Below, in pieces: positions 1-64,000 of a stretch of DNA of 64,000 nt. The DNA comes from an uncultured Methanosarcinales archaeon (lineage in GTDB: Archaea > Nanobdellota > Nanobdellia > Woesearchaeales > JAHJBD01), in contig CAZHRT010000004.1 of NCBI GenBank assembly GCA_964534665.1, positions 10,956-74,955 on the forward strand, written 5' to 3'. Under the pieces are notes generated by a model, which searched no databases, was not told the DNA's origin, and was given only the letters and a program-made list of their open reading frames with translations. The first letter of the stretch is position 1. Each line of letters begins with the position of its first letter. The position numbers and the translations under genes were made by a program.

Positions 1-1
1 C

Positions 2-829
2 CTTTTTGAAATCTTAAAAGAAAATATAGCAAAACCAAAAACACTTGGCCTTGAAGGGAATATATTTAGTATTTCTGCTTTAAAAGAATTAAAAAAGAAC
101 TTCAAAAAAATTAAAATTCAAGATATCACAAATTCTTGTTTAAAAATAAGGGAAATCAAAACAAAAAATGAGATACAAATTATTAAAAAAGGGTGTAATA
201 TCACTGACACAATATTACAAGATTGTATAAACAAAATTACTAGGTTTAAAACAGAAGCACAAGTAAAAGCATACCTTGAATACAAAACAAAATTACAAAG
301 TGCAGAACTTTCCTTTCCAACAATTGTTGCTTCAGGAAAAAATTCTTCCATGGCGCACCATTTAACAGAAGAAGACAAATTAAAGAATGGATTTTGTGTT
401 ATTGATTATGGGATAAGATACAAAGGTTATTGTACAGATATAACAAGAACAATCTACATTGGAAAACCAAATAAAAAAGAAGTTCAAGCTTACAATTTAG
501 TCTTAAATGCTCAAGAAAGTGCAATAAAACAAGTAAAGCCAAAAGCAAAATGTTCAGAAATTTACCAAATTGCACAAAAAGAATTAAAATCATATGCAAA
601 ATACTTTAATCATGGCCTTGGTCATGGAATTGGTGCAAATATACACGAACTGCCAAATTTATTTTTAGAATCTAAAGACATTCTAAAAGAAAATATGGTA
701 TTTACAATTGAACCTGGAACTTATCCAAAAAATTTTGGTATTAGAATCGAAGATGATGTTCTTGTTACAAAAAAAGGCTACGAAGTTTTAACAAAAACTA
801 CAAAAAAGCTCATAATAAAGAGGAGATAA
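2..829 (+). CDS. Xaa-Pro aminopeptidase / M24 family metallopeptidase (5' partial, continues upstream of the window)
   Basis: Frame is open from nt 2 with no stop. The C-terminal half has the M24 pita-bread motifs (HGLGHGIG, EPG, IRIEDD). The ORF-track start at 350 is an internal Met. Confidence 0.75.
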   Translation, partial: LFEILKENIAKPKTLGLEGNIFSISALKELKKNFKKIKIQDITNSCLKIREIKTKNEIQIIKKGCNITDTILQDCINKITRFKTEAQVKAYLEYKTKLQSAELSFPTIVASGKNSSMAHHLTEEDKLKNGFCVIDYGIRYKGYCTDITRTIYIGKPNKKEVQAYNLVLNAQESAIKQVKPKAKCSEIYQIAQKELKSYAKYFNHGLGHGIGANIHELPNLFLESKDILKENMVFTIEPGTYPKNFGIRIEDDVLVTKKGYEVLTKTTKKLIIKRR

Positions 830-830
830 A

Positions 831-2615
831 ATGAAGAAATATAATGATGCAACATTCTACAAAGAAGTAAACTATTATAAAAAAGAACTAGGGAATAAAG
901 TTAAAGACAAAGTAGTTTTTGTTGTTATAAAATTAAAAAACAAAAAAGCATTCTATAGTATTGCCCCCCTTTCAATGGCAATCCATGAACTAGATGGGGA
1001 AATGCAGGTCATTGTTGAAGATTCAGATTCAAAAGGTTATGATTTATTAAAAGAAGTTTGGCACGTTGACAGAGATTATGAAAGAAGGTTAAAAACCAAA
1101 AAAGTAGCTGCTCTTAGGGCTTTTATCAACTCTGTAAACAAAAGAACAAAAACTAAAGTATTCAAAAACATCTTCAAAAAACCTGAAATATTACTTGAAG
1201 CAAATGAAGAATCATTTAGGGGCACTTTTGATTTACATTATCAAAACAAATGGCATAAACAATACAGATGGAAAGAACTGGTCGATACTTGTAATCAAAT
1301 ACTAACACAAGGTTATGATTTAAAGAAAACTGACAAATTAAGCATAGGTTTTGTTTTAGTTCCCAAAAAAGAAAAACTTACTCTTCCACTAGAAGATTAT
1401 TTAGATTCATTTTCAATTGCATATGCAACTGCCATGGCTGCCAAAAAGAAAAAAGCAAGTGCTTCTTTAGGTTCAAGTACAAACAAATGGTCTTTATTAG
1501 CTAGGCCTGTTAGAACAGCAGACCTTGCAGCAACATTAAAAGGTTGTGAACTAGACAAAAATGTTGATGAAGAAGTTTTCAAAAAATTCAAAGAGTTTTC
1601 TAAAATTATGAAGTTAGATAGAATGAAATTTCCAACAGCTGCATTTGGTATTCATGCTAAAGGATATTTTGGAAAACATTTCTTTGGCGATCAAATAGGA
1701 TATCCCACATTAGATAAAAAAACTAGATGGAGTTCTGCTGGTCAAATGATGCTTAAAGATCCTTACTCCCCACAAACAAGACTAGAAAAACGGGACCCAA
1801 TGATGCGTTATGGTATAACAGAAACCCTGCCACTAGACATTTTCATAGAAACATGTAATATTGATTATAATATATTAAGAAAAAGAAGTGAAAAGATTAG
1901 AGATACTTTAAAGACCTGCGAAAAAATAAGGGTCATCGGAAACCACATTGATGGATATAAAACAGACTTTACAGTAAATTTATTATCCAAAAAAGGGGAA
2001 ATTAAAGACTTTATTTCTTCTGATTGTGATGTTAGAACTAAAATTGATCAAGAATTCTTTGAAAAAACTGGAATTAAAGCAGGGGCTTTTGCAAATTTTC
2101 CAAGTGGTGAAGCTTTTGTTACTCCTGGCGGAATGTCTGGCATAATGGTTGGAGACGTAGTAATCAATGTAGATTCTAGCTATAGGCTCCCAAAAGGTCA
2201 ACCAATAGTTGTAGAGTTTCATAAAAAGGGCTATAAGATAATTAAAGCACCAAAAAAAATATTTGATGTTATGAAACGTGAATTAAAAGAAGCTCGTCAA
2301 AAAATAACAGATTATGAAAAATCTAAAAGCCTTCCAAAAGAGATAGTAAATATTTACAAAGAAAATTTTAATCTGGTTGGTGAATTTGCGATCAATACAA
2401 ATCCTAAAGCAAAATTATGTGATTATTTAATTGTAAATGAAAAAATTGCTAGAATGATACATGTTGCTCTTGGATCTGGTTTTGAAGCACATAGAAAAAC
2501 ATTATATCATTGGGATATTGTAGTTGATTCACCAAGACAAAAACTAGACATATATGGAATAGATAAAAATAAAAAAATTCATTGGATAATCAAAAAAGGA
2601 GATTTTGTTATATGA
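831..2615 (+). CDS. M29 (AmpS/aminopeptidase T)-like protein with ~300-aa N-terminal extension of unknown function
   Basis: The C-terminal ~250 aa (GEAFVTPGG..., EFAINTNP, HVALGSG, HWDIV) are paralogous to the downstream M29 aminopeptidase. The N-terminal half has no recognisable family. Confidence 0.5.
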   Translation: MKKYNDATFYKEVNYYKKELGNKVKDKVVFVVIKLKNKKAFYSIAPLSMAIHELDGEMQVIVEDSDSKGYDLLKEVWHVDRDYERRLKTKKVAALRAFINSVNKRTKTKVFKNIFKKPEILLEANEESFRGTFDLHYQNKWHKQYRWKELVDTCNQILTQGYDLKKTDKLSIGFVLVPKKEKLTLPLEDYLDSFSIAYATAMAAKKKKASASLGSSTNKWSLLARPVRTADLAATLKGCELDKNVDEEVFKKFKEFSKIMKLDRMKFPTAAFGIHAKGYFGKHFFGDQIGYPTLDKKTRWSSAGQMMLKDPYSPQTRLEKRDPMMRYGITETLPLDIFIETCNIDYNILRKRSEKIRDTLKTCEKIRVIGNHIDGYKTDFTVNLLSKKGEIKDFISSDCDVRTKIDQEFFEKTGIKAGAFANFPSGEAFVTPGGMSGIMVGDVVINVDSSYRLPKGQPIVVEFHKKGYKIIKAPKKIFDVMKRELKEARQKITDYEKSKSLPKEIVNIYKENFNLVGEFAINTNPKAKLCDYLIVNEKIARMIHVALGSGFEAHRKTLYHWDIVVDSPRQKLDIYGIDKNKKIHWIIKKGDFVI

Positions 2616-3535
2616 AGTTTGCAGCAAACATACTAAAAAATAGTATGGGTCTTAAAAAAAATGAAAGTTTAGTCATAATTTATGATAAAAACAAAAAATA
2701 TATTGCTCAATCATTTCTAGATGCTGGTAAAAATATTGCTAAAGAAACTAATTTCATAAGTATGCCTGTTGCAAAAGCAAATGGGGAAGAACCACCAAAA
2801 AGAATTGCAGAAGCAATTAAACAGGGCGATGTTGCCCTTTTAATAACAACAAAATCATTATCACATACTATTGCTAGAAGAAACGCATCAAAAAGTGGTT
2901 GCAGAATTGCGAGCATGCCAGGTATCACAGAAGGTATGGCATTAAGAACACTTTCTGCTGATTATTCTGATATTAAAAAACAATGTAATAATGCTTCAAA
3001 AAAAATAACTGGAAAAAAAGTAGAATTAATAACAAAAAAAGGAACACTTTTCACAACATATACTAATAGATTATTCCAAGATACTGGAATTTATAAAAAA
3101 AAAGGTGACTTTGGAAATTTACCAGCTGGAGAAGTGGGATTTGCTCCAAAAGAAGGTAAATCAAACGGAGTAATAATCATTGATAAAAGTATGGCTGGAA
3201 TTGGTTTACTTAAAGATCCAATAAAATTAATTGTAAAAAATGGTTTTGTTACAGAGATACAAGGAAAAGAAGAAGCTAAAAAACTAAGGGCATTACTAAA
3301 GAAATTTAACAATAAAAAGGTTTACAATATTGCTGAATTTGCAATCGGATTAAACAAAAAAGCAAAAATAACAGGTAATGTATTAGAAGATGAAAAAGTT
3401 TACAATACAGTACATATTGCTATTGGAGATAACACGAGTTACCCTGGTGGCAAAACACCTGCCCCTACACACTTAGATGGGGTTATTTCAAAACCAAAGA
3501 TATATATAGATAAAAAACTTATCAAAATCAACTAA
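2612..3535 (+). CDS. Aminopeptidase, M29 (AmpS/PepS) family
   Basis: GNLPAGEV, HIAIGDN and HLDGV motifs. The start was moved to the ATG at 2612 (MKFAANILK), which has a GGAG 7 nt upstream; the track start at 2582 is less likely. Confidence 0.7.
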   Translation: MKFAANILKNSMGLKKNESLVIIYDKNKKYIAQSFLDAGKNIAKETNFISMPVAKANGEEPPKRIAEAIKQGDVALLITTKSLSHTIARRNASKSGCRIASMPGITEGMALRTLSADYSDIKKQCNNASKKITGKKVELITKKGTLFTTYTNRLFQDTGIYKKKGDFGNLPAGEVGFAPKEGKSNGVIIIDKSMAGIGLLKDPIKLIVKNGFVTEIQGKEEAKKLRALLKKFNNKKVYNIAEFAIGLNKKAKITGNVLEDEKVYNTVHIAIGDNTSYPGGKTPAPTHLDGVISKPKIYIDKKLIKIN

Positions 3536-3573
3536 AACAAACGTTTTTATATTTTGAGGTATTACCCAAAACA

Positions 3574-4719
3574 ATGCAATCTAAAGACAAAGATATTGTT
3601 GATAGCGTTATATATTCTTACACTGCTAATAACAATAGACTTGAAGAAGAAAACAAGCTTCTAAAAGAAACAATCAACCATTTACAAAATGAGGTCCAAA
3701 AATTTAAGACCCCTCCTTTAATGGTTTGTGAAGTTAGATCAATTACAGGAGAAACCGCAATAATCAAGATTCCAAACGGAAACCAATTCTCAGTTTATAT
3801 TTCAGATCAATGTAAAAATTTAAAGTCTGGGGACGTTGTTCTTGCAGAACAAAAAAACTTAACAATCATCGATAAGATAGAAGTTACTAAAACCTTTGAT
3901 GTTGAAAGTTTTGTAATAATCGAAAAACCTAATGTTTCTTGGGCCGCTGTTGGTGGATTAAAACAACAAATAAATGAAATAAAAGAAGTAATTGAACTTC
4001 CACTTAAGAAACCTAAACTATTCAAAGAATTAGGTATTAAACCGCCAAAAGGAATTTTACTTTATGGTCCGCCAGGAACAGGAAAAACTTTAATGGCAAA
4101 GGCTGTTGCAGCTTCAACAAACTCCACATTTATTGAAATTGTTGGTTCAGAACTTGTTCAAAAATTTATTGGTGAAGGTGCAAAACTTGTTAAAGAAATT
4201 TTTGAATTAGCACGAAAAAAAGCGCCAGCAGTAATATTTATTGATGAAATCGATGCATTAGCAGGAACAAGAATGGAAGTTGGAACTTCTGGCGAAAGAG
4301 AAGTAAACAGAACATTTATGCAATTGCTTGCAGAAGTTGATGGTTTTGCCCCATTAGATAATGTTAAACTTATCGGTGCAACAAATAGAAAAGATGTTCT
4401 TGATCCGGCAATATTAAGACCAGGTAGATTAGATAGATTAATTTACGTTCCAGTACCAAAAAAAGAATCAAGAATAGAGATATTTAAAATACATTCTAAA
4501 AGAATGCCATTAGATAATGATGTTGTTATAGATTCATTAGTTGAAAAAATGGATGGTTTCTCAGGAGCTGAAATCAATGCGGTCTGTACAGAAGCAGGAT
4601 ATTTTGCAATCCGTGAAAACAGAAAAAAAGTACATAAAAAAGATTTTATAAATGCTATACATAAAGTTGCCCAAAGCGAAAAATTAGAAGGTCAAGATTA
4701 CATGAACATGTTTGGCTAA
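3574..4719 (+). CDS. pan: Proteasome-activating nucleotidase (AAA+ ATPase)
   Basis: N-terminal coiled coil, OB domain, Walker A GPPGTGKT, Walker B IIFIDEIDA, second region of homology, C-terminal hydrophobic-Tyr-X-like tail. A TTTATATT box sits ~20 nt upstream of the ATG. Confidence 0.9.
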   Translation: MQSKDKDIVDSVIYSYTANNNRLEEENKLLKETINHLQNEVQKFKTPPLMVCEVRSITGETAIIKIPNGNQFSVYISDQCKNLKSGDVVLAEQKNLTIIDKIEVTKTFDVESFVIIEKPNVSWAAVGGLKQQINEIKEVIELPLKKPKLFKELGIKPPKGILLYGPPGTGKTLMAKAVAASTNSTFIEIVGSELVQKFIGEGAKLVKEIFELARKKAPAVIFIDEIDALAGTRMEVGTSGEREVNRTFMQLLAEVDGFAPLDNVKLIGATNRKDVLDPAILRPGRLDRLIYVPVPKKESRIEIFKIHSKRMPLDNDVVIDSLVEKMDGFSGAEINAVCTEAGYFAIRENRKKVHKKDFINAIHKVAQSEKLEGQDYMNMFG

Positions 4720-4721
4720 GC

Positions 4722-5009
4722 TTAATATAATGTTGCTTGTGCATAAGGAACATCTTTAATCTTTAAAACATTATCTTCAGATATATGTCCTAGTTTTATT
4801 CCTAAAGCAACAGATTCTTCACCAACCAAATTTAAAATATCTCCAGAATTTATAGCAAGAATAGCTTTTTCTCCATTAACCTCAATACCATTATAAAAAT
4901 TAGAAGACAAATCAAGAAAATGGTTTTTCTCCTCAAAAATTTTACCAAGAAGGTTTGAATCAACTAAAGCAATAATTGTTCTATCCCCCTTATGTATTTT
5001 TAAGATCAT
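4722..5009 (-). CDS. Conserved archaeal hypothetical protein (DUF424-like, ~95 aa)
   Basis: ORF only. The 4-nt overlap with the aIF2-beta stop suggests co-transcription. The family name is from memory and not verifiable here. Confidence 0.4.
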   Translation of the reverse strand: MILKIHKGDRTIIALVDSNLLGKIFEEKNHFLDLSSNFYNGIEVNGEKAILAINSGDILNLVGEESVALGIKLGHISEDNVLKIKDVPYAQATLY

Positions 5010-5416
5010 ATTTTTGCTTTAACAGGATATTTTGAACCACAAGCCATACATTTAATATTTGCAAAACCGCCATCTTTTTCAATTTTAGTGTCTGGTTTTC
5101 CACATTCTGCACATAAAACAAACTCATCAGCATATTTTCTTATTTTTTCATTTATTCTAGCTGCAGGTATTTTAGAACCAATAATCACAGAACCATTTTT
5201 TTTAACTTCGCCAGGTGTTGCTAACTCCTTTAAAACAAATTTAAGCATATGTTCAACAGGTCGTCTTAATGTATCTGCGATTTGTATAAAATTACTTAAA
5301 ATAGTTTTATTTCCCTGAACATGTCCTCTTACTTTAGGTACTTCAAAACGCTCTTTTTCAAATACTGAATCAGGAAGTTCTTTTCTTGCTTTTTTTAATA
5401 GTTCTTTATAATCCAT
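5006..5416 (-). CDS. eif2b: Translation initiation factor 2 subunit beta (aIF2-beta)
   Basis: MDYKELLKKA N-terminus typical of aIF2-beta, plus a C-terminal CxxC...CxxC zinc ribbon (CAECGKPDT...CMACGS). The start was moved to Met37 of the track ORF because the upstream 36 aa look non-genic. Confidence 0.85.
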   Translation of the reverse strand: MDYKELLKKARKELPDSVFEKERFEVPKVRGHVQGNKTILSNFIQIADTLRRPVEHMLKFVLKELATPGEVKKNGSVIIGSKIPAARINEKIRKYADEFVLCAECGKPDTKIEKDGGFANIKCMACGSKYPVKAKI

Positions 5417-5492
5417 ATTTAAATGAAAACTTATGAACATATATAAATTTATGCACCAAAAACTATTTAAACCACATAAATAAGTAACATTC

Positions 5493-6311
5493 ATGGTTTT
5501 AGAGTCGTTAATTAATCCATTCAAAGCTGAAAAAAGGCCTTGGGAAATGTTTTTTGTAGGTATATTTTATGCAACAATTGCTTTATTTCTAAGTAGGTGG
5601 ATTTTTCAAGAATATGCGGGTCTTGTAATGGTTTTTTTTACAGTTATTGCTTGTGTCCCATTAATGTATGGCACAATAAAAATGGAAGAGCAAAAAGATC
5701 TTGAAATTAAAAAAGAAAGTAAACTATTAAAAGAACATTGGAGGGCATTATCTTTTTTCACATTTTTATTTTTAGGAATAACTTTAGCATTCTCTTTTTG
5801 GTTTATAGTTTTACCAACACCAATTTCAGAACAAACTTTTGCAATACAATCAGACACTATTGCAAATATCAATAACGGGGTTACTTCAAACGCAACACAA
5901 TTTGGCTATTTTACTAGAATTGTTATGAATAATATAAAAGTCTTAATCTTTGCAATATTATTCTCATTTTTATACGGTGCAGGATCAATATTTATTTTGA
6001 CTTGGAATGGTTCTGTTATAGCGGCAGCAATTGGTAAATTCTTTCAGGTTGGTGCTGCATCTTCTGGTCTAGCTTATATGGCGCCAATGGCTTTAGCAAG
6101 ATATCTTATTCACGGCATACCAGAAATTTTATCTTATTTTGTTGCTGGTTTAGCAGGGGGCATAATTTCGGTTGCAATAATAAATCATGATTTCGCATCC
6201 GAGAAGTTTCAAAGAATTCTTGTAGATTCTACAGATTTATTATTAATTGCTTTTGGATTAATCTTATTTGCCGGTTTCCTTGAAGCATATATAACACCTA
6301 TATTATTCTAA
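5493..6311 (+). CDS. Integral membrane protein (SpoIIM-like / DUF95-type), 6-7 TM helices
   Basis: Hydrophobicity pattern only. Confidence 0.45.
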   Translation: MVLESLINPFKAEKRPWEMFFVGIFYATIALFLSRWIFQEYAGLVMVFFTVIACVPLMYGTIKMEEQKDLEIKKESKLLKEHWRALSFFTFLFLGITLAFSFWFIVLPTPISEQTFAIQSDTIANINNGVTSNATQFGYFTRIVMNNIKVLIFAILFSFLYGAGSIFILTWNGSVIAAAIGKFFQVGAASSGLAYMAPMALARYLIHGIPEILSYFVAGLAGGIISVAIINHDFASEKFQRILVDSTDLLLIAFGLILFAGFLEAYITPILF

Positions 6312-6962
6312 AACTTTAACTTTTCCAGGTTTTACTTCAAAAACTTCTCCTTTTTTTAACAAACTGTTTACTAAAGATTCAGCTTCAGGTATTTCATCTA
6401 CAAGTTCTTGTATTTCTACACCACTTCCTTGATCTTTTTCTTTAATCATGTTATATATATTAAGGGAGGGCGTTTGTTCAATTACTTCTTCGCTTTCTGT
6501 CACTACTTCTGGTTTTACTTCGGCCTTAACTTCAACTTGTTCATCAACTTTTTCCTCTTTTGAAGGCACAATTTCTTTTTGTTGCCGTTGACCAAGTTCT
6601 ACCTTCCTTAACTCAACCCAACCAGAAGATATTTTCTTGATTATTTCTAAAGCAAGGTAAAGTTCATTATCAAATATTCTTGGACGACCAATAATTAAAG
6701 CAAAATCTCCAACTTCAACAGAATTTATCTCTTGATCAAAAGACCTTATTGTTATTCTACCAGAACCATCATCAACAATTGCTTGATTATTATCTTTAGA
6801 TATAATTGTAGCAATAATATTTGCCCTTGCTATTTCTAAATCATTCAATTTAATAAAATTTGAAGACCATTCTCCTTCCTGTTTAACATATTCTCCTTCT
6901 AAAATATCTTTAACCATAACTTTGTATGCTATGTTTCTTTTTATTTCTGCCATTCTTATCAA
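6303..6962 (-). CDS. RPA32-like OB-fold ssDNA-binding protein with C-terminal winged helix (replication protein A middle subunit-like)
   Basis: OB-fold signature DDGSGRITIRSF...VGDFALIIGRP, an acidic linker, and a C-terminal wH-like block. The start overlaps the MCM stop (ATGA), so this is an operon with mcm. Confidence 0.5.
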   Translation of the reverse strand: MIRMAEIKRNIAYKVMVKDILEGEYVKQEGEWSSNFIKLNDLEIARANIIATIISKDNNQAIVDDGSGRITIRSFDQEINSVEVGDFALIIGRPRIFDNELYLALEIIKKISSGWVELRKVELGQRQQKEIVPSKEEKVDEQVEVKAEVKPEVVTESEEVIEQTPSLNIYNMIKEKDQGSGVEIQELVDEIPEAESLVNSLLKKGEVFEVKPGKVKVLE

Positions 6963-8962
6963 ATCTTACTTAAAAAACCCCTTCTAGGTTCAAACAAATC
7001 TCCAGAACGTTTGAGTTTTTGAATAACCTCTTCAACTTTTGCTTCTTCAATGCCTTTTTCTTTTGCTTCAGCAATAACATCCTCAATTGGAACTGTTTTT
7101 CCAACTTTTTTCTCTAATTCGGTTATTATTTGTTTTATTGTTACAATATGGCTTCTTTGAGAAGCAGTTATTCCAGTTGAAATACGATCAATATCAATTT
7201 TTCCTGTTTCAGGATCAAGTCCAACTTGTATCAAACAGAAGTTTACAAGATCTATGGCCCTCTTTGAATCTCTTTTAGTTACTGTTTCAGACAATCTAAC
7301 TCTTGCAGAAGCTTCCGAAAGCCTCACCAATGCTTCAAGCTGTCTTGCAGATATTGGAACAGATTTAATTCCTCCTTCCCCTTGTCCAGTTGTTCTCATT
7401 TGAACATAATATTTTTTTATTTCTAAAAGTGCTTCGTCTGTTAAATCTGGCGTTGTTCGTTTTGCATAAGAAATGTATTTTCTTAAAAGCTCTGTTTCAA
7501 TGGGTGGATTTTCAGATAAAGGATTTTTATGTAAACCTAATATATGCGATGCTAATCTTTCATCTTTAACTTCATCTGGAAGATCCTTTATTGGAAATAT
7601 TAAATCAAATCTATTAATTAAAGTTGGTGGCAAGTCAATTTGTTCACCTACAACGGCATAAGGATCAAATCTCCCAAATTTTGGATTTGCTGCTGCTAAA
7701 ACAGTTGTTCTAGCAATAAGTGTTGCTTGAATATTTGCTTTAGATATGCTTACAGTTTGGTTTTCCATTGCTTCATGCATCGCAGCCCTATCTTCAACAC
7801 CAATTTTATCCATCTCATCTATACAACATAATCCATTAGAAGCAAGAACCATTGCTCCTGCTTCTAAACTCCAACCTTTAAGAAATTCATCTTTAACTAC
7901 TGAAGCAGTTAATCCTGCAGCAGAAACTCCCTTTCCAGATACATATCTGGCTTTAGGCGCAATTCTAGCCATTCTTTTTACAAGGGCTGATTTACCAGCC
8001 CCTGGATCTCCAACTAACATAACATGTATGTCTCCCCTACTTCTAACACCATCTTTTCTCTGTTTATGTGACCCACCCATTAATTGTAAAACTAAAGCAT
8101 CCTTAATTTTTTCATGGCCATAAATAGAGGGTGCAATACTTGCAGACATTTTTTCATATATTTCTGGATCTCTTGAAAGTTCTTTAATTTCTTCTTCTTC
8201 TTCTTCAGAAATTACTAATTGAAGAAAGTTTTCTTCCTTTGGTTCAACATAATTTGCTTCAATAAGTAAATCAAATCTTGTAGATTTAGCACCAGTTCTT
8301 AAGACAATTGGTACTTCTTTGATTGACCCAACAATTCCAATTTTAGAACCTGGGCTTGTTTTTTTCTCGCTAAGTGGACTAACTAAATCATCTTTAAGAA
8401 AAACATTCATACGTTTAGGTTGTTCACCACCATCCAAATCTTCAGCAGCTTCTTCTAAAACAATTCCTTGAGCATCAACAAGTTCTTTACTAATTAACCT
8501 AAATTTACCTTTCCTTCCACACCCACACCTAGAAGGCTCTTTAAAAGCAGTATCTAATTGTAAAACATTTATAACATTACCACAAGAAGGACATTCAAAC
8601 TTTGCAGAAGTTACTTGTGGCCTAACATCTGATTTTTGACGAACAACCCCATCTATAGTAAATAATTTGTTAATATGTGTACTTCTAATATTCCTAACCA
8701 TAATTTTTTGACTTTCAGGTAAATTTTTAAATCTAGCTTTAAAATCAGAAACATCAAAATGTTCAAGTGCAAGTTCAAATGCTTTAATTGTTTCTTCTGG
8801 TTGATCAAGTACAATACCTGCTAAATCAGGATTAAATTTAGAAAGTGTTGCAAAATCCGCTACCAAAAATTTATGGCCTTTTTGATTAGATTTTAAAAGT
8901 TCTTCTAAATAATTAGATTCTACAAAATCAATGAATTTTTTTATTTGTTCATCTGCTTCCAT
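6959..8962 (-). CDS. mcm: Minichromosome maintenance replicative helicase
   Basis: Zinc finger CPSCGN...CGCG, Walker A GDPGAGKS, Walker B CCIDEMDK, arginine finger region, C-terminal wH. Confidence 0.95.
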   Translation of the reverse strand: MEADEQIKKFIDFVESNYLEELLKSNQKGHKFLVADFATLSKFNPDLAGIVLDQPEETIKAFELALEHFDVSDFKARFKNLPESQKIMVRNIRSTHINKLFTIDGVVRQKSDVRPQVTSAKFECPSCGNVINVLQLDTAFKEPSRCGCGRKGKFRLISKELVDAQGIVLEEAAEDLDGGEQPKRMNVFLKDDLVSPLSEKKTSPGSKIGIVGSIKEVPIVLRTGAKSTRFDLLIEANYVEPKEENFLQLVISEEEEEEIKELSRDPEIYEKMSASIAPSIYGHEKIKDALVLQLMGGSHKQRKDGVRSRGDIHVMLVGDPGAGKSALVKRMARIAPKARYVSGKGVSAAGLTASVVKDEFLKGWSLEAGAMVLASNGLCCIDEMDKIGVEDRAAMHEAMENQTVSISKANIQATLIARTTVLAAANPKFGRFDPYAVVGEQIDLPPTLINRFDLIFPIKDLPDEVKDERLASHILGLHKNPLSENPPIETELLRKYISYAKRTTPDLTDEALLEIKKYYVQMRTTGQGEGGIKSVPISARQLEALVRLSEASARVRLSETVTKRDSKRAIDLVNFCLIQVGLDPETGKIDIDRISTGITASQRSHIVTIKQIITELEKKVGKTVPIEDVIAEAKEKGIEEAKVEEVIQKLKRSGDLFEPRRGFLSKI

Positions 8963-9047
8963 TTTAGTAACCTCAAGAATACTTATTTATTTAGTTTAAC
9001 GTGTTCTTGAGCATACTATCACCTTTTTTAAAAGAAAACAAAAAAAA

Positions 9048-9611
9048 TTATTTAACTTTCTTTAAATTAACAACTAGTTTCTCAACAGCAGCGTGAACTT
9101 CTTTTTCACTTTTTGTTCCAGTACAAACAATCTTCCCATTACTAAATAATAAGAATGTTGCTCTTTTAAATCCTTCTGTTCCGCCAAGTTTATACACCAA
9201 ACCAGGAAATTGTTCAGGCTCATATTCAGTATTTTCAAGTTTCATAGCTAAAGTATTTAGATTAAGGTCCATTCCTATTGCACCAGATGCAACTATGTTT
9301 TGTATTTTAATCTCAGGTTCAATAGTAATCTTAATCTTTATTTTTTCAAGACTTTTAATAATCTTATTAATTGATAATCTTACATTCTCCAAAGTTCGTG
9401 CCCCAGTACAGACTACTTTTCCAGAACTAAAAATTAATGCAGAAGTTTTTGGATCTTTAATTCTAATTACAAGGCCCGGAAACTGTTCAGGATTATATTC
9501 TGTATTAGATAAAGTTGCCGCCATTTTTTCAAGCGGAATGTCATGTTCTAATGAAGTAGAAACAACAATATTAACTACTTCTATATTACTTTTGGTTTCT
9601 TTCTTAGCCAT
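9048..9611 (-). CDS. tbp: TATA-box binding protein
   Basis: Two direct TBP repeats (IVNIVVSTSL...FPGLVIRIKDPK... / IQNIVASGAI...FPGLVYKLGG...). Confidence 0.95.
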   Translation of the reverse strand: MAKKETKSNIEVVNIVVSTSLEHDIPLEKMAATLSNTEYNPEQFPGLVIRIKDPKTSALIFSSGKVVCTGARTLENVRLSINKIIKSLEKIKIKITIEPEIKIQNIVASGAIGMDLNLNTLAMKLENTEYEPEQFPGLVYKLGGTEGFKRATFLLFSNGKIVCTGTKSEKEVHAAVEKLVVNLKKVK

Positions 9612-9690
9612 TTTACACCCCCGAAATGTTAAAAAGACTTAATTCCATTTATAAATGGATACTAGTATTTAAAAGCTTTGTTTTTAAACT

Positions 9691-11247
9691 TTATAAAGCA
9701 TTTATAAGTAAATAATATCTTAACCCTTTTTCAATTGCTTCTATACTTGCTTCAAGTATGTTTGTTGAAACCCCTACTGTGCCCCATTCGTCATTACCTT
9801 TTTTAAATTCAATATAAACCCTAACTGAACTTTCAGCACCTTTATCTTCAGCTATCATTACTTTATAATTTATTAATTTTAATTTTTCAATATTTTTGTC
9901 TACTTTAGCAGCTAATTTCTTAATTGTGTGATAAACTGCATCTACTGGTCCGCCTTTAACAGAATCTTTTACTTCAATATCTTTCTCTTTTATCTTACCA
10001 ATAACTGTACATTCAGAAAATTCACCATTTTTTTGTTCAGAATGAATTTCCCAACTATTAATCTTAAAAACCTCCCCTTTTCCAAAAAATTCTTCTTTTA
10101 GCAAAAATTGCTCAGCAGGTAATGACCCAATATCATACCCTTCTTTTTCAAGAACTTCTACTTTACTTAGCATTTTTTTAACATTTGAATCATTTTTATC
10201 AACTTTAATACCAAACTTTTTAAGAGCTTCAACTATATTGGCCTTACCAGATAAATCGCTTAGTACAATTCCCCTTTCATTTCCAACGCTTGTTGCATCA
10301 ACATGCTCATAAGATGCCCCTTTCATTATTGCATCCACATGTATACCACCTTTATGTAAAAATGCATGTTTACCTACAAAGGGTTGTGCTTTGTTTGGTT
10401 TAATATTTGCTAATGTAAAAGTAATGTCACTTAATTCTGTCAGTTTCTTAAGTTTAATTTTATTTGTTTTGACCCCTTTCTTTAAAATAAGATTTGGAAT
10501 TATCTGACACAAATCTGCATTACCTGCCCGTTCTCCAAATCCGTTTATGGTTCCTTGTATCATCTCAATACCATAATCCACACTTACTAATGAATTTGCA
10601 ACCGCAACCCCACTATCATTATGAAAATGTACACCTAATTTAACTTTCAACTTTTCTTGTGTTAAGAAATTATTTACTTCTTGAATAACTTTCTCAACAT
10701 CTTTAACTAATGTTCCACCATTAGTGTCACACATAACTGCATAATCACTCCCAGCTAATACTGCTTGTTTTAAACATTCTAATGCGTATTTCTTATTATC
10801 CATAAATCCATCAAAGAAATGTTCAAGATCATACACCACTTCTAACCCTTTAGACTTTAGAAATTTAATACTATCATTAATCGCTCCCAAATTCTCTTCT
10901 GGCTTAATTTTTAGTTGTTTTTCAACATGTGCTAACCAGGTTTTACCAAAAATACATGCAACCCTTGCTTTACTATCTAATATTGCATTAAGATTAGCAT
11001 CTTCACTAGCTTTAATCCCTTTTCTTCTAGTGGACCCAAATGCAACAACTTTACTGTTATTTAATTTTAATTTTGTAACTTCTAAAAATGTTTCCATGTC
11101 CTTTGGATTAGATCCTGGCCAACCAAGTTCAATATAGTCAATACCAAATTCGTCCAAAGCCCTAACTATCTCAACCTTATCCCTTATTGAAAGGTTTATG
11201 TTTGCGCTTTGGGTTCCATCTCTTAATGTTGTATCAAATATCTCCAT
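9691..11247 (-). CDS. cimA: (R)-citramalate synthase / 2-isopropylmalate synthase family (CimA-like)
   Basis: N-terminal DTTLRDGTQS...GWPGSNPKD HMGL-like TIM barrel, HFHNDSG, and a C-terminal LeuA-type regulatory domain. Confidence 0.8.
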   Translation of the reverse strand: MEIFDTTLRDGTQSANINLSIRDKVEIVRALDEFGIDYIELGWPGSNPKDMETFLEVTKLKLNNSKVVAFGSTRRKGIKASEDANLNAILDSKARVACIFGKTWLAHVEKQLKIKPEENLGAINDSIKFLKSKGLEVVYDLEHFFDGFMDNKKYALECLKQAVLAGSDYAVMCDTNGGTLVKDVEKVIQEVNNFLTQEKLKVKLGVHFHNDSGVAVANSLVSVDYGIEMIQGTINGFGERAGNADLCQIIPNLILKKGVKTNKIKLKKLTELSDITFTLANIKPNKAQPFVGKHAFLHKGGIHVDAIMKGASYEHVDATSVGNERGIVLSDLSGKANIVEALKKFGIKVDKNDSNVKKMLSKVEVLEKEGYDIGSLPAEQFLLKEEFFGKGEVFKINSWEIHSEQKNGEFSECTVIGKIKEKDIEVKDSVKGGPVDAVYHTIKKLAAKVDKNIEKLKLINYKVMIAEDKGAESSVRVYIEFKKGNDEWGTVGVSTNILEASIEAIEKGLRYYLLINAL

Positions 11248-11439
11248 TTTATTTAACCAGAAACGTTGCTACCCACCTATTTGAAAAGAGGGGTAGTTAA
11301 CATATAATTCCAATAATAACTATAAAGAAAAAATTACAAAACTTTTTTTTGATTGCATTTATCATAGTTCTTCGAATGTAATCTAACTATTTAAAGCTTT
11401 GCATGGGTCAGATTTTAACTACTCTGCGATAGTTACTTT

Positions 11440-12237
11440 GTGGAAAGGTTTAAAAAGATTATCCTATTCTTTGAGGGTATGTTAATTCAAAAAGAGTTTT
11501 TACTTAAACTTAAAGATTTTGGTTTAAATAGTTATGAATCAAAAATTTGGACTGCCCTTTTATCGTTGGGTATGTCAACAGCAGGCGAACTTTCAGATAT
11601 TGCTAATGTTCCACGTTCTAGAAGTTATGATGTTCTTGAATCTTTAGTCAAAAAAGGATTCATCATATTAAAACCAGGTAAACCAATAACTTATATTGCT
11701 ATACCTCCAGAAGAAGCAGTTGAAAGAATGAAAAATCGTGTCAAAAAAGAAGCTGAAGTTGACTTAAAAATTATTGAAGACCTTAAATCTCATAAAATTA
11801 TTGAAGATCTTAAAAACTTACATTCAGAGGGAATCAGTACGGTTGATCCAACAGATTTATCTGGTTCAATTTCTGGAAAAGAAAATATAGAAAATCACCT
11901 TTCTTCTATGTTTAGATCTGCAAAAAAATCTATAACAATTTATTCAACAAATTTAAATTCAAATAGGTTCCTACCTTTACTTGAAAAAGCTAAAAAAAAT
12001 GCTGTAAAAATAAATATTGCATTAAATTCTAAAATTGAAAAAAATCTTTCTACTATTGCTCAAACATTTAAAGCTAAAGAAAGGGCAAGATATTTTATTG
12101 TTGATAATCGGGATGTAATGTTTATGTTGCTTGATAATGAAGATATACATCCAAGTTACGATACTGCTATTTGGGTTAATTCCCCGTTCTTTGCTTCTGT
12201 TCTTGAATCTATGTTTAAAAACGCAGTAAAAAAATAA
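11440..12237 (+). CDS. TrmB-family transcriptional regulator
   Basis: N-terminal wHTH (YESKIWTALLSLGMSTAGELSDIANVPRSRSYDVLESLVKKG). Divergent from cimA. The alternative start at 11479 (MLIQ) cannot be excluded. Confidence 0.7.
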   Translation: MERFKKIILFFEGMLIQKEFLLKLKDFGLNSYESKIWTALLSLGMSTAGELSDIANVPRSRSYDVLESLVKKGFIILKPGKPITYIAIPPEEAVERMKNRVKKEAEVDLKIIEDLKSHKIIEDLKNLHSEGISTVDPTDLSGSISGKENIENHLSSMFRSAKKSITIYSTNLNSNRFLPLLEKAKKNAVKINIALNSKIEKNLSTIAQTFKAKERARYFIVDNRDVMFMLLDNEDIHPSYDTAIWVNSPFFASVLESMFKNAVKK

Positions 12238-12320
12238 TAATCAGTTTATTTCTAATATATTAAATAAGCGTAACATTTATATATCACTTTCTTTATTAAC
12301 TTAAAAAAAGAGGTGGTCAA

Positions 12321-12527
12321 ATGACGTTATTAGGAGTTGAGGAAGTAACACTTGCAGTTATTCTTGGTACATTGTTAGCAATAGTTTATGCACTTAGAGT
12401 TTTGGTTCTTATGGAACGAAGAATTGCTCGAATTGAAGGACACATTGAAGGTGTTGTTAGCAAAATTATGAAAGAAGAACTTAAGATTGAAAAATTAGAA
12501 AAAGCACGTACTAGAAGGAGAAATTAA
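12321..12527 (+). CDS. Small single-TM protein followed by a charged coiled-coil tail (68 aa)
   Basis: Strong RBS AGAGGTGG 6 nt upstream, one TM helix, KE-rich tail. Confidence 0.45.
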   Translation: MTLLGVEEVTLAVILGTLLAIVYALRVLVLMERRIARIEGHIEGVVSKIMKEELKIEKLEKARTRRRN

Positions 12528-12909
12528 TCAACTCTTCAAAAAGTAAGCCTTTTGCTTGTGCCTCTTCTAAAGAGATCATAAAACTTTTTTCACTTTCTTT
12601 TAAATCTTCTATATTAATAAATAACCATTCGTTCCTATCAAATCTCACTGCAATCCAAGGTTCTGCACCATAAAGTCCAGAAAATTCTTTAAGTTGATTT
12701 ATTTCTTCTTTAGAAAGATATTTTTTATGTTCTTTACTTGTTTTAGCTTCAATTGCTAAACGCCTTAATTTATTTGCAGCTAAAATATCTGCACAAGGAT
12801 ATCTCATTGAGCCAGATCCAGCAACCCTTATGGCTGCCCATTCTTTTGTAGCCCAAAACAGATGAATTAATTCTCGCTCAGCATTTGATCCTTTACTTTT
12901 TCTATTCAT
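12511..12909 (-). CDS. hjc: Holliday junction resolvase Hjc
   Basis: GSNAERELI...AIRVAGSGS...IEAKTS catalytic motif set of archaeal Hjc; size 132 aa. Confidence 0.85.
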   Translation of the reverse strand: MNRKSKGSNAERELIHLFWATKEWAAIRVAGSGSMRYPCADILAANKLRRLAIEAKTSKEHKKYLSKEEINQLKEFSGLYGAEPWIAVRFDRNEWLFINIEDLKESEKSFMISLEEAQAKGLLFEELINFSF

Positions 12910-13796
12910 AGTTTTATCTTCATCAAATCTCTTGCAACTTCTGAATTATCAAATACTAATCTTGCGTCTTCTTCAATTTCTTGGCCACTAGTATATCTCG
13001 CACTTAAATGATTAAGAACCAACCTCTTTGCATTGGTTTGGCTTGCAATTAATCCAGCATCTTTTGCAGTCATATGTTTATGCTCTTCAGCTTTATCAGA
13101 TAATTTTGAGGTGTAAGTTGCTTCACAAATTAATAAGTCTACATCTTCAGCTATTTGATTACAAGATTTACAAGGGACACTATCTGAGATTATTCCAATT
13201 GTTCTACCCTTGACAATATAAGCTATATCTTCTGGCTTAATCTTTTTCCCTTTGTAAGTGATTGATTTATTTTCTTGAATTTTACCTAATAATGGCCCAT
13301 CAGGTATCCCAAATTTTTTTGCCTTTTTAGTGTCTATTCTTAATTTATCTTTTTCTTCAAACCTAAATCCTAAGCTTTCGATACCATGATCTAATTGATA
13401 AACTATAAGTTCCATATCAGAATTTTCAAAGAATGCACCTTTACCAATTTCCTTAATTTCAAAATTTAGTGGTTTGTCAAAAACAAATGCTTCGAACATA
13501 GCATCAAATCTTTTTTTTGTTCCTTTGGGTCCATATATCATTAACTTTTCAGAATAGCCCAAAGCTGCTAAACTTTGTAATAAACCAGGCAAACCTAAAA
13601 CATGGTCCCCATGCCAATGTGAAATTAATATTTTAGTTATCTTAGTGATTGATTTACCAGCTAATTTAAACTGCCTTTGTGTCCCCTCACCACAATCAAT
13701 TAAAATTCCTTGATCTTTATAACTAATAAAAACAGACGATTGATTCCGTTCTTTGGTTGGCACCATCGATGAAGTGCCTAAAAATAATATTTCCAT
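12906..13796 (-). CDS. rnz: Ribonuclease Z (tRNA 3' endonuclease)
   Basis: Metallo-beta-lactamase HWHGDH motif plus an exosite-containing tRNase Z fold. The 4-nt overlap with hjc suggests an operon. Confidence 0.9.
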   Translation of the reverse strand: MEILFLGTSSMVPTKERNQSSVFISYKDQGILIDCGEGTQRQFKLAGKSITKITKILISHWHGDHVLGLPGLLQSLAALGYSEKLMIYGPKGTKKRFDAMFEAFVFDKPLNFEIKEIGKGAFFENSDMELIVYQLDHGIESLGFRFEEKDKLRIDTKKAKKFGIPDGPLLGKIQENKSITYKGKKIKPEDIAYIVKGRTIGIISDSVPCKSCNQIAEDVDLLICEATYTSKLSDKAEEHKHMTAKDAGLIASQTNAKRLVLNHLSARYTSGQEIEEDARLVFDNSEVARDLMKIKL

Positions 13797-13874
13797 TCTC
13801 CTGAAGAAACTTTATAGATATTTAAAACTATGTTTTTAGAAATCTTTTTAAACCGACTAGTAAATTAAGATATT

Positions 13875-14444
13875 ATGGTTAAGAAGAAAAAAGAAAACGC
13901 CCAAGTTAATGAAAAAAAGATTAAAGTATTGGCAGTCTTATCTGAAGGATCTGTTTTAACTGAAAATTCAGATGCTGCTAGAGATTTATATAATCAAAGT
14001 AGATTTGGAACCATCCTTGATAATGGAAAAGTTCAATTAACTTTGATAGAATCATTATACCTTCTAGATAAAGGCAGATTAGATTTAAGAAATAATAGGA
14101 ATCAGGAAGTAATCTTTGACCTTTTCCTTAAAAAAGCAAAAAAACTTGAAAAAAATTTTTGGGTTAGATATGGTGTGTTTAAAGATATCAGAAATAGGGG
14201 GTATATAATCAAAACAGCACTCAAATTCGGTGCAGACTTTAGAGTTTATGATAGGGGTATTAAACCAGGAGAAGACCATGCAAAATGGATTGTTTATCCT
14301 GTTCAAGAAACATCTAGTTTAACCTGGTATGACTTTGCAGCAAAAAATCGTGTTGCCCATTCAACAAAAAAAAGATTGTTAATAGGGGTCGTTGACGAGG
14401 AAAATTCTGTAACTTATTATGAAATCAAATGGGTTAGGCCATAA
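13875..14444 (+). CDS. endA: tRNA-splicing endonuclease catalytic subunit
   Basis: C-terminal catalytic block YRGY..K..GADFRVY...H..W typical of EndA; 189 aa. Confidence 0.85.
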   Translation: MVKKKKENAQVNEKKIKVLAVLSEGSVLTENSDAARDLYNQSRFGTILDNGKVQLTLIESLYLLDKGRLDLRNNRNQEVIFDLFLKKAKKLEKNFWVRYGVFKDIRNRGYIIKTALKFGADFRVYDRGIKPGEDHAKWIVYPVQETSSLTWYDFAAKNRVAHSTKKRLLIGVVDEENSVTYYEIKWVRP

Positions 14445-14475
14445 ATTATATAAACTTGGTTAGGTTACTTAACCC

Positions 14476-15465
14476 ATGGACATTCACCGGGGTATTTTAG
14501 ATTTTATTCGTATTAAAGGGCCTAGTTTACCTACCCAAATTGCCAAACATATTGGAAAAGATTCATTAATGGCTTCTGTGTATTTATCAGAACTAGCTTC
14601 AACTAAGAAGATATTAATCTCTTGGTTAAAAGTTGGTGCATCCCCACTATATTATTTACCTGGTCAACAAAATAAATTACAAAATTTCTCTTCTAAGCTA
14701 AATGAAAAAGATTTAGAAGCATATAATTTGCTTAAAGAAAAAAAAATTATACAAGAAAAGGAATTAAGTCCCTTGTATAGGGTCGCTATGAAGAATCTAA
14801 AAGATTTTGCAGAACCATTAAACGTTACTTTCAATGGTGGAACAGAGATCTTTTGGAAATGGTCACTTTTGTCTGAACAAGAAACAAAAGAAACAATACA
14901 AAGCATTGTAAATCCTATAAAAGAATTACCAAAAGAAACTAAAAAAGAAGAAACAAAAATAGAAGATAATAATGTTCAAGAAAAGGGTGCAGAAGAAAAG
15001 AAAATAGATAAGCCTATTGAAGAAAAAATAATCCCAAAAAAAGAAATTCTCAACAATAAAACTGAAATCAATAAAGAAACGCCCATTAAATCAAAAGAAA
15101 TAGAAGAAGTTCAACAAAAAATAATTAAAACCGAGAAAAAAGAAAAGAAAAACATAGAATCAGATTTCCTCAATCAAATTGAAGATTATTTCGCATCAAA
15201 TGGTATTAAAATTATTGAAAAAAATATAATCAGAAAAACTGAATTAGATTTCTTGTTGAGTGTACCTAGTTCGGTGGGTAATTTAACTTATTATTGTAAG
15301 GCTAAATCAAAGATAAAAATTAATGATGGCGATCTAAGTTCGGCTTTTATCCAGGCACAATCAAAAAAATTGCCTTGTTTTTTTGTTACAAAAGGGGATT
15401 TGACTAAAAAAGCTCAAGAAATGCTTGAACAAGAATTTCCTGGAATGCATATAAAAAAAATATAA
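14476..15465 (+). CDS. Hypothetical protein: N-terminal winged helix, K/E-rich low-complexity linker, C-terminal restriction-endonuclease-like (PD-(D/E)xK-like) module
   Basis: wH-like N-terminus (ILDFIRIKGPSLPTQIAKHIG), (KE)n linker, C-terminal E..D...YYCKAK block. Confidence 0.4.
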   Translation: MDIHRGILDFIRIKGPSLPTQIAKHIGKDSLMASVYLSELASTKKILISWLKVGASPLYYLPGQQNKLQNFSSKLNEKDLEAYNLLKEKKIIQEKELSPLYRVAMKNLKDFAEPLNVTFNGGTEIFWKWSLLSEQETKETIQSIVNPIKELPKETKKEETKIEDNNVQEKGAEEKKIDKPIEEKIIPKKEILNNKTEINKETPIKSKEIEEVQQKIIKTEKKEKKNIESDFLNQIEDYFASNGIKIIEKNIIRKTELDFLLSVPSSVGNLTYYCKAKSKIKINDGDLSSAFIQAQSKKLPCFFVTKGDLTKKAQEMLEQEFPGMHIKKI

Positions 15466-15466
15466 A

Positions 15467-16477
15467 ATGGGTGTCGCATTTAAAGATTTAATACAGGGAA
15501 AAGATATTAGTTTTGAAGAACTAAAAGACAAAATATTGGTTATAGATTCATTTAATTTATTATACCAATTTCTAACTACTATTAGAAGTAGGGACGGTAG
15601 TGCTTTAACGGATTCTAAAGGCAATATAACTTCTCATTTAGTAGGGATGTTTTCTAGGATAACTAAATTAATGACATATGGTATTAAATTAGCTTTTGTT
15701 TTTGATGGAAAACCTCCTGAACTAAAACAAAGAGAAAGGGCAAGACGAAGAGAGTTAAAAAAAGAAGCAGAATTAAAATATGAAGAAGCAGTTGAAGAAA
15801 AAGATATCGATTCAATGAAAAAATATGGTGGTCGAACTGTCCGTTTAACAAAAGATTTAATTGATGAATCAAAACAACTTTTAGAATATTTAGGATTACC
15901 CGTTATCCAAGCACCTTCTGAAGGAGAAGCGCAAGCTGCCTATATGGTCAAGAAAGGTGATGCTTACGCTACTGTAAGTCAAGATTATGATACACTATTA
16001 CATTGTTCTGAAAAATTAATTAGAAACCTTTCAATAGCGGGCAAAAAAAAGAAGGGTTTAACTTACGAAACCTTCAAACCACAAATAATCAACTTAGCTG
16101 AAACATTAAATAACGTAGGAATTGATCAAAATCAATTAATCGTGCTTGCAATATTAATAGGTACAGACTATAATCCTGGGGGCATAAAAGGCATTGGCCC
16201 AAAAAACGCATTAAAATTAGTTAAAAAATACGGTTCAGATTTTGATGCTTTATTCAAAGAAGTAAAAACAGGTTTTAATTGGACAGAAGTTTATTATCAA
16301 ATTAAAAAAATGCCAGTAACAGATGACTATAAACTTGAATGGAAAGAAATTAATGTAACCCAATTAATAGAATTCTTATTGAAAAGAGAATTTTCTGAAG
16401 AACGAATTGAATCAAGTTTAAAGCGCCTTGTAAAGTCAAAAAAAGCAAAACAGCAAACATCTCTTGCCGACTTCTAG
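15467..16477 (+). CDS. fen: Flap endonuclease 1
   Basis: XPG-N/XPG-I domains, acidic active-site residues (VIDSFNLLYQF, VFDGKPPELK), H3TH and a C-terminal PIP-like tail. Confidence 0.95.
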   Translation: MGVAFKDLIQGKDISFEELKDKILVIDSFNLLYQFLTTIRSRDGSALTDSKGNITSHLVGMFSRITKLMTYGIKLAFVFDGKPPELKQRERARRRELKKEAELKYEEAVEEKDIDSMKKYGGRTVRLTKDLIDESKQLLEYLGLPVIQAPSEGEAQAAYMVKKGDAYATVSQDYDTLLHCSEKLIRNLSIAGKKKKGLTYETFKPQIINLAETLNNVGIDQNQLIVLAILIGTDYNPGGIKGIGPKNALKLVKKYGSDFDALFKEVKTGFNWTEVYYQIKKMPVTDDYKLEWKEINVTQLIEFLLKREFSEERIESSLKRLVKSKKAKQQTSLADF

Positions 16478-16512
16478 TTACTTTTATATACTTTTAATAT
16501 TTTTATTATATT

Positions 16513-17337
16513 ATGAAGCTAAAAGAATTATTATCTAAAAAATTAACAAAAAAACAATTAAAAATGTTACCTACTTCTTTTGATGTGGTGGGAGATATTC
16601 TAATTTTTAACCAGTTCCCAGAAGAACTTGAAAAAAAAGAAAAAATTATTGGAGATATAATATTAAAAGAACATAAAAATGTTAAAATAATATGCAAAAA
16701 GACAAAAAAACATTCGGGGATATATAGATTACCTAAATTAAAAATTATTGCAGGGCAAAGAAGAAAAGAAACAGAACATAAAGAAAATAATGTTAGATTA
16801 AAACTTAATGTAGAAAAAGTATATTTCTCAGCGAGATCTTCAACAGAAAGAAAACGAATTTATGAACAAGTTAAAGATGGTGAAGATGTTTTAGTTATGT
16901 TTTCAGGTTGTGGCCCATTTACAATTGAAATTGCCAGAAATTCTAATCCCAAAAAAGTTTCTGCTGTTGAAATAAATCCTATTGCACACGAATATGCTGT
17001 AGAAAATATTAAATTAAACAAAGTTCAAGATAAAGTTAATTTACTCTTTGGTGATGTTAATGATATCTTACCAAAACTTAAAAAAAAGTTTGACCGAATC
17101 TTAATGCCTTTGCCAATGTGGGGAGAAGCTTTTCTTGAATTAGCAATCAGTAAAGTAAAGAAAAAAGGAATAGTGCATTTCTATGATTTTGGTGAAGATA
17201 CTTTCCAAACTGCAAAAATTAAAGTTAAAGAAGCATGTAAACAAACAAAAAAGAAATGTAAAATATTAAACGCAGTAAAATGTGGGCAATTTTCCCCTAA
17301 AGTGTTTAGAATATGTATCGATTTCAGAGTAGAATAG
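16513..17337 (+). CDS. trm5: tRNA (m1G37) methyltransferase Trm5 / Taw2-type class I SAM-dependent methyltransferase
   Basis: Met-10+ like domain, SAM-binding VMFSGCGPFTIE, NLPK-like catalytic loop. Confidence 0.75.
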   Translation: MKLKELLSKKLTKKQLKMLPTSFDVVGDILIFNQFPEELEKKEKIIGDIILKEHKNVKIICKKTKKHSGIYRLPKLKIIAGQRRKETEHKENNVRLKLNVEKVYFSARSSTERKRIYEQVKDGEDVLVMFSGCGPFTIEIARNSNPKKVSAVEINPIAHEYAVENIKLNKVQDKVNLLFGDVNDILPKLKKKFDRILMPLPMWGEAFLELAISKVKKKGIVHFYDFGEDTFQTAKIKVKEACKQTKKKCKILNAVKCGQFSPKVFRICIDFRVE

Positions 17338-17382
17338 TTCTTAATTTTTATTTATAAATATAATAAACAAATATTTTATTGA

Positions 17383-17498
17383 TACTTACAATGTAAGTAA
17401 TATTGGAAGAGTATACTTACAATGTAAGTAAACAAAAGACAAATATACTTACAATGTAAGTAAAACCACAACCTGAAGGAATACTTACAATGTAAGTA
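17383..17498. repeat. Array of four identical 17-bp perfect palindromes TACTTACA-A-TGTAAGTA (at 17383-17399, 17414-17430, 17446-17462, 17482-17498). Each is embedded in aTACTTACAATGTAAGTAa, and the unique spacers are 14, 15 and 19 bp
   Basis: Read directly in the sequence. Lies between the convergent 3' ends of trm5 (+) and polD large subunit (-). Confidence 0.9.
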
Positions 17499-17543
17499 AA
17501 AACAATACAAACGTTTTTAAGTTAAGAATCAATTATATACTAT

Positions 17544-17610
17544 GCACGCGATGATTAAGTGAACACCAGTGCCCTCTGTGGCAGACGGAAGTAACTGCTG
17601 AGCGTGCACT
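17544..17610 (+). ncRNA. Candidate small structured RNA (C/D-box sRNA-like): terminal stem GCACGC/GCGTGC, near-consensus C box ATGATTA, D box CTGA, followed by a T-run
   Basis: A ~65-nt island of >55% GC in ~25% GC intergenic DNA. The 6-bp terminal helix brackets a RUGAUGA-like box and a CUGA box immediately inside the 3' stem. Internal C'/D' boxes are degenerate. Strand is inferred from box orientation. Confidence 0.3.
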
Positions 17611-17638
17611 TTTCTAAAAAATCAAATAAACTTAAGAA

Positions 17639-20600
17639 TTAAAACCACTTTCCTAAACCTTCTTGTTTTTCTTTTTCCTTACCAAAAACCCCTTCAGCCC
17701 TTCTTTGTGTAAGTTCAAGTGTTTGTTTAAGATATGCTGGGAGGTTGTATTTTTCAGCAAGCGAAACAGCCGGCCCTAAATACTTAACAATAGACCCTTC
17801 AGAAATAGTAAACAATATCTTACCGTCGCACTTAGTACATTTACCAATTAATGGCGGTCTACGGAATTTTTCATTGCATTGTACACACCTAAACTGTTGC
17901 ATAGAAAACTTTCTAAGATTCCCTTTCATATCAGGTAAAAAATGCCGTTCAATAACTAATCTTGCTACATCTGCTTCGTCAACTGCCCGAATTAATTCAG
18001 CTAATTCCATTTGCCCATAAAGTTTTTCTTGCATAGAAGGTAATGTTTTGTATGCTGAACATCTAACCCCTGCATTAATGTCCTCAGTATCATGAGTAAA
18101 ACCGTAGCCATAATATTGTCTAGGTGTATTAAGATAATTTATTGCTTGATCAATCTTAACATCCCAGGGTGGCTTAAACTCTTCACCTGCTTGATATAAT
18201 TCTAAAGGGTATTTTGAAACAATATCTAGATCAAAAAACATGTCATCTACCTCGGAAGGTATCAATTTATATGTTAAAACCAGGGGCGCATCTTGTGTTG
18301 ATCCCCTAGAACTAGGTAAATATTGCCTAGAAAAATTTAACAAACAATCTAACAATAAAGAAACGCTTGCCTCATCCCCATCACAATCTCTCCTTGTAGC
18401 TGCATGAAGCATAGGGTGGGCAAAAAACCCCTGTGTTTTTGAAAAACCCACTATTCTTCCAACAATTCCTGCTGAAGTATGTGGTGCCAAAGCAACAACT
18501 AACTGCCCGGCTAAATCATCGCGTGTTTGAATATTATAATTAGATTGTAAACCATATAATCTTGTCAAAAGCTCATCAACAAATCCTGCAGTCTTCTCTA
18601 AAATAACATCTGCCCCAAGATCAGGAGATTCTATACATGCAGGTAAAATAATATCTTGGGGTTTAAGTTCTAAAATCTGATTTTCTTCTTTGAGTTCCTT
18701 CCCCTTAATATCAACATCATACCCCAATTTAATTAATTTTAATATTGAAGTCCCCACTTCTTTTGGTTTAAAATGGGTGAGGGGTAACTGAGTCATATCA
18801 TACCTTGTAGTCCCGTCTTTATTTACATTAATCTCATATTTTGCCCTAAGTATCCCTTTGCCCAAATGTTCTGTTATGTGATTTCTATTGGCTGTTCCTT
18901 TAACACCTTTTATCAAATCTGGAAATACTCTAAGCTTTAATTTTTTAAGTACATGCCCAAACATTGTGTTAATGTCTAATCCTTTTCTTTCATAACTTCT
19001 AGCTTTTCCGTGTTGGCACTCTTCTTTGTCTATCTTACCACAAGTAGAGCATATAAAAAGCTGTTTTGTTTTTACATCACAAACTTCACAAACACTAAAT
19101 GGTGTTTCATTTCCACATTTCTCACATTTAAATATTGGAAAATCTGAATTGATTCGTTTTTTTAATAGTGCGCTTTGAAAACACTTCATTTTGCCGCCTT
19201 CTTCGCCAACTGGGAAAAGTACATGTGGTGCACCAGTCAATTTCCTCATTTTTGCTTTTTCTGGGCGGCCCATTCTCGCCCCAACAAAAACCCCTACCTT
19301 ATCTTTTATTTTTACATCAGAACATTCATTTATTAAATCTAAAACTTGTTTTTCTTCGTTAGTGGGTTCCATAATCTTTTCCTTAAAAGCTTCGGTAAAT
19401 ATATTATCAAGAATTAAAGCATCTTCTTTTCCAACCACTACAAACTCCTTATTTGCAACTATATGTGGTACGCCTAAAATTTCTAACACCCTTTTTGGTT
19501 CATCATCCAAAGGCAAAATGAGTTTATTTTCTTTGTGTGTTCCTTTTTCAATCCAATCAAAAAGTATACCTAATTGCTTAAGAGATATTGTTTTCCAATA
19601 ATAGGTATATTTGGGGTGTAAAGGGACACCATATTTTTTTGATAAGTTCAATGATTCTAATGCGTTTGGCCTAATTTTATGTGGCTCTTTCAAAAAATCT
19701 ATATTTTCGCCCTTAGATTTTTGTTCCAGTTCTAACGCCCATATATCTTCACAGTACCCTGCAGGAACTAAAGGGTGTGCACGATTAAAAAAGTCCCCAT
19801 AATTAAACAAAATATCGCCCAAAAACAATATTTCTTTGACCTGGCTTGATACTTCCTTGGCTTTAACCACCGAATCAACATAAACAACAGAACCATCATT
19901 TAATTTAACTATTGGTCCATCAATAGTATCACAAGTTGTCATAGATGCAGCTTTTCCTGGGCGTTCTAATTTAAGTTGTGTCCCAACACCAATAAACTTC
20001 TTTAAAATATGTGTTGTTGCTGGGTGTATTGCCGAAGCAGAGTATCCAGTTGTTCTTGCCCTGCCATATCTTAATCTAAACCCACCAACTGCCAAAGGGT
20101 GTGTTAAAACCGGCCTACCTGCGACCATATCTTTAATAAAAGTATAATTTGGGGTTAGCCCTTCACCTTTTTTTTCCTCTACCCCTTTAGATTTTGCAGA
20201 TTTCTGAATTTTCAAAAATTCTTTAATAAAATCCCATTGCCCCATATCAAAATCCTGCCCCCATTCGTCGAGTTGTTTCCACATTTTTGGTGCTTTCTGA
20301 CTTAAACATTCCCCCATAACCAAACAAAAACCATTCCTAATCCTATTAGTTTCTATACGAGGAATGTCTTTATAATTTGATACTTCAATTTTTTCTGATG
20401 GGTCACCATCAATTTGGACAGGAAGATTCTTAGCCATAAAAGCTAATTCTTCTTCACTAGGCAAATATTGTAAATTAGTTATTCTATCATGGTAATCATA
20501 AAGTTCTGCAACCGTTCTTTTAACTTCTTTGTCTGTTGGATCATAAACATCATATCCAAACTTTTTTCTAATATAATCTGCTATTAATACTGAAACAGAT

Positions 20601-21085
20601 GCCCCGGTTCCACCGGCACTCCTAATTGGTCCAGAATAAAGTAAGGCAAAATATTCTTTACCGTCTGCCCGCTTTCTGATGCTTAGCCCGGCAAACCCTT
20701 CCAAAGGAGAAGCAACAGTTCCTAATGTAATATAAGCAAAACCAATTCTAATTCCTATTTCCATTGCTTCTTTTTTATCTTTAAATTTACAATATTTTTC
20801 ATTTGCAATCTCTTCTGCAATAATAAATGCCACCCTCCAATCTAAAGACCCATACTCTTTTTCAAGTTCTTGAATTCTTTCTGGTATTGATGTTCCAACA
20901 ATTTGTGGAGCAATAGTAGAAATCAAACCAACAACTCTTTCTGCCATATTTTTTGCTTTAGGAATTTCAGTATTTGGGGCTGGATCATAACCTTTAGCCC
21001 TTGCCTTTTCAGCCAAAACATATAATTCATTAACTTGTTTTTCAATATCCAAAAAATAATTGTCCATATTACTCATTTCCACCAA
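17639..21085 (-). CDS. polC: DNA polymerase II (PolD) large subunit DP2
   Basis: 1148 aa with a conserved DP2 N-terminus (MDNYF...AKGYDP) and C-terminal zinc-binding Cys clusters. Confidence 0.95.
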   Translation of the reverse strand: MVEMSNMDNYFLDIEKQVNELYVLAEKARAKGYDPAPNTEIPKAKNMAERVVGLISTIAPQIVGTSIPERIQELEKEYGSLDWRVAFIIAEEIANEKYCKFKDKKEAMEIGIRIGFAYITLGTVASPLEGFAGLSIRKRADGKEYFALLYSGPIRSAGGTGASVSVLIADYIRKKFGYDVYDPTDKEVKRTVAELYDYHDRITNLQYLPSEEELAFMAKNLPVQIDGDPSEKIEVSNYKDIPRIETNRIRNGFCLVMGECLSQKAPKMWKQLDEWGQDFDMGQWDFIKEFLKIQKSAKSKGVEEKKGEGLTPNYTFIKDMVAGRPVLTHPLAVGGFRLRYGRARTTGYSASAIHPATTHILKKFIGVGTQLKLERPGKAASMTTCDTIDGPIVKLNDGSVVYVDSVVKAKEVSSQVKEILFLGDILFNYGDFFNRAHPLVPAGYCEDIWALELEQKSKGENIDFLKEPHKIRPNALESLNLSKKYGVPLHPKYTYYWKTISLKQLGILFDWIEKGTHKENKLILPLDDEPKRVLEILGVPHIVANKEFVVVGKEDALILDNIFTEAFKEKIMEPTNEEKQVLDLINECSDVKIKDKVGVFVGARMGRPEKAKMRKLTGAPHVLFPVGEEGGKMKCFQSALLKKRINSDFPIFKCEKCGNETPFSVCEVCDVKTKQLFICSTCGKIDKEECQHGKARSYERKGLDINTMFGHVLKKLKLRVFPDLIKGVKGTANRNHITEHLGKGILRAKYEINVNKDGTTRYDMTQLPLTHFKPKEVGTSILKLIKLGYDVDIKGKELKEENQILELKPQDIILPACIESPDLGADVILEKTAGFVDELLTRLYGLQSNYNIQTRDDLAGQLVVALAPHTSAGIVGRIVGFSKTQGFFAHPMLHAATRRDCDGDEASVSLLLDCLLNFSRQYLPSSRGSTQDAPLVLTYKLIPSEVDDMFFDLDIVSKYPLELYQAGEEFKPPWDVKIDQAINYLNTPRQYYGYGFTHDTEDINAGVRCSAYKTLPSMQEKLYGQMELAELIRAVDEADVARLVIERHFLPDMKGNLRKFSMQQFRCVQCNEKFRRPPLIGKCTKCDGKILFTISEGSIVKYLGPAVSLAEKYNLPAYLKQTLELTQRRAEGVFGKEKEKQEGLGKWF

Positions 21086-22610
21086 ACCTTAATATTTTAA
21101 CCTTCCTTGTTTTTAGATTAACTATCGGCACCCTACTTGGTTCAGGGTTGTGTCCAACTTTTTCTTGAAAATCAGTTTTACTTTGCCAGCAAGAACCAGA
21201 AATCAATGTAACGTTCCTATAATTTGCAGCAATAGATTTGTGAATGTGCCCAGTAACAAAAATGTCTGGAATATCATTAATCACTAATGCGTCTTCATTT
21301 TGGGGCAAGTATAATGTTGAAGTGTGGGTTGGGGCCAAATGCCTTCTTTTTAACAAAAACTTCATTATTAAGTCTCCACGATCATAGCCGCCCTTATTTC
21401 TTATTGAATCAACATTGGCAACAAAATAATCAAACGAATAACCATGATACATCAAAACATCAAAACCTGAAAAATTTTCAGATGCATGAATATTAATCAT
21501 TGCCGGATTAGAAACCATTGTAACATTAGGTAAGTCATATAACTGACCCGCAAAATCTTTATACAATGGTGGTTGTGGTTCTGCAATTCGCATAGCATCG
21601 TGATTGCCTGGACAAACAATTATCTCAACATGTCCGGGTATTTTTTTTAATAACCTGGCACATTCATTATATTGTTCATTAATATCTTTAATAGATAATT
21701 CTTCATCCTGTCCAGGATAAATCCCGCACCCATCAACCAAATCACCAACAATAAATGCGTATTTAATCTTGGATGCCACGGCTTTTTGTGTATCATTCCC
21801 CACTTCCCCGTTCATCCAACTTAAAAATTTATCAAAATCTTTAGGTAAAAAATTAGTAGAACCAATATGTAAATCTGAAAGAAAAACTGCATAAACTTCC
21901 TCATCTATTTTTTTAAGTTCTTTTGTTAAAGGAACTTCTGGCCATAGCACAGTATTAGCAAAAATAATATTATCCCCACTTACACCATTAACAGCAATAA
22001 CCTCATCCAACACAATATCTTTTGCTTCATTAAAAAGTTCAGGTTTGTTCTTATTGACTAATACATTTGTTGTTCCTGTTGGATCTTCAACAACAATCAT
22101 AAGGTTACCATTCTTTGTTGTACGTTTTTCAGAAACCATCGCAATTAAAGATACATTATCCCTGTCTTTTTTATTTTTCAATCTACTTATACTTGTTAAA
22201 TTGGATATTTCCATCCTCTTTGATAAGAGTTTTTCCATTGAAGCATACCTTGCATTAAATAAATCAACAAAATCTTTTAATTTTCTTTTTTTTGGTTCTA
22301 AATTATAAGAAAATTTTACATTAACTTGTGAATTAGATTTAACTTCTTTTTTTTGAACATAAGAAGTATAATCTTTTTCCCCTCCTTCTTTTTCTAAAAT
22401 TGACTTTGATTTATCAATTTCCTTCCATTCTAGGTTTTGTCCAATAAGCTGTTCTGCATCTTTCCCATACACCAATAATTCTTCATCAGATAAATTTTTA
22501 ATTTGGTCCAAAGAAACATTTTCCAATTTTTCAAGTAATTCAGGGCTAACTAAAACATCTTTCTCCATAAGATAAGAAACTATTTCCTTTTTCTCCATTT
22601 TAAAAAGCAA
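21069..22610 (-). CDS. polB: DNA polymerase II (PolD) small subunit DP1 (Mre11-like calcineurin phosphoesterase fold)
   Basis: VFLSDLHIGS, GDLVDG, GNHD and GHIH phosphoesterase motifs, plus an N-terminal OB. Alternative start at 22598 (MEKKE). Overlaps the DP2 start by 17 nt. Confidence 0.9.
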   Translation of the reverse strand: MLFKMEKKEIVSYLMEKDVLVSPELLEKLENVSLDQIKNLSDEELLVYGKDAEQLIGQNLEWKEIDKSKSILEKEGGEKDYTSYVQKKEVKSNSQVNVKFSYNLEPKKRKLKDFVDLFNARYASMEKLLSKRMEISNLTSISRLKNKKDRDNVSLIAMVSEKRTTKNGNLMIVVEDPTGTTNVLVNKNKPELFNEAKDIVLDEVIAVNGVSGDNIIFANTVLWPEVPLTKELKKIDEEVYAVFLSDLHIGSTNFLPKDFDKFLSWMNGEVGNDTQKAVASKIKYAFIVGDLVDGCGIYPGQDEELSIKDINEQYNECARLLKKIPGHVEIIVCPGNHDAMRIAEPQPPLYKDFAGQLYDLPNVTMVSNPAMINIHASENFSGFDVLMYHGYSFDYFVANVDSIRNKGGYDRGDLIMKFLLKRRHLAPTHTSTLYLPQNEDALVINDIPDIFVTGHIHKSIAANYRNVTLISGSCWQSKTDFQEKVGHNPEPSRVPIVNLKTRKVKILRFGGNE

Positions 22611-23811
22611 TCCCTAAACTATCATTCAATATATTAATTACCTTTTCAAGTGTATCTTTAGGGATCATAATTGTAATTTCTCTTGATCTCCCATATCTAC
22701 CTTTAGAAAGCACCCTTGAATTAATTATTCCCAACATATCAAGTTCTGCAATTATATCTGAAACCCTTCTTTGGGTAAGCATACTCAACCCAATTTTTGG
22801 GCATAATTTTTGATATAATTCATAAACTTCCCCAGTAAAAATTCCTTCTTTTTTCTCGTCTTGAATTTTAATAATTGAAAATAATACTACTTGGGACTGT
22901 TTTGGTTGGTTGGTTATTAGGTCCAATATTCTATCATACTCAATTTTTTGTTCTGCATGGTCAATATTTTCTATTTTAACTACTTTTTGACAATTTCTCT
23001 CTGCAACTTCCGCTGCAACACGTAAAAGTTCTATTGCCCTTCTTGCATCCCCGTGCTCCCTTGCAGCATATGCTGCACATTTTTCAATAACTCCTGTAGA
23101 TAATGCACTTGTACTAAAAGCTAAATCAGACCTTTGTTGAAGTATTTCTTTAATTTGTATTGCATTATAGGGTGGAAAAACAACTTCTTCTTCTGATAAT
23201 GAAGACCTTACTCTTGGATCTAATGTGTCTATAAAAAATAAATCATTAGAAATTCCAATAAAAGACACCCTTGCATTATTAAGTTCTTCATTCATTCTAG
23301 TAATATTATATAATAATTCATCACCAATTTTAGATACTAATTGATCTATTTCATCTAAAGCTACAACAATAATTTGTTTTTCTTTATCTATCACATCAAA
23401 AAATTTTTTATATACTTCTTCTGTTGGTAGCCCTGTGTAAGGCACCTCAACACCTAAATTCCTAAGTAATTGTGCAACAAGCCTATATTCTGTATCTGCA
23501 ACCCTTTTAAGTTTACAATTAAGATATATCGTTTTTAGTTTAATTCCTTTTTCTTTAGCATAATTTGCCAATTGATTAATTGTATGCTTAACAACTAATG
23601 TTTTACCTGTTCCAGTTTTACCAAATATAAAAAGATTAGATGGTTTATCAGATCTTAAAGAAGGTGCAAGTACATTAGCAACTTTTTTTAATTCATTTTC
23701 CCTATGATTAATTGTTTCAGGACAATATCCTGATTGTAGTAAGGCCCTATCTTTAAATAAAGGTTCTTTTTTAAGATAATCATCAAAAAAATTATTCAAT
23801 CCTCCATCCAT
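22600..23811 (-). CDS. cdc6: Orc1/Cdc6 replication initiator
   Basis: N-terminus MDGGLNNFFDDYLKKEPLFKDRALLQSGYCPETINHRE matches the canonical Orc1 start, followed by Walker A GKTGTGKT and a C-terminal wH. The track start at 23835 uses TTG with an 8-aa extension; the ATG at 23811 is preferred. Confidence 0.9.
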   Translation of the reverse strand: MDGGLNNFFDDYLKKEPLFKDRALLQSGYCPETINHRENELKKVANVLAPSLRSDKPSNLFIFGKTGTGKTLVVKHTINQLANYAKEKGIKLKTIYLNCKLKRVADTEYRLVAQLLRNLGVEVPYTGLPTEEVYKKFFDVIDKEKQIIVVALDEIDQLVSKIGDELLYNITRMNEELNNARVSFIGISNDLFFIDTLDPRVRSSLSEEEVVFPPYNAIQIKEILQQRSDLAFSTSALSTGVIEKCAAYAAREHGDARRAIELLRVAAEVAERNCQKVVKIENIDHAEQKIEYDRILDLITNQPKQSQVVLFSIIKIQDEKKEGIFTGEVYELYQKLCPKIGLSMLTQRRVSDIIAELDMLGIINSRVLSKGRYGRSREITIMIPKDTLEKVINILNDSLGIAF

Positions 23812-23835
23812 ACTATTTCTTGAACAAGAAAACAA

Positions 23836-24128
23836 TATATAAACTTTGTGTCATCACCCCTTGGTTTCTACTGGAAAAGTTTTTTAAATGTTTTTGCTTC
23901 TTTCTTTCTTTCTTTCTTTTCTATATAGAAAATAATAATAATAATAATAATAATAAACATAAAAACACATAATATAATATATATAATATAATATATATTT
24001 TTAATAAAAAAACAAATATGAACAAAAAATAGATTATAAATCTCCATAGGAAACCAAGGGGTCACACAGAAAATGTTACTTCTTAGTTACTATAAAGTTT
24101 AATATGCTTATTAATTAAAAAGCCATAT
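23836..24128. other. oriC: Chromosomal replication origin (oriC): two inverted ORB elements flanking an AT-rich DUE that contains (TCTT)5, (AAT)8 and ATATAAT repeats. ORB-A is at 23847-23876 on the minus strand (TCCAGTAGAAACCAAGGGGTGATGACACA) and ORB-B at 24043-24069 on the plus strand (TCCATAGGAAACCAAGGGGTCACACAG)
   Basis: Both boxes share TCCAnnnGAAACCAAGGGGT, which matches the archaeal ORB core (dyad plus G-string). They are in inverted orientation ~165 bp apart, enclosing sequence that is almost pure A/T. The origin is immediately upstream of orc1/cdc6. Confidence 0.8.
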
Positions 24129-24893
24129 ATGGTAGATAATAGGCTATTAAATTACATAAAAGAAAAACAAAAAAGTGGATATTCTGATAATGTTATTAAA
24201 CAAGCCCTACTTAAATTTGGATACTCTGAACAAGTTATAAATTCATTTTTTCAAAAGAAACAACATATTCCAACAAAAGAATTAATTGGAGAACAACCAA
24301 ATTTCTTAAATAAAACATTTTATCTTTTTTCTAAACCTAAAAAATTATTTAAAATAACTAAACAAGAAAGCAAAAAACAAACAATAACTTATTTTGTTAC
24401 ATTAATTTCCATTATTTTCACAATTATATTATTAACAGAATTTTATACTTTATTTATTAGGAAAACAGACTATTTAATTTCAATTTTAAGTATAATTTTA
24501 ATGGTTTCACTTTTTATTATACTTTTTGTATTAATCTCTATTGGTTTTGCTTTTTTATATAGGTTTTTACTAAAATCGTTCGGAATAATCACTCATTTTA
24601 AAGATAATTTAAAGGTGGTTGCTTATTCTTTAATTCCCTATTTTTTTATAATTTCATTTATTCAGTCCCCAATCTATAAATGGTTACTTATAATTGATGT
24701 TTCTTTTGGTTTTATATCTTTAAACCCATATCTAATTTTTTCATTTTTTATATTGTCTAAAGGAATAGAAAACAACTATAATATTTCAAGAAAAAAAGCA
24801 CTATTATTTGCTTACACACCTTTAATAATTCTTATTTTAGTATTGTTTGCCATATTTTTTAATGCCCTAACGTTTAAAGGGTGGTTTTTTTAA
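24129..24893 (+). CDS. Hypothetical polytopic membrane protein with an N-terminal soluble domain
   Basis: Hydrophobicity only. Confidence 0.4.
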   Translation: MVDNRLLNYIKEKQKSGYSDNVIKQALLKFGYSEQVINSFFQKKQHIPTKELIGEQPNFLNKTFYLFSKPKKLFKITKQESKKQTITYFVTLISIIFTIILLTEFYTLFIRKTDYLISILSIILMVSLFIILFVLISIGFAFLYRFLLKSFGIITHFKDNLKVVAYSLIPYFFIISFIQSPIYKWLLIIDVSFGFISLNPYLIFSFFILSKGIENNYNISRKKALLFAYTPLIILILVLFAIFFNALTFKGWFF

Positions 24894-24931
24894 CCCAAAG
24901 CTTAAAATAGATTAAATCCTTCTTATGTCTT

Positions 24932-25477
24932 ATGAAAGCAATTGTTTTTCCAAAAGCAAATGAAGAAGAATTCATTAAAATTGCAGAAAAGTTAGGCTAT
25001 TCTAGTTTGATATTTGTATATGATTATAGTTATTATTCAAATTCTCCAGAAATAAAGTCAAAATTAAACATTGAAAAAGGAATTTTATGTTTACCTAAAG
25101 AAATTAAAAAAGCAAAAAACCTTTCAAAATACCTTTTTGTACAATCTTCTAGTAAAGATAGGGAGATTATTGAACAAAACAAGAACATATTTTTATTTGA
25201 TCTAGAAACACAAGGGAAAAAAGATTTTATTCATCACAGGGCATCTGGCCTAAATCAAGTTTTATGTAAATTAATCAAAGAACATAATATTTCAATAGGT
25301 TTTTCATTTTCAACCGTGCTTAAAGCAACATCAAAAGATAAACTTATTGGAAGAATCAAACAAAACATTAAATTTTGTAAAAAGTATAAAATTTATACTA
25401 TTTATTCAACTTTTGCTTTAAAACCATATGAAATGAGGCCTGCAAAAGATATTTTATCTTTTTTTGAGGTAATATGA
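24932..25477 (+). CDS. rnp3: RNase P protein component 3 (Rpp30/Rnp3, TIM-barrel)
   Basis: The C-terminal half aligns by eye with Pyrococcus Rpp30 ([21 protein letters not shown] vs [41 protein letters not shown] vs [23 protein letters not shown]). Confidence 0.6.
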   Translation: [181 protein letters not shown]

Positions 25478-26400
25478 AAATAGTTTGTCCGCTAGATAAT
25501 AAAGAAGAAGTTCTTGATTTAATTAATGCTGGCGCTGATGAATTTTATTGTGGGTTTGTATCAGACGAATGGATAAAAAAATTTTCAGTAATGGCTAGTG
25601 CAAACCGCCGTGAATGGGGGGATTGCAATTTTAGAAGTATTGAAGACCTTAAACAAACATTAAAAATTTGTAAAAAACATGATAAACCAGTATTTTACTG
25701 TTTAAATTCAGCAAATATATCAAAAAATCAATATGATTTACTTTTTAAAGAACATGAAAAGATTAAAATGCTGGGCTTTAGCGATTATATTATTTCTGAT
25801 GTTGCATTAATGTTAAAATTTTCAAAATTTCATGTTAGTTGTGGCGCAGCAGCATTAAATTCAAACGCAATTCAGTTTTTTAAGAAAAATGGGGCCACAA
25901 GAATCATTCTTCCAAGACAAATTACTTTAGAAGAATTTAAAACACTAAGACAAAAAAACAAAAATGTTGAATTGGAAGCATTTATTCTTAATGATGCCTG
26001 TAAAAATTTAGATGGGCTGTGTACCTTCATGCACGGTTTTTCAAAAAGCTATTGTAAAGAAACAGTTGCCTGTTGTATGGATTATGATGTTGAAATAAAA
26101 ACTAACGACAAAATAAAGTCGCGTACAGTAAAAAGAAAACTCAAATCAAAATTAGCTAGTAACAAAACAATATGTGGTGCATGCGCATTACATGACTTTT
26201 ATCATGGGGGGCTAGACGCAGTAAAAATTGTTGGGCGCGGAAAATCAAAAGAACAAAAAATAAAAGACATAAAATTCATAAAATCTTTATTGGTGCACAC
26301 GAATTTATCTAGGGGTGAATTTATAAAAATTGCAAAAAACATAAGACAAAAAACATACCAAACGCCCTGTACTCCGGAGCTATGTTACTATGAAATCTAA
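25474..26400 (+). CDS. Peptidase-U32-family protein (UbiU/RlhA/TrhP-like putative Fe-S hydroxylase), paralog A
   Basis: N-terminus KIVCPLDNKEEVLDLINAGADEFYCGF, mid-block LEAFILNDACKNLDGLCTFMHGF, and a Cys cluster (C..C...CC...CGAC) consistent with the U32 4Fe-4S site. ATGA overlap with rnp3. Confidence 0.65.
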   Translation: MKIVCPLDNKEEVLDLINAGADEFYCGFVSDEWIKKFSVMASANRREWGDCNFRSIEDLKQTLKICKKHDKPVFYCLNSANISKNQYDLLFKEHEKIKMLGFSDYIISDVALMLKFSKFHVSCGAAALNSNAIQFFKKNGATRIILPRQITLEEFKTLRQKNKNVELEAFILNDACKNLDGLCTFMHGFSKSYCKETVACCMDYDVEIKTNDKIKSRTVKRKLKSKLASNKTICGACALHDFYHGGLDAVKIVGRGKSKEQKIKDIKFIKSLLVHTNLSRGEFIKIAKNIRQKTYQTPCTPELCYYEI

Positions 26401-27124
26401 AGCAATATTAATTTCAAGTGTAGAAGGCCTTCATTTAGCTAAAGGTTATGATATACTTTATTTTGGCCACGAATTTTGTGAACACCTTATACCTTCTTTG
26501 GGAGATTTTAAAATCGCACATAATTATGCGAAAAATAACAACCTAGGCTTTACAATAGTCACCCCTTACGTAACGGATAAGGGAATTAAACAAATTTCAA
26601 AAATTGTTTCCAATTTCAAAAATTGTGAAATAGTTATTAATGATTGGGGTGTTTTAGATTTATTACAAAATCACGATTTAAAAATAAATCTTGGTAGATT
26701 ATTAACAAAGCGTAAAAAAGATCCCCGAATTAGTAACCAAGAATTTAATAGAGACATTCTTGATAATTTAACAAACTCTAATCTACAAATACAAGAATTT
26801 CAAAATTTCTTAAAACAACACAAAGTTTCTAGGATTGAAATTGATAACGCAGTTCAAGGCCAACCCACCACTTCATTCCCTCAATCATTATATTATCCGT
26901 ACGTTTATTTAACTACAACAAGAAAATGCCCTTTTATAGGGATAAATACCCTTTCAAATAAAGTAACTTTTCTTTCTGGGTGTACAAAAGAATGCAAGAA
27001 ATATAGTGCAAAAATTTCAAATGATAAATTAGGTAAGATCATTTTAAAAGACAACGCCCAATTTTTTATAAACAACAAATTACCAAAAGGCATAGATAGG
27101 TTAGTTTACATACCATGGACATAA
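26390..27124 (+). CDS. Peptidase-U32-family protein, short paralog B (UbiV-like)
   Basis: AILISSVEGLHLAKGYDILYFGHEFC N-terminus and IVINDWGVLDLL, plus a C-terminal Cys cluster (RKCPF...SGCTKEC). 11-nt overlap with paralog A. Confidence 0.55.
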   Translation: MKSKAILISSVEGLHLAKGYDILYFGHEFCEHLIPSLGDFKIAHNYAKNNNLGFTIVTPYVTDKGIKQISKIVSNFKNCEIVINDWGVLDLLQNHDLKINLGRLLTKRKKDPRISNQEFNRDILDNLTNSNLQIQEFQNFLKQHKVSRIEIDNAVQGQPTTSFPQSLYYPYVYLTTTRKCPFIGINTLSNKVTFLSGCTKECKKYSAKISNDKLGKIILKDNAQFFINNKLPKGIDRLVYIPWT

Positions 27125-28191
27125 TGTTATTCTTGTTATACATACCTGCAATAGTTTTGTTAGGTTTGATAACTTCTCATGAAGACATGAAAAAAGGAAT
27201 AATCCGTAATAAATTAGTTTTATTTGCAATAATTTATTCTTTTTTTGTTTTAATTATTATTAGACCAGATATAGAATATATCTCTTCTTTTTTTATGAAT
27301 TCTTTCTTTGCCACCATAGCAGCAATTTTATTTTGGCTTGTAAATCTGTGGAGCGCAGGAGATGCCAAGTTATTTATCGCATACGTTTTCTTAATACCCC
27401 TAAATAGTTATGTTTATGGTTACGATAATTTGTTCCCGGCAATGGCTGTATTGGTTAATACTTTTTTACCCTTGTTTGTTTTTTATTTTTTAAAAACATT
27501 TTCAAAAATCACTTGGCAACAATTAATTAAAACTTTAAAATTTTCTTTTGATAAGAAAAAGTTATCAAATTTATTTATTAGTTTTTTTGCAATCTCCTGG
27601 CCATTATACTTTTTATCTAGCATGAACAACATATTTTCAAATTTATTTTTAGCAGTTATTGTTATTTTTTTAATACTCTCTTTACTTGAATTTCTTCTTC
27701 CAGGAAAACAAATAAAATGGTTTATAGTTATATCCCTTATTAGATTATTAATTGATAGATCAATATTAAAACAAGAATTTTGGGTGATGTTCTCCATTTT
27801 CTTTATATCCTACCTTATTTTAAGATATTTTGTGCTTTTCTTATCCTTTAGTGCCTTTACTAAGGATATTAATATTGAAGAATTAAAACCCGGGATGATG
27901 TTAGCTCAAAAAGTTGTTAAAAAAGGAAAGGGGTTTGTATTACAAGACGCATTCATAACAAATTTGTTTGAAGGGCTCAAAAAACAAAAAAATTCAATTT
28001 TAGCACCAAAAGTACTCAATAAAGGGGACATAACATTTATTAAAAAGTCACATAGTGACAATAAAATTAAAAAACATCAAATCAAAGTTCAAGAGTTTGT
28101 ATCTTTTGCATTATTTCTTTTTATGGGGGTTATTTTGACTTTATTTTTCAGGGGAAATATTGTTGTGTTTATATTAGAAACCTTTTTATAA
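27115..28191 (+). CDS. Type IV prepilin/preflagellin peptidase-like aspartic protease (A24 family; FlaK/PibD-like) with extra C-terminal TM helices
   Basis: Two catalytic Asp contexts at the spacing seen in FlaK/PibD: D24 in ITSHEDMKKGIIRN and D~82 in SAGDAKL (GxGDxKL-type). At 358 aa it is ~100 aa longer than typical. Confidence 0.6.
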   Translation: MDIMLFLLYIPAIVLLGLITSHEDMKKGIIRNKLVLFAIIYSFFVLIIIRPDIEYISSFFMNSFFATIAAILFWLVNLWSAGDAKLFIAYVFLIPLNSYVYGYDNLFPAMAVLVNTFLPLFVFYFLKTFSKITWQQLIKTLKFSFDKKKLSNLFISFFAISWPLYFLSSMNNIFSNLFLAVIVIFLILSLLEFLLPGKQIKWFIVISLIRLLIDRSILKQEFWVMFSIFFISYLILRYFVLFLSFSAFTKDINIEELKPGMMLAQKVVKKGKGFVLQDAFITNLFEGLKKQKNSILAPKVLNKGDITFIKKSHSDNKIKKHQIKVQEFVSFALFLFMGVILTLFFRGNIVVFILETFL

Positions 28192-28212
28192 ATTTATAAC
28201 TAACTAATTAAC

Positions 28213-28554
28213 ATGGAATCTGTAAGCAACATTGAATTTTATCAGGATGGGAACTATGCACTAATTTCAGTTAATCCAAAAACGTATTCTCTTTCAACAG
28301 TATATTCTGCTGCCTACACGTTCATTGAAAAAGCATATGTTTTAATTGAGGGGGACCCATCAGAAGAGATTATTGTTGAGATACGGCCTAAAGATAAACA
28401 ACACAATGCAAAACAATTTGCATTTGAATTCAACAACGAATTGCTTCACTACGCACTTTATGAAACAAACACAAAAAGAAATACTGCCGCTCGCGACATT
28501 ATACTAAAGCGTGCTTTATCAACTAACGATGGAACAAACAATACAATTAAATAA
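28213..28554 (+). CDS. HxsD-like small protein (His-Xaa-Ser system accessory protein-like), 113 aa; alternatively a RiPP precursor
   Basis: C-terminal ELLHYALYE resembles the LLNDYxLRE signature of the HxsD family (from memory). Lies immediately upstream of a radical-SAM/SPASM gene. Confidence 0.4.
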   Translation: MESVSNIEFYQDGNYALISVNPKTYSLSTVYSAAYTFIEKAYVLIEGDPSEEIIVEIRPKDKQHNAKQFAFEFNNELLHYALYETNTKRNTAARDIILKRALSTNDGTNNTIK

Positions 28555-28738
28555 ATTCTTTTATCCTAAAGAATTAATCAATCAAGCAGTAAAGGACTAC
28601 GAATCAATTTGCGACATTAAAATAATTGATAATGATCAAAGGTTTATTGTTACACTAGAGCTTAAACAGCCAGGTAACTTAAAAGAAGTTACAGGAGAAT
28701 TTTGCAATTATATTCTGGCCCTTATCAAGAACGCATAA
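28529..28738 (+). CDS. Shorter tandem paralog of the upstream HxsD-like protein (69 aa from MEQ)
   Basis: Blocks shared with the upstream gene: ME...F(Y/F)..., IEGDPSEEIIVEIRPKD vs IDNDQRFIVTLELKQPG, FAFEFNNELLHYAL vs VTGEFCNYILALI. Overlaps its 3' end by 26 nt. Confidence 0.4.
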   Translation: MEQTIQLNKFFYPKELINQAVKDYESICDIKIIDNDQRFIVTLELKQPGNLKEVTGEFCNYILALIKNA

Positions 28739-28767
28739 TATTTTAAATAACAAAATCTTTCTATTTA

Positions 28768-30066
28768 ATGGTTAAATTGAAAAAAGAAAATTCCGACAAT
28801 TTTATTTTACCAAGGTTTAGAAAGTTAGGGGACCAATATCTTATTACCTCTGATGGTGGCCACTGGACTTTTTCAAAAACACCAAAAATTAATAATATTA
28901 ACAACAATGATCCTGCGTGTACACAATATCAACGTAAGTATAAACATTTATTTCAGGGCACAGCATTACACATCATTGTGTTAACATTAAGGTGTAATCT
29001 TAAATGTAGTTATTGTCATGCGAGCGTATTGCCTACAGAGAAACAAGGGAAAGATATTGATGAAGTTACATTAAAAAAAACAATTGATTTTATTTTTCAA
29101 AGTCCTGCAGATAAAATTACTATTGAGTTTCAAGGTGGGGAGCCGCTTTTACGTTTTGATTTAATTAAAAAAGCAATAGATTATGCTTTGTCAAAAAAAG
29201 GTAAAGAAGTTAGATTCGCACTAGTTACAAACCTTCTTCTTATGGATGATGAAAAATTAGATTACCTTATTAGCAAAAAAGTTGGAATATGTACATCTCT
29301 TGATGGTCCAAAGGAAGTGCACGATCAAAATCGTGGTTGCTATGATCTACTTACTAAAAAAATTGATTTGGTAAAAAATAAAACACAACTTAATGCATTA
29401 ATGGTAACCACCAAACATTCTTTAGGCAAACACAAAGAGATTATAGATGAATATGTACTGTTCGGTCTTGACAAAATCCAGATTAAGCCATTAAATCAAT
29501 TAGGTTTTGCTAAAGGCAGACAAGATTTAAGCATTACTTCTGAAGAGTTTATAGATTTTTGGCAGAAATCAATTAAGTATATCATGGAACTTAATAGCAA
29601 AGGCGTTAATATTAAAGAAACTATGACCGAAGTTATTTTAAATAAAATAAAAGGGTTTGTGTCAGATGAAATTTATCTTGATTTATTAAGCCCCTGTGGT
29701 GCAGCAATAGGCCAATTAGCATATAATTACAACGGCAATATTTATTCGTGTGATGAAGCAAGGATGCTAAATGACGACTTATTTTTGTTGGGCAACGTGA
29801 ACAAAAACAATTACAAAGAAATTTTAACTAGTGATAAATGCTGTGCATTAATTGCGAGCTCCATTAATGACACCCATTTTTGTGATTTATGTGCATATAA
29901 ACCCTATTGTGGATTATGTCCTGTTTGCAGTTATGCAGATACAAATAATGTTATACCTCATTTACCAGATTTTAGATGTACTGTACATAAAGCAATGTTT
30001 GACTTTATATTTAAGAATTTTAGTAGCTTGAATGATTCCCATGATTCCCATGGTGGGCATGATTAA
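28768..30066 (+). CDS. Radical SAM enzyme with C-terminal SPASM domain (HxsB/HxsC-like peptide maturase; anSME-like)
   Basis: CNLKCSYC (Cx3Cx2C), GGEPLL glycine-rich SAM motif, SPASM Cys cluster (C..GN.YSC...CDLCAYKPYCGLCPVC). The C-terminal tail is NDSHDSHGGHD. Confidence 0.75.
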   Translation: MVKLKKENSDNFILPRFRKLGDQYLITSDGGHWTFSKTPKINNINNNDPACTQYQRKYKHLFQGTALHIIVLTLRCNLKCSYCHASVLPTEKQGKDIDEVTLKKTIDFIFQSPADKITIEFQGGEPLLRFDLIKKAIDYALSKKGKEVRFALVTNLLLMDDEKLDYLISKKVGICTSLDGPKEVHDQNRGCYDLLTKKIDLVKNKTQLNALMVTTKHSLGKHKEIIDEYVLFGLDKIQIKPLNQLGFAKGRQDLSITSEEFIDFWQKSIKYIMELNSKGVNIKETMTEVILNKIKGFVSDEIYLDLLSPCGAAIGQLAYNYNGNIYSCDEARMLNDDLFLLGNVNKNNYKEILTSDKCCALIASSINDTHFCDLCAYKPYCGLCPVCSYADTNNVIPHLPDFRCTVHKAMFDFIFKNFSSLNDSHDSHGGHD

Positions 30067-30289
30067 CTTCAATTGTATGTGTGTTAGTATCAACATTTAG
30101 CAATAAAGGGCTATATTTCCCTTTTGGATGATTAAAAACTGCTTCTACAGATTTTGCAGCAATCCCAATTACTGCTGCAGTACCAACAATAGCACCAACA
30201 GTCATAATAGCATGCTTAGAAATTTTACCTTCTTCATCTTGTAAAAATGATTTAATCTTCTTTTTTATCTTTGGAAGTAACATAATCAT
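30020..30289 (-). CDS. Small membrane-anchored peptide with His-rich C-terminal tail (candidate HxsA-like precursor/substrate), 89 aa
   Basis: Basic N-terminus MIMLLPKIKKKIK, a possible class-III-like cleavage context (KHA|IMTVGAIVGTAAVIGIAA), and the C-terminus NHAHHGNHGNHSSY. Starts 12 nt after the stop of the upstream radical SAM on the same strand. A chance ORF of this length in ~25% GC DNA is improbable. Confidence 0.5.
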   Translation of the reverse strand: MIMLLPKIKKKIKSFLQDEEGKISKHAIMTVGAIVGTAAVIGIAAKSVEAVFNHPKGKYSPLLLNVDTNTHTIEVNHAHHGNHGNHSSY

Positions 30290-30301
30290 AGATATAAATA
30301 A

Positions 30302-31252
30302 TTAATATTTAAACTTTGTTATAAGTGGGTCATTGTTTATGCCTCCAAGACACTTTATTTTATGTTTACACACATTACATTCTTTTGGTAAAAAAGAATT
30401 TAAACTATCAAAAATCTTACCAATTTGGTTGATTGATACATTTCCCAAGATTTTTTGTGAATAATAATCTGTTTTGATATCTCCTTTTGTATCTACCACT
30501 ATACGTGACCTACCACCATCATTAATCCCACCTACACAAACACTATCTGCTTTATTTGATATACAGAACGGAACAGCATTTGCTATAAAAAAATCTTTAT
30601 TATATTGTTTATTTAATCTTGAGATCTCTTGGATAGCCAACCCCATTTCTTTTATACTTGTATTACCTATAGGTCTAAGAAAAAACCAGTCATTATATTC
30701 AATTTCTTGTGCAATTTTATAAAATTCTTCAAGGCATTCAATATTTTTCTTAATTAAAATTGTTGCAAGCATAACAACAACATTATGTGTTTTCAATTTA
30801 TTCAGTATCTCTTTAATCCTTTTTTTTGGATCATGAAAAGAAATTAATATATGGTCAATATATTTTAATGGTCCATTTCTAAGCAAAGTTCCGTTCGTGT
30901 TAACTATTACATATAATCCCTTTTCTTTTGCATAACTCACAATTTTAGTCAAATCTTTACGTAAAAATGGTTCTCCCCCAGTTAATCTAATAGCATTAAC
31001 TCCAGACAAACAAACATTATCTATTATTTTCTTAATTTGACTTAAACTAGGATCACCATTATTTTTATTAAAACAAAATGAACAATTTAAATTACATTTA
31101 TCGGTTATTTCTATTCTAACCTCTTTCAAATTAGATTTATTTTTTCTTTGTTTGATTAAGTGTTTCAGTCTAGATGCAAGTTTCATAAAAATTAGTATAT
31201 CCTCACAATTAATAAGTTTTTGGATAAGTTTTTTATATTCTACAGTGTACAC
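30302..31252 (-). CDS. Radical SAM enzyme with C-terminal SPASM/twitch domain (second HXS-type maturase)
   Basis: CNLNCSFC (Cx3Cx2C), GGEPFL, C-terminal C...C and CNVCKHKIKC (Cx2Cx5C). The start may be the internal Met at 31186, which would leave room for divergent promoters. Confidence 0.7.
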   Translation of the reverse strand: MYTVEYKKLIQKLINCEDILIFMKLASRLKHLIKQRKNKSNLKEVRIEITDKCNLNCSFCFNKNNGDPSLSQIKKIIDNVCLSGVNAIRLTGGEPFLRKDLTKIVSYAKEKGLYVIVNTNGTLLRNGPLKYIDHILISFHDPKKRIKEILNKLKTHNVVVMLATILIKKNIECLEEFYKIAQEIEYNDWFFLRPIGNTSIKEMGLAIQEISRLNKQYNKDFFIANAVPFCISNKADSVCVGGINDGGRSRIVVDTKGDIKTDYYSQKILGNVSINQIGKIFDSLNSFLPKECNVCKHKIKCLGGINNDPLITKFKY

Positions 31253-31258
31253 TAAGTT

Positions 31259-31927
31259 ATGAGATGGGTAATGTTATTTTTAGTGATAGTTGCTTTTTTG
31301 TTATATGAACCAATATCTTTTGAATTATATCTTAACAATGAGTTCTCAGGTAATGCTAAAAAATTTTCAAATAAAGTTATGGAAGGAAAAGTAACATATT
31401 ATGTTAATAATTATTTTACAGAACAAGATTTAGCACCACTATGGAATTTATTATTTTCTAAACACTATTTTTATCCTACAAATTACTTGTCTTTTAATCA
31501 AAGAAGAATACTGGTAAATAAGGTATTTTCATTAAAGCCATCAACTTTGGAACAAGCTTCTGACCAAGTGAATATTCTTAAATATGGTTTGGGTTTAAAC
31601 AACGCTTCATCGACCATACCTTTTAGCCAAACAGGCAACATAATGCTCAAAAAAAATGTTTGTTCAAGTAAATTTAAGATTAATGTAACAGATTCATGTG
31701 AAGTTAGCAATTATATGGACTTATTCTTCTTTTGTGAAAACTCTCTTAGCAGTACAGAAACCGAAATGGTAGAGGGGGCAACAGAAGGAAATTGTGTAAC
31801 ACATTGTAAAGAACATTGTTATAATCCAGCACAAGTTTATGTTAACCAAGACTGTAAAAGCATGTTTGAAAAAAAGTTAATTGACCCAAATGTTAATTTC
31901 CACTGTATATTTTTAAAATGGACCTAG
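31259..31927 (+). CDS. Hypothetical secreted/membrane-anchored Cys-containing protein (222 aa)
   Basis: N-terminal hydrophobic segment MLFLVIVAFLL and ~10 Cys in the C-terminal half. Embedded between two radical SAM genes. Confidence 0.35.
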   Translation: MRWVMLFLVIVAFLLYEPISFELYLNNEFSGNAKKFSNKVMEGKVTYYVNNYFTEQDLAPLWNLLFSKHYFYPTNYLSFNQRRILVNKVFSLKPSTLEQASDQVNILKYGLGLNNASSTIPFSQTGNIMLKKNVCSSKFKINVTDSCEVSNYMDLFFFCENSLSSTETEMVEGATEGNCVTHCKEHCYNPAQVYVNQDCKSMFEKKLIDPNVNFHCIFLKWT

Positions 31928-33177
31928 ATTTACTAAATTTGTCAAAACACGGCATAAGAAAGAAAAAGTATGATCACGAATTTATTTATAGGTATCCTTC
32001 TTCTAGCAATATGCCCAAATTTAATCATGATGGATTTTCTATTACTACAAAAAAAGCTGCATTATACCTCCACTTACCTTTTTGTTCTAGTCCATGTAAA
32101 TTTTGCCATTATTATAAAATACCTAAACCTAATCCAAAACAAATAACAAAATATTTAGAATATGTAAAAAAAGAAATAAAGTTCTATAATGGTATTAAAG
32201 CAACATCTCTTTTTTTGGGTGGCGGAACACCAACATTTCTTGAGTCAGAACAATTAATTGACATATACTCTTACCTAAATGATGCATTCTCTATTGGAGA
32301 CATTGAAAAAACCATAGAATCCAGCCCAGAAACATTAAACAATAAGAAAATTAATACTTTAGCTGATTTGGGATTTAATAGACTAAGTATTGGTGTTCAA
32401 TCATTCAATGATTCGATAAATAAAAATGTTGGCCGAGCACATAATACTAATCAATCAATTCAAGCTATTAATCAAGCAAAAGATGCAGGGTTTAAAGTTA
32501 ATGTTGACTTAATTTATGGTCTACCCTCACAAGACACCAATTCATGGAAAGAATCTTTAGAAAAAGCATACAGATTAAATGTTGATTCTATAACAGCATC
32601 AGAACTTAGGGTGTTACCAGGATCATATTATTACTACACTAACGAAAAGTTCGCATCCGAAAAAAAAATGTTGGGGATGCACGAAACATTTATTGATTTT
32701 TTTCATGATAAAGGTTACAATTTAATATTCCCTTACCAATATTCAAAACAGAAATTTGATTTTTTAGAAACTCAATGGGGCAATAAACAGTTTTTGGGTT
32801 TAGGCGCATCTTCCTGTTCTTATATTGACAAGTGGGATTATAATAATGCTTTTCCTTTGGGCCTTTATTACAAATATATTGACAAATATGGTTATGCCGC
32901 AATTAAAGGGAAAAAACTGAACTTACAAGAACAAATGTTAAGAGAAATCTTACTTGGATTAAAGATCATTAATAAAGGAATATCTAAAAAAGAGTTAAGT
33001 GATAAATATGGTCTTAATAATTTTAAAGTTTTTGATCAATTAGCAGACCTTAAACTAATAGATAACAATCAAAACATAACTCTCACAACAAAAGGAACCC
33101 TATTTTCAGATGAAGTGGCAAATTTTATACTCCGAAAGTTTCAAGCATCCCATCTTCTCCAGAACCAAACTCCATAA
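31918..33177 (+). CDS. HemN/HemW-like radical SAM protein (oxygen-independent coproporphyrinogen-III oxidase family)
   Basis: CSSPCKFC (Cx3Cx2C), GGGTPT and IGVQSFNDSINKNVGRAHN motifs typical of the HemN/HemW family, plus the HemN C-terminal domain. Confidence 0.75.
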   Translation: MDLDLLNLSKHGIRKKKYDHEFIYRYPSSSNMPKFNHDGFSITTKKAALYLHLPFCSSPCKFCHYYKIPKPNPKQITKYLEYVKKEIKFYNGIKATSLFLGGGTPTFLESEQLIDIYSYLNDAFSIGDIEKTIESSPETLNNKKINTLADLGFNRLSIGVQSFNDSINKNVGRAHNTNQSIQAINQAKDAGFKVNVDLIYGLPSQDTNSWKESLEKAYRLNVDSITASELRVLPGSYYYYTNEKFASEKKMLGMHETFIDFFHDKGYNLIFPYQYSKQKFDFLETQWGNKQFLGLGASSCSYIDKWDYNNAFPLGLYYKYIDKYGYAAIKGKKLNLQEQMLREILLGLKIINKGISKKELSDKYGLNNFKVFDQLADLKLIDNNQNITLTTKGTLFSDEVANFILRKFQASHLLQNQTP

Positions 33178-34978
33178 CTTCATTTAGTTGTAAATCAAAC
33201 ACTTTTACTCTCGACCTTTTCATATCAGTAATATATATCTTATTTCCTTCAATTGCAACTTCAAGTATTGTAAGTTCGTCTTGATCTTCACCAAAATCAC
33301 CAAAGGATTCAAACAATTTAGTATCAAAATCATATATCACGCCTTTTCTGTTTGTATTATCTGCAAATACTAATCTATTATCTTGGGTTAAGGCTAAACT
33401 TTCATCAAGTTCACCTATGCTGTCAGGTATGTTTATTTTTTCTATCAAATTAAATTCTTTGTCAAATACATTAATTGTTCTACCAAAATCATTTGTGACA
33501 ATTAGCTTTTCATTATTGGCTAATACTCCTAAAGGTAATTTAATATCATCAATAGTTTTTATTAACTTCAATTCTTCATAAACTTTAATTGTTTTTGTAT
33601 CGTCTTCTACAGCATATAATTTACCATTACCAAAAGAAAGGGCCATTGGAGAATATATATCTTTGATTGTATTTTTGTGGTTTAGTTCATTATCAAAAAT
33701 TTGTATTCTATTGTTATTCTTATCTGCAACATAAATATTACCTTCTATATCACTGGCTATCCCAGAAGGATTATTAAAATGCTCATTACTAAACCCTTTT
33801 CCAAGACCAATTTTTCCAAGGTAAACTCCTGTTTTATCAAAAAAGATTACTTTATTGTTTAATGGATCTGAAACAAAAACCTCATCAGAAACAGTTATAA
33901 AAAAAGGCGCAAATAAAGCACCCATTATTTGTGTTTGCAAACTAGCTAATTCTTTAACATAATTTAATTCTTTATCAAGTACAACAACTCTTTGGTTTCC
34001 ACTATCTGCAACATAAATTTGCCCTTTATCATAAACTAACCTGCTAGGTAAATAGAATTGGTTTATTCCGTTACCAAGGCCACCATTTTTTTTGATTAAT
34101 TTGCCTTTTTTATCTAGTTTGATGATTTGATGGTTCTTATGGTCAGCGATATAGATATTATTCCCAGCTATAGCAATTCCACTTGGTCTTGAATCTGGGA
34201 CATCTATGTTTTTAATAAATTCTAAATTTTTATCTAAAACTTTTATCCTTTGATTATTTCTCTCAATTACATAAATTTCTTTATCAACAACAATATCTGT
34301 TGGATTATCAACATTTACACTAGTTACTTTTCCATCAATTAATTTTGCAACAGTCCCAGTTCTATCATCTGTAAAGTAAAACCCTGTTCCAACATCAAAA
34401 CCTAAAATACCTGCATCAACACTTGGCGTATCCAATAAAGTAGGTATCAAATTAATTAATTCTTTAGGTAAACTAATTGTTTCAATGAAATCTAGTTCGT
34501 TTGAATAAACTTTAATTTTTTGATTAAATCTATCTAAGATATAGATTTTCCCATTTTTATAAACTACATTTGATGGGAACCTAAATAAGTCATCATCTGT
34601 TCCACCATTAATAAATTTAATATTTCCTTCTGCATCATTAGTTGTTCTTTCTCCAATTGTATCTACATGCAAAAGAGATTTTTTGTTATAAGCCATAATT
34701 CTATGTCTCATTTCATCAACAACCAAAACAAAATCTTTTGCAATTGCTACATCTGTAACAGAAATTGGGTCAACTTGGAAAGGAATAATCTCTTGGCCAC
34801 AGATAGCTTCACAACTTCCACCACAATCAACTCCTAGTTCACCACGATTAAGAATGCCATCATAACAATGCATTGTATACTTAGGTTTAGGTATAATCCA
34901 TAACGCGATTATTATAATTATTGCAATTAGAATTATTATACTAACTATTTTTCCTTTATGTTTTTTTGAAACCAACAA
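33125..34978 (-). CDS. NHL-repeat beta-propeller protein, N-terminal TM anchor, extracellular
   Basis: Signal-anchor IVSIIILIAIIIIIALWII and at least six NHL repeats (GKIYILDRFNQKIKVY, NIYIADHKNHQIIKLD, QIYVADSGNQRVVVLD, NIYVADKNNNRIQIFD ...). Confidence 0.7.
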   Translation of the reverse strand: MLVSKKHKGKIVSIIILIAIIIIIALWIIPKPKYTMHCYDGILNRGELGVDCGGSCEAICGQEIIPFQVDPISVTDVAIAKDFVLVVDEMRHRIMAYNKKSLLHVDTIGERTTNDAEGNIKFINGGTDDDLFRFPSNVVYKNGKIYILDRFNQKIKVYSNELDFIETISLPKELINLIPTLLDTPSVDAGILGFDVGTGFYFTDDRTGTVAKLIDGKVTSVNVDNPTDIVVDKEIYVIERNNQRIKVLDKNLEFIKNIDVPDSRPSGIAIAGNNIYIADHKNHQIIKLDKKGKLIKKNGGLGNGINQFYLPSRLVYDKGQIYVADSGNQRVVVLDKELNYVKELASLQTQIMGALFAPFFITVSDEVFVSDPLNNKVIFFDKTGVYLGKIGLGKGFSNEHFNNPSGIASDIEGNIYVADKNNNRIQIFDNELNHKNTIKDIYSPMALSFGNGKLYAVEDDTKTIKVYEELKLIKTIDDIKLPLGVLANNEKLIVTNDFGRTINVFDKEFNLIEKINIPDSIGELDESLALTQDNRLVFADNTNRKGVIYDFDTKLFESFGDFGEDQDELTILEVAIEGNKIYITDMKRSRVKVFDLQLNEVMEFGSGEDGMLETFGV

Positions 34979-35071
34979 TACACCTCTTATTCAGCCATAC
35001 TAATAACTCTTATTTATTTATTTCGGTTTTAGTAAGTTTTATATACTATTTACACAAGAAAATGTTATAGG

Positions 35072-38000
35072 GTGGATGATTTAAATATGTTTAAGAGTAA
35101 AATACTACTCATTTTAATATTGGCTCTTGCCGCATATAGTGTATCTGCTGCAGAATGTAGCGAATGTGGCGCACACACCACAGCATGTGATTGCCCTTCT
35201 TTTTGTGAAAATTCTGGAGATACTAGCGGTACTTGTGGAGATATTATACGTTGTCAACCAGTTGCAGGAAGAACAATATCTGAATGTAGTTCTTTTACAG
35301 ATGGTGCAGTATGTACATCATCACCTGGCTGTTCATTTTGTTCAGGGAGCGGTACTTGTTCATCTTTAACTAGTGCAGGCAAAAATACTTGTAAAAAACA
35401 GCCAGATTGTAGTTGGGACGAAACAGATGTTGACCCAGTCAACCATTTTTGTACTGGTAGTGCAAAATCTTGCTTTGATATAGGTTTGGATCCAAGTTGT
35501 ATAGCTGGCGATTTTTGTGAATCAGATTGTAATTCAGCAGCATTATGTAGTTGGGACACATGTGACGGTGCAGTTGAATCTTGTCAAAGTAGAACATCTG
35601 AAATCGAATGTCAAATTACGGGTAGCAATTGTTTTTGGATTGGCGATAATATTGATCAGGACCAAGATATTTACACCAAAAACGATATTTGTCGAACAGG
35701 AGAAACGCTTCAAATGGATTTTTGGTTATTAGATGTTGCCGATAGGGATGGCATTTGTCCACCAACAGATTGTATTGATGAACCAGGTGATTGTGCAGGT
35801 GCAGGTTACACTGGCGAGGCACTTACATGGTGTCAAAATAATCCTTATTTGATACATCCTGGCGTTTTTGATTTTCCAAACGATGGCATTGACCAGGACT
35901 GTAATGGTGCAGATTCAACAAAAGCAATAGATTGCGATTCATCCCTTTCAGCATGTGTTTATATTCACAAATTTGATAATGATGTTTTATCAGAACACCC
36001 AGTAGATTTTTATCCTTGTTATTTACAAGATCCAACTTGTAAAAAATGTGATCGTGATTATGGTTTAACAGACCCTTGTGTCAGAACATGTTCTGGGACA
36101 GATTGTTGGAAACTAGGAAAATATAAAACTATTATAAAAAGACATTCCAAAGAAGAATTCGAGTATTCTTTTGATTTTGATAATTTAGGTGAAACTAAAT
36201 GTAATAATGCAGACTGGTATGGCTCAGATGGTGTTTGGCGTGATGCTGGTTGGTTAGGTGCTGGCGGAGATTTAAATTGTTGTGGAGATGATAGGCCCTG
36301 GGTTTATGAAGGAATAGCCTTTAGACTTTATGAAACTGCAGCAGCATCCAGAGAATCTGTTTTTAGAGTTTTTAATGACGATCTACAAGATTCTTTTTTC
36401 TTAGGCCAAAGCTCACAAGCAAATTTGGTTAATTTGGAAGCTAAGGGGTATTCATGGGAAACTTTTTTGTATGCTCCACCTTCAACAGGAACTACTGGAG
36501 ATGAAGTGTGGGCACTATATAATCCATTAAACGGCGATAGGATCTTTACTACAGATACTAATGAAAAAAATACCCTTGTAGGTGCTGGCATAGCTGCTGA
36601 CTGGCACCCAACTCAAACATTTAGGGCACTTGGTCCAACAGAATCTCCCTCTACAACTATTGCAGTACACCGTTTTTATAATCCTGATAAAGGTATTCAT
36701 TACTTTACAAAAGACGAAAGTGAAATTGTTACATTAACAGATGGTCCAGAAATTTTTACTTGCGGCTCTGACATATTTACAGCATGTGTTGATTCAAATA
36801 TTGTCAAAGATGCAGATGAAGACGAAAATGTTTGTATAGGCTGTGGCCATTATCCATTAGATGGAAATTTAGGGGGTTTAGCTTGGAATGAGGAATTAGA
36901 TTCAAATAATTGTTGCGGTAACGAAGAAACTGATTGCGGCATATCTGATGGGCCAAACCTTTGCTATATGGATGATACCTCTTCAAGATGGATTGCAGGT
37001 ACACAAGGCGAAGAAAATAGTGTGGGTACCGTAATTAATATGCCTTGTGATGATTCTGATTATACATTATTACCTAACCTAGAATGGGTTCCATGCAAAG
37101 AAAATAGTTTTATGGCCCCTTTTTCACCAACAAAATTAAGGTTCCTGATTGGAGACGTTCTACACGAATATCTTTGTAAAGATAGTGAAATTCTTGCTTG
37201 TTGTGGTCCAGATAACACAAATGAAGATTGTCTTGTTCCATTAAGCAATGCTCGAACTACAACAGATGGCCCTGTAACAATTGGCACAGATACTTTTTAT
37301 TGTACTTCTTCATTTACATGGACAACTCAACCAGATGTAGATGAAGCCTCTTGTATTGCTTCAACAAATCCTGTTACTAGCACAAATAATGTTTGGACAG
37401 GCACAAAATGTTGTGGTGATGATGGTCTTGATGATGATTACTCAGACCATTTAGGGATTGGTGCTTGTTTAAATGGTGCAGTAATACCTAATGGTGATAA
37501 AGCAGCTAATGATCTGATTGTTGAAAATGGATTATTATATGGTTGTGTTGTAGATACTTCAGATTTTCCAGATATGTCAGAAGATATCATAACTCCTTCT
37601 GATCGTTGTGAGATAATTTCCAATAATTTCTGTTCATATTCTGGGGATTGGAGCACAGAAATTTCAACCAGGGATAATCCTACTTATCGTAATAGGACAG
37701 CAACTAAGCATGAATCAATTTCTGGTGGCACAACGAGTGCTTGTTGTGAAGTTAGCGAATGTTGGGATAGTAGAACTTGCGTTTCACATGGCACAATTAT
37801 CAACCAAAATTATGCCTGTATTAATGGTGATTGGGAAGACAGAGAACTTCGTTGGAAATGGGACTTCAGTGAAAACGGTTATTGTTTAAGTAATGATCAG
37901 TGCCTTGTAGAAGATCTTGCAAGTGCAACCGACAAATGCATTGATTCAGGAGAATACATATTTGACCATTATTGTGAAGAAGGGAACTGGACATCTAGAA

Positions 38001-40987
38001 CAAAACTTTTAGCAACAACTTTATTAGACATCGCGGCCGACAAGGTTTTTGCAAATTATACTTTGTTTTGTGACACTTACGATACTGTATTAAATTATCT
38101 TGATTACGAATCATTCAATTTTCCTGTAGGAAGCCGTTTTACTAAAGATCTTGCAGTATGCTCAGACCCTAATGTGGTTGAAACTAAGTCTTGCGTTAAC
38201 AAAGTCTGTGTTATGGAATTTCCTTTAATTGAATTTGGTGAAGAAGTTGTTGTTTTTGCAACGTCCTTAAACAATATATATGAAGAAGAGGATGTCCCAC
38301 TTAGTTATTTAAACACATTCTTAAGAGCTTACCATGAAACTTATGGAGATATTGATTGTAGTTCAGCAATGGATAACGATGGATTATTCCATTCTTGTGA
38401 TGGTGCAGATGCAAGAATTTGGTGGAATAACAAACTACAAATGATCATTACTTCATCAACAGCAATAACAACTACAGATATTCCTGGTGAATTTGGGCTC
38501 GCAGGCCTTAGTTTTACACAAAAAATAGCTTTCTTTTTCTCAAACCCTTTTGAAAACATATTTAATTTTATCAAAGGCGTTTTAAACGATCCTGATCGTG
38601 ATCCTAGTTTTAATCAAAAACTTGATCTTGATCAAACAGTACAATCTGAAATTTATGGGTTTATACGAAATACTACTGAGTTTAGTAGAATTTATCTTGC
38701 AAGGGATGGCCCAAGATCCATAAGGGGGATTTCTGAAGAAATCTATGTTGATCAAGAAGACTCTGGTAAAAATAAAAATTATACTTCAATTACTTATACT
38801 TGTATTAATGAAGACGTGTGTGGCAGTGTTTCAACTTTTGATGCAAAGGCTGCTGGCGACGGGGAAAGAATCTCTTGTACAACTGACGTAACAGGAATTA
38901 ATAGTTATGTTATTTCTAGGTTCCCTTCAGGTAGAGACACTTGGCTTGATTTAACAGCAAAAACAAGGTTATCTGGCACAAGCAATACTAATACAGCAGC
39001 CCCAAACATAATTACAATAGTTTCTAATCCAGCTTTAGCCACACTTAATCCAGATCAAACAGAAGCAGAGTTTGATTTACAATTACTTGGAGAAGGGTGT
39101 GTTTGGCCATTCACATATTTGTGGGATTTAGATGACAATAGCAATTTTGAGACAACTACTGAAGATCCAGAAACCTCAACAACAATATCTGTTCCTCAAA
39201 CGCAAGAATATGACCCAATTGAAACAATCGCAAACATAAAAGCAAAAGTTTCAGATGGCACACAAGAATCAACAGTTTATAATTTAGCCTTACCAATTAA
39301 AAAACTCCCACAAAAAACTAATGCACAATGTCCAAAAATATTACCTCGGCGCGCACATTGGAGCGATACTGTTAAAGACGGAACATTTGAACAAACATGG
39401 ACCAATGGTGCATATTCACCAGAAACAAAAGAATCAATATATAATGTTGCACCTAATGAATGCCATTGGACATGTGATGACCTTTATTATCTTTCAGAAT
39501 ATGATGATCCACCAATTGAAGAAGCAGTTGAACCACCGCCAGAAGAACTTAATCCAAGACCTAAATGGGACGCTGGATGTGGGGACTCTTGTGGTGAAGG
39601 CTTATTTTGTTTAGATGGTACATGTATTCCATCTCTTAATCATATAGGCGCATGTGTTTCAGCTTCTTATCAAGGTAGCCCAGTAACTTGTAGGGACCAC
39701 AATTATGATCTTACATCAGAAATGTGTACTTTACAAGGTGAAAACTTTGATAGTGATGGAACTACTTGTGACAATTCAAATTTAGACTCAACAAATCCAG
39801 ATTTATGTTATATCCATATTGAAAACTCTGTTGATAATGAGGGTAGAATATTCTGTCCAAATGGTTGCGTCTTTAGTGACGATCCCGCAAACTTGTATGT
39901 TTCATCTTGCATACCTGATAGGGACACCATAACACCCGATGATGAACCAGAAACTTCTGCTGTTGACCCAGAAGAACCAGAGGCATGTTGCTTAGAAACA
40001 CAACATAATGAATATGGTAGGTGTGTTTCAAACAAATGTTCAAAAGAAAATATCCCTTTATATAGTGTTCCATGTGAAGGGTATAATACAGGGGTACTTA
40101 ACCATAAATTTTCTAACCAAATAGTTTATTCTTGTTTTGGTGCTGAGAAATGTTCATATAAATGTGATATTGATACTTTACTTGACCCAGCTAGCGGGGA
40201 GTGTAAACCTTTAGGTACAATTTACGAAGTTGGCGATGACGTACCAGATATAGTTTGCGATTATTTAATTAACAACCAAGTCCAATGTACTATTACTCGT
40301 CCTAATTCTTATACTTCAGAAGATGGAATAGAACTCTTTTGGAGATATTATGATTCACAAGGTAATGTTCTTGCTGATTTTTGTGGTGAATGGTCTAAAA
40401 AAGCAAGTAATGGTTGTGTTGGAAATTCAGATTCATCTTATTATGATTCCATTTATTATGATGCAACTACTTCATCTAAGACAATAACTTTTACTGCAGA
40501 TTATTCAGACCTGGCACACATTGGTTTATGGACTCGCGGCTGGGAATTTATTAGTGTAGATAATTATGAACCTTCAGGGTGGTCTAATGGGTTAGATATT
40601 AATATTATTCCCTTAATTGATTGTAGTTATTCAAGTAGTGATAATAAAGCCACTTGCCAAATAACATCTTATTCTTATGATCCAACGGATGGCATAGAAC
40701 TCTTTTGGAGGTATTATGATGCTAATGGTAATATTTTAAAAGATTTTTGTGGAAATTGGGAACCAAATATTATTGACCACCCAGATTCTAATTGTGCTGA
40801 ATTAGGCACAAATCAAAATATATTTTATAATCCTACTACCTCAGTTCGTACAATAACTTTTGAGCCATCTTTTGCCACTTATCCTAATCTTGCAAGTTTT
40901 GGTATCTGGTCAAAGGGCTGGAAAAAAGATGGTGCAGATTGGGATACAACACCTTGGTCAAAAGAAGAGCTCACAACCCTATCTTAA
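35072..40987 (+). CDS. Giant secreted Cys-rich surface protein 1 (1971 aa)
   Basis: Signal peptide MFKSKILLILILALAAYSVSA|AE, an N-terminal region with >60 Cys, repeated R(F/I)(Y/F)(N/T)...G.H(Y/F)FT..D..E modules, and duplicated DGIELFWRYYD...DFCG modules near the C-terminus. Confidence 0.8.
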   Translation: MDDLNMFKSKILLILILALAAYSVSAAECSECGAHTTACDCPSFCENSGDTSGTCGDIIRCQPVAGRTISECSSFTDGAVCTSSPGCSFCSGSGTCSSLTSAGKNTCKKQPDCSWDETDVDPVNHFCTGSAKSCFDIGLDPSCIAGDFCESDCNSAALCSWDTCDGAVESCQSRTSEIECQITGSNCFWIGDNIDQDQDIYTKNDICRTGETLQMDFWLLDVADRDGICPPTDCIDEPGDCAGAGYTGEALTWCQNNPYLIHPGVFDFPNDGIDQDCNGADSTKAIDCDSSLSACVYIHKFDNDVLSEHPVDFYPCYLQDPTCKKCDRDYGLTDPCVRTCSGTDCWKLGKYKTIIKRHSKEEFEYSFDFDNLGETKCNNADWYGSDGVWRDAGWLGAGGDLNCCGDDRPWVYEGIAFRLYETAAASRESVFRVFNDDLQDSFFLGQSSQANLVNLEAKGYSWETFLYAPPSTGTTGDEVWALYNPLNGDRIFTTDTNEKNTLVGAGIAADWHPTQTFRALGPTESPSTTIAVHRFYNPDKGIHYFTKDESEIVTLTDGPEIFTCGSDIFTACVDSNIVKDADEDENVCIGCGHYPLDGNLGGLAWNEELDSNNCCGNEETDCGISDGPNLCYMDDTSSRWIAGTQGEENSVGTVINMPCDDSDYTLLPNLEWVPCKENSFMAPFSPTKLRFLIGDVLHEYLCKDSEILACCGPDNTNEDCLVPLSNARTTTDGPVTIGTDTFYCTSSFTWTTQPDVDEASCIASTNPVTSTNNVWTGTKCCGDDGLDDDYSDHLGIGACLNGAVIPNGDKAANDLIVENGLLYGCVVDTSDFPDMSEDIITPSDRCEIISNNFCSYSGDWSTEISTRDNPTYRNRTATKHESISGGTTSACCEVSECWDSRTCVSHGTIINQNYACINGDWEDRELRWKWDFSENGYCLSNDQCLVEDLASATDKCIDSGEYIFDHYCEEGNWTSRTKLLATTLLDIAADKVFANYTLFCDTYDTVLNYLDYESFNFPVGSRFTKDLAVCSDPNVVETKSCVNKVCVMEFPLIEFGEEVVVFATSLNNIYEEEDVPLSYLNTFLRAYHETYGDIDCSSAMDNDGLFHSCDGADARIWWNNKLQMIITSSTAITTTDIPGEFGLAGLSFTQKIAFFFSNPFENIFNFIKGVLNDPDRDPSFNQKLDLDQTVQSEIYGFIRNTTEFSRIYLARDGPRSIRGISEEIYVDQEDSGKNKNYTSITYTCINEDVCGSVSTFDAKAAGDGERISCTTDVTGINSYVISRFPSGRDTWLDLTAKTRLSGTSNTNTAAPNIITIVSNPALATLNPDQTEAEFDLQLLGEGCVWPFTYLWDLDDNSNFETTTEDPETSTTISVPQTQEYDPIETIANIKAKVSDGTQESTVYNLALPIKKLPQKTNAQCPKILPRRAHWSDTVKDGTFEQTWTNGAYSPETKESIYNVAPNECHWTCDDLYYLSEYDDPPIEEAVEPPPEELNPRPKWDAGCGDSCGEGLFCLDGTCIPSLNHIGACVSASYQGSPVTCRDHNYDLTSEMCTLQGENFDSDGTTCDNSNLDSTNPDLCYIHIENSVDNEGRIFCPNGCVFSDDPANLYVSSCIPDRDTITPDDEPETSAVDPEEPEACCLETQHNEYGRCVSNKCSKENIPLYSVPCEGYNTGVLNHKFSNQIVYSCFGAEKCSYKCDIDTLLDPASGECKPLGTIYEVGDDVPDIVCDYLINNQVQCTITRPNSYTSEDGIELFWRYYDSQGNVLADFCGEWSKKASNGCVGNSDSSYYDSIYYDATTSSKTITFTADYSDLAHIGLWTRGWEFISVDNYEPSGWSNGLDINIIPLIDCSYSSSDNKATCQITSYSYDPTDGIELFWRYYDANGNILKDFCGNWEPNIIDHPDSNCAELGTNQNIFYNPTTSVRTITFEPSFATYPNLASFGIWSKGWKKDGADWDTTPWSKEELTTLS

Positions 40988-41088
40988 AAAATTTAATTTT
41001 TCACATTTTCTAGTTATGTATATACATTAACAATTAATCAAAACTTTTATATTCATATTAATTCTAAATTATTAAAAAAAGAGGTAAA

Positions 41089-42711
41089 ATGGGTAGAAAA
41101 TCACAAATCACAATATTCTTAATTTTATTTATGGTATTATTAATCCTCTTTGGCTTTTTGTTTTTTGTACGTTCTCAAGTTACTGAAGCAGGAATCGAAG
41201 AAAAAGTTGAAAAAGCATTCAAAGATTTCCTACAAAGAACTTCCTTGTCTGTTTATGTACAAGAATGTCTTGAACTAACTGCTAAGGACGCGATTGTTTT
41301 GGCAGGAATTCAGGGAGGGATATTGTATGACTTACCAGGTTTACCCACATTTACAGATTATAATGGCCCTTACATTATTGGTGGTGAAAGGAATATCCCT
41401 TTTGATTACCAAGGAACAATTTATCCGTTAAGATTAGCTTTGTTACGTCCAAGAAATATTGGCCCACTTAATCATAATAATTATGTTTCAATTCCAGACT
41501 ATCCTTATTCTGGCGCATTACTAAACAAATCAATAATCCCTGATGTTGAAATGCTATTTAATTCTGATTCTGGAACAACTATCCAATTTCCAGCCCTTTG
41601 CGACAATAGAAACCAATCATCAAATTTTTATGGTGTTGTGGGTGCAGGATTTTCATGTGAAGATTCAGATTATAAATTAATTGAAAATACTCAAAACTAT
41701 CTTGAAAAAGAGATCTCTAATAAAATTCAAACATGTACCGATTTTCAGATATTTAAATCAGAACTAGGGTACAATATTACCGAAGGCAATCCCAAAGTTG
41801 ATGTTTTGTTTGGCGAAGAGGACGTTATAGTTCTACTCGGTTACCCTTTAATCATCACATTCAAAGGTAATCCTCCGTTAACCAAAGTTACAAATTTTAG
41901 TATAGACTTACCAGTTAGGTTTAAGAAAATGTATCATCTTGCAAAACATACTGTAAGGCGGGATTCCAGAGATATTTTTTATAATATCACCAATGTAATA
42001 GAACTTAATGATTGCTGTGTTTTAAATACAACAAGTCAAAACAATGAAAGAAACAACTGCACAGTTTCATGCTCACACCCAGGAATGGTAATAAACAAAA
42101 TACCTGACTATTGCCAAAACCGTGCTTCACAACCTTTTTGTAATATAACTGGAAATTTTACAGACATATTAAACATAACTGACAATCATTCTCTGATTAA
42201 AAATAAACCCCTTAGTTTATTTATAGCAATTGAAAATCGTCGACCTGCACTAGATTATATAAGTGCTACAGTAAATCAAAGCTTCCCTTATTATACATAT
42301 CTTGAAGAAAACTATGGTCCCAGTTTTGTTCCTGTTAATTTATATAATAAAACAACTGATCCTTTAAATACTGGGGATCAGATTCAAGTTTATGCTGGCG
42401 ATGAAATTCTGATTTTACCAATTGGCATAGATCCGGATGAAGACAATTTAAGTTACAAATACCATGGTTGGAAATCTAATAGGAATGTTCCCACAGGTTT
42501 TTGCTCAGGATATGGTCCTCAAGCTGGTGCAACGAACTTTTGGGAAACATCAAGAAATTATACTCTTGGTTTTAATACAACATCCCAATTAAGAAAAGAT
42601 GCAAAGATTATCACTATTCCAGCAGATGTTGATCCACATTGTATAATGATTAATGTATCTGATAATGAAGGATTAATTGATTATCAAGTAATTCATATTC
42701 TTGTTAAGTAA
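41089..42711 (+). CDS. Type-II-anchored extracellular protein rich in N-glycosylation sequons (540 aa)
   Basis: N-terminal TM IFLILFMVLLILFGFLFFV and ~17 N-x-S/T sequons (NKS, NQS, NIT x4, NFS, NTT x2, NCT, NFT, NHS, NKT, NLS, NYT, NVS ...). Confidence 0.55.
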   Translation: MGRKSQITIFLILFMVLLILFGFLFFVRSQVTEAGIEEKVEKAFKDFLQRTSLSVYVQECLELTAKDAIVLAGIQGGILYDLPGLPTFTDYNGPYIIGGERNIPFDYQGTIYPLRLALLRPRNIGPLNHNNYVSIPDYPYSGALLNKSIIPDVEMLFNSDSGTTIQFPALCDNRNQSSNFYGVVGAGFSCEDSDYKLIENTQNYLEKEISNKIQTCTDFQIFKSELGYNITEGNPKVDVLFGEEDVIVLLGYPLIITFKGNPPLTKVTNFSIDLPVRFKKMYHLAKHTVRRDSRDIFYNITNVIELNDCCVLNTTSQNNERNNCTVSCSHPGMVINKIPDYCQNRASQPFCNITGNFTDILNITDNHSLIKNKPLSLFIAIENRRPALDYISATVNQSFPYYTYLEENYGPSFVPVNLYNKTTDPLNTGDQIQVYAGDEILILPIGIDPDEDNLSYKYHGWKSNRNVPTGFCSGYGPQAGATNFWETSRNYTLGFNTTSQLRKDAKIITIPADVDPHCIMINVSDNEGLIDYQVIHILVK

Positions 42712-42936
42712 TACTTAACTTTTCTTCCATTTATTACTGAGTATGTAGTTATCTTATCTCTACTTATTAATTAATACCTCTGCTTATTAACTATTACTAA
42801 ATAATGTATCTACATACTAAGTAATTTTACTGTTTTAACTCTTAAAAATCAAAACATTTATATAAAATACATATGAAAGAATACTTTATATTACTTTTTC
42901 AATAAAAGTATGTAATCGTATGAAAAAGGGGCTTTA

Positions 42937-43080
42937 ATGAAAGAACGTATCACAATTACCTTAGATAAAGAACTTCTAGACTGGTTAGATAAAAAAATCG
43001 ACGATAAAGTATTTGCAAATCGTTCTCATGGCTTTGAGTTCTTATTAAAAAGGAAAATGGAGGACGAAAATGAAAGTTAA
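42937..43080 (+). CDS. Ribbon-helix-helix (CopG/Arc/MetJ-type) DNA-binding protein, 47 aa; below the ORF-track cutoff
   Basis: MKERITITLDKELLDWLDKKIDDKVFANRSHGFEFLLKRK is a beta-strand/helix/helix pattern typical of RHH. Purine-rich stretch AAAAAGGGG 6 nt upstream. The 3' end overlaps the ATG of the 2567-aa gene by 11 nt. Confidence 0.6.
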   Translation: MKERITITLDKELLDWLDKKIDDKVFANRSHGFEFLLKRKMEDENES

Positions 43081-46000
43081 ATTGTTCATATTCCTTGGTT
43101 TATTATTAGTACTATCTAGTTTCGTAGTTGCACAAGTACCCACCTTAGGTTATTGTCTAAATCCTGCAATTAATGGACAAAATCCTGAAGGCAGATACTT
43201 AAATTTAGAAGAACACTTTTGTAAAATTGATGCAGTTACAGTTGAAGAATGTTGTTCACCCACATTTATCTTATATGGGCAACCCGGTTTTCCTACTGAT
43301 GTAACTGATTGTGAGGATAATTATTTTGATACAGTTTTAGCTGATTTACCAGATGATATTGAAGCTAATTGTGATCTTGGCTGTTGTTTTGAACCAGGAA
43401 ATCAAGACCCACCTTTTTGCACTGAAAGAAAACAAGGTATATGTCAAGCTTTAGATCCAGGTAATGAATTTATGACTGGTTTTGGACCAGCAGAAGTCGG
43501 TATCGGTGACGCGTGCTATAAAAAAGATCCAACAACAAACATTGTAACTGCCTTTGATAATAAATGTAGTTATGCAGGTGCTGAATCATGTTCAGATTAT
43601 ACTAATGATGGTAAAACAGTATGTAGACAATCAAGATGTAATTGGTGTGATGTAACAAATAGTTGCGGTTCAACTTGTTCAGACTGTCTTGACAAACCAC
43701 TTAGTGACGATTTTCTTTGCACTGAATCACAAATCACATGTAGGGAATCAGAACTAAATAATCAACCAGCATGTACAGCTGCAGATTGTAAATGGTCTGT
43801 AAATAATTGCGATAAATCTTGTCGTCCAGGCTATACTGATCCAGATAATAACGGGGAATGTGACTTGTCTATTGATTGTAGAACTTTTGATGATGACGAA
43901 CAAACTTGTTTAGATGCAACCACTATTTCAGGTACTAACGCAGGTTGTTTATGGACCATAACTGGAACAGACTCAGGAAGCTGCAGTTTTGAATGTTTAT
44001 CAACCCAATATGTAGACGATGGGAATAGGGTATGTGAAGAATCAAACCTTTGTACTGATGGGGGATTTGTTTGTGCTGATGCTTGCCTTACTGTATCTGG
44101 ACATCAAGCGACTTTAGACTCTCAATGTACAACTACAGGATATGAATGTTGCGAAGAAGCTTCACCTCTCCCGCAAGGCTGTTGTGAATTTAGTTGGCAA
44201 TGTAGCGCAGATATTAATGGAGGCACAAGAATATTAAAAGATTTTAATAGTTGTCATTACGATTCAACAGACGAAGACACAGTATGGCCATGCACCCAAG
44301 AATGTTTCCAAGAATCATGTGCAAATGATTTTCCAATAAATAGCCCAAACAATGAACGTGCATTATCTGCTGGACAAACACATTGTTGGTGCGGTACTCA
44401 AGCAGTACCATTATCATCTACAGATTATTGTTGTGATGGATCAACACAATCTGAACAATGTGGCGAACGAGGTTCTGTTCGAGGAACAGTAATCAATGCA
44501 ACAGGCGATTTAGAAGAAAATGTTAATATTCTTATATTAAATACAAATAATCAAAAAGTTGGCGAAACAATAACTGATGCATCTGGAAATTTCTTTGTTG
44601 AAGGCCTACCTTATAGTTCTAATGTTGAATACATTATTTTAGCAACAAAAGGTCAATACCAAGATCTTAGACACCCGGTAATATTTACAGTAATAGATAT
44701 GACTAACATTGAACTTACCCTTATTTTAAAAGATGTTGGTGATTGTTATTCACAAAACCCACCAGCACCAAACAATTTTGATAGTTCCCCTATAAAGGGT
44801 GAGAAAAAAGTTAAACTCACATGGGATTATAATTATAATCCAGAATTTGCTGATTGTGCTGGACTGATTAATGCAATCTTTTTATACAAACAAGTTGGTG
44901 ACGGATTTGAATATATTATTCTTCCTCCTGAAACAACAGAATATATTGATGATGGGCGACACTTTGGTGAACTAAATTGGGGCAGTCTTAATGAGGAAGG
45001 CGAACCAGAATATTTTCATCAAACTTATGATTATCAGATTAAAGCACATTACATCACAGGGGTTATGAGTTCAGAAGAAACATCTCATTTTGAAATGGGT
45101 GATGAAATCTGTGAAAACATTTATGCAGATGAAGAGTTTTGTTGTTATGGTAGTGACCAATATTGTATACCAGATGGTCAAGAAACACGAATGAGGCGTA
45201 ATTGTGATGAAAACAATAAAATCTCAGCAGATGTTAATGCATTAACCCATATACAGAACATTGATGGGACAGATGTAACTTCTTCTTGTCCTCCAACCTA
45301 TCAATGTAATGGCCCAAATACTCTTGGTGAAACAAATTGTTTTAAAGATGTTAACTGTGAAGCTTTAGGCAACCCATTTGGTGTGTATTATGATCAATTA
45401 TCTTGTTATGGTATAGCTAACATATTTGAAAAACCATTTAACTATTGTTATTACGATGAAAGCTTAACAACAATAGATTCATGTCAATCTTGTACTTCAA
45501 CAACTTCTTGTTTTGATTATAAATCTGAATCAGCATGTGTTGCAGATTCGTGTGATGCAAGCGGATCTTATTTAGGCCCAGGAAATTGCCAATGGCAATC
45601 AACTTTTGATTCATTAGGCGAAGGATTTTGTTATGATGAAGATTATCAAGGAACAGATTATTGTAGTTTATGTACTGATACAGGCACAATTTTCAATAAT
45701 AATGATTGCAGCCAAAATGTTTGTTCAAAGTTAGGTAGTTGTCATGCAACTGAATTTAATTCTTGTAGTGCATGTCCAGAACAACCAGACTGTGAAATCT
45801 TTGAAACATCAACAGCATGTGAAAATGCAAATGGTCTGGATCAATCATTTGAAACAGATAATGGAGATTATTCAACATGTTATATTGATGTTGATCAAAC
45901 CAAACCAATACCTACTAATCTCATAGCGAGCGACGATGCATGCAATGTTGGCAAGTGTCAGTGGGATACGAATAACGGAGAATGTATAAAAGATTCTGAT

Positions 46001-49000
46001 GTCAGCGGTTTTGATGATTGTTCTAATCTTCAAGATGAATCAAGAATTAATTGTTTAGCAGACAACAAACCAGCATTCACTAGACTAGCTTTAAGTCAAC
46101 CAATAATAAATTCTGAAGGTGGTGTGGTTACATTTAATGCAGACGGTCCAGATGCAAGCACATTACAAGTTTGCATAGGCGATGATCTTTGTTGTCCTAG
46201 TGAGAACTTAAACTTCGAATCAGAAGAAACAACTGCATTAACTACTGTAACAATCAATTCAGAATCTGAAACAAATACTGGTGGAACCATTAAAACAAGG
46301 GAAGATACAGTTATACACCCAGTTGTTTTCTATTCAAAAGATACACGTAAAAATCTTGAACAAGTAAGAGAATCTTACACTTATATTGATGTAGTAGCAC
46401 CAATACCAAATTATAGATTTATACACTCTAATGATTTAACCCACAATTATTTAGAAATGATTGTAACTTCTGATGAATATTTGGATTGTTCTTATGAATT
46501 AGAAAATCAAGAACCACCTCAAATTTCTGAAGATTGGTTAACAGGCCTAAGTAGAGAATTTAAGATAATTTTCCAAGATCCAGGAGATGGAATATATGTG
46601 TTTAATATTACTTGCTATGATGATGTAGAAAATCTTGGCTGGGTATCAGCTCAAACAGAAGTTGATTGGACACAAAATCTTGAAGGCATTAGTGTTACTG
46701 GTCAATCAGTTGGAGGGGAACAAACATATACAACTGATAATGAAATTACTGATAGAATCTTTAATGATAATTCAGTTACTTTCTCATTTACAACAACAGA
46801 CCCAGCAATATGCAATATCCAGAATGGGGTTAATGCACCTAATTGTGAATCATCTGCAGGATGTAATGACTTACAATCAGAAGTTGAAGCGATACCAATA
46901 ACTTCCCAAGATGCAGGACTTGGGACTTATAGTTATGAAACAACAATTAACAATTTAATAAGCGGGACATATGTTATTGGCATAATCTGCGATATGCAAA
47001 ACAGTGCAGAAGAGGATACTGGTGGCATAAGTTTTGCTATAGATACTGTTGGCCCAATAACAACTGCACTTGATGAAAATGGAGAACCTTTTGACTTCTC
47101 ACCAACAAAATGGTATCCAAATGGTGTTAAATTATCTTTAAGTTGTCAAGATGTTTCTTCAGATCCAGCAGCAACAGACCCAAGAGAATATGGTTGCAAA
47201 AATATCTATTACTTTAGAGACACACCTGATGAAAACACTTGTCCAAATAGCTTTTACGAAGACCCTGATTGTGATTGGTTACCTTATAATGGCCAATTTA
47301 CTCTTTTAGATAATTCACAACTTACACAAACACATTATTTGACTTATTATTCAGACGATAACGGGAACAACAAAGAATCAAGAGCAGCTTACGGTTCAGC
47401 TAACGCTAATATTTTGATGCCTATCCAGATAGATTACAGTATGCCTAGTGTCGAGATATTTGAGACAAATGTTTTGGACCCTACCAATGCAGGCATTAAA
47501 AAAGACGGCATATATTATACTAGATTTGACACAACAGCTTTCATAGATGGTAGAGCAATTGATTTATCTGGTAGTGAAACAATATCTGAAGTAAAAATTA
47601 TTGTAACTAATGGTGAAGACACAACAGCATACGATTCAACAGTAAGTCCACAAACAGAAGGCCAAACAACATATTCATTTACACAAACAATTAATATTGA
47701 ACCTGGATTAAACACTGTTTTAGCAATTGCTAAAGATGGGGCAGGTAACCCTGTATCTTTAGAAGAAAATACTGATCTTGATTATGTTGATGGTATTACT
47801 ATAAACAAAGACAAATCTCCACCTGTTTCAGAACAAATAGATATCAAAGAGGTTACAACTGCTGGAGACATAAAAATAGATGATTTATGTTCAACAGCAG
47901 ATTGTGGAAATGCAGAATATGGAAATAATCTTAAATTTGAATGGACAATCTCTGATGCAGGTGTTGGACTTAAGGAAGATAGTCTTTGGGTAACATCAAC
48001 ATGTTATGAAGGGGATTGTATGAATTGTGTTGATACAATATGTAATCCAACGCAAATTACTTTGCCGCTCGAAGATGAATCTAATACTGGCACATTTAAG
48101 GCTATTTATGACACATCAATTAACCCACCTTTAGAAATTGGAAACTATTCATCATATTTTAAAGCAGATGACTTATTGTTAAATCAGATTACACAATTGG
48201 TACATTTTGGAATTGAAGACAATCTGGCCCCAGATATCTTTATAAAATCAAAAACCGAGTCAAGCGAATTTACCTATCCAATAGAAGTAGACGCAAATCC
48301 TAAAACTGTTTACATACCTGAAATTAATATTACAGGTTATACTGATCCTGAAACAGAAGTTGTAATTAGAGTTTGGGATAATCAAAACGAACTTGGCACA
48401 TTGGACGCTAGGGGGACAAGCAATAGTGTAGTTAACCCAGTTTCAGGCTTAGTAGATTTATCAATTAGTAATTTTTATGGGCAAGCACCAACATCTTTGA
48501 TACAAGGCGAATTACCTATTGAAGGAGAATTTACTCTTTATTTTGATGGTGTTGATTATGTAGATACTATTGGTCCAAAAATACAAGTTGGTCAACATAT
48601 TGAATTTAAAGATGCATCTACAGAGGGCGGAATAGTAAGATTTGAAGTTCCAAGATATGAAGTTACAAGTGTTTCTCGAGTAGGAACTTTGTGTGATATT
48701 AATTTTCCTAATTGTGCTACTAGAGTTCAATTTAATCCACCATTAAGAAGTTTTGAGATGTCAAATGGTTGGACAGCAACATTTTATCCAGAAGATGGCG
48801 AAACACCAACTGGTTGGTTTGATATCCAAGTTGATTTACACCCAGACCCTGGACAATATCAACCAAACAAACTTGAAATTGCAGCAATCGACAGTCACGG
48901 CAATCCAGATTATGCATATGGTGGTACAGGGCCTAATGATAAACTAGAAATAGAATATGTATCAGACTCAATAGCAGGTATCACATTAAATTTACCAAAT

Positions 49001-50773
49001 GAAAAATATAATGGTGGTTTAGACAACGAAGTTATATTAGAAAGACAAGCTAATTTTACAATTAAAGTAACAACCGATTGGGCATCTAGTTGTACTATAA
49101 GCCATACAGATGATTCTGTAGCGGACACAATTGTCAGTGCACCAATGACTAATACTTCACCAGAAAAAACAACCCATACATTCCAACCAGATTGTTCATT
49201 AGGTTTCTGCAATTTAGGGGGATTCAACATACATCACAATTATCAAATTACTTGTGCTGCAGACGAACCAGGAATTTTAGACGATAATCTTGATTTATGT
49301 TTTGTTATGGTTAATAATACTAGAACATTAAGTGGAACAGAATATAATCCAATACCACAAGCCATTTGTTTAGGCAATTCATGTAGCGCAACAATAACCA
49401 AATGTACAGACACTGCTGGTGCAGATATTGAAGTAACTACTTGTTCAACATGTAGTCCTGAAGATTCAGATCCTGATTGCATATGTGCATCAAACTGTCA
49501 AAATGCAGGCGACATCAAGGGCTGTGGTGACTTAATAACTGAAAAACCACCATTAAATCTAATTGCTAGAACTGATAATTTACAATATCTTGGAAGTTCT
49601 TTGATTTATCCTCCTGCAAATGTATATGGTTCTGTATTAGAAATAAGTGGTATTACAGAAGCAAATTCAGTTGTAAATATTGTTGTTAGAGATTCAGCAG
49701 GAGTTTTACAATCTGGTTCAGGTGGTTATAATACTAATGCTGCAGGAATATCAAGTAAATTTGCAACTGTTGGAATAATAACTGATTATACCGATTTAAA
49801 TTATCCTGTTAAAGGTGAACAAGAAGTTTATTTAGCTGGTCAAGGAATATTTGATTTATTACCTTCAAATCCAGACCTTGCTTCCAACGAAATATATATA
49901 GAATTTACCAACAATAATGATAGGACAGTATACGAAGTTGAAAGGTATAGAGTTACTTTTAAAGATAGATATGAAGACCTAGCAACAATAATAACTCTTG
50001 ATAAAGAATTAGTTAACGATCAACTCTCAGATGGCGGATCTGCAGAGTTCTATAATGAAAAACATCCTGAAGGCTGGTTTAATAAAACAATTCCTTTAGT
50101 GTCTGGATTAAACAATCTAGAGATTAGAACAACGGCACCAAATGGCATATTCTATGATCATTATTATAGTACTGCTAAAGGTTATACTTCAGATAATTAT
50201 CTGCCAATTAATTCTCTACCTGGGGAAAGTGTTAAGATTTATATCTCTTCACCAGGAATATTCAATAACAACTATGTTTCATACGATCCAGGGTTTACAA
50301 TAACTGCAACAACAACCTACCCTTCAGTTTGTAAGATAAACCATACTAAAGATACAGTTGCTGACGATTTTGAAGTTGTTATGTCTCCAGATGAAAGTTC
50401 AGAAACCCACACATTTACAATTTCTGATTCCTTGTGTAATAATAACACAGATTCTCCTGGGAAATATTGTACTGTTGGTGGATATCAAATCTTCAATAAT
50501 TATAACATAACTTGTGATCCAATTTATGAAGGTATTGAATCCAATTATACAGATATTTGTGTAACTGTTGATAGTATTGCATTAGGTAATGATGATGAAG
50601 GTGGTTTAGGCAATTCATGTGATGCATTTACCCCATTATGTGCAGAAATTACTAATGGTCCAAATTCTTGTTTTACTGGACAAACACCAGGCCCAACCAC
50701 CCCAACTACTCCAACCACCCCAACTACTCCAACCACCCCACCTACTGGGTCACAAGGTACAGGAGGAATTTAA
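43070..50773 (+). CDS. Giant secreted Cys-rich surface protein 2 (2567 aa) with C-terminal Thr-Pro linker
   Basis: Signal peptide MKVKLFIFLGLLLVLSSFVVA|QV, a Cys-dense N-terminal ~450 aa, many Ig-like modules (...SC.I.HT.D.VAD...THTF...), PEGWF module, and a (TTP)n tail (TPGPTTPTTPTTPTTPTTPPTG). Confidence 0.8.
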   Translation: MKVKLFIFLGLLLVLSSFVVAQVPTLGYCLNPAINGQNPEGRYLNLEEHFCKIDAVTVEECCSPTFILYGQPGFPTDVTDCEDNYFDTVLADLPDDIEANCDLGCCFEPGNQDPPFCTERKQGICQALDPGNEFMTGFGPAEVGIGDACYKKDPTTNIVTAFDNKCSYAGAESCSDYTNDGKTVCRQSRCNWCDVTNSCGSTCSDCLDKPLSDDFLCTESQITCRESELNNQPACTAADCKWSVNNCDKSCRPGYTDPDNNGECDLSIDCRTFDDDEQTCLDATTISGTNAGCLWTITGTDSGSCSFECLSTQYVDDGNRVCEESNLCTDGGFVCADACLTVSGHQATLDSQCTTTGYECCEEASPLPQGCCEFSWQCSADINGGTRILKDFNSCHYDSTDEDTVWPCTQECFQESCANDFPINSPNNERALSAGQTHCWCGTQAVPLSSTDYCCDGSTQSEQCGERGSVRGTVINATGDLEENVNILILNTNNQKVGETITDASGNFFVEGLPYSSNVEYIILATKGQYQDLRHPVIFTVIDMTNIELTLILKDVGDCYSQNPPAPNNFDSSPIKGEKKVKLTWDYNYNPEFADCAGLINAIFLYKQVGDGFEYIILPPETTEYIDDGRHFGELNWGSLNEEGEPEYFHQTYDYQIKAHYITGVMSSEETSHFEMGDEICENIYADEEFCCYGSDQYCIPDGQETRMRRNCDENNKISADVNALTHIQNIDGTDVTSSCPPTYQCNGPNTLGETNCFKDVNCEALGNPFGVYYDQLSCYGIANIFEKPFNYCYYDESLTTIDSCQSCTSTTSCFDYKSESACVADSCDASGSYLGPGNCQWQSTFDSLGEGFCYDEDYQGTDYCSLCTDTGTIFNNNDCSQNVCSKLGSCHATEFNSCSACPEQPDCEIFETSTACENANGLDQSFETDNGDYSTCYIDVDQTKPIPTNLIASDDACNVGKCQWDTNNGECIKDSDVSGFDDCSNLQDESRINCLADNKPAFTRLALSQPIINSEGGVVTFNADGPDASTLQVCIGDDLCCPSENLNFESEETTALTTVTINSESETNTGGTIKTREDTVIHPVVFYSKDTRKNLEQVRESYTYIDVVAPIPNYRFIHSNDLTHNYLEMIVTSDEYLDCSYELENQEPPQISEDWLTGLSREFKIIFQDPGDGIYVFNITCYDDVENLGWVSAQTEVDWTQNLEGISVTGQSVGGEQTYTTDNEITDRIFNDNSVTFSFTTTDPAICNIQNGVNAPNCESSAGCNDLQSEVEAIPITSQDAGLGTYSYETTINNLISGTYVIGIICDMQNSAEEDTGGISFAIDTVGPITTALDENGEPFDFSPTKWYPNGVKLSLSCQDVSSDPAATDPREYGCKNIYYFRDTPDENTCPNSFYEDPDCDWLPYNGQFTLLDNSQLTQTHYLTYYSDDNGNNKESRAAYGSANANILMPIQIDYSMPSVEIFETNVLDPTNAGIKKDGIYYTRFDTTAFIDGRAIDLSGSETISEVKIIVTNGEDTTAYDSTVSPQTEGQTTYSFTQTINIEPGLNTVLAIAKDGAGNPVSLEENTDLDYVDGITINKDKSPPVSEQIDIKEVTTAGDIKIDDLCSTADCGNAEYGNNLKFEWTISDAGVGLKEDSLWVTSTCYEGDCMNCVDTICNPTQITLPLEDESNTGTFKAIYDTSINPPLEIGNYSSYFKADDLLLNQITQLVHFGIEDNLAPDIFIKSKTESSEFTYPIEVDANPKTVYIPEINITGYTDPETEVVIRVWDNQNELGTLDARGTSNSVVNPVSGLVDLSISNFYGQAPTSLIQGELPIEGEFTLYFDGVDYVDTIGPKIQVGQHIEFKDASTEGGIVRFEVPRYEVTSVSRVGTLCDINFPNCATRVQFNPPLRSFEMSNGWTATFYPEDGETPTGWFDIQVDLHPDPGQYQPNKLEIAAIDSHGNPDYAYGGTGPNDKLEIEYVSDSIAGITLNLPNEKYNGGLDNEVILERQANFTIKVTTDWASSCTISHTDDSVADTIVSAPMTNTSPEKTTHTFQPDCSLGFCNLGGFNIHHNYQITCAADEPGILDDNLDLCFVMVNNTRTLSGTEYNPIPQAICLGNSCSATITKCTDTAGADIEVTTCSTCSPEDSDPDCICASNCQNAGDIKGCGDLITEKPPLNLIARTDNLQYLGSSLIYPPANVYGSVLEISGITEANSVVNIVVRDSAGVLQSGSGGYNTNAAGISSKFATVGIITDYTDLNYPVKGEQEVYLAGQGIFDLLPSNPDLASNEIYIEFTNNNDRTVYEVERYRVTFKDRYEDLATIITLDKELVNDQLSDGGSAEFYNEKHPEGWFNKTIPLVSGLNNLEIRTTAPNGIFYDHYYSTAKGYTSDNYLPINSLPGESVKIYISSPGIFNNNYVSYDPGFTITATTTYPSVCKINHTKDTVADDFEVVMSPDESSETHTFTISDSLCNNNTDSPGKYCTVGGYQIFNNYNITCDPIYEGIESNYTDICVTVDSIALGNDDEGGLGNSCDAFTPLCAEITNGPNSCFTGQTPGPTTPTTPTTPTTPTTPPTGSQGTGGI

Positions 50774-53700
50774 TGAATAATCTGAACAAAATTTGGATCA
50801 GCATTTTAGTTTTGATTAGTTTGGTAACTACTGTAAATGCTGGTAGGGCTTATTGTTCAGATACAGAATGTCAACAAGTTTGGTTTGATGGATCATATGC
50901 AACTTTAAATGATTCAACACCATCACCCTGGACAAGATTTTATAATGGTGCAACGCCTGTTACTAACCTTGTACAAAACGCCGAACTAACAGTTATCAAT
51001 TACAGGGGGAGTGAAACCATTGCATTACCTTTTGGGGGATTTAATTACCACCACTATTCAGGTTCTTTAAATGCAGATGACCTTTCTTTACATAACTATA
51101 CAATAAAAAATGAAAATCCCTTAGATACTGGAAAATATTTGTTTCATGCAGAACTACAAAGCCCCACAGGCAGGGTACAAACATACGAACTTGGATTTAA
51201 TATTGACGTAACAAAACCAGCAATAACTTCTATTAAAATCAACGATGATTCTTATACTAGCGGCAACAAAGAAGTCGCAATTGACCAACCAATTACAATT
51301 GAGATAACTGCTAATGATAATGATGGCGAAGTTGATATCGCAACAGGCGTACAAGGAATAAATATAACAGAAGGCGCAACAACAATTAATCTTACTAATA
51401 CCACTCCTGCAAAAACAACCTTCACATACACTTTTCCTGCAAACTATTATTCTTCATTAGGTACACACACTTTTACTATCTTAGTTTATGACGAAGTTCT
51501 TAATGTTAATGATGGTCAAACATTTACTTTAGAACTTACTGCAGCAGCACCTATACCCGCAGATATCATTAATATTCCTAGCCCAAGTTATACTAATTTA
51601 AATTCCTTACCTATAAAAGGCACTGCACAACTTGAAGTTGATGTAAATATCAGATCATTATATCTTGAAGGTGGGCAATTACTTTCTACTACTGTTAATC
51701 CTGTAACAGTCCCAATTACACATATTTCAGAGTCGCTTGGAACAGAATTAGTTGTTGACCAACTTGATACAACAACTATTAGAGTTAGTAAAGATACAGC
51801 AGATCAAGTTTTAACATGGTTAACTGAGTTATCTGGTAATGAAAATTTATACATGGAAATTCCTAATCATGATTTAGGTAATAAAGATAGATATCTTGTA
51901 CTTTTTTCAAGACCTGTGACTTCAGAAATTGAAGGGCATTACAACCAAATTACAATACAACAAGATCTAGTTGCTCAACTATCTCCTGGAACCGGAATGG
52001 CTTTCTATAACGAACCAAAACCAGAGGGCTGGTTTGAAACATCAATTCCTTTAGCAATAAATAAATTAAATACTTTAAAGATATCTACATCTAAATTTGG
52101 TGCAGAAACATTCCTTGATGATATCCAAATTATACACGATAGCATTTTACCAAAACAATCACACGAACCATCAAAAACAGACAGCATCACTCCAACAATA
52201 ATTGTTAAGCTTGATGGAACCGGAACCCCAATAAATCAAGACGAAGTTACTTTATCAATAGAAACATTAGGTGTAAACCAACCTATATCTGCTTTTAATT
52301 TGAATTGTAATATTGAAAGCCAACCAAATAATTGTACACTAACTTATCAATTAACAACAACCAGAGGGGCATTCCATAATATAACTGTTAATGCAAATGA
52401 TAGCGCAGGTAATAGGATGGACACATTAACTTGGGAGATAGAAGTAATAGACGAACAAGATGTTACTGCTAAATTTGATATTACTGGTGCAACAACAATA
52501 CCTGGAATACTAAACACCAACTTTACAACAGATAACGCTCCAGAATTTAACTTTGTTTTTTCACAAGAAGTTGAGATTGTATCTGCTGTTGCAACATTTA
52601 ATGAAGATGCACCAGTCATACCACCAATACCAACCCTACCAAATCCAGGTACACTTATTGAATCTAACTTTGTATTCACACCAGATACCACATTTACACA
52701 AGGCAGTTATCAAATTACTGTAACATACAAAATTAGACACGAAGGAACTTCCTTATCAGCAGAATCAAAAACATTTGATTTTGTAGTTGACTTAAATCCT
52801 CCAGTGTTTGACTTAACAAAAACAACAGAACTTTCTGGGACCATAGAAAAGAACGCAGACATTAATATTAGCGCTATTGTAAATGATATCTCTCGAGTTA
52901 ATAGTGTAATAGCAACAATAAACAGTAAAGATTACGATTTACACCCATCAAAAGAATCTAATAATCATACATTAACCATCAAAGAATTTGCAGAAGACCT
53001 AACTTTAGGTACACCTTACACATTAACACTAACTGCAACTGATTATTTTGGTAAAACTAAATCTGAAACAATGACTTTTACTTTAGAAGATCAACAACCC
53101 CCAATTATTAACAAATTAAGTCCCATAAATGTAAATACTGATAATCCAACTATTGTTATAACAACAAACGAAGAAGCTAGTTGTGTGATGACATTTGGGG
53201 CAGCACCACTTCAAACTAGCGACCCAGGAACTTCAACAAGCTATGGTTATGAACATACATTTACACTGTCTGGCCTCATTTTAGGTGAACCAAATACTCC
53301 TTCATTCACATGTACAGACGATTCTTTTAATCCAACAACTGAAGGAGATTTTTCTTATACTTATTCAACAGAAAACACCGAATTAACTATTACTTCGAGT
53401 AATGGTGAAGGTACAGCCCCTGTTTCAATAACCACTTTACAAGATGTAGGGGAAGAAGAAAACATAGTTTCAACCTTAACTGTATCTACAAGCCAAGTAG
53501 AAACTCAATGTTATTATCTTGTTCAAGCTAATCAACCTCTTGAAGCAGATTTTACGTCAGAAAACATAATCAATTCAGGTTTTGCAACAACTCATTCATT
53601 AACAATTAATTATGATGATTTAACTAGTGGCATTGAAGGCACACAATACAATTATTGGTTTTTATGTAAAGACAGATCAGAAACATATGTTGAAGATACT

Positions 53701-56700
53701 TCAATTGGATTACTTATAGATCTTAAACTATCTTTAATTAAATATACACCTATAATAACTAACAGTGAAGATATCGATTTAGAAATAGATGTTGTAAGAA
53801 ATTCCATTTGCAGCTTTAAAACAGGCTCAGATGCATACCAAACATTTAGTCCAAACAGATTAACTCACCATACAACCACCCTTACTGGCTTATCAGAAGG
53901 AACAAATAATTATGGCATTCAATGTTTTGAAGGTGGCACACTAGGATCTTCAGAAGAAAGACAGCAATTTGAATCTGCAATTACTATAACAGTTGACACA
54001 ATAAAACCAAAATTAGAAATCAATTCTTATAATAAAATTACTAGTAGTTCAGCTGTCCAACTATCAGGTACAGCAACAGATACTAACTTAGAAAATGTTA
54101 GTATTACTGTTGGTGAAGGTGATGGCAGCGTATCAACAATTGCAAGATTTACTGGAAGTACTTGGAACGCAAACATTAACTTAGCAGATGGTGATAACCT
54201 AATCACAATCATAGCAAACGACAGTGCTAAGAACATAAATGATACAATTATTACAATAACAAAAGTAACCTCTGGTCCAACACTTCAAAATATGGTTACT
54301 ATTTCTGATTATGTAGGCTCCTCAGAACTTACAGTAATAGGTTATTATAATGTTCCAGATGCAGTAGTTAGTATGTATTTCTTAGAAGATGGTACCGATA
54401 TAAACGGATTGCCTTTGGGCCAGGGTCAAAACCCAAGTGATTTAGGCACAGCCGAATTAGAAGATTTTAACTATCAAAAAACAACTCATACTATAGGCCC
54501 TCAACCAGTTATGGGTTCAACAATCAATATTGCTGGATCTAATATAGACAATAATGAAATACTTGTTTCAGAAACTGACCGTTTAGTTATTAATGATTTT
54601 AAAACTGCAAATGGTGCAGCTTACGCATCTTTTGGAGATGAAAATAACTTACCTGACTTAACTTATTATGAGGTTGATGTAACTCGTCAAGCAGGCTCAG
54701 GAAATAGTGCTCAATACTGGGTTAAATTTATAGACAACATTCCAACTAATATAGATACATTAACTACATTTACCATTCATTCATCTGAAAAACCAACTGG
54801 CTGGTTCAAAACAATTGTAAACTTAAACTCTGATGTTAAAACCTATGTATATCTTACAGCTGAATATTTAACTTTAACAGGCCCAATAACATATTATGAA
54901 ACAGTTTATGATTCTCAAAATCCAACAATCACTAATGCATTACCCCAAGTTATCACAACAAAACTAAATATTCCAATCTCAGCTAAACTTGATGGCACAT
55001 TAAGTCCTGTCGATGTAAATTCAATAGTTCTTACATTAAATGATCAAATTTTCAATAACTGGGAAATTACTGGATTAGAAACAGCGGCAAGTTGCAGTGA
55101 AAATGCAGGGTGTTTATTAGATTGTAACGAAAACATATGTGATCTTGGATTTGCACTAGACTTTACCCCACAAGATACAGAAAATGGTTTTTGGATAGAT
55201 GGGCAAACCTACAAAGTTAATATAAGTTTTAACGACACTGCTAAAAGATTTATTTGGAAAGATTGGGAATTTATGGTTGACACCTCCCAAGTTTCACAAC
55301 CAAACTTTGGCCTTAACAATTCAAAAGTAATTGAAGACAAATACTATACTTCATTAAGCAGACCATCAATAAATGTATCTTATTTAGAAACCGTTGAAGT
55401 AACAAGCCAATCATTAAAACTTGGAGAAGGCATTATCTCTGCAAATATCATAGAAACATATACAGAAGCAGATACTAAATTCAATTACACAATAGATACA
55501 GGCCTTTCTTCTGGAACTTATACTTTCTTGATTGAATCTAAACGCATCTTTGAAGGTGAAGTAAGAAGTGATCCATTAACTCACCCATTTCCATTTATTG
55601 TAGATAAATCTGTCCCAATATTAACCAGCCCTAGCACATTTGAAGGGAACGAAGTTGAGTTTAATTACCAAGGAAATTTAGAAGTTACTGTAACAGATGA
55701 TAGTTTAGTTGATAGTGTTTTTATTATACTTAATGAAGGTACAATCGATGAAATAAAACACAAATTAACATTTACAGAAGGCAATTACAAAATAGCATTC
55801 CAAGACTTGGGTTTACAATTAGACGATAACCCAACAATCAAGTATTGGGCAAACGATACATTTAACCAACAAAATGAAATCACTAGTAATCAAATAACCA
55901 TTGTTGACAAACAACCTCCAAGACTTAGTTTGTTAAGCTCTGAATATGTTGCTACTCATCTACCAACTATTGTTGTAAACACTTCAGAACAAGCAAGTTG
56001 TGAAATGAACATAACTGGAACAACAACTAGGTTAGGAACAACTAGCCAAGGAACACCTCATGCAGACCATGGATTTATCCATGAATTAACTGGTTTAACA
56101 TTTAATGAACTATTTCCAGATGTTTCACAAGAAATAACCCTTGCTTGTAAAGATCCACAAGGAAATTCAGCTTCAAAACCATACACAATTACTTATTCAT
56201 TAACACAAACACAAATAACTTTAACTTCAAACAACGGAGAAGGACCAACATCACCAAATACCTACTCTATTACTGATATATTGGATAGTGGTGATGTAAC
56301 AAATCTTATTATTAATACTGGTATGGTTAACACAGAATGTTTTTACAAAGAAAACGAACTTTTACCTGCTATTGGAGATATAACCCAAAAAATTGAAGGT
56401 GGGTACTCAACTTCACATTCTCAATCAATTACCTTACCTTTAGCAAGAGGAACAAATCAACAAACCTATTCATACCATGTTTATTGTAAAGATATATCTG
56501 GTCAATATGAATCAGAGATTGTTTCAGTTAACCTATTTGTTGATCTAGACTTAAACTTAGTAAGTTATTCACCAGCTTTCACAAATACAGTAGATCCAAC
56601 CTTCTCAATTGATATTGTACGTCCAGCATACTGTGAATTTAAAACAGGAGGTAATGCACCATCAACCTTCCAACGGTCAGCTGACATACACCATTCAACC

Positions 56701-59700
56701 GAATTAAGAAGTTTAAGTGAGGGTTCTAATTTATACAATATTAGATGTTATGATACAATTGCTGGTTACGATTCCTCAGACGAAAGAAATCGTTTTGATA
56801 CTGATATTGACATAGTTGTCGATACAATTAATCCACAATTAACAGTAAATACTTTTAATCAACGAACCGGAGATACACAAGTTTCTTTATCAGGCACATC
56901 AACAGATACTAACTTAGAAAATGTTAGTATTACTGTTGGCGAAAGTGACGGCAGCGTATCAACACTTGCAAAATTCACAGGAAATGATTGGAACGCAAAC
57001 ATTAACTTAGCTGATGGTATAAACATAATCACAATCACAGCAAACGACAGTGCTAAGAATGCAAACACAACAACCATCGCAATCACAAAAGTAGTTTCTG
57101 GTCCAACATTGGTTAATTATGTTCAAATTCCATCTTATACCAATAGTCAAGAACTAGAATTTATAGGTTATATCAGTAGTCCAGATTCAACAGTTAATAT
57201 GTACTTTTTAGAACATGGTGCAAATATTAATCAAGCATTATTAGGTACCGGTATCGAACCAAACACTTTAAATTCTGGCCATCTTGCAACCTACAATTAC
57301 GATCATGCAACTACACCTTCTAGTGAACAATCAATACAAGGCCAAACATTTGATATTGAAAGCAGAAATCTTCCTGATAATGAACTTGAAATATCTGAAG
57401 ATGCACGTAATTATATTGAGCAATTTATTACTGAGAACAGTGCAGCATATTTATCTTTTGGTGATGGAAATAATCTAGCCAATCTTACCAGATATAAAGT
57501 TGATAATACTTTTGATAGGGGTGTTGGTGAAGGCAAAACTTATTGGGTAACTCCAACTGAAATTTTATCTGGCGAATTTAGCGCAACCAGTTTAACTGTT
57601 TATTCAACTGCAAAACCAACTGGCTGGTTTAAGTTAAGCAAAAATCTTAACCCTGAAGTTAAAACTTATGTATATCTCTTTGGAGAAGAGTTTGAAAAAC
57701 AAGGCCAGATAACTTTATTAGATACCTTTTATGATATTACACCACCAACAGGTGCCCACAACCCAACATTAACTGAAATTGTAACACCGACAGTTGAAGT
57801 TGAACTTGACGGCACTAATATTCCAATAAATACAAACTCTGTTGTCTTAAAAGTTGAAGGGTCAGATATTCCTCTTTGTGGAGAGGGGGACTGTTTTAAT
57901 CTAAATTGTGAAAGTGATGACGAAGATCCAAACACCTGTAAACTTTCTTACACATTACCTGAGTCAGAAGCAACCCGTTTAATACATGTTGAAGCAAGCG
58001 ACCGTGCAGGCAACAGTTTATCCCCAGTTTTAGAATGGGATCTAGATTTTGTTGAATTTGTTTCCATAACTCCAGATTTTAAAATGTTTAGTGGTGAAAC
58101 AAGGGTTGATGTTAATATAGAAGGCATTACAAACAAAGTATTCACTGGTACAGACACACCTAATCTTGTTTTTGATTTTAGTTCAGCACCTATTCCTGCA
58201 GAAGATAACTTCAAAGTGATTTCAGCTGTGATTACAGGACCTGATGGTGTTACAGTTCCAACTTTAACTTTTTCTGGCGAAGATACTGGCAAAATTTTTA
58301 CTTATACTTCAACAGCATTTAATTCTGGTGAATATCAAGTAACTTTAACTTATCATCGTGTAAAATCTGGTCAAGAATTAAGTGAACAAACATCCGATTT
58401 TACATTTGTAATCGATCTTGCCGGCCCAAACATAGATTTAGTAACAACATTTGAAAATAATCAAATCGAACAAGATTATGCAGGTAATCTCGAAGTTTCA
58501 GTTACAGATACTAGTAATATTAATAATGTTTATCTTATTGTTGATGACAATGAAGATCCACATTATCCATTAACTTTTAACCCAGAAACTTCAAATTACG
58601 AACTTAATTTCCAAAGTCTTGATTTAAGTTTAAACAGCCATGATATAGATTTTAAAGCATTTGATCAATTTACTAATGGCGATAATGAACCAACTACTTT
58701 TACAATTGTTGACACTCAACCCCCAAAACTTAGTTTATTAAGTTCTGAATATGTACGAGATCCAAGCCCAACAATTGTTGTAAACACTTCTGAACAAGCT
58801 AGTTGTGAAATGAATTATACTGGAACAACAACCCAGATTGATACAACTACTGAAGGGGTTCTTAATCCAATTCATGGCTACCTTCATACTTTTACAGGAT
58901 TAACTTTTGACCCACAAATTACAGATGTTTCACAATCAGTAACCTTTGCTTGTAAAGATTCAGAAGGCAATTCCGCTTCAAAATCTTACTCAATCACCTA
59001 TTCATTAACACAAACAGAAACAACCCTTACATCAAGCAATGGCGAAGAACCAACTTCACCTAATACATATTCTATCACTAATCTAGAAGATGGTGGCGAT
59101 GTAACAAATATCTTAATTGATACTGGTATGGTTAACACAGAATGTTTTTACAAAGAAAACGAACTTTTACCTGCTATTGGAGATATAACCCAAAAAATTG
59201 AAGGTGGGTACTCAACTTCACATTCTCAATCAATTACCTTACCTTTAGCAAGAGGAACAAACCAACAAACATACACTTATTGGGCCTATTGTAAAGATTT
59301 GTCTGGCCAACATGTTTCAGATATTCAACAAATTAACCTTTTCATTGATTTACAACTTTCTTTAGTAAGGTATTTACCAGTATACACAAATAATCCAACA
59401 CCTACACTTTCAATTGATATTGTACGCTCAGCTTATTGTAAATATAAAACTGGTAGTGATGATTATGTTACTTTTAAACCTACTCCAGATAATCATCATG
59501 AAATACAACTCACCACCTTATCAGAAACAACTCACAATTATGATATTCAATGTTTTAAAGAATCATCAGGTTATGATAGTTCATCAGAAAGGGATAAGTT
59601 TGTAACTCCAATACCAATAACTGTTGATACTACCAACCCTGAACTTACAGTTAATAATTATAATGTACGTACTAATCTTAATCAGATTTCTTTATCAGGT

Positions 59701-62700
59701 ACTGCAACAGACACGTATTTAGAAAACGTTAGTATAACTGTTGGCGAAGGCGATGGCAGCGTATCAACAATTGCAACATTCACAGGAAATGATTGGAACA
59801 CAAATATCAACTTAGCTGCCGGTGTAAACACTATCACAATCACAGCAAACGATAGTGCTAAAAACATAAACCAAACAACCATCACAATTACAAAAGTAAC
59901 ACAGCGTCCAACAGCACCTACATTAATCTCTCCGCCAAAATATATTGGAGATGACAAATATATAATAAAAGGATTTGTTGACATTCCTAACATGGACATC
60001 CATGTTTACTTACTTCATCAAGGAACAAATATCCCTGAGTTAACAGGTCAGTTAGGAATAGATATTTCATCAGAAGATCTAGATTATTCTCAAATAGAAA
60101 CTTACGACTATAATTACTATTCAGATACGTCAGGACCAACTTCTGAAATATTTTTACAAGGCACATATGATAAAAAACTCGGATTAAAATCAATTGGCAT
60201 ATCTGGAGAAATAGATGATATAATAAAGGCAGGATTACAACAACAAGAATTATATATTTTATTTGACAACGAACAATATAATCTGCCAGATTATCAAAGA
60301 TATAATATTGATGATACACACACAACTATCTTTGGTACAAACCATTGGTTAGACTTTGTAGATGATTTACCTTCTAGTTTACCTGATAGTGGAGCTTTTA
60401 CAATATACACTTTAGATAAGCCAACAGGATGGTTTGAAACAGAGATAACATTAAAACCAGAAAATAACACTTACATTTATGTTTATGGTGAAGAATTTAC
60501 TTTAACTCCAATAATACCTTCTATTAAAGAAATATTATATGATGCAGAATTACCTATCATTAGTCAAGTAAGACCGCCAGCAGTAACCGCCCAGTCAGAT
60601 TCATCAATTCAAGCTAGGTTAAATGGCACTGGAACTCCAGTAGATGTTTCTTCAATAATAATTACCTTAAAAGGTTCAGACAGAGACATATTTGAAAGAC
60701 TAACCGATGTAGAGGGTTATGGTTGTTCAGGAACTTGTACTTTGACTTGTGAGAACCATTTCTGTGATTTAGTTTATCAACCAATTGATGCTTTTACCGC
60801 TGGTTTTTATAAAGTTAACATTACTTTAAATGACTCAGTTAATAACTTAAAATGGCGGGACTGGGATTTTGAGTATAATCCATTAGCCATAACTCGGCCA
60901 GATTTTACATTAAACAATTCCCTACTCTTTGGTGTAGATGAGGGGGCAAAATGGCATACTTCAAATCAACTGCCCGACTTTAATTTCTCATTTAATAAAG
61001 CTGTAAATATATTAAGTGTAACTCTTGGCGATGACACATTACAACCACTTTCACAATCTGTTGATAATCGAAATTATAGTTATCGTGCAATAAATGCATT
61101 AACTGAAGGCGACCATACTATTACTATTTCAGCTCAAAGAATATTAGGTGATGGGACACCTGGTGGGCAACAAGATTATCCTTTCAACATATACATAGAT
61201 ATTTCAGGGCCGTCTGTTTCATTTGTTAACTTACCTGAATCATTTGAATATAACGACGCAATTTCAGCAACAGCTTCCGATACAACTGGAATAAAGAAAG
61301 TAGATCTTATTGTTAATACAGCCCCATATGAATTAACGTCTGGTGAACCAGGAACATATTCTTTTACATTTGCAGAACTAGGGGTTACAATACAACCAGA
61401 TACACCGTATACACTCCAATTACAAGGAACAGATGTATTTGATAATCCTTCATCATCAGAAAGTTCACAAATCACATTAACAGATTCAACTAATCCAGTA
61501 ATCTCTTTAGTTTACCCAGAAGATCTGGGTGAATATACCGGATATGTTAATTCACCAACACCAACAATTACTGTACGTACAGATGATCCTGGAACATGCC
61601 AAATATCAACTTTTGAACCAGCAGTGTGGGGTGCAGTATCTGAGTTTGTTTATGATAGTGATGATGATTCAAGTGGTCAACTACACGATTTTAATTTGAA
61701 TCTACAACAACAAGGTGAAAACTATTTCCTAAGATGTACTAACCAATTTACTGGTCAAACAGACGAATCACTTAACATAGTTTTAGATAATACACACCCA
61801 ATAATTACTAGTGTACAATCTTCTGGTGGGTTAGTATTAATAGATACAACATCCAACACAATAACTGTAGAAACAAACGAACCAACATTATGTAATATTA
61901 GCGATTATAAATTAGATCAAACACCTTGGTTTGAAAATGTCCAAATTAGTGATGGACATACACAAGACCATTCTTATACAAGCAACCTATTTGGTCAAGG
62001 TATACATAGGATCAATATTGATTGTATTGATCAAGCAGGAAACAAAGCAGCACAATTCAATACACCATATGATATAACTTTTGAAATACAACTGTTCGTT
62101 GATGTTATTATTAATGAAACCCAAGTTTCTGGTACACCTAATGGTGGAACAACTAATATTGATACTCCAGAATTAATGGTAAAAGTTAATCAACAGGTAA
62201 CATGTACTTTTGATGGTCAAACAGGGACACCATCTGAACCAGAGGCAGACGCTACAGGTCAAATGTTTTATTATTATTACTTAGCTATTGACTCTGCTTT
62301 GGGAAACACCCAACATGAATATGATGTCTCCTGCATTAACACTAAAAATTCACAAGACACAGAAACAATAATCTTTACAGTAGACACTCAACCACCTTCT
62401 ACCCCAACTATAACTTCACCAACAGACAGTCAAACAGTTGGAAGAACAATTACTGTTGATGGAACAACCGATACAGATGCAACCCAAGCAATAATTAAAA
62501 TTGGCGATTCTGAAACAACAACTGCTGTAACTAGCCAATCATTCTCACAAGAAATTGATATTTCAGAAGAATCAGAAGAAGAACTTGGAATTACTGTTCA
62601 ACTAGTAGATCAATTTGGTGATCTTGATAGCGGAAATGGAAGAAGTTCTACAGCTTCAGTAACAGCAATTCTTGATAAAACATCACAACCACCAATATGG

Positions 62701-64000
62701 GGTGAAGAATTAATACAATATACTAACAGTGTTAGTGATGCACAAATATATGGGACAGCAGAACCAGATTCAAAAATTTCTTGTTATAATGCTTCAGAAA
62801 ATGGGGGTAATGGAGATTTTATTGAACCAATTGCAACAGGGGACCACGATGCAGATGAAAACGGAATTTTTAGTTGTGTTGTATCTTTAACACAAGGCAC
62901 AAATTATATCTACGCAACAGCAATTGACAATTTAACTAATCCAGTTAGCGAAAGATCAGAATACATTAATGTTATATTTGACGATAAATCACCACAATTC
63001 TTAGTAGGTAGCAATAAACCAAGAGATAATGGATTAAACTATCAACATCGAACACTCGAAATTAAATTTAGAGATCTTGGTGGTGTTATTGACAGAACTC
63101 AAATTGAAATGAAACTTGATAATGAACTGGTTTCCAATCTTATTACAATTTCTCCACAAGAACAAGATGGGTCAACCATTTACTGGATAGCAAGAGCTGA
63201 AGTTACTCCAAATGATAAAGAAGACCATAATGTGACAATCTTAATAAAAGACAAAGCAGGAAACTCAAATTATACTAATTGGACATTTAATGTTCTCATT
63301 CCCCCACCATGTAATGATGGTCTTGATAATGATGGTGATGGCTTCTGTGATTTCTTTGGTTCAGAGTGTATCGAAGAAGGTGTTCAGCCTGGAGACTTAG
63401 GTTGTGATAGTCAAACAGACGACGATGAAACAAATTATGTTTGTGGAACAGATACTGGTACTGATGAACAATGTTGTGATGGTCTTGATAATGATGGTGA
63501 TGGTACCCTAGATTATGGTGGTGAAAATGGGGACACAGATTGTGACAGTATTAAAGATAATCTAGAAGAAGAAATTATTATTCCTATCTGTGGAGACAAT
63601 ATCTTAAATCAAATAACTGAAGATTGTGATGGTGATGAGTTAAAAGATTTAACTTGCCAAGAATTTGGTTATGGTGGTGGCGAACTTGTATGTACTGATT
63701 GTGCATTTATAACTGATAGCTGCGATACTCAGGCAACTACTTATTGTGGAGATAACATTCAGAACAGAGATGCCGAAGAATGCGATGGTGCAGATTTAAC
63801 AGGTATAACCTGCACAACTTTAAGTGATATTTATACTGGTCCAGGATTAGCTTGTACCTCTGACTGTCAATTTGATTTATCAGCCTGTGAATTAGTAACT
63901 GGAGAAACACCTCACTGCAACGATGGAACAATCAATCAAGTTTCAGAATTATGCGATACAGTCGATGTAAACAGTGTAACTTGTCAAGATCTTGGTTTCT
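50773..64000 (+). CDS. Giant secreted surface protein 3 (>4400 aa, 3' partial, runs off the window) with tandem ~940-aa repeats and C-terminal Myxococcus-type Cys-rich repeats
   Basis: The start overlaps the previous stop (TAATG). Signal peptide MNNLNKIWISILVLISLVTTVNA|GR. No + strand stop in this frame through nt 64000 (spot-checked at 57001, 63901 and 63961). Only short antisense ORFs are present across 13 kb. Confidence 0.75.
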   Translation, partial: MNNLNKIWISILVLISLVTTVNAGRAYCSDTECQQVWFDGSYATLNDSTPSPWTRFYNGATPVTNLVQNAELTVINYRGSETIALPFGGFNYHHYSGSLNADDLSLHNYTIKNENPLDTGKYLFHAELQSPTGRVQTYELGFNIDVTKPAITSIKINDDSYTSGNKEVAIDQPITIEITANDNDGEVDIATGVQGINITEGATTINLTNTTPAKTTFTYTFPANYYSSLGTHTFTILVYDEVLNVNDGQTFTLELTAAAPIPADIINIPSPSYTNLNSLPIKGTAQLEVDVNIRSLYLEGGQLLSTTVNPVTVPITHISESLGTELVVDQLDTTTIRVSKDTADQVLTWLTELSGNENLYMEIPNHDLGNKDRYLVLFSRPVTSEIEGHYNQITIQQDLVAQLSPGTGMAFYNEPKPEGWFETSIPLAINKLNTLKISTSKFGAETFLDDIQIIHDSILPKQSHEPSKTDSITPTIIVKLDGTGTPINQDEVTLSIETLGVNQPISAFNLNCNIESQPNNCTLTYQLTTTRGAFHNITVNANDSAGNRMDTLTWEIEVIDEQDVTAKFDITGATTIPGILNTNFTTDNAPEFNFVFSQEVEIVSAVATFNEDAPVIPPIPTLPNPGTLIESNFVFTPDTTFTQGSYQITVTYKIRHEGTSLSAESKTFDFVVDLNPPVFDLTKTTELSGTIEKNADINISAIVNDISRVNSVIATINSKDYDLHPSKESNNHTLTIKEFAEDLTLGTPYTLTLTATDYFGKTKSETMTFTLEDQQPPIINKLSPINVNTDNPTIVITTNEEASCVMTFGAAPLQTSDPGTSTSYGYEHTFTLSGLILGEPNTPSFTCTDDSFNPTTEGDFSYTYSTENTELTITSSNGEGTAPVSITTLQDVGEEENIVSTLTVSTSQVETQCYYLVQANQPLEADFTSENIINSGFATTHSLTINYDDLTSGIEGTQYNYWFLCKDRSETYVEDTSIGLLIDLKLSLIKYTPIITNSEDIDLEIDVVRNSICSFKTGSDAYQTFSPNRLTHHTTTLTGLSEGTNNYGIQCFEGGTLGSSEERQQFESAITITVDTIKPKLEINSYNKITSSSAVQLSGTATDTNLENVSITVGEGDGSVSTIARFTGSTWNANINLADGDNLITIIANDSAKNINDTIITITKVTSGPTLQNMVTISDYVGSSELTVIGYYNVPDAVVSMYFLEDGTDINGLPLGQGQNPSDLGTAELEDFNYQKTTHTIGPQPVMGSTINIAGSNIDNNEILVSETDRLVINDFKTANGAAYASFGDENNLPDLTYYEVDVTRQAGSGNSAQYWVKFIDNIPTNIDTLTTFTIHSSEKPTGWFKTIVNLNSDVKTYVYLTAEYLTLTGPITYYETVYDSQNPTITNALPQVITTKLNIPISAKLDGTLSPVDVNSIVLTLNDQIFNNWEITGLETAASCSENAGCLLDCNENICDLGFALDFTPQDTENGFWIDGQTYKVNISFNDTAKRFIWKDWEFMVDTSQVSQPNFGLNNSKVIEDKYYTSLSRPSINVSYLETVEVTSQSLKLGEGIISANIIETYTEADTKFNYTIDTGLSSGTYTFLIESKRIFEGEVRSDPLTHPFPFIVDKSVPILTSPSTFEGNEVEFNYQGNLEVTVTDDSLVDSVFIILNEGTIDEIKHKLTFTEGNYKIAFQDLGLQLDDNPTIKYWANDTFNQQNEITSNQITIVDKQPPRLSLLSSEYVATHLPTIVVNTSEQASCEMNITGTTTRLGTTSQGTPHADHGFIHELTGLTFNELFPDVSQEITLACKDPQGNSASKPYTITYSLTQTQITLTSNNGEGPTSPNTYSITDILDSGDVTNLIINTGMVNTECFYKENELLPAIGDITQKIEGGYSTSHSQSITLPLARGTNQQTYSYHVYCKDISGQYESEIVSVNLFVDLDLNLVSYSPAFTNTVDPTFSIDIVRPAYCEFKTGGNAPSTFQRSADIHHSTELRSLSEGSNLYNIRCYDTIAGYDSSDERNRFDTDIDIVVDTINPQLTVNTFNQRTGDTQVSLSGTSTDTNLENVSITVGESDGSVSTLAKFTGNDWNANINLADGINIITITANDSAKNANTTTIAITKVVSGPTLVNYVQIPSYTNSQELEFIGYISSPDSTVNMYFLEHGANINQALLGTGIEPNTLNSGHLATYNYDHATTPSSEQSIQGQTFDIESRNLPDNELEISEDARNYIEQFITENSAAYLSFGDGNNLANLTRYKVDNTFDRGVGEGKTYWVTPTEILSGEFSATSLTVYSTAKPTGWFKLSKNLNPEVKTYVYLFGEEFEKQGQITLLDTFYDITPPTGAHNPTLTEIVTPTVEVELDGTNIPINTNSVVLKVEGSDIPLCGEGDCFNLNCESDDEDPNTCKLSYTLPESEATRLIHVEASDRAGNSLSPVLEWDLDFVEFVSITPDFKMFSGETRVDVNIEGITNKVFTGTDTPNLVFDFSSAPIPAEDNFKVISAVITGPDGVTVPTLTFSGEDTGKIFTYTSTAFNSGEYQVTLTYHRVKSGQELSEQTSDFTFVIDLAGPNIDLVTTFENNQIEQDYAGNLEVSVTDTSNINNVYLIVDDNEDPHYPLTFNPETSNYELNFQSLDLSLNSHDIDFKAFDQFTNGDNEPTTFTIVDTQPPKLSLLSSEYVRDPSPTIVVNTSEQASCEMNYTGTTTQIDTTTEGVLNPIHGYLHTFTGLTFDPQITDVSQSVTFACKDSEGNSASKSYSITYSLTQTETTLTSSNGEEPTSPNTYSITNLEDGGDVTNILIDTGMVNTECFYKENELLPAIGDITQKIEGGYSTSHSQSITLPLARGTNQQTYTYWAYCKDLSGQHVSDIQQINLFIDLQLSLVRYLPVYTNNPTPTLSIDIVRSAYCKYKTGSDDYVTFKPTPDNHHEIQLTTLSETTHNYDIQCFKESSGYDSSSERDKFVTPIPITVDTTNPELTVNNYNVRTNLNQISLSGTATDTYLENVSITVGEGDGSVSTIATFTGNDWNTNINLAAGVNTITITANDSAKNINQTTITITKVTQRPTAPTLISPPKYIGDDKYIIKGFVDIPNMDIHVYLLHQGTNIPELTGQLGIDISSEDLDYSQIETYDYNYYSDTSGPTSEIFLQGTYDKKLGLKSIGISGEIDDIIKAGLQQQELYILFDNEQYNLPDYQRYNIDDTHTTIFGTNHWLDFVDDLPSSLPDSGAFTIYTLDKPTGWFETEITLKPENNTYIYVYGEEFTLTPIIPSIKEILYDAELPIISQVRPPAVTAQSDSSIQARLNGTGTPVDVSSIIITLKGSDRDIFERLTDVEGYGCSGTCTLTCENHFCDLVYQPIDAFTAGFYKVNITLNDSVNNLKWRDWDFEYNPLAITRPDFTLNNSLLFGVDEGAKWHTSNQLPDFNFSFNKAVNILSVTLGDDTLQPLSQSVDNRNYSYRAINALTEGDHTITISAQRILGDGTPGGQQDYPFNIYIDISGPSVSFVNLPESFEYNDAISATASDTTGIKKVDLIVNTAPYELTSGEPGTYSFTFAELGVTIQPDTPYTLQLQGTDVFDNPSSSESSQITLTDSTNPVISLVYPEDLGEYTGYVNSPTPTITVRTDDPGTCQISTFEPAVWGAVSEFVYDSDDDSSGQLHDFNLNLQQQGENYFLRCTNQFTGQTDESLNIVLDNTHPIITSVQSSGGLVLIDTTSNTITVETNEPTLCNISDYKLDQTPWFENVQISDGHTQDHSYTSNLFGQGIHRINIDCIDQAGNKAAQFNTPYDITFEIQLFVDVIINETQVSGTPNGGTTNIDTPELMVKVNQQVTCTFDGQTGTPSEPEADATGQMFYYYYLAIDSALGNTQHEYDVSCINTKNSQDTETIIFTVDTQPPSTPTITSPTDSQTVGRTITVDGTTDTDATQAIIKIGDSETTTAVTSQSFSQEIDISEESEEELGITVQLVDQFGDLDSGNGRSSTASVTAILDKTSQPPIWGEELIQYTNSVSDAQIYGTAEPDSKISCYNASENGGNGDFIEPIATGDHDADENGIFSCVVSLTQGTNYIYATAIDNLTNPVSERSEYINVIFDDKSPQFLVGSNKPRDNGLNYQHRTLEIKFRDLGGVIDRTQIEMKLDNELVSNLITISPQEQDGSTIYWIARAEVTPNDKEDHNVTILIKDKAGNSNYTNWTFNVLIPPPCNDGLDNDGDGFCDFFGSECIEEGVQPGDLGCDSQTDDDETNYVCGTDTGTDEQCCDGLDNDGDGTLDYGGENGDTDCDSIKDNLEEEIIIPICGDNILNQITEDCDGDELKDLTCQEFGYGGGELVCTDCAFITDSCDTQATTYCGDNIQNRDAEECDGADLTGITCTTLSDIYTGPGLACTSDCQFDLSACELVTGETPHCNDGTINQVSELCDTVDVNSVTCQDLGF
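54094..59724 (+). repeat. Intragenic tandem repeats of ~2.8 kb (periods 2826 and 2805 nt) inside giant gene 3; at least three copies, with diverged partial copies on both sides
   Basis: Anchor string NVSITVGE(G/S)DGSVST(I/L)A.FTG.DWN.NINLA.G.N.ITI.ANDSAKN occurs at 54094, 56920 and 59725. Co-periodic anchors SC(V/E)M.(F/I/Y)..., KPTGWF...YVY and others have the same spacing. Confidence 0.85.

Follow-up and report, generated by a model that had tools for sequence, protein, structure and literature searches.

Ribbon-helix-helix (RHH) proteins such as Arc, MetJ, CopG and omega bind DNA as dimers that insert a two-stranded ribbon into the major groove, and neighboring dimers cooperate on short repeats. 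CopG (pMV158), Arc/Mnt, MetJ and omega are encoded by the first genes of the operons that they repress, and it is on repeats of their own promoters that their dimers assemble cooperatively. In the NikR–DNA structure (2hzv), residues R3, T5 and T7 reportedly contact the bases. The giant secreted proteins of DPANN archaea are conspicuous and poorly understood, and they are presumed to mediate host contact. The operator of enterobacterial NikR is GTATGA-N16-TCATAC, with the half-site consensus GTATGAT (PMC7055735, PMC545781). The NikR half-site is lineage-dependent and is GTGTTAC in delta-proteobacteria. In the archaea Haloferax and Halobacterium, the small RHH protein CdrS is encoded 3 nt upstream of ftsZ2, with which it is co-transcribed, and it binds a specific DNA motif near promoters at 18 chromosomal sites (PMC8406309).

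We analyzed a stretch of DNA of 64 kb (64,000 nt; this whole stretch is hereafter called the window) in which a stand-alone RHH gene of 47 aa overlaps the start of a gene encoding a giant secreted protein. Several genes of the window (MCM, Cdc6/Orc1 and both subunits of PolD) indicate an archaeal chromosome. The whole window yielded no Rfam match at gathering thresholds and no tRNA, and the spacer adjacent to the Cdc6 gene (23835-24129) presents AT-rich palindromes only, with no origin-type repeats.

Comparison with characterized RHH systems

Among characterized proteins, the best sequence match of the 47-aa RHH protein is NikR. Residues R4, T6 and T8 of the family align with R3, T5 and T7 of E. 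coli NikR. The half-site of the candidate operator that we describe below, GTATGTA, is close to the GTATGA of NikR, and the second repeat in the window is literally GTATGA. Because NikR half-sites depend on the lineage, however, the resemblance to the half-site of E. coli may be partly coincidental. The two proteins differ in length (47 aa here relative to about 133 aa in NikR) and the C-terminal ACT-like domain of NikR, responsible for nickel binding and tetramerization, is absent here. In addition, the candidate operator is composed of direct repeats in a 10-bp register, whereas NikR half-sites are inverted and split by N16, and no nickel-related genes are located nearby. The absence of the metal-binding domain and the different operator geometry led us to reject the identification of this protein as NikR.

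The likeness to CdrS is one of arrangement: a small RHH protein of the CopG/Arc/MetJ type leads a co-oriented gene that does not encode a toxin. By this analogy, CdrS is the closest archaeal protein in functional terms. Its partner is FtsZ2, whereas the partner here is a giant secreted protein; on inspection, no FtsZ-like downstream partner was noticed among the RHH partners that we viewed. Moreover, in the regions sampled, the motif is confined to the promoters of the RHH genes themselves, whereas CdrS sites are distributed over the chromosome, and the 47-aa RHH family is multi-copy.

CopG is 45 aa long and its N-terminal sequence MKKRLTITL aligns with MKERITITL of the 47-aa RHH. In contrast to CopG, Arc, MetJ and omega, which belong to plasmids, phages or bacteria, the 47-aa RHH is chromosomal, archaeal and lineage-wide, and it is associated with a strict 10-bp direct-repeat register that is reused before several envelope operons per genome. 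Finally, the RHH-type antitoxins of type II systems (ParD, RelB and RHH-MazE) resemble the 47-aa RHH by their fold (ParD2, TM 0.85) and as small upstream genes overlapping the next one. Here, however, neither a toxin gene nor a toxin-binding tail is present, and the synteny is conserved and non-mobile.

The RHH gene and its downstream genes

The window had previously been examined from its letters alone. This sequence-only reading had proposed a 47-aa ORF that overlaps the gene of the 2567-aa protein by 11 nt, and both the limits of the ORF (Table 1) and the overlap between its stop codon and the ATG at 43070 (ATGAAAGTTAA) proved exact. The gene had been called unannotated: it is indeed absent from the ORF track, which has a 60-aa cutoff, but public gene calls exist at JGI and NCBI. 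JGI names the 47-aa protein 'metal-responsive CopG/Arc/MetJ family transcriptional regulator', and the relatives in Woesearchaeota and Nanoarchaeota are named 'ribbon-helix-helix domain-containing protein' by NCBI.

The start codon of the RHH gene is unambiguous since an in-frame stop codon is located upstream (42913-42915) and zero start codons are found from there to 42937. In the upstream regions of the homologues, strings of the form AAAGRGG, comparable to the Shine-Dalgarno-like string of the window, were seen by eye and left unscored. Searching 5.8 billion proteins, we obtained 380 matches of about 45-64 aa with 70-100% identity to the 47-aa RHH. We read the identical 47-aa sequence on 23 contigs, which come from several sources, and the index reports it in 33 collection blocks. 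Between the RHH gene of the window and 73 homologous genes, we counted 815, 324 and 1603 differences at codon positions 1, 2 and 3, respectively. This dominance of the third position indicates that the ORF is translated and evolves under purifying selection. The 47-aa ORF is confirmed as a genuine gene, far beyond a chance ORF. No second family member was found in the 64-kb window using tblastn and the family HMM on six-frame ORFs of at least 25 aa.

Table 1. Position of the genes and of the predicted regulatory features in the window
Feature	Position	Strand	Details
1971-aa DUF5648-containing protein	35072-40987	+	First of the conserved five-gene neighborhood
540-aa membrane-anchored protein, without Pfam match	41089-42711	+	Upstream neighbor; promoter-bearing spacer in between
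Distal module, 25-nt imperfect inverted repeat	42733-42757 / 42801-42825		Arms 84% complementary
Predicted promoter	42851-42864	+	A-rich BRE-like AAAACA, then TATA box TTTATATA (42857-42864)
Reverse motif copy	42868-42874	-	TACATAT on the + strand; 3 nt past the TATA box, offset +11 from TATA start
Second TATA-like string, TTTATATT	42885-42892	+	14 nt 5' of the proximal operator; sequence only
Proximal candidate operator	42907-42923	+	Direct repeats in 10-bp register, AGTATGTA-ATC-GTATGA
Shine-Dalgarno-like AAGGGG, purine-rich	42926-42931	+	5 nt 5' of the RHH ATG; read from the sequence
47-aa stand-alone RHH gene	42937-43080	+	ATG 42937, TAA 43078-43080; product MKERITITLDKELLDWLDKKIDDKVFANRSHGFEFLLKRKMEDENES
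Shine-Dalgarno GGAGG of the 2567-aa gene	43059-43063	+	Within the RHH coding region; ATG 43070 follows after 6 nt
2567-aa secreted Cys-rich giant, operon gene 2	43070-50773	+	Signal peptide, one CarboxypepD_reg-like domain, PT-rich C-terminus
Second giant secreted protein, gene 3	50773-64000, exits the window	+	4917 aa on longer contigs; Glucodextran_B domain

The ATG at 43070 is credible as the start of the 2567-aa gene because its product opens with a signal peptide (MKVKLFIFLGLLLVLSSFVVAQ). At the junction of the second and third genes, the overlap is of 1 nt (TAATG) and the arrangement GGAGG-N6-ATG, present at the end of the RHH coding sequence, is found again (GGAGG at 50762-50766). These overlapping stop and start codons, together with GGAGG-N6-ATG, suggest that the translation of both giant genes is probably coupled to that of the preceding cistron; the co-transcription and possible translational coupling that had been proposed are in agreement with these features. 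We infer from this arrangement that the RHH, 2567-aa and 4917-aa genes are co-transcribed as a three-gene operon. A TATA-like string located within the RHH gene (TTATTAAA, 43043-43050) could serve the giant gene as an internal promoter. The view that the giant proteins are adhesins is a speculation based on their signal peptides, the CarboxypepD_reg-like and Glucodextran_B domains, the high cysteine content and the PT-rich tail.

Fold and family of the RHH protein

The secondary structure of the 47-aa RHH consists of a strand (residues 2-9) followed by two helices (residues 11-22 and 29-46). After the second helix, an acidic C-terminal tail (EDENES, ~7 residues) is present and nothing further, and the protein has no sensor domain. 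Several profiles matched this short sequence. The Pfam RHH_1 profile gave E=0.005 and 17.2 bits, under the gathering score of 20.5, and the NCBIfam model of the NikR N-terminal region matched the whole 47-aa peptide with E=6.8e-7. The NCBIfam NikR models were matched over positions 1-45 only, with 29.6 and 29.0 bits relative to cut-offs of 175 and 83. Using the family profile against the PDB, we retrieved E. coli NikR (1q5v; E=5.7e-4) and, weakly, CopG. One homologue of the 47-aa RHH carries a precomputed PF01402 match.

We modeled the protein with AF2 from an alignment of 29 sequences (pLDDT 89). In the model, residues 1-10 are extended and helices span residues 11-22 and 29-46, which corresponds to the beta-alpha-alpha topology of ~45 residues that defines the RHH superfamily. 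The model is a monomer, and the dimeric ribbon is outside its reach. The best Foldseek matches in the PDB were all RHH proteins, namely ParD2 (rmsd 1.0 Å, TM as given above) and then H. pylori NikR; owing to the very small size of the domain (47 residues), their E-values do not reach significance. AF2 and Foldseek agree with the RHH fold that the sequence-only reading had recognized, and the sequence profiles range from borderline to positive. These results indicate that the 47-aa protein is a true ribbon-helix-helix, closest in sequence to the N-terminal DNA-binding domain of NikR.

An exhaustive HMM search identified 686 cluster representatives with E<=0.001, including 73 with E<=1e-10. Nearly all proteins among the 150 matches listed are 40-100 aa long, suggesting a family of free-standing RHH domains. 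In the family alignment, the loop FANRSHG and residues K2, R4, I5, T6, T8 and D10 do not vary; of these, K2, R4, T6 and T8 alternate along the strand.

Distribution, synteny and partner genes

Scanning one genome per GTDB species, we found 160 stretches encoding relatives of the RHH protein. Eighty loci were retrieved, nearly all of them labeled Woesearchaeota, Nanoarchaeota or Pacearchaeota. The locus titles 'uncultured Methanosarcinales' and, in one case, 'Aminicenantes' look like mislabeled bins. We defined 88 non-redundant RHH-led units, 73 of which are close-coupled, and 84 upstream regions were used for the motif analysis. The last RHH stop codon overlaps the next start codon in 66 of the 88 units, with overlaps of 4, 8 or 11 nt being the commonest. 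The gene that follows encodes 1000 aa or more, or is truncated by the contig end, in 44/73 close-coupled units relative to 57/802 control ORFs, and it presents an N-terminal hydrophobic segment in 50/73 units relative to 230/802 controls.

The cluster of the window (1971 aa, 540 aa, RHH, 2567 aa and 4917 aa) is recognizable in at least 14 other species, with the RHH gene standing upstream of the orthologous giant genes. Giant genes conserved beside a missing ORF were not the pattern there, and the opposite was seen: the closest RHH copies are 70-83% identical to the RHH of the window, whereas the giant proteins are 22-30% identical to those of the window. Homologues of the 540-aa protein (25-36% identity) are located immediately 5' of RHH in 13 other species-level loci (14 matches, two of which, L008 and L009, are one place), and a segment related to the 1971-aa protein is found upstream of RHH in seven loci.

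The partners that recur downstream of RHH genes are (a) secreted Cys-rich proteins of 1800 to >3300 aa, (b) proteins of 800-1600 aa whose N-terminal anchor precedes an 'IGFAG'-like motif and whose genes mostly follow RHH copies arranged in tandem by two or three, (c) ATPases of ABC transporters (228-250 aa) and (d) a beta-CASP nuclease. The RHH gene of the window had been viewed as a regulator dedicated to the giant gene. This view is not supported: the family is multi-copy, with two or three tandem copies at many loci and at least five copies over two contigs of one MAG (L029 and L065), and identical reading residues, together with the same upstream motif, are encountered before ABC ATPases, the beta-CASP nuclease and 800-1600-aa membrane proteins. 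The gene is more aptly viewed as a single copy of a common leader cassette. We dropped a viral or mobile origin of the family, to which 2.9 million viral contigs yielded only three weak partial matches.

Phased repeats upstream of RHH genes

The spacer preceding the RHH gene of the window (42712-42936, 225 nt) had been noted as repeat-containing, and it does hold the candidate operator repeats. The 8-mer AGTATGTA is present in six copies in the 64-kb window, three of which are inside this spacer; the total of six relative to 2.9 expected is not significant by itself. One of the copies, located at 35308 within the ORF of the 1971-aa protein, was regarded as a chance occurrence. Each arm of the distal inverted repeat carries ATTACTnAGTATGTAG, with AGTATGTA at 42740-42747 on the plus strand and at 42811-42818 on the minus strand, and two 20-nt tandem repeats (42755-42794) are enclosed by this inverted repeat. 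A comparable second unit of TATA box and motif is found upstream in three other loci (L010, L012 and L027). Based on the predicted promoter, the transcription start site would be located near 42887. The second TATA-like string, TTTATATT, is a possible alternative promoter, and no conserved equivalent was seen in the other loci inspected.

We then compared the 200 nt located 5' of the non-redundant RHH units (84) with upstream regions taken elsewhere in the same loci (229). These loci are centered on RHH genes, such that the motif was sampled within about 10 kb. AGTATGTA was found on either strand in 53/84 RHH upstream regions relative to 1/229 controls (Fisher 1e-36), and GTATGTA in 57/84 relative to 3/229. 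Exact GTATGTA is absent from 27 of the 84 RHH upstream regions and RTATGTA is absent from 17. First-order Markov shuffles of the RHH upstream regions gave a mean of 2.1 and a maximum of 8 for AGTATGTA.

The position of the motif is also constrained. Forward copies peak 10-60 nt 5' of the RHH start codon and a second copy is found exactly 10 bp downstream, yielding the consensus a-GTATGTA-nnn-RTATGTA. Same-strand pairs of RTATG are spaced by 10 bp (69 pairs), 20 bp (23), 30 bp (10) and 40 bp (3); hardly any fall at intermediate distances, and the controls present no 10-bp phasing of RTATG pairs. The tandem motif RTATGTAnnnRTATG occurs 64 times in the 1.21 Mb of loci, always within about 360 nt of an RHH gene, and 57 of these 64 occurrences lie at most 250 nt upstream of the RHH gene and on its strand. 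A TATA box (TTTAWATA) is present in 63/84 RHH upstream regions at a median position of -74 from the start codon, and an A-rich stretch usually precedes it. A reverse copy (TACATAC) is often located 3-4 nt past the TATA box, with a modal offset of +12 from the TATA start (9 loci; +11 in 2 loci), and the tandem copies lie 2-50 nt downstream.

The motif is found in about 84% of the units whose proteins carry K-x-R-[IV]-T-[IV]-T, and in 0/3 of the most distant homologues (Methanomassiliicoccales-type, with other strands). The phased GTATGTA repeats at RHH promoters represent a candidate operator that is new in this analysis.

Proposed regulation and alternative explanations

Based on the comparison of these sequences, we consider it likely that the RHH protein binds the phased RTATGTA repeats and represses its own three-gene giant operon, and that it does so as a portable cassette. 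RHH would be the first cistron behind a single predicted BRE/TATA promoter. RHH dimers would bind cooperatively to RTATGTA repeats placed one helical turn (10 bp) apart, and the strict register of one helical turn fits such cooperative binding. In the window, the binding positions would be the reverse copy, the tandem pair of the proximal operator (Table 1) and the two distal copies. Once occupied, the sites between the TATA box and the start codon would hinder the recruitment of RNA polymerase or promoter escape.

We infer that RHH, rather than another factor, is the protein that binds the GTATGTA motif. Repression appears to be the sign of the regulation and is favored because the sites sit between the TATA box and the start codon, where the sites of archaeal repressors are typically located. 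With RHH in the leading position, and with downstream starts that overlap the preceding genes and carry strong Shine-Dalgarno sequences, RHH output would track the transcription of the operon, which would result in negative feedback. Autorepression would cap the output of a ~22-kb transcript encoding about 7500 residues of costly secreted protein. The promoter, the operator and the RHH gene would together form the portable cassette, placed ahead of other envelope operons in Woesearchaeota and Nanoarchaeota.

The same protein and the same sites could alternatively serve activation or an architectural role, for instance the wrapping of the promoter via the distal and proximal sites. The distal inverted pair (42740/42811) is indeed upstream of the TATA box, extra upstream copies of the motif exist in many loci and, by coordinate arithmetic, the sites of the window are separated center to center by 70, 40 and 10 bp, which are whole helical turns. 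The best-conserved sites, however, are located downstream of the TATA box and ahead of the start codon, and in many loci they begin 2-20 nt past the TATA box, which makes this role unlikely. One could also imagine that the GTATGTA arrays are bound by another factor or constitute a lineage-specific promoter element, with RHH merely co-located and acting elsewhere. The motif and the RHH gene always occur together, and this association cannot separate a binder from a passenger. Nevertheless, the motif is exclusive to RHH-led units (with the single exception among the 229 other upstream regions), a 10-bp register is what cooperative RHH dimers typically show, the half-site is similar to that of NikR, which is the closest characterized head, and head and motif co-vary. 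We regard a role of this kind for another factor as quite improbable.

The sequence-only reading had also evoked an antitoxin-like module and the wiring of phase-variable surface genes, and neither analogy is borne out. An antitoxin function of the RHH protein in a module resembling type II toxin-antitoxin systems, or a part in a similar addiction or defense element, would be consistent with a weak NCBIfam match to the RHH-type MazE (E=2.5e-4; 21 bits relative to a cutoff of 65) and with ParD antitoxins as best structural neighbors. It is nonetheless very unlikely: the partners are giant secreted proteins, ABC ATPases and a beta-CASP nuclease, and never a small toxin; the upstream neighbor is the 540-aa membrane protein; the C-terminus has a short acidic tail only, without a toxin-binding extension; and the chromosomal synteny is kept across species, with the family almost absent from viral contigs. 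A switch of a surface antigen by phase variation, through slipped-strand or invertible leader DNA, seems hardly more credible. The imperfect 25-nt inverted repeat surrounds 43 nt (42733-42825) and the RHH coding sequence contains an A7 run (42991-42997), but A7 runs are unremarkable at about 29% GC, the arms of the inverted repeat are copies of the operator motif and the enclosed 43 nt are not promoter-sized. Neither simple-sequence tracts or tandem simple repeats, nor an invertible segment, nor an adjacent recombinase gene were found at the locus, and the 381 nt from 42700 to 43080 are 100% identical in six independent assemblies from different samples.

Autorepression by RHH may also extend beyond a single operon. 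Because the paralogues have a common reading head and a common operator, cross-regulation among them is expected. We tentatively propose, with rather less than even confidence, that the RHH unit is a portable, lineage-specific leader cassette, present in several copies per genome, that exerts a pooled negative feedback on the total investment in the cell surface. This same tentative reading would cover the operons of the giant Cys-rich secreted proteins, of the 'IGFAG'-anchored proteins of 1-1.6 k-aa and of the ABC exporters.

Our survey of the literature, made in an incomplete library, returned nothing relevant on this RHH family, on the motif in archaea or on regulators of DPANN giant genes. 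The hypothesis is concrete and inexpensive to test: the 47-aa protein is accessible to chemical synthesis, the core operator measures 17 bp and the loop is predicted to be autorepressing. Here, a NikR-type reading head stands on its own, and its half-site is similar to that of NikR whereas the site geometry differs. The cassette marks envelope operons across about 160 species-level genomes and could help annotate surface-related 'dark matter' genes. If true, the pooled cassette would represent the first regulator put forward for the giant surface genes of DPANN archaea, and the pooled circuit would set the investment of these reduced archaea in the surface that they presumably use for cell contact.

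Gene neighbourhood and junctions of the predicted giant-protein operon

The ribbon-helix-helix (RHH) gene lies within a conserved five-gene neighbourhood whose gene order is given in the table below. This neighbourhood was recognisable in at least 14 other species of Woesearchaeota/Nanoarchaeota, with a protein identity of only 22-36%. The 540-aa membrane protein of this neighbourhood presented no Pfam match. Together, the four large genes occupy ~29 kb of what is expected to be a very small genome. The layout of the junction between the RHH gene and the first giant gene is repeated at the junction of the two giant genes and, because the second junction copies the first, the sequence suggests that a single coupling device is in use along the whole operon.

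Upstream of the RHH gene, an imperfect inverted repeat encloses two tandem repeats. This inverted repeat may represent a distal operator or the relic of a second promoter unit; two units composed of a TATA box and the adjoining candidate operator motif were found in tandem at several other RHH loci.

Features of the window
Feature	Position	Strand or detail
PolD large subunit	17639-21085	-
PolD small subunit	21069-22610	-
Cdc6/Orc1	22600-23835	-
AT-rich spacer, 294 nt	23835-24129	adjoins Cdc6/Orc1-PolD cluster
Radical-SAM gene with Fer4_12 domain	28768-30066	
Second radical-SAM gene	31918-33177	
NHL-repeat beta-propeller gene, 616 aa	33125-34978	-
Five-gene neighbourhood	35072-64000	1971-aa DUF5648 protein / 540-aa membrane protein / RHH / 2567-aa protein / 4917-aa secreted giant
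Imperfect inverted repeat, 25 nt, 84% complementary	42733-42825	ATTACTnAGTATGTAG within each arm
Two 20-nt tandem repeats	42755-42794	enclosed by 25-nt inverted repeat
2567-aa/4917-aa gene junction	50762-50775	GGAGG, 6-nt spacer, ATG overlapping preceding TAA by 1 nt (TAATG)

Other genes of the window

Two radical-SAM genes and an NHL-repeat gene (28768-34978) are located directly upstream of the giant-gene cluster. A related locus with P0091 carries radical SAM and HxsD-like genes at the equivalent position, a hint that the surface genes may have a system for peptide modification in their vicinity. Elsewhere in the window, Cdc6/Orc1 and both PolD subunits are clustered (17639-24129), and this cluster and its AT-rich spacer plausibly constitute a replication-origin region. 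A repeat search of the spacer yielded AT-rich palindromes only and no clear origin-recognition-box repeats.

RHH cassettes upstream of other gene classes

Woesearchaeota-type loci with RHH and giant genes were present in many TPA MAG records that bear the title "uncultured Methanosarcinales archaeon" and in a single record named "Aminicenantes bacterium" (L011, L014, L017, L019, L020 and others; L034). Probably, these records were given the wrong taxonomic label or their contigs were mis-binned.

Two to three tandem RHH copies, around locus position 10000, were found upstream of 800-1600-aa proteins (L021, L029, L032, L036-L038, L040, L044, L049, L050, L065 and others). These proteins present an N-terminal membrane anchor, and the end of this anchor is formed by a conserved K-x-[FY]-[IT]-G-[FL]-[AV]-G motif that may serve as a signal for processing or sorting. 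The same RHH cassette (predicted promoter, candidate operator repeats and RHH gene) leads ABC-transporter ATPase genes of 228-250 aa (L019, L023, L024, L026, L030, L035, L042, L043, L048, L052, L064, L070, L072), as well as a beta-CASP/metallo-beta-lactamase nuclease gene of 416-419 aa, after which comes a P-type ATPase (L006/L007, L017, L031, L039). The RHH cassette is therefore not limited to giant genes.
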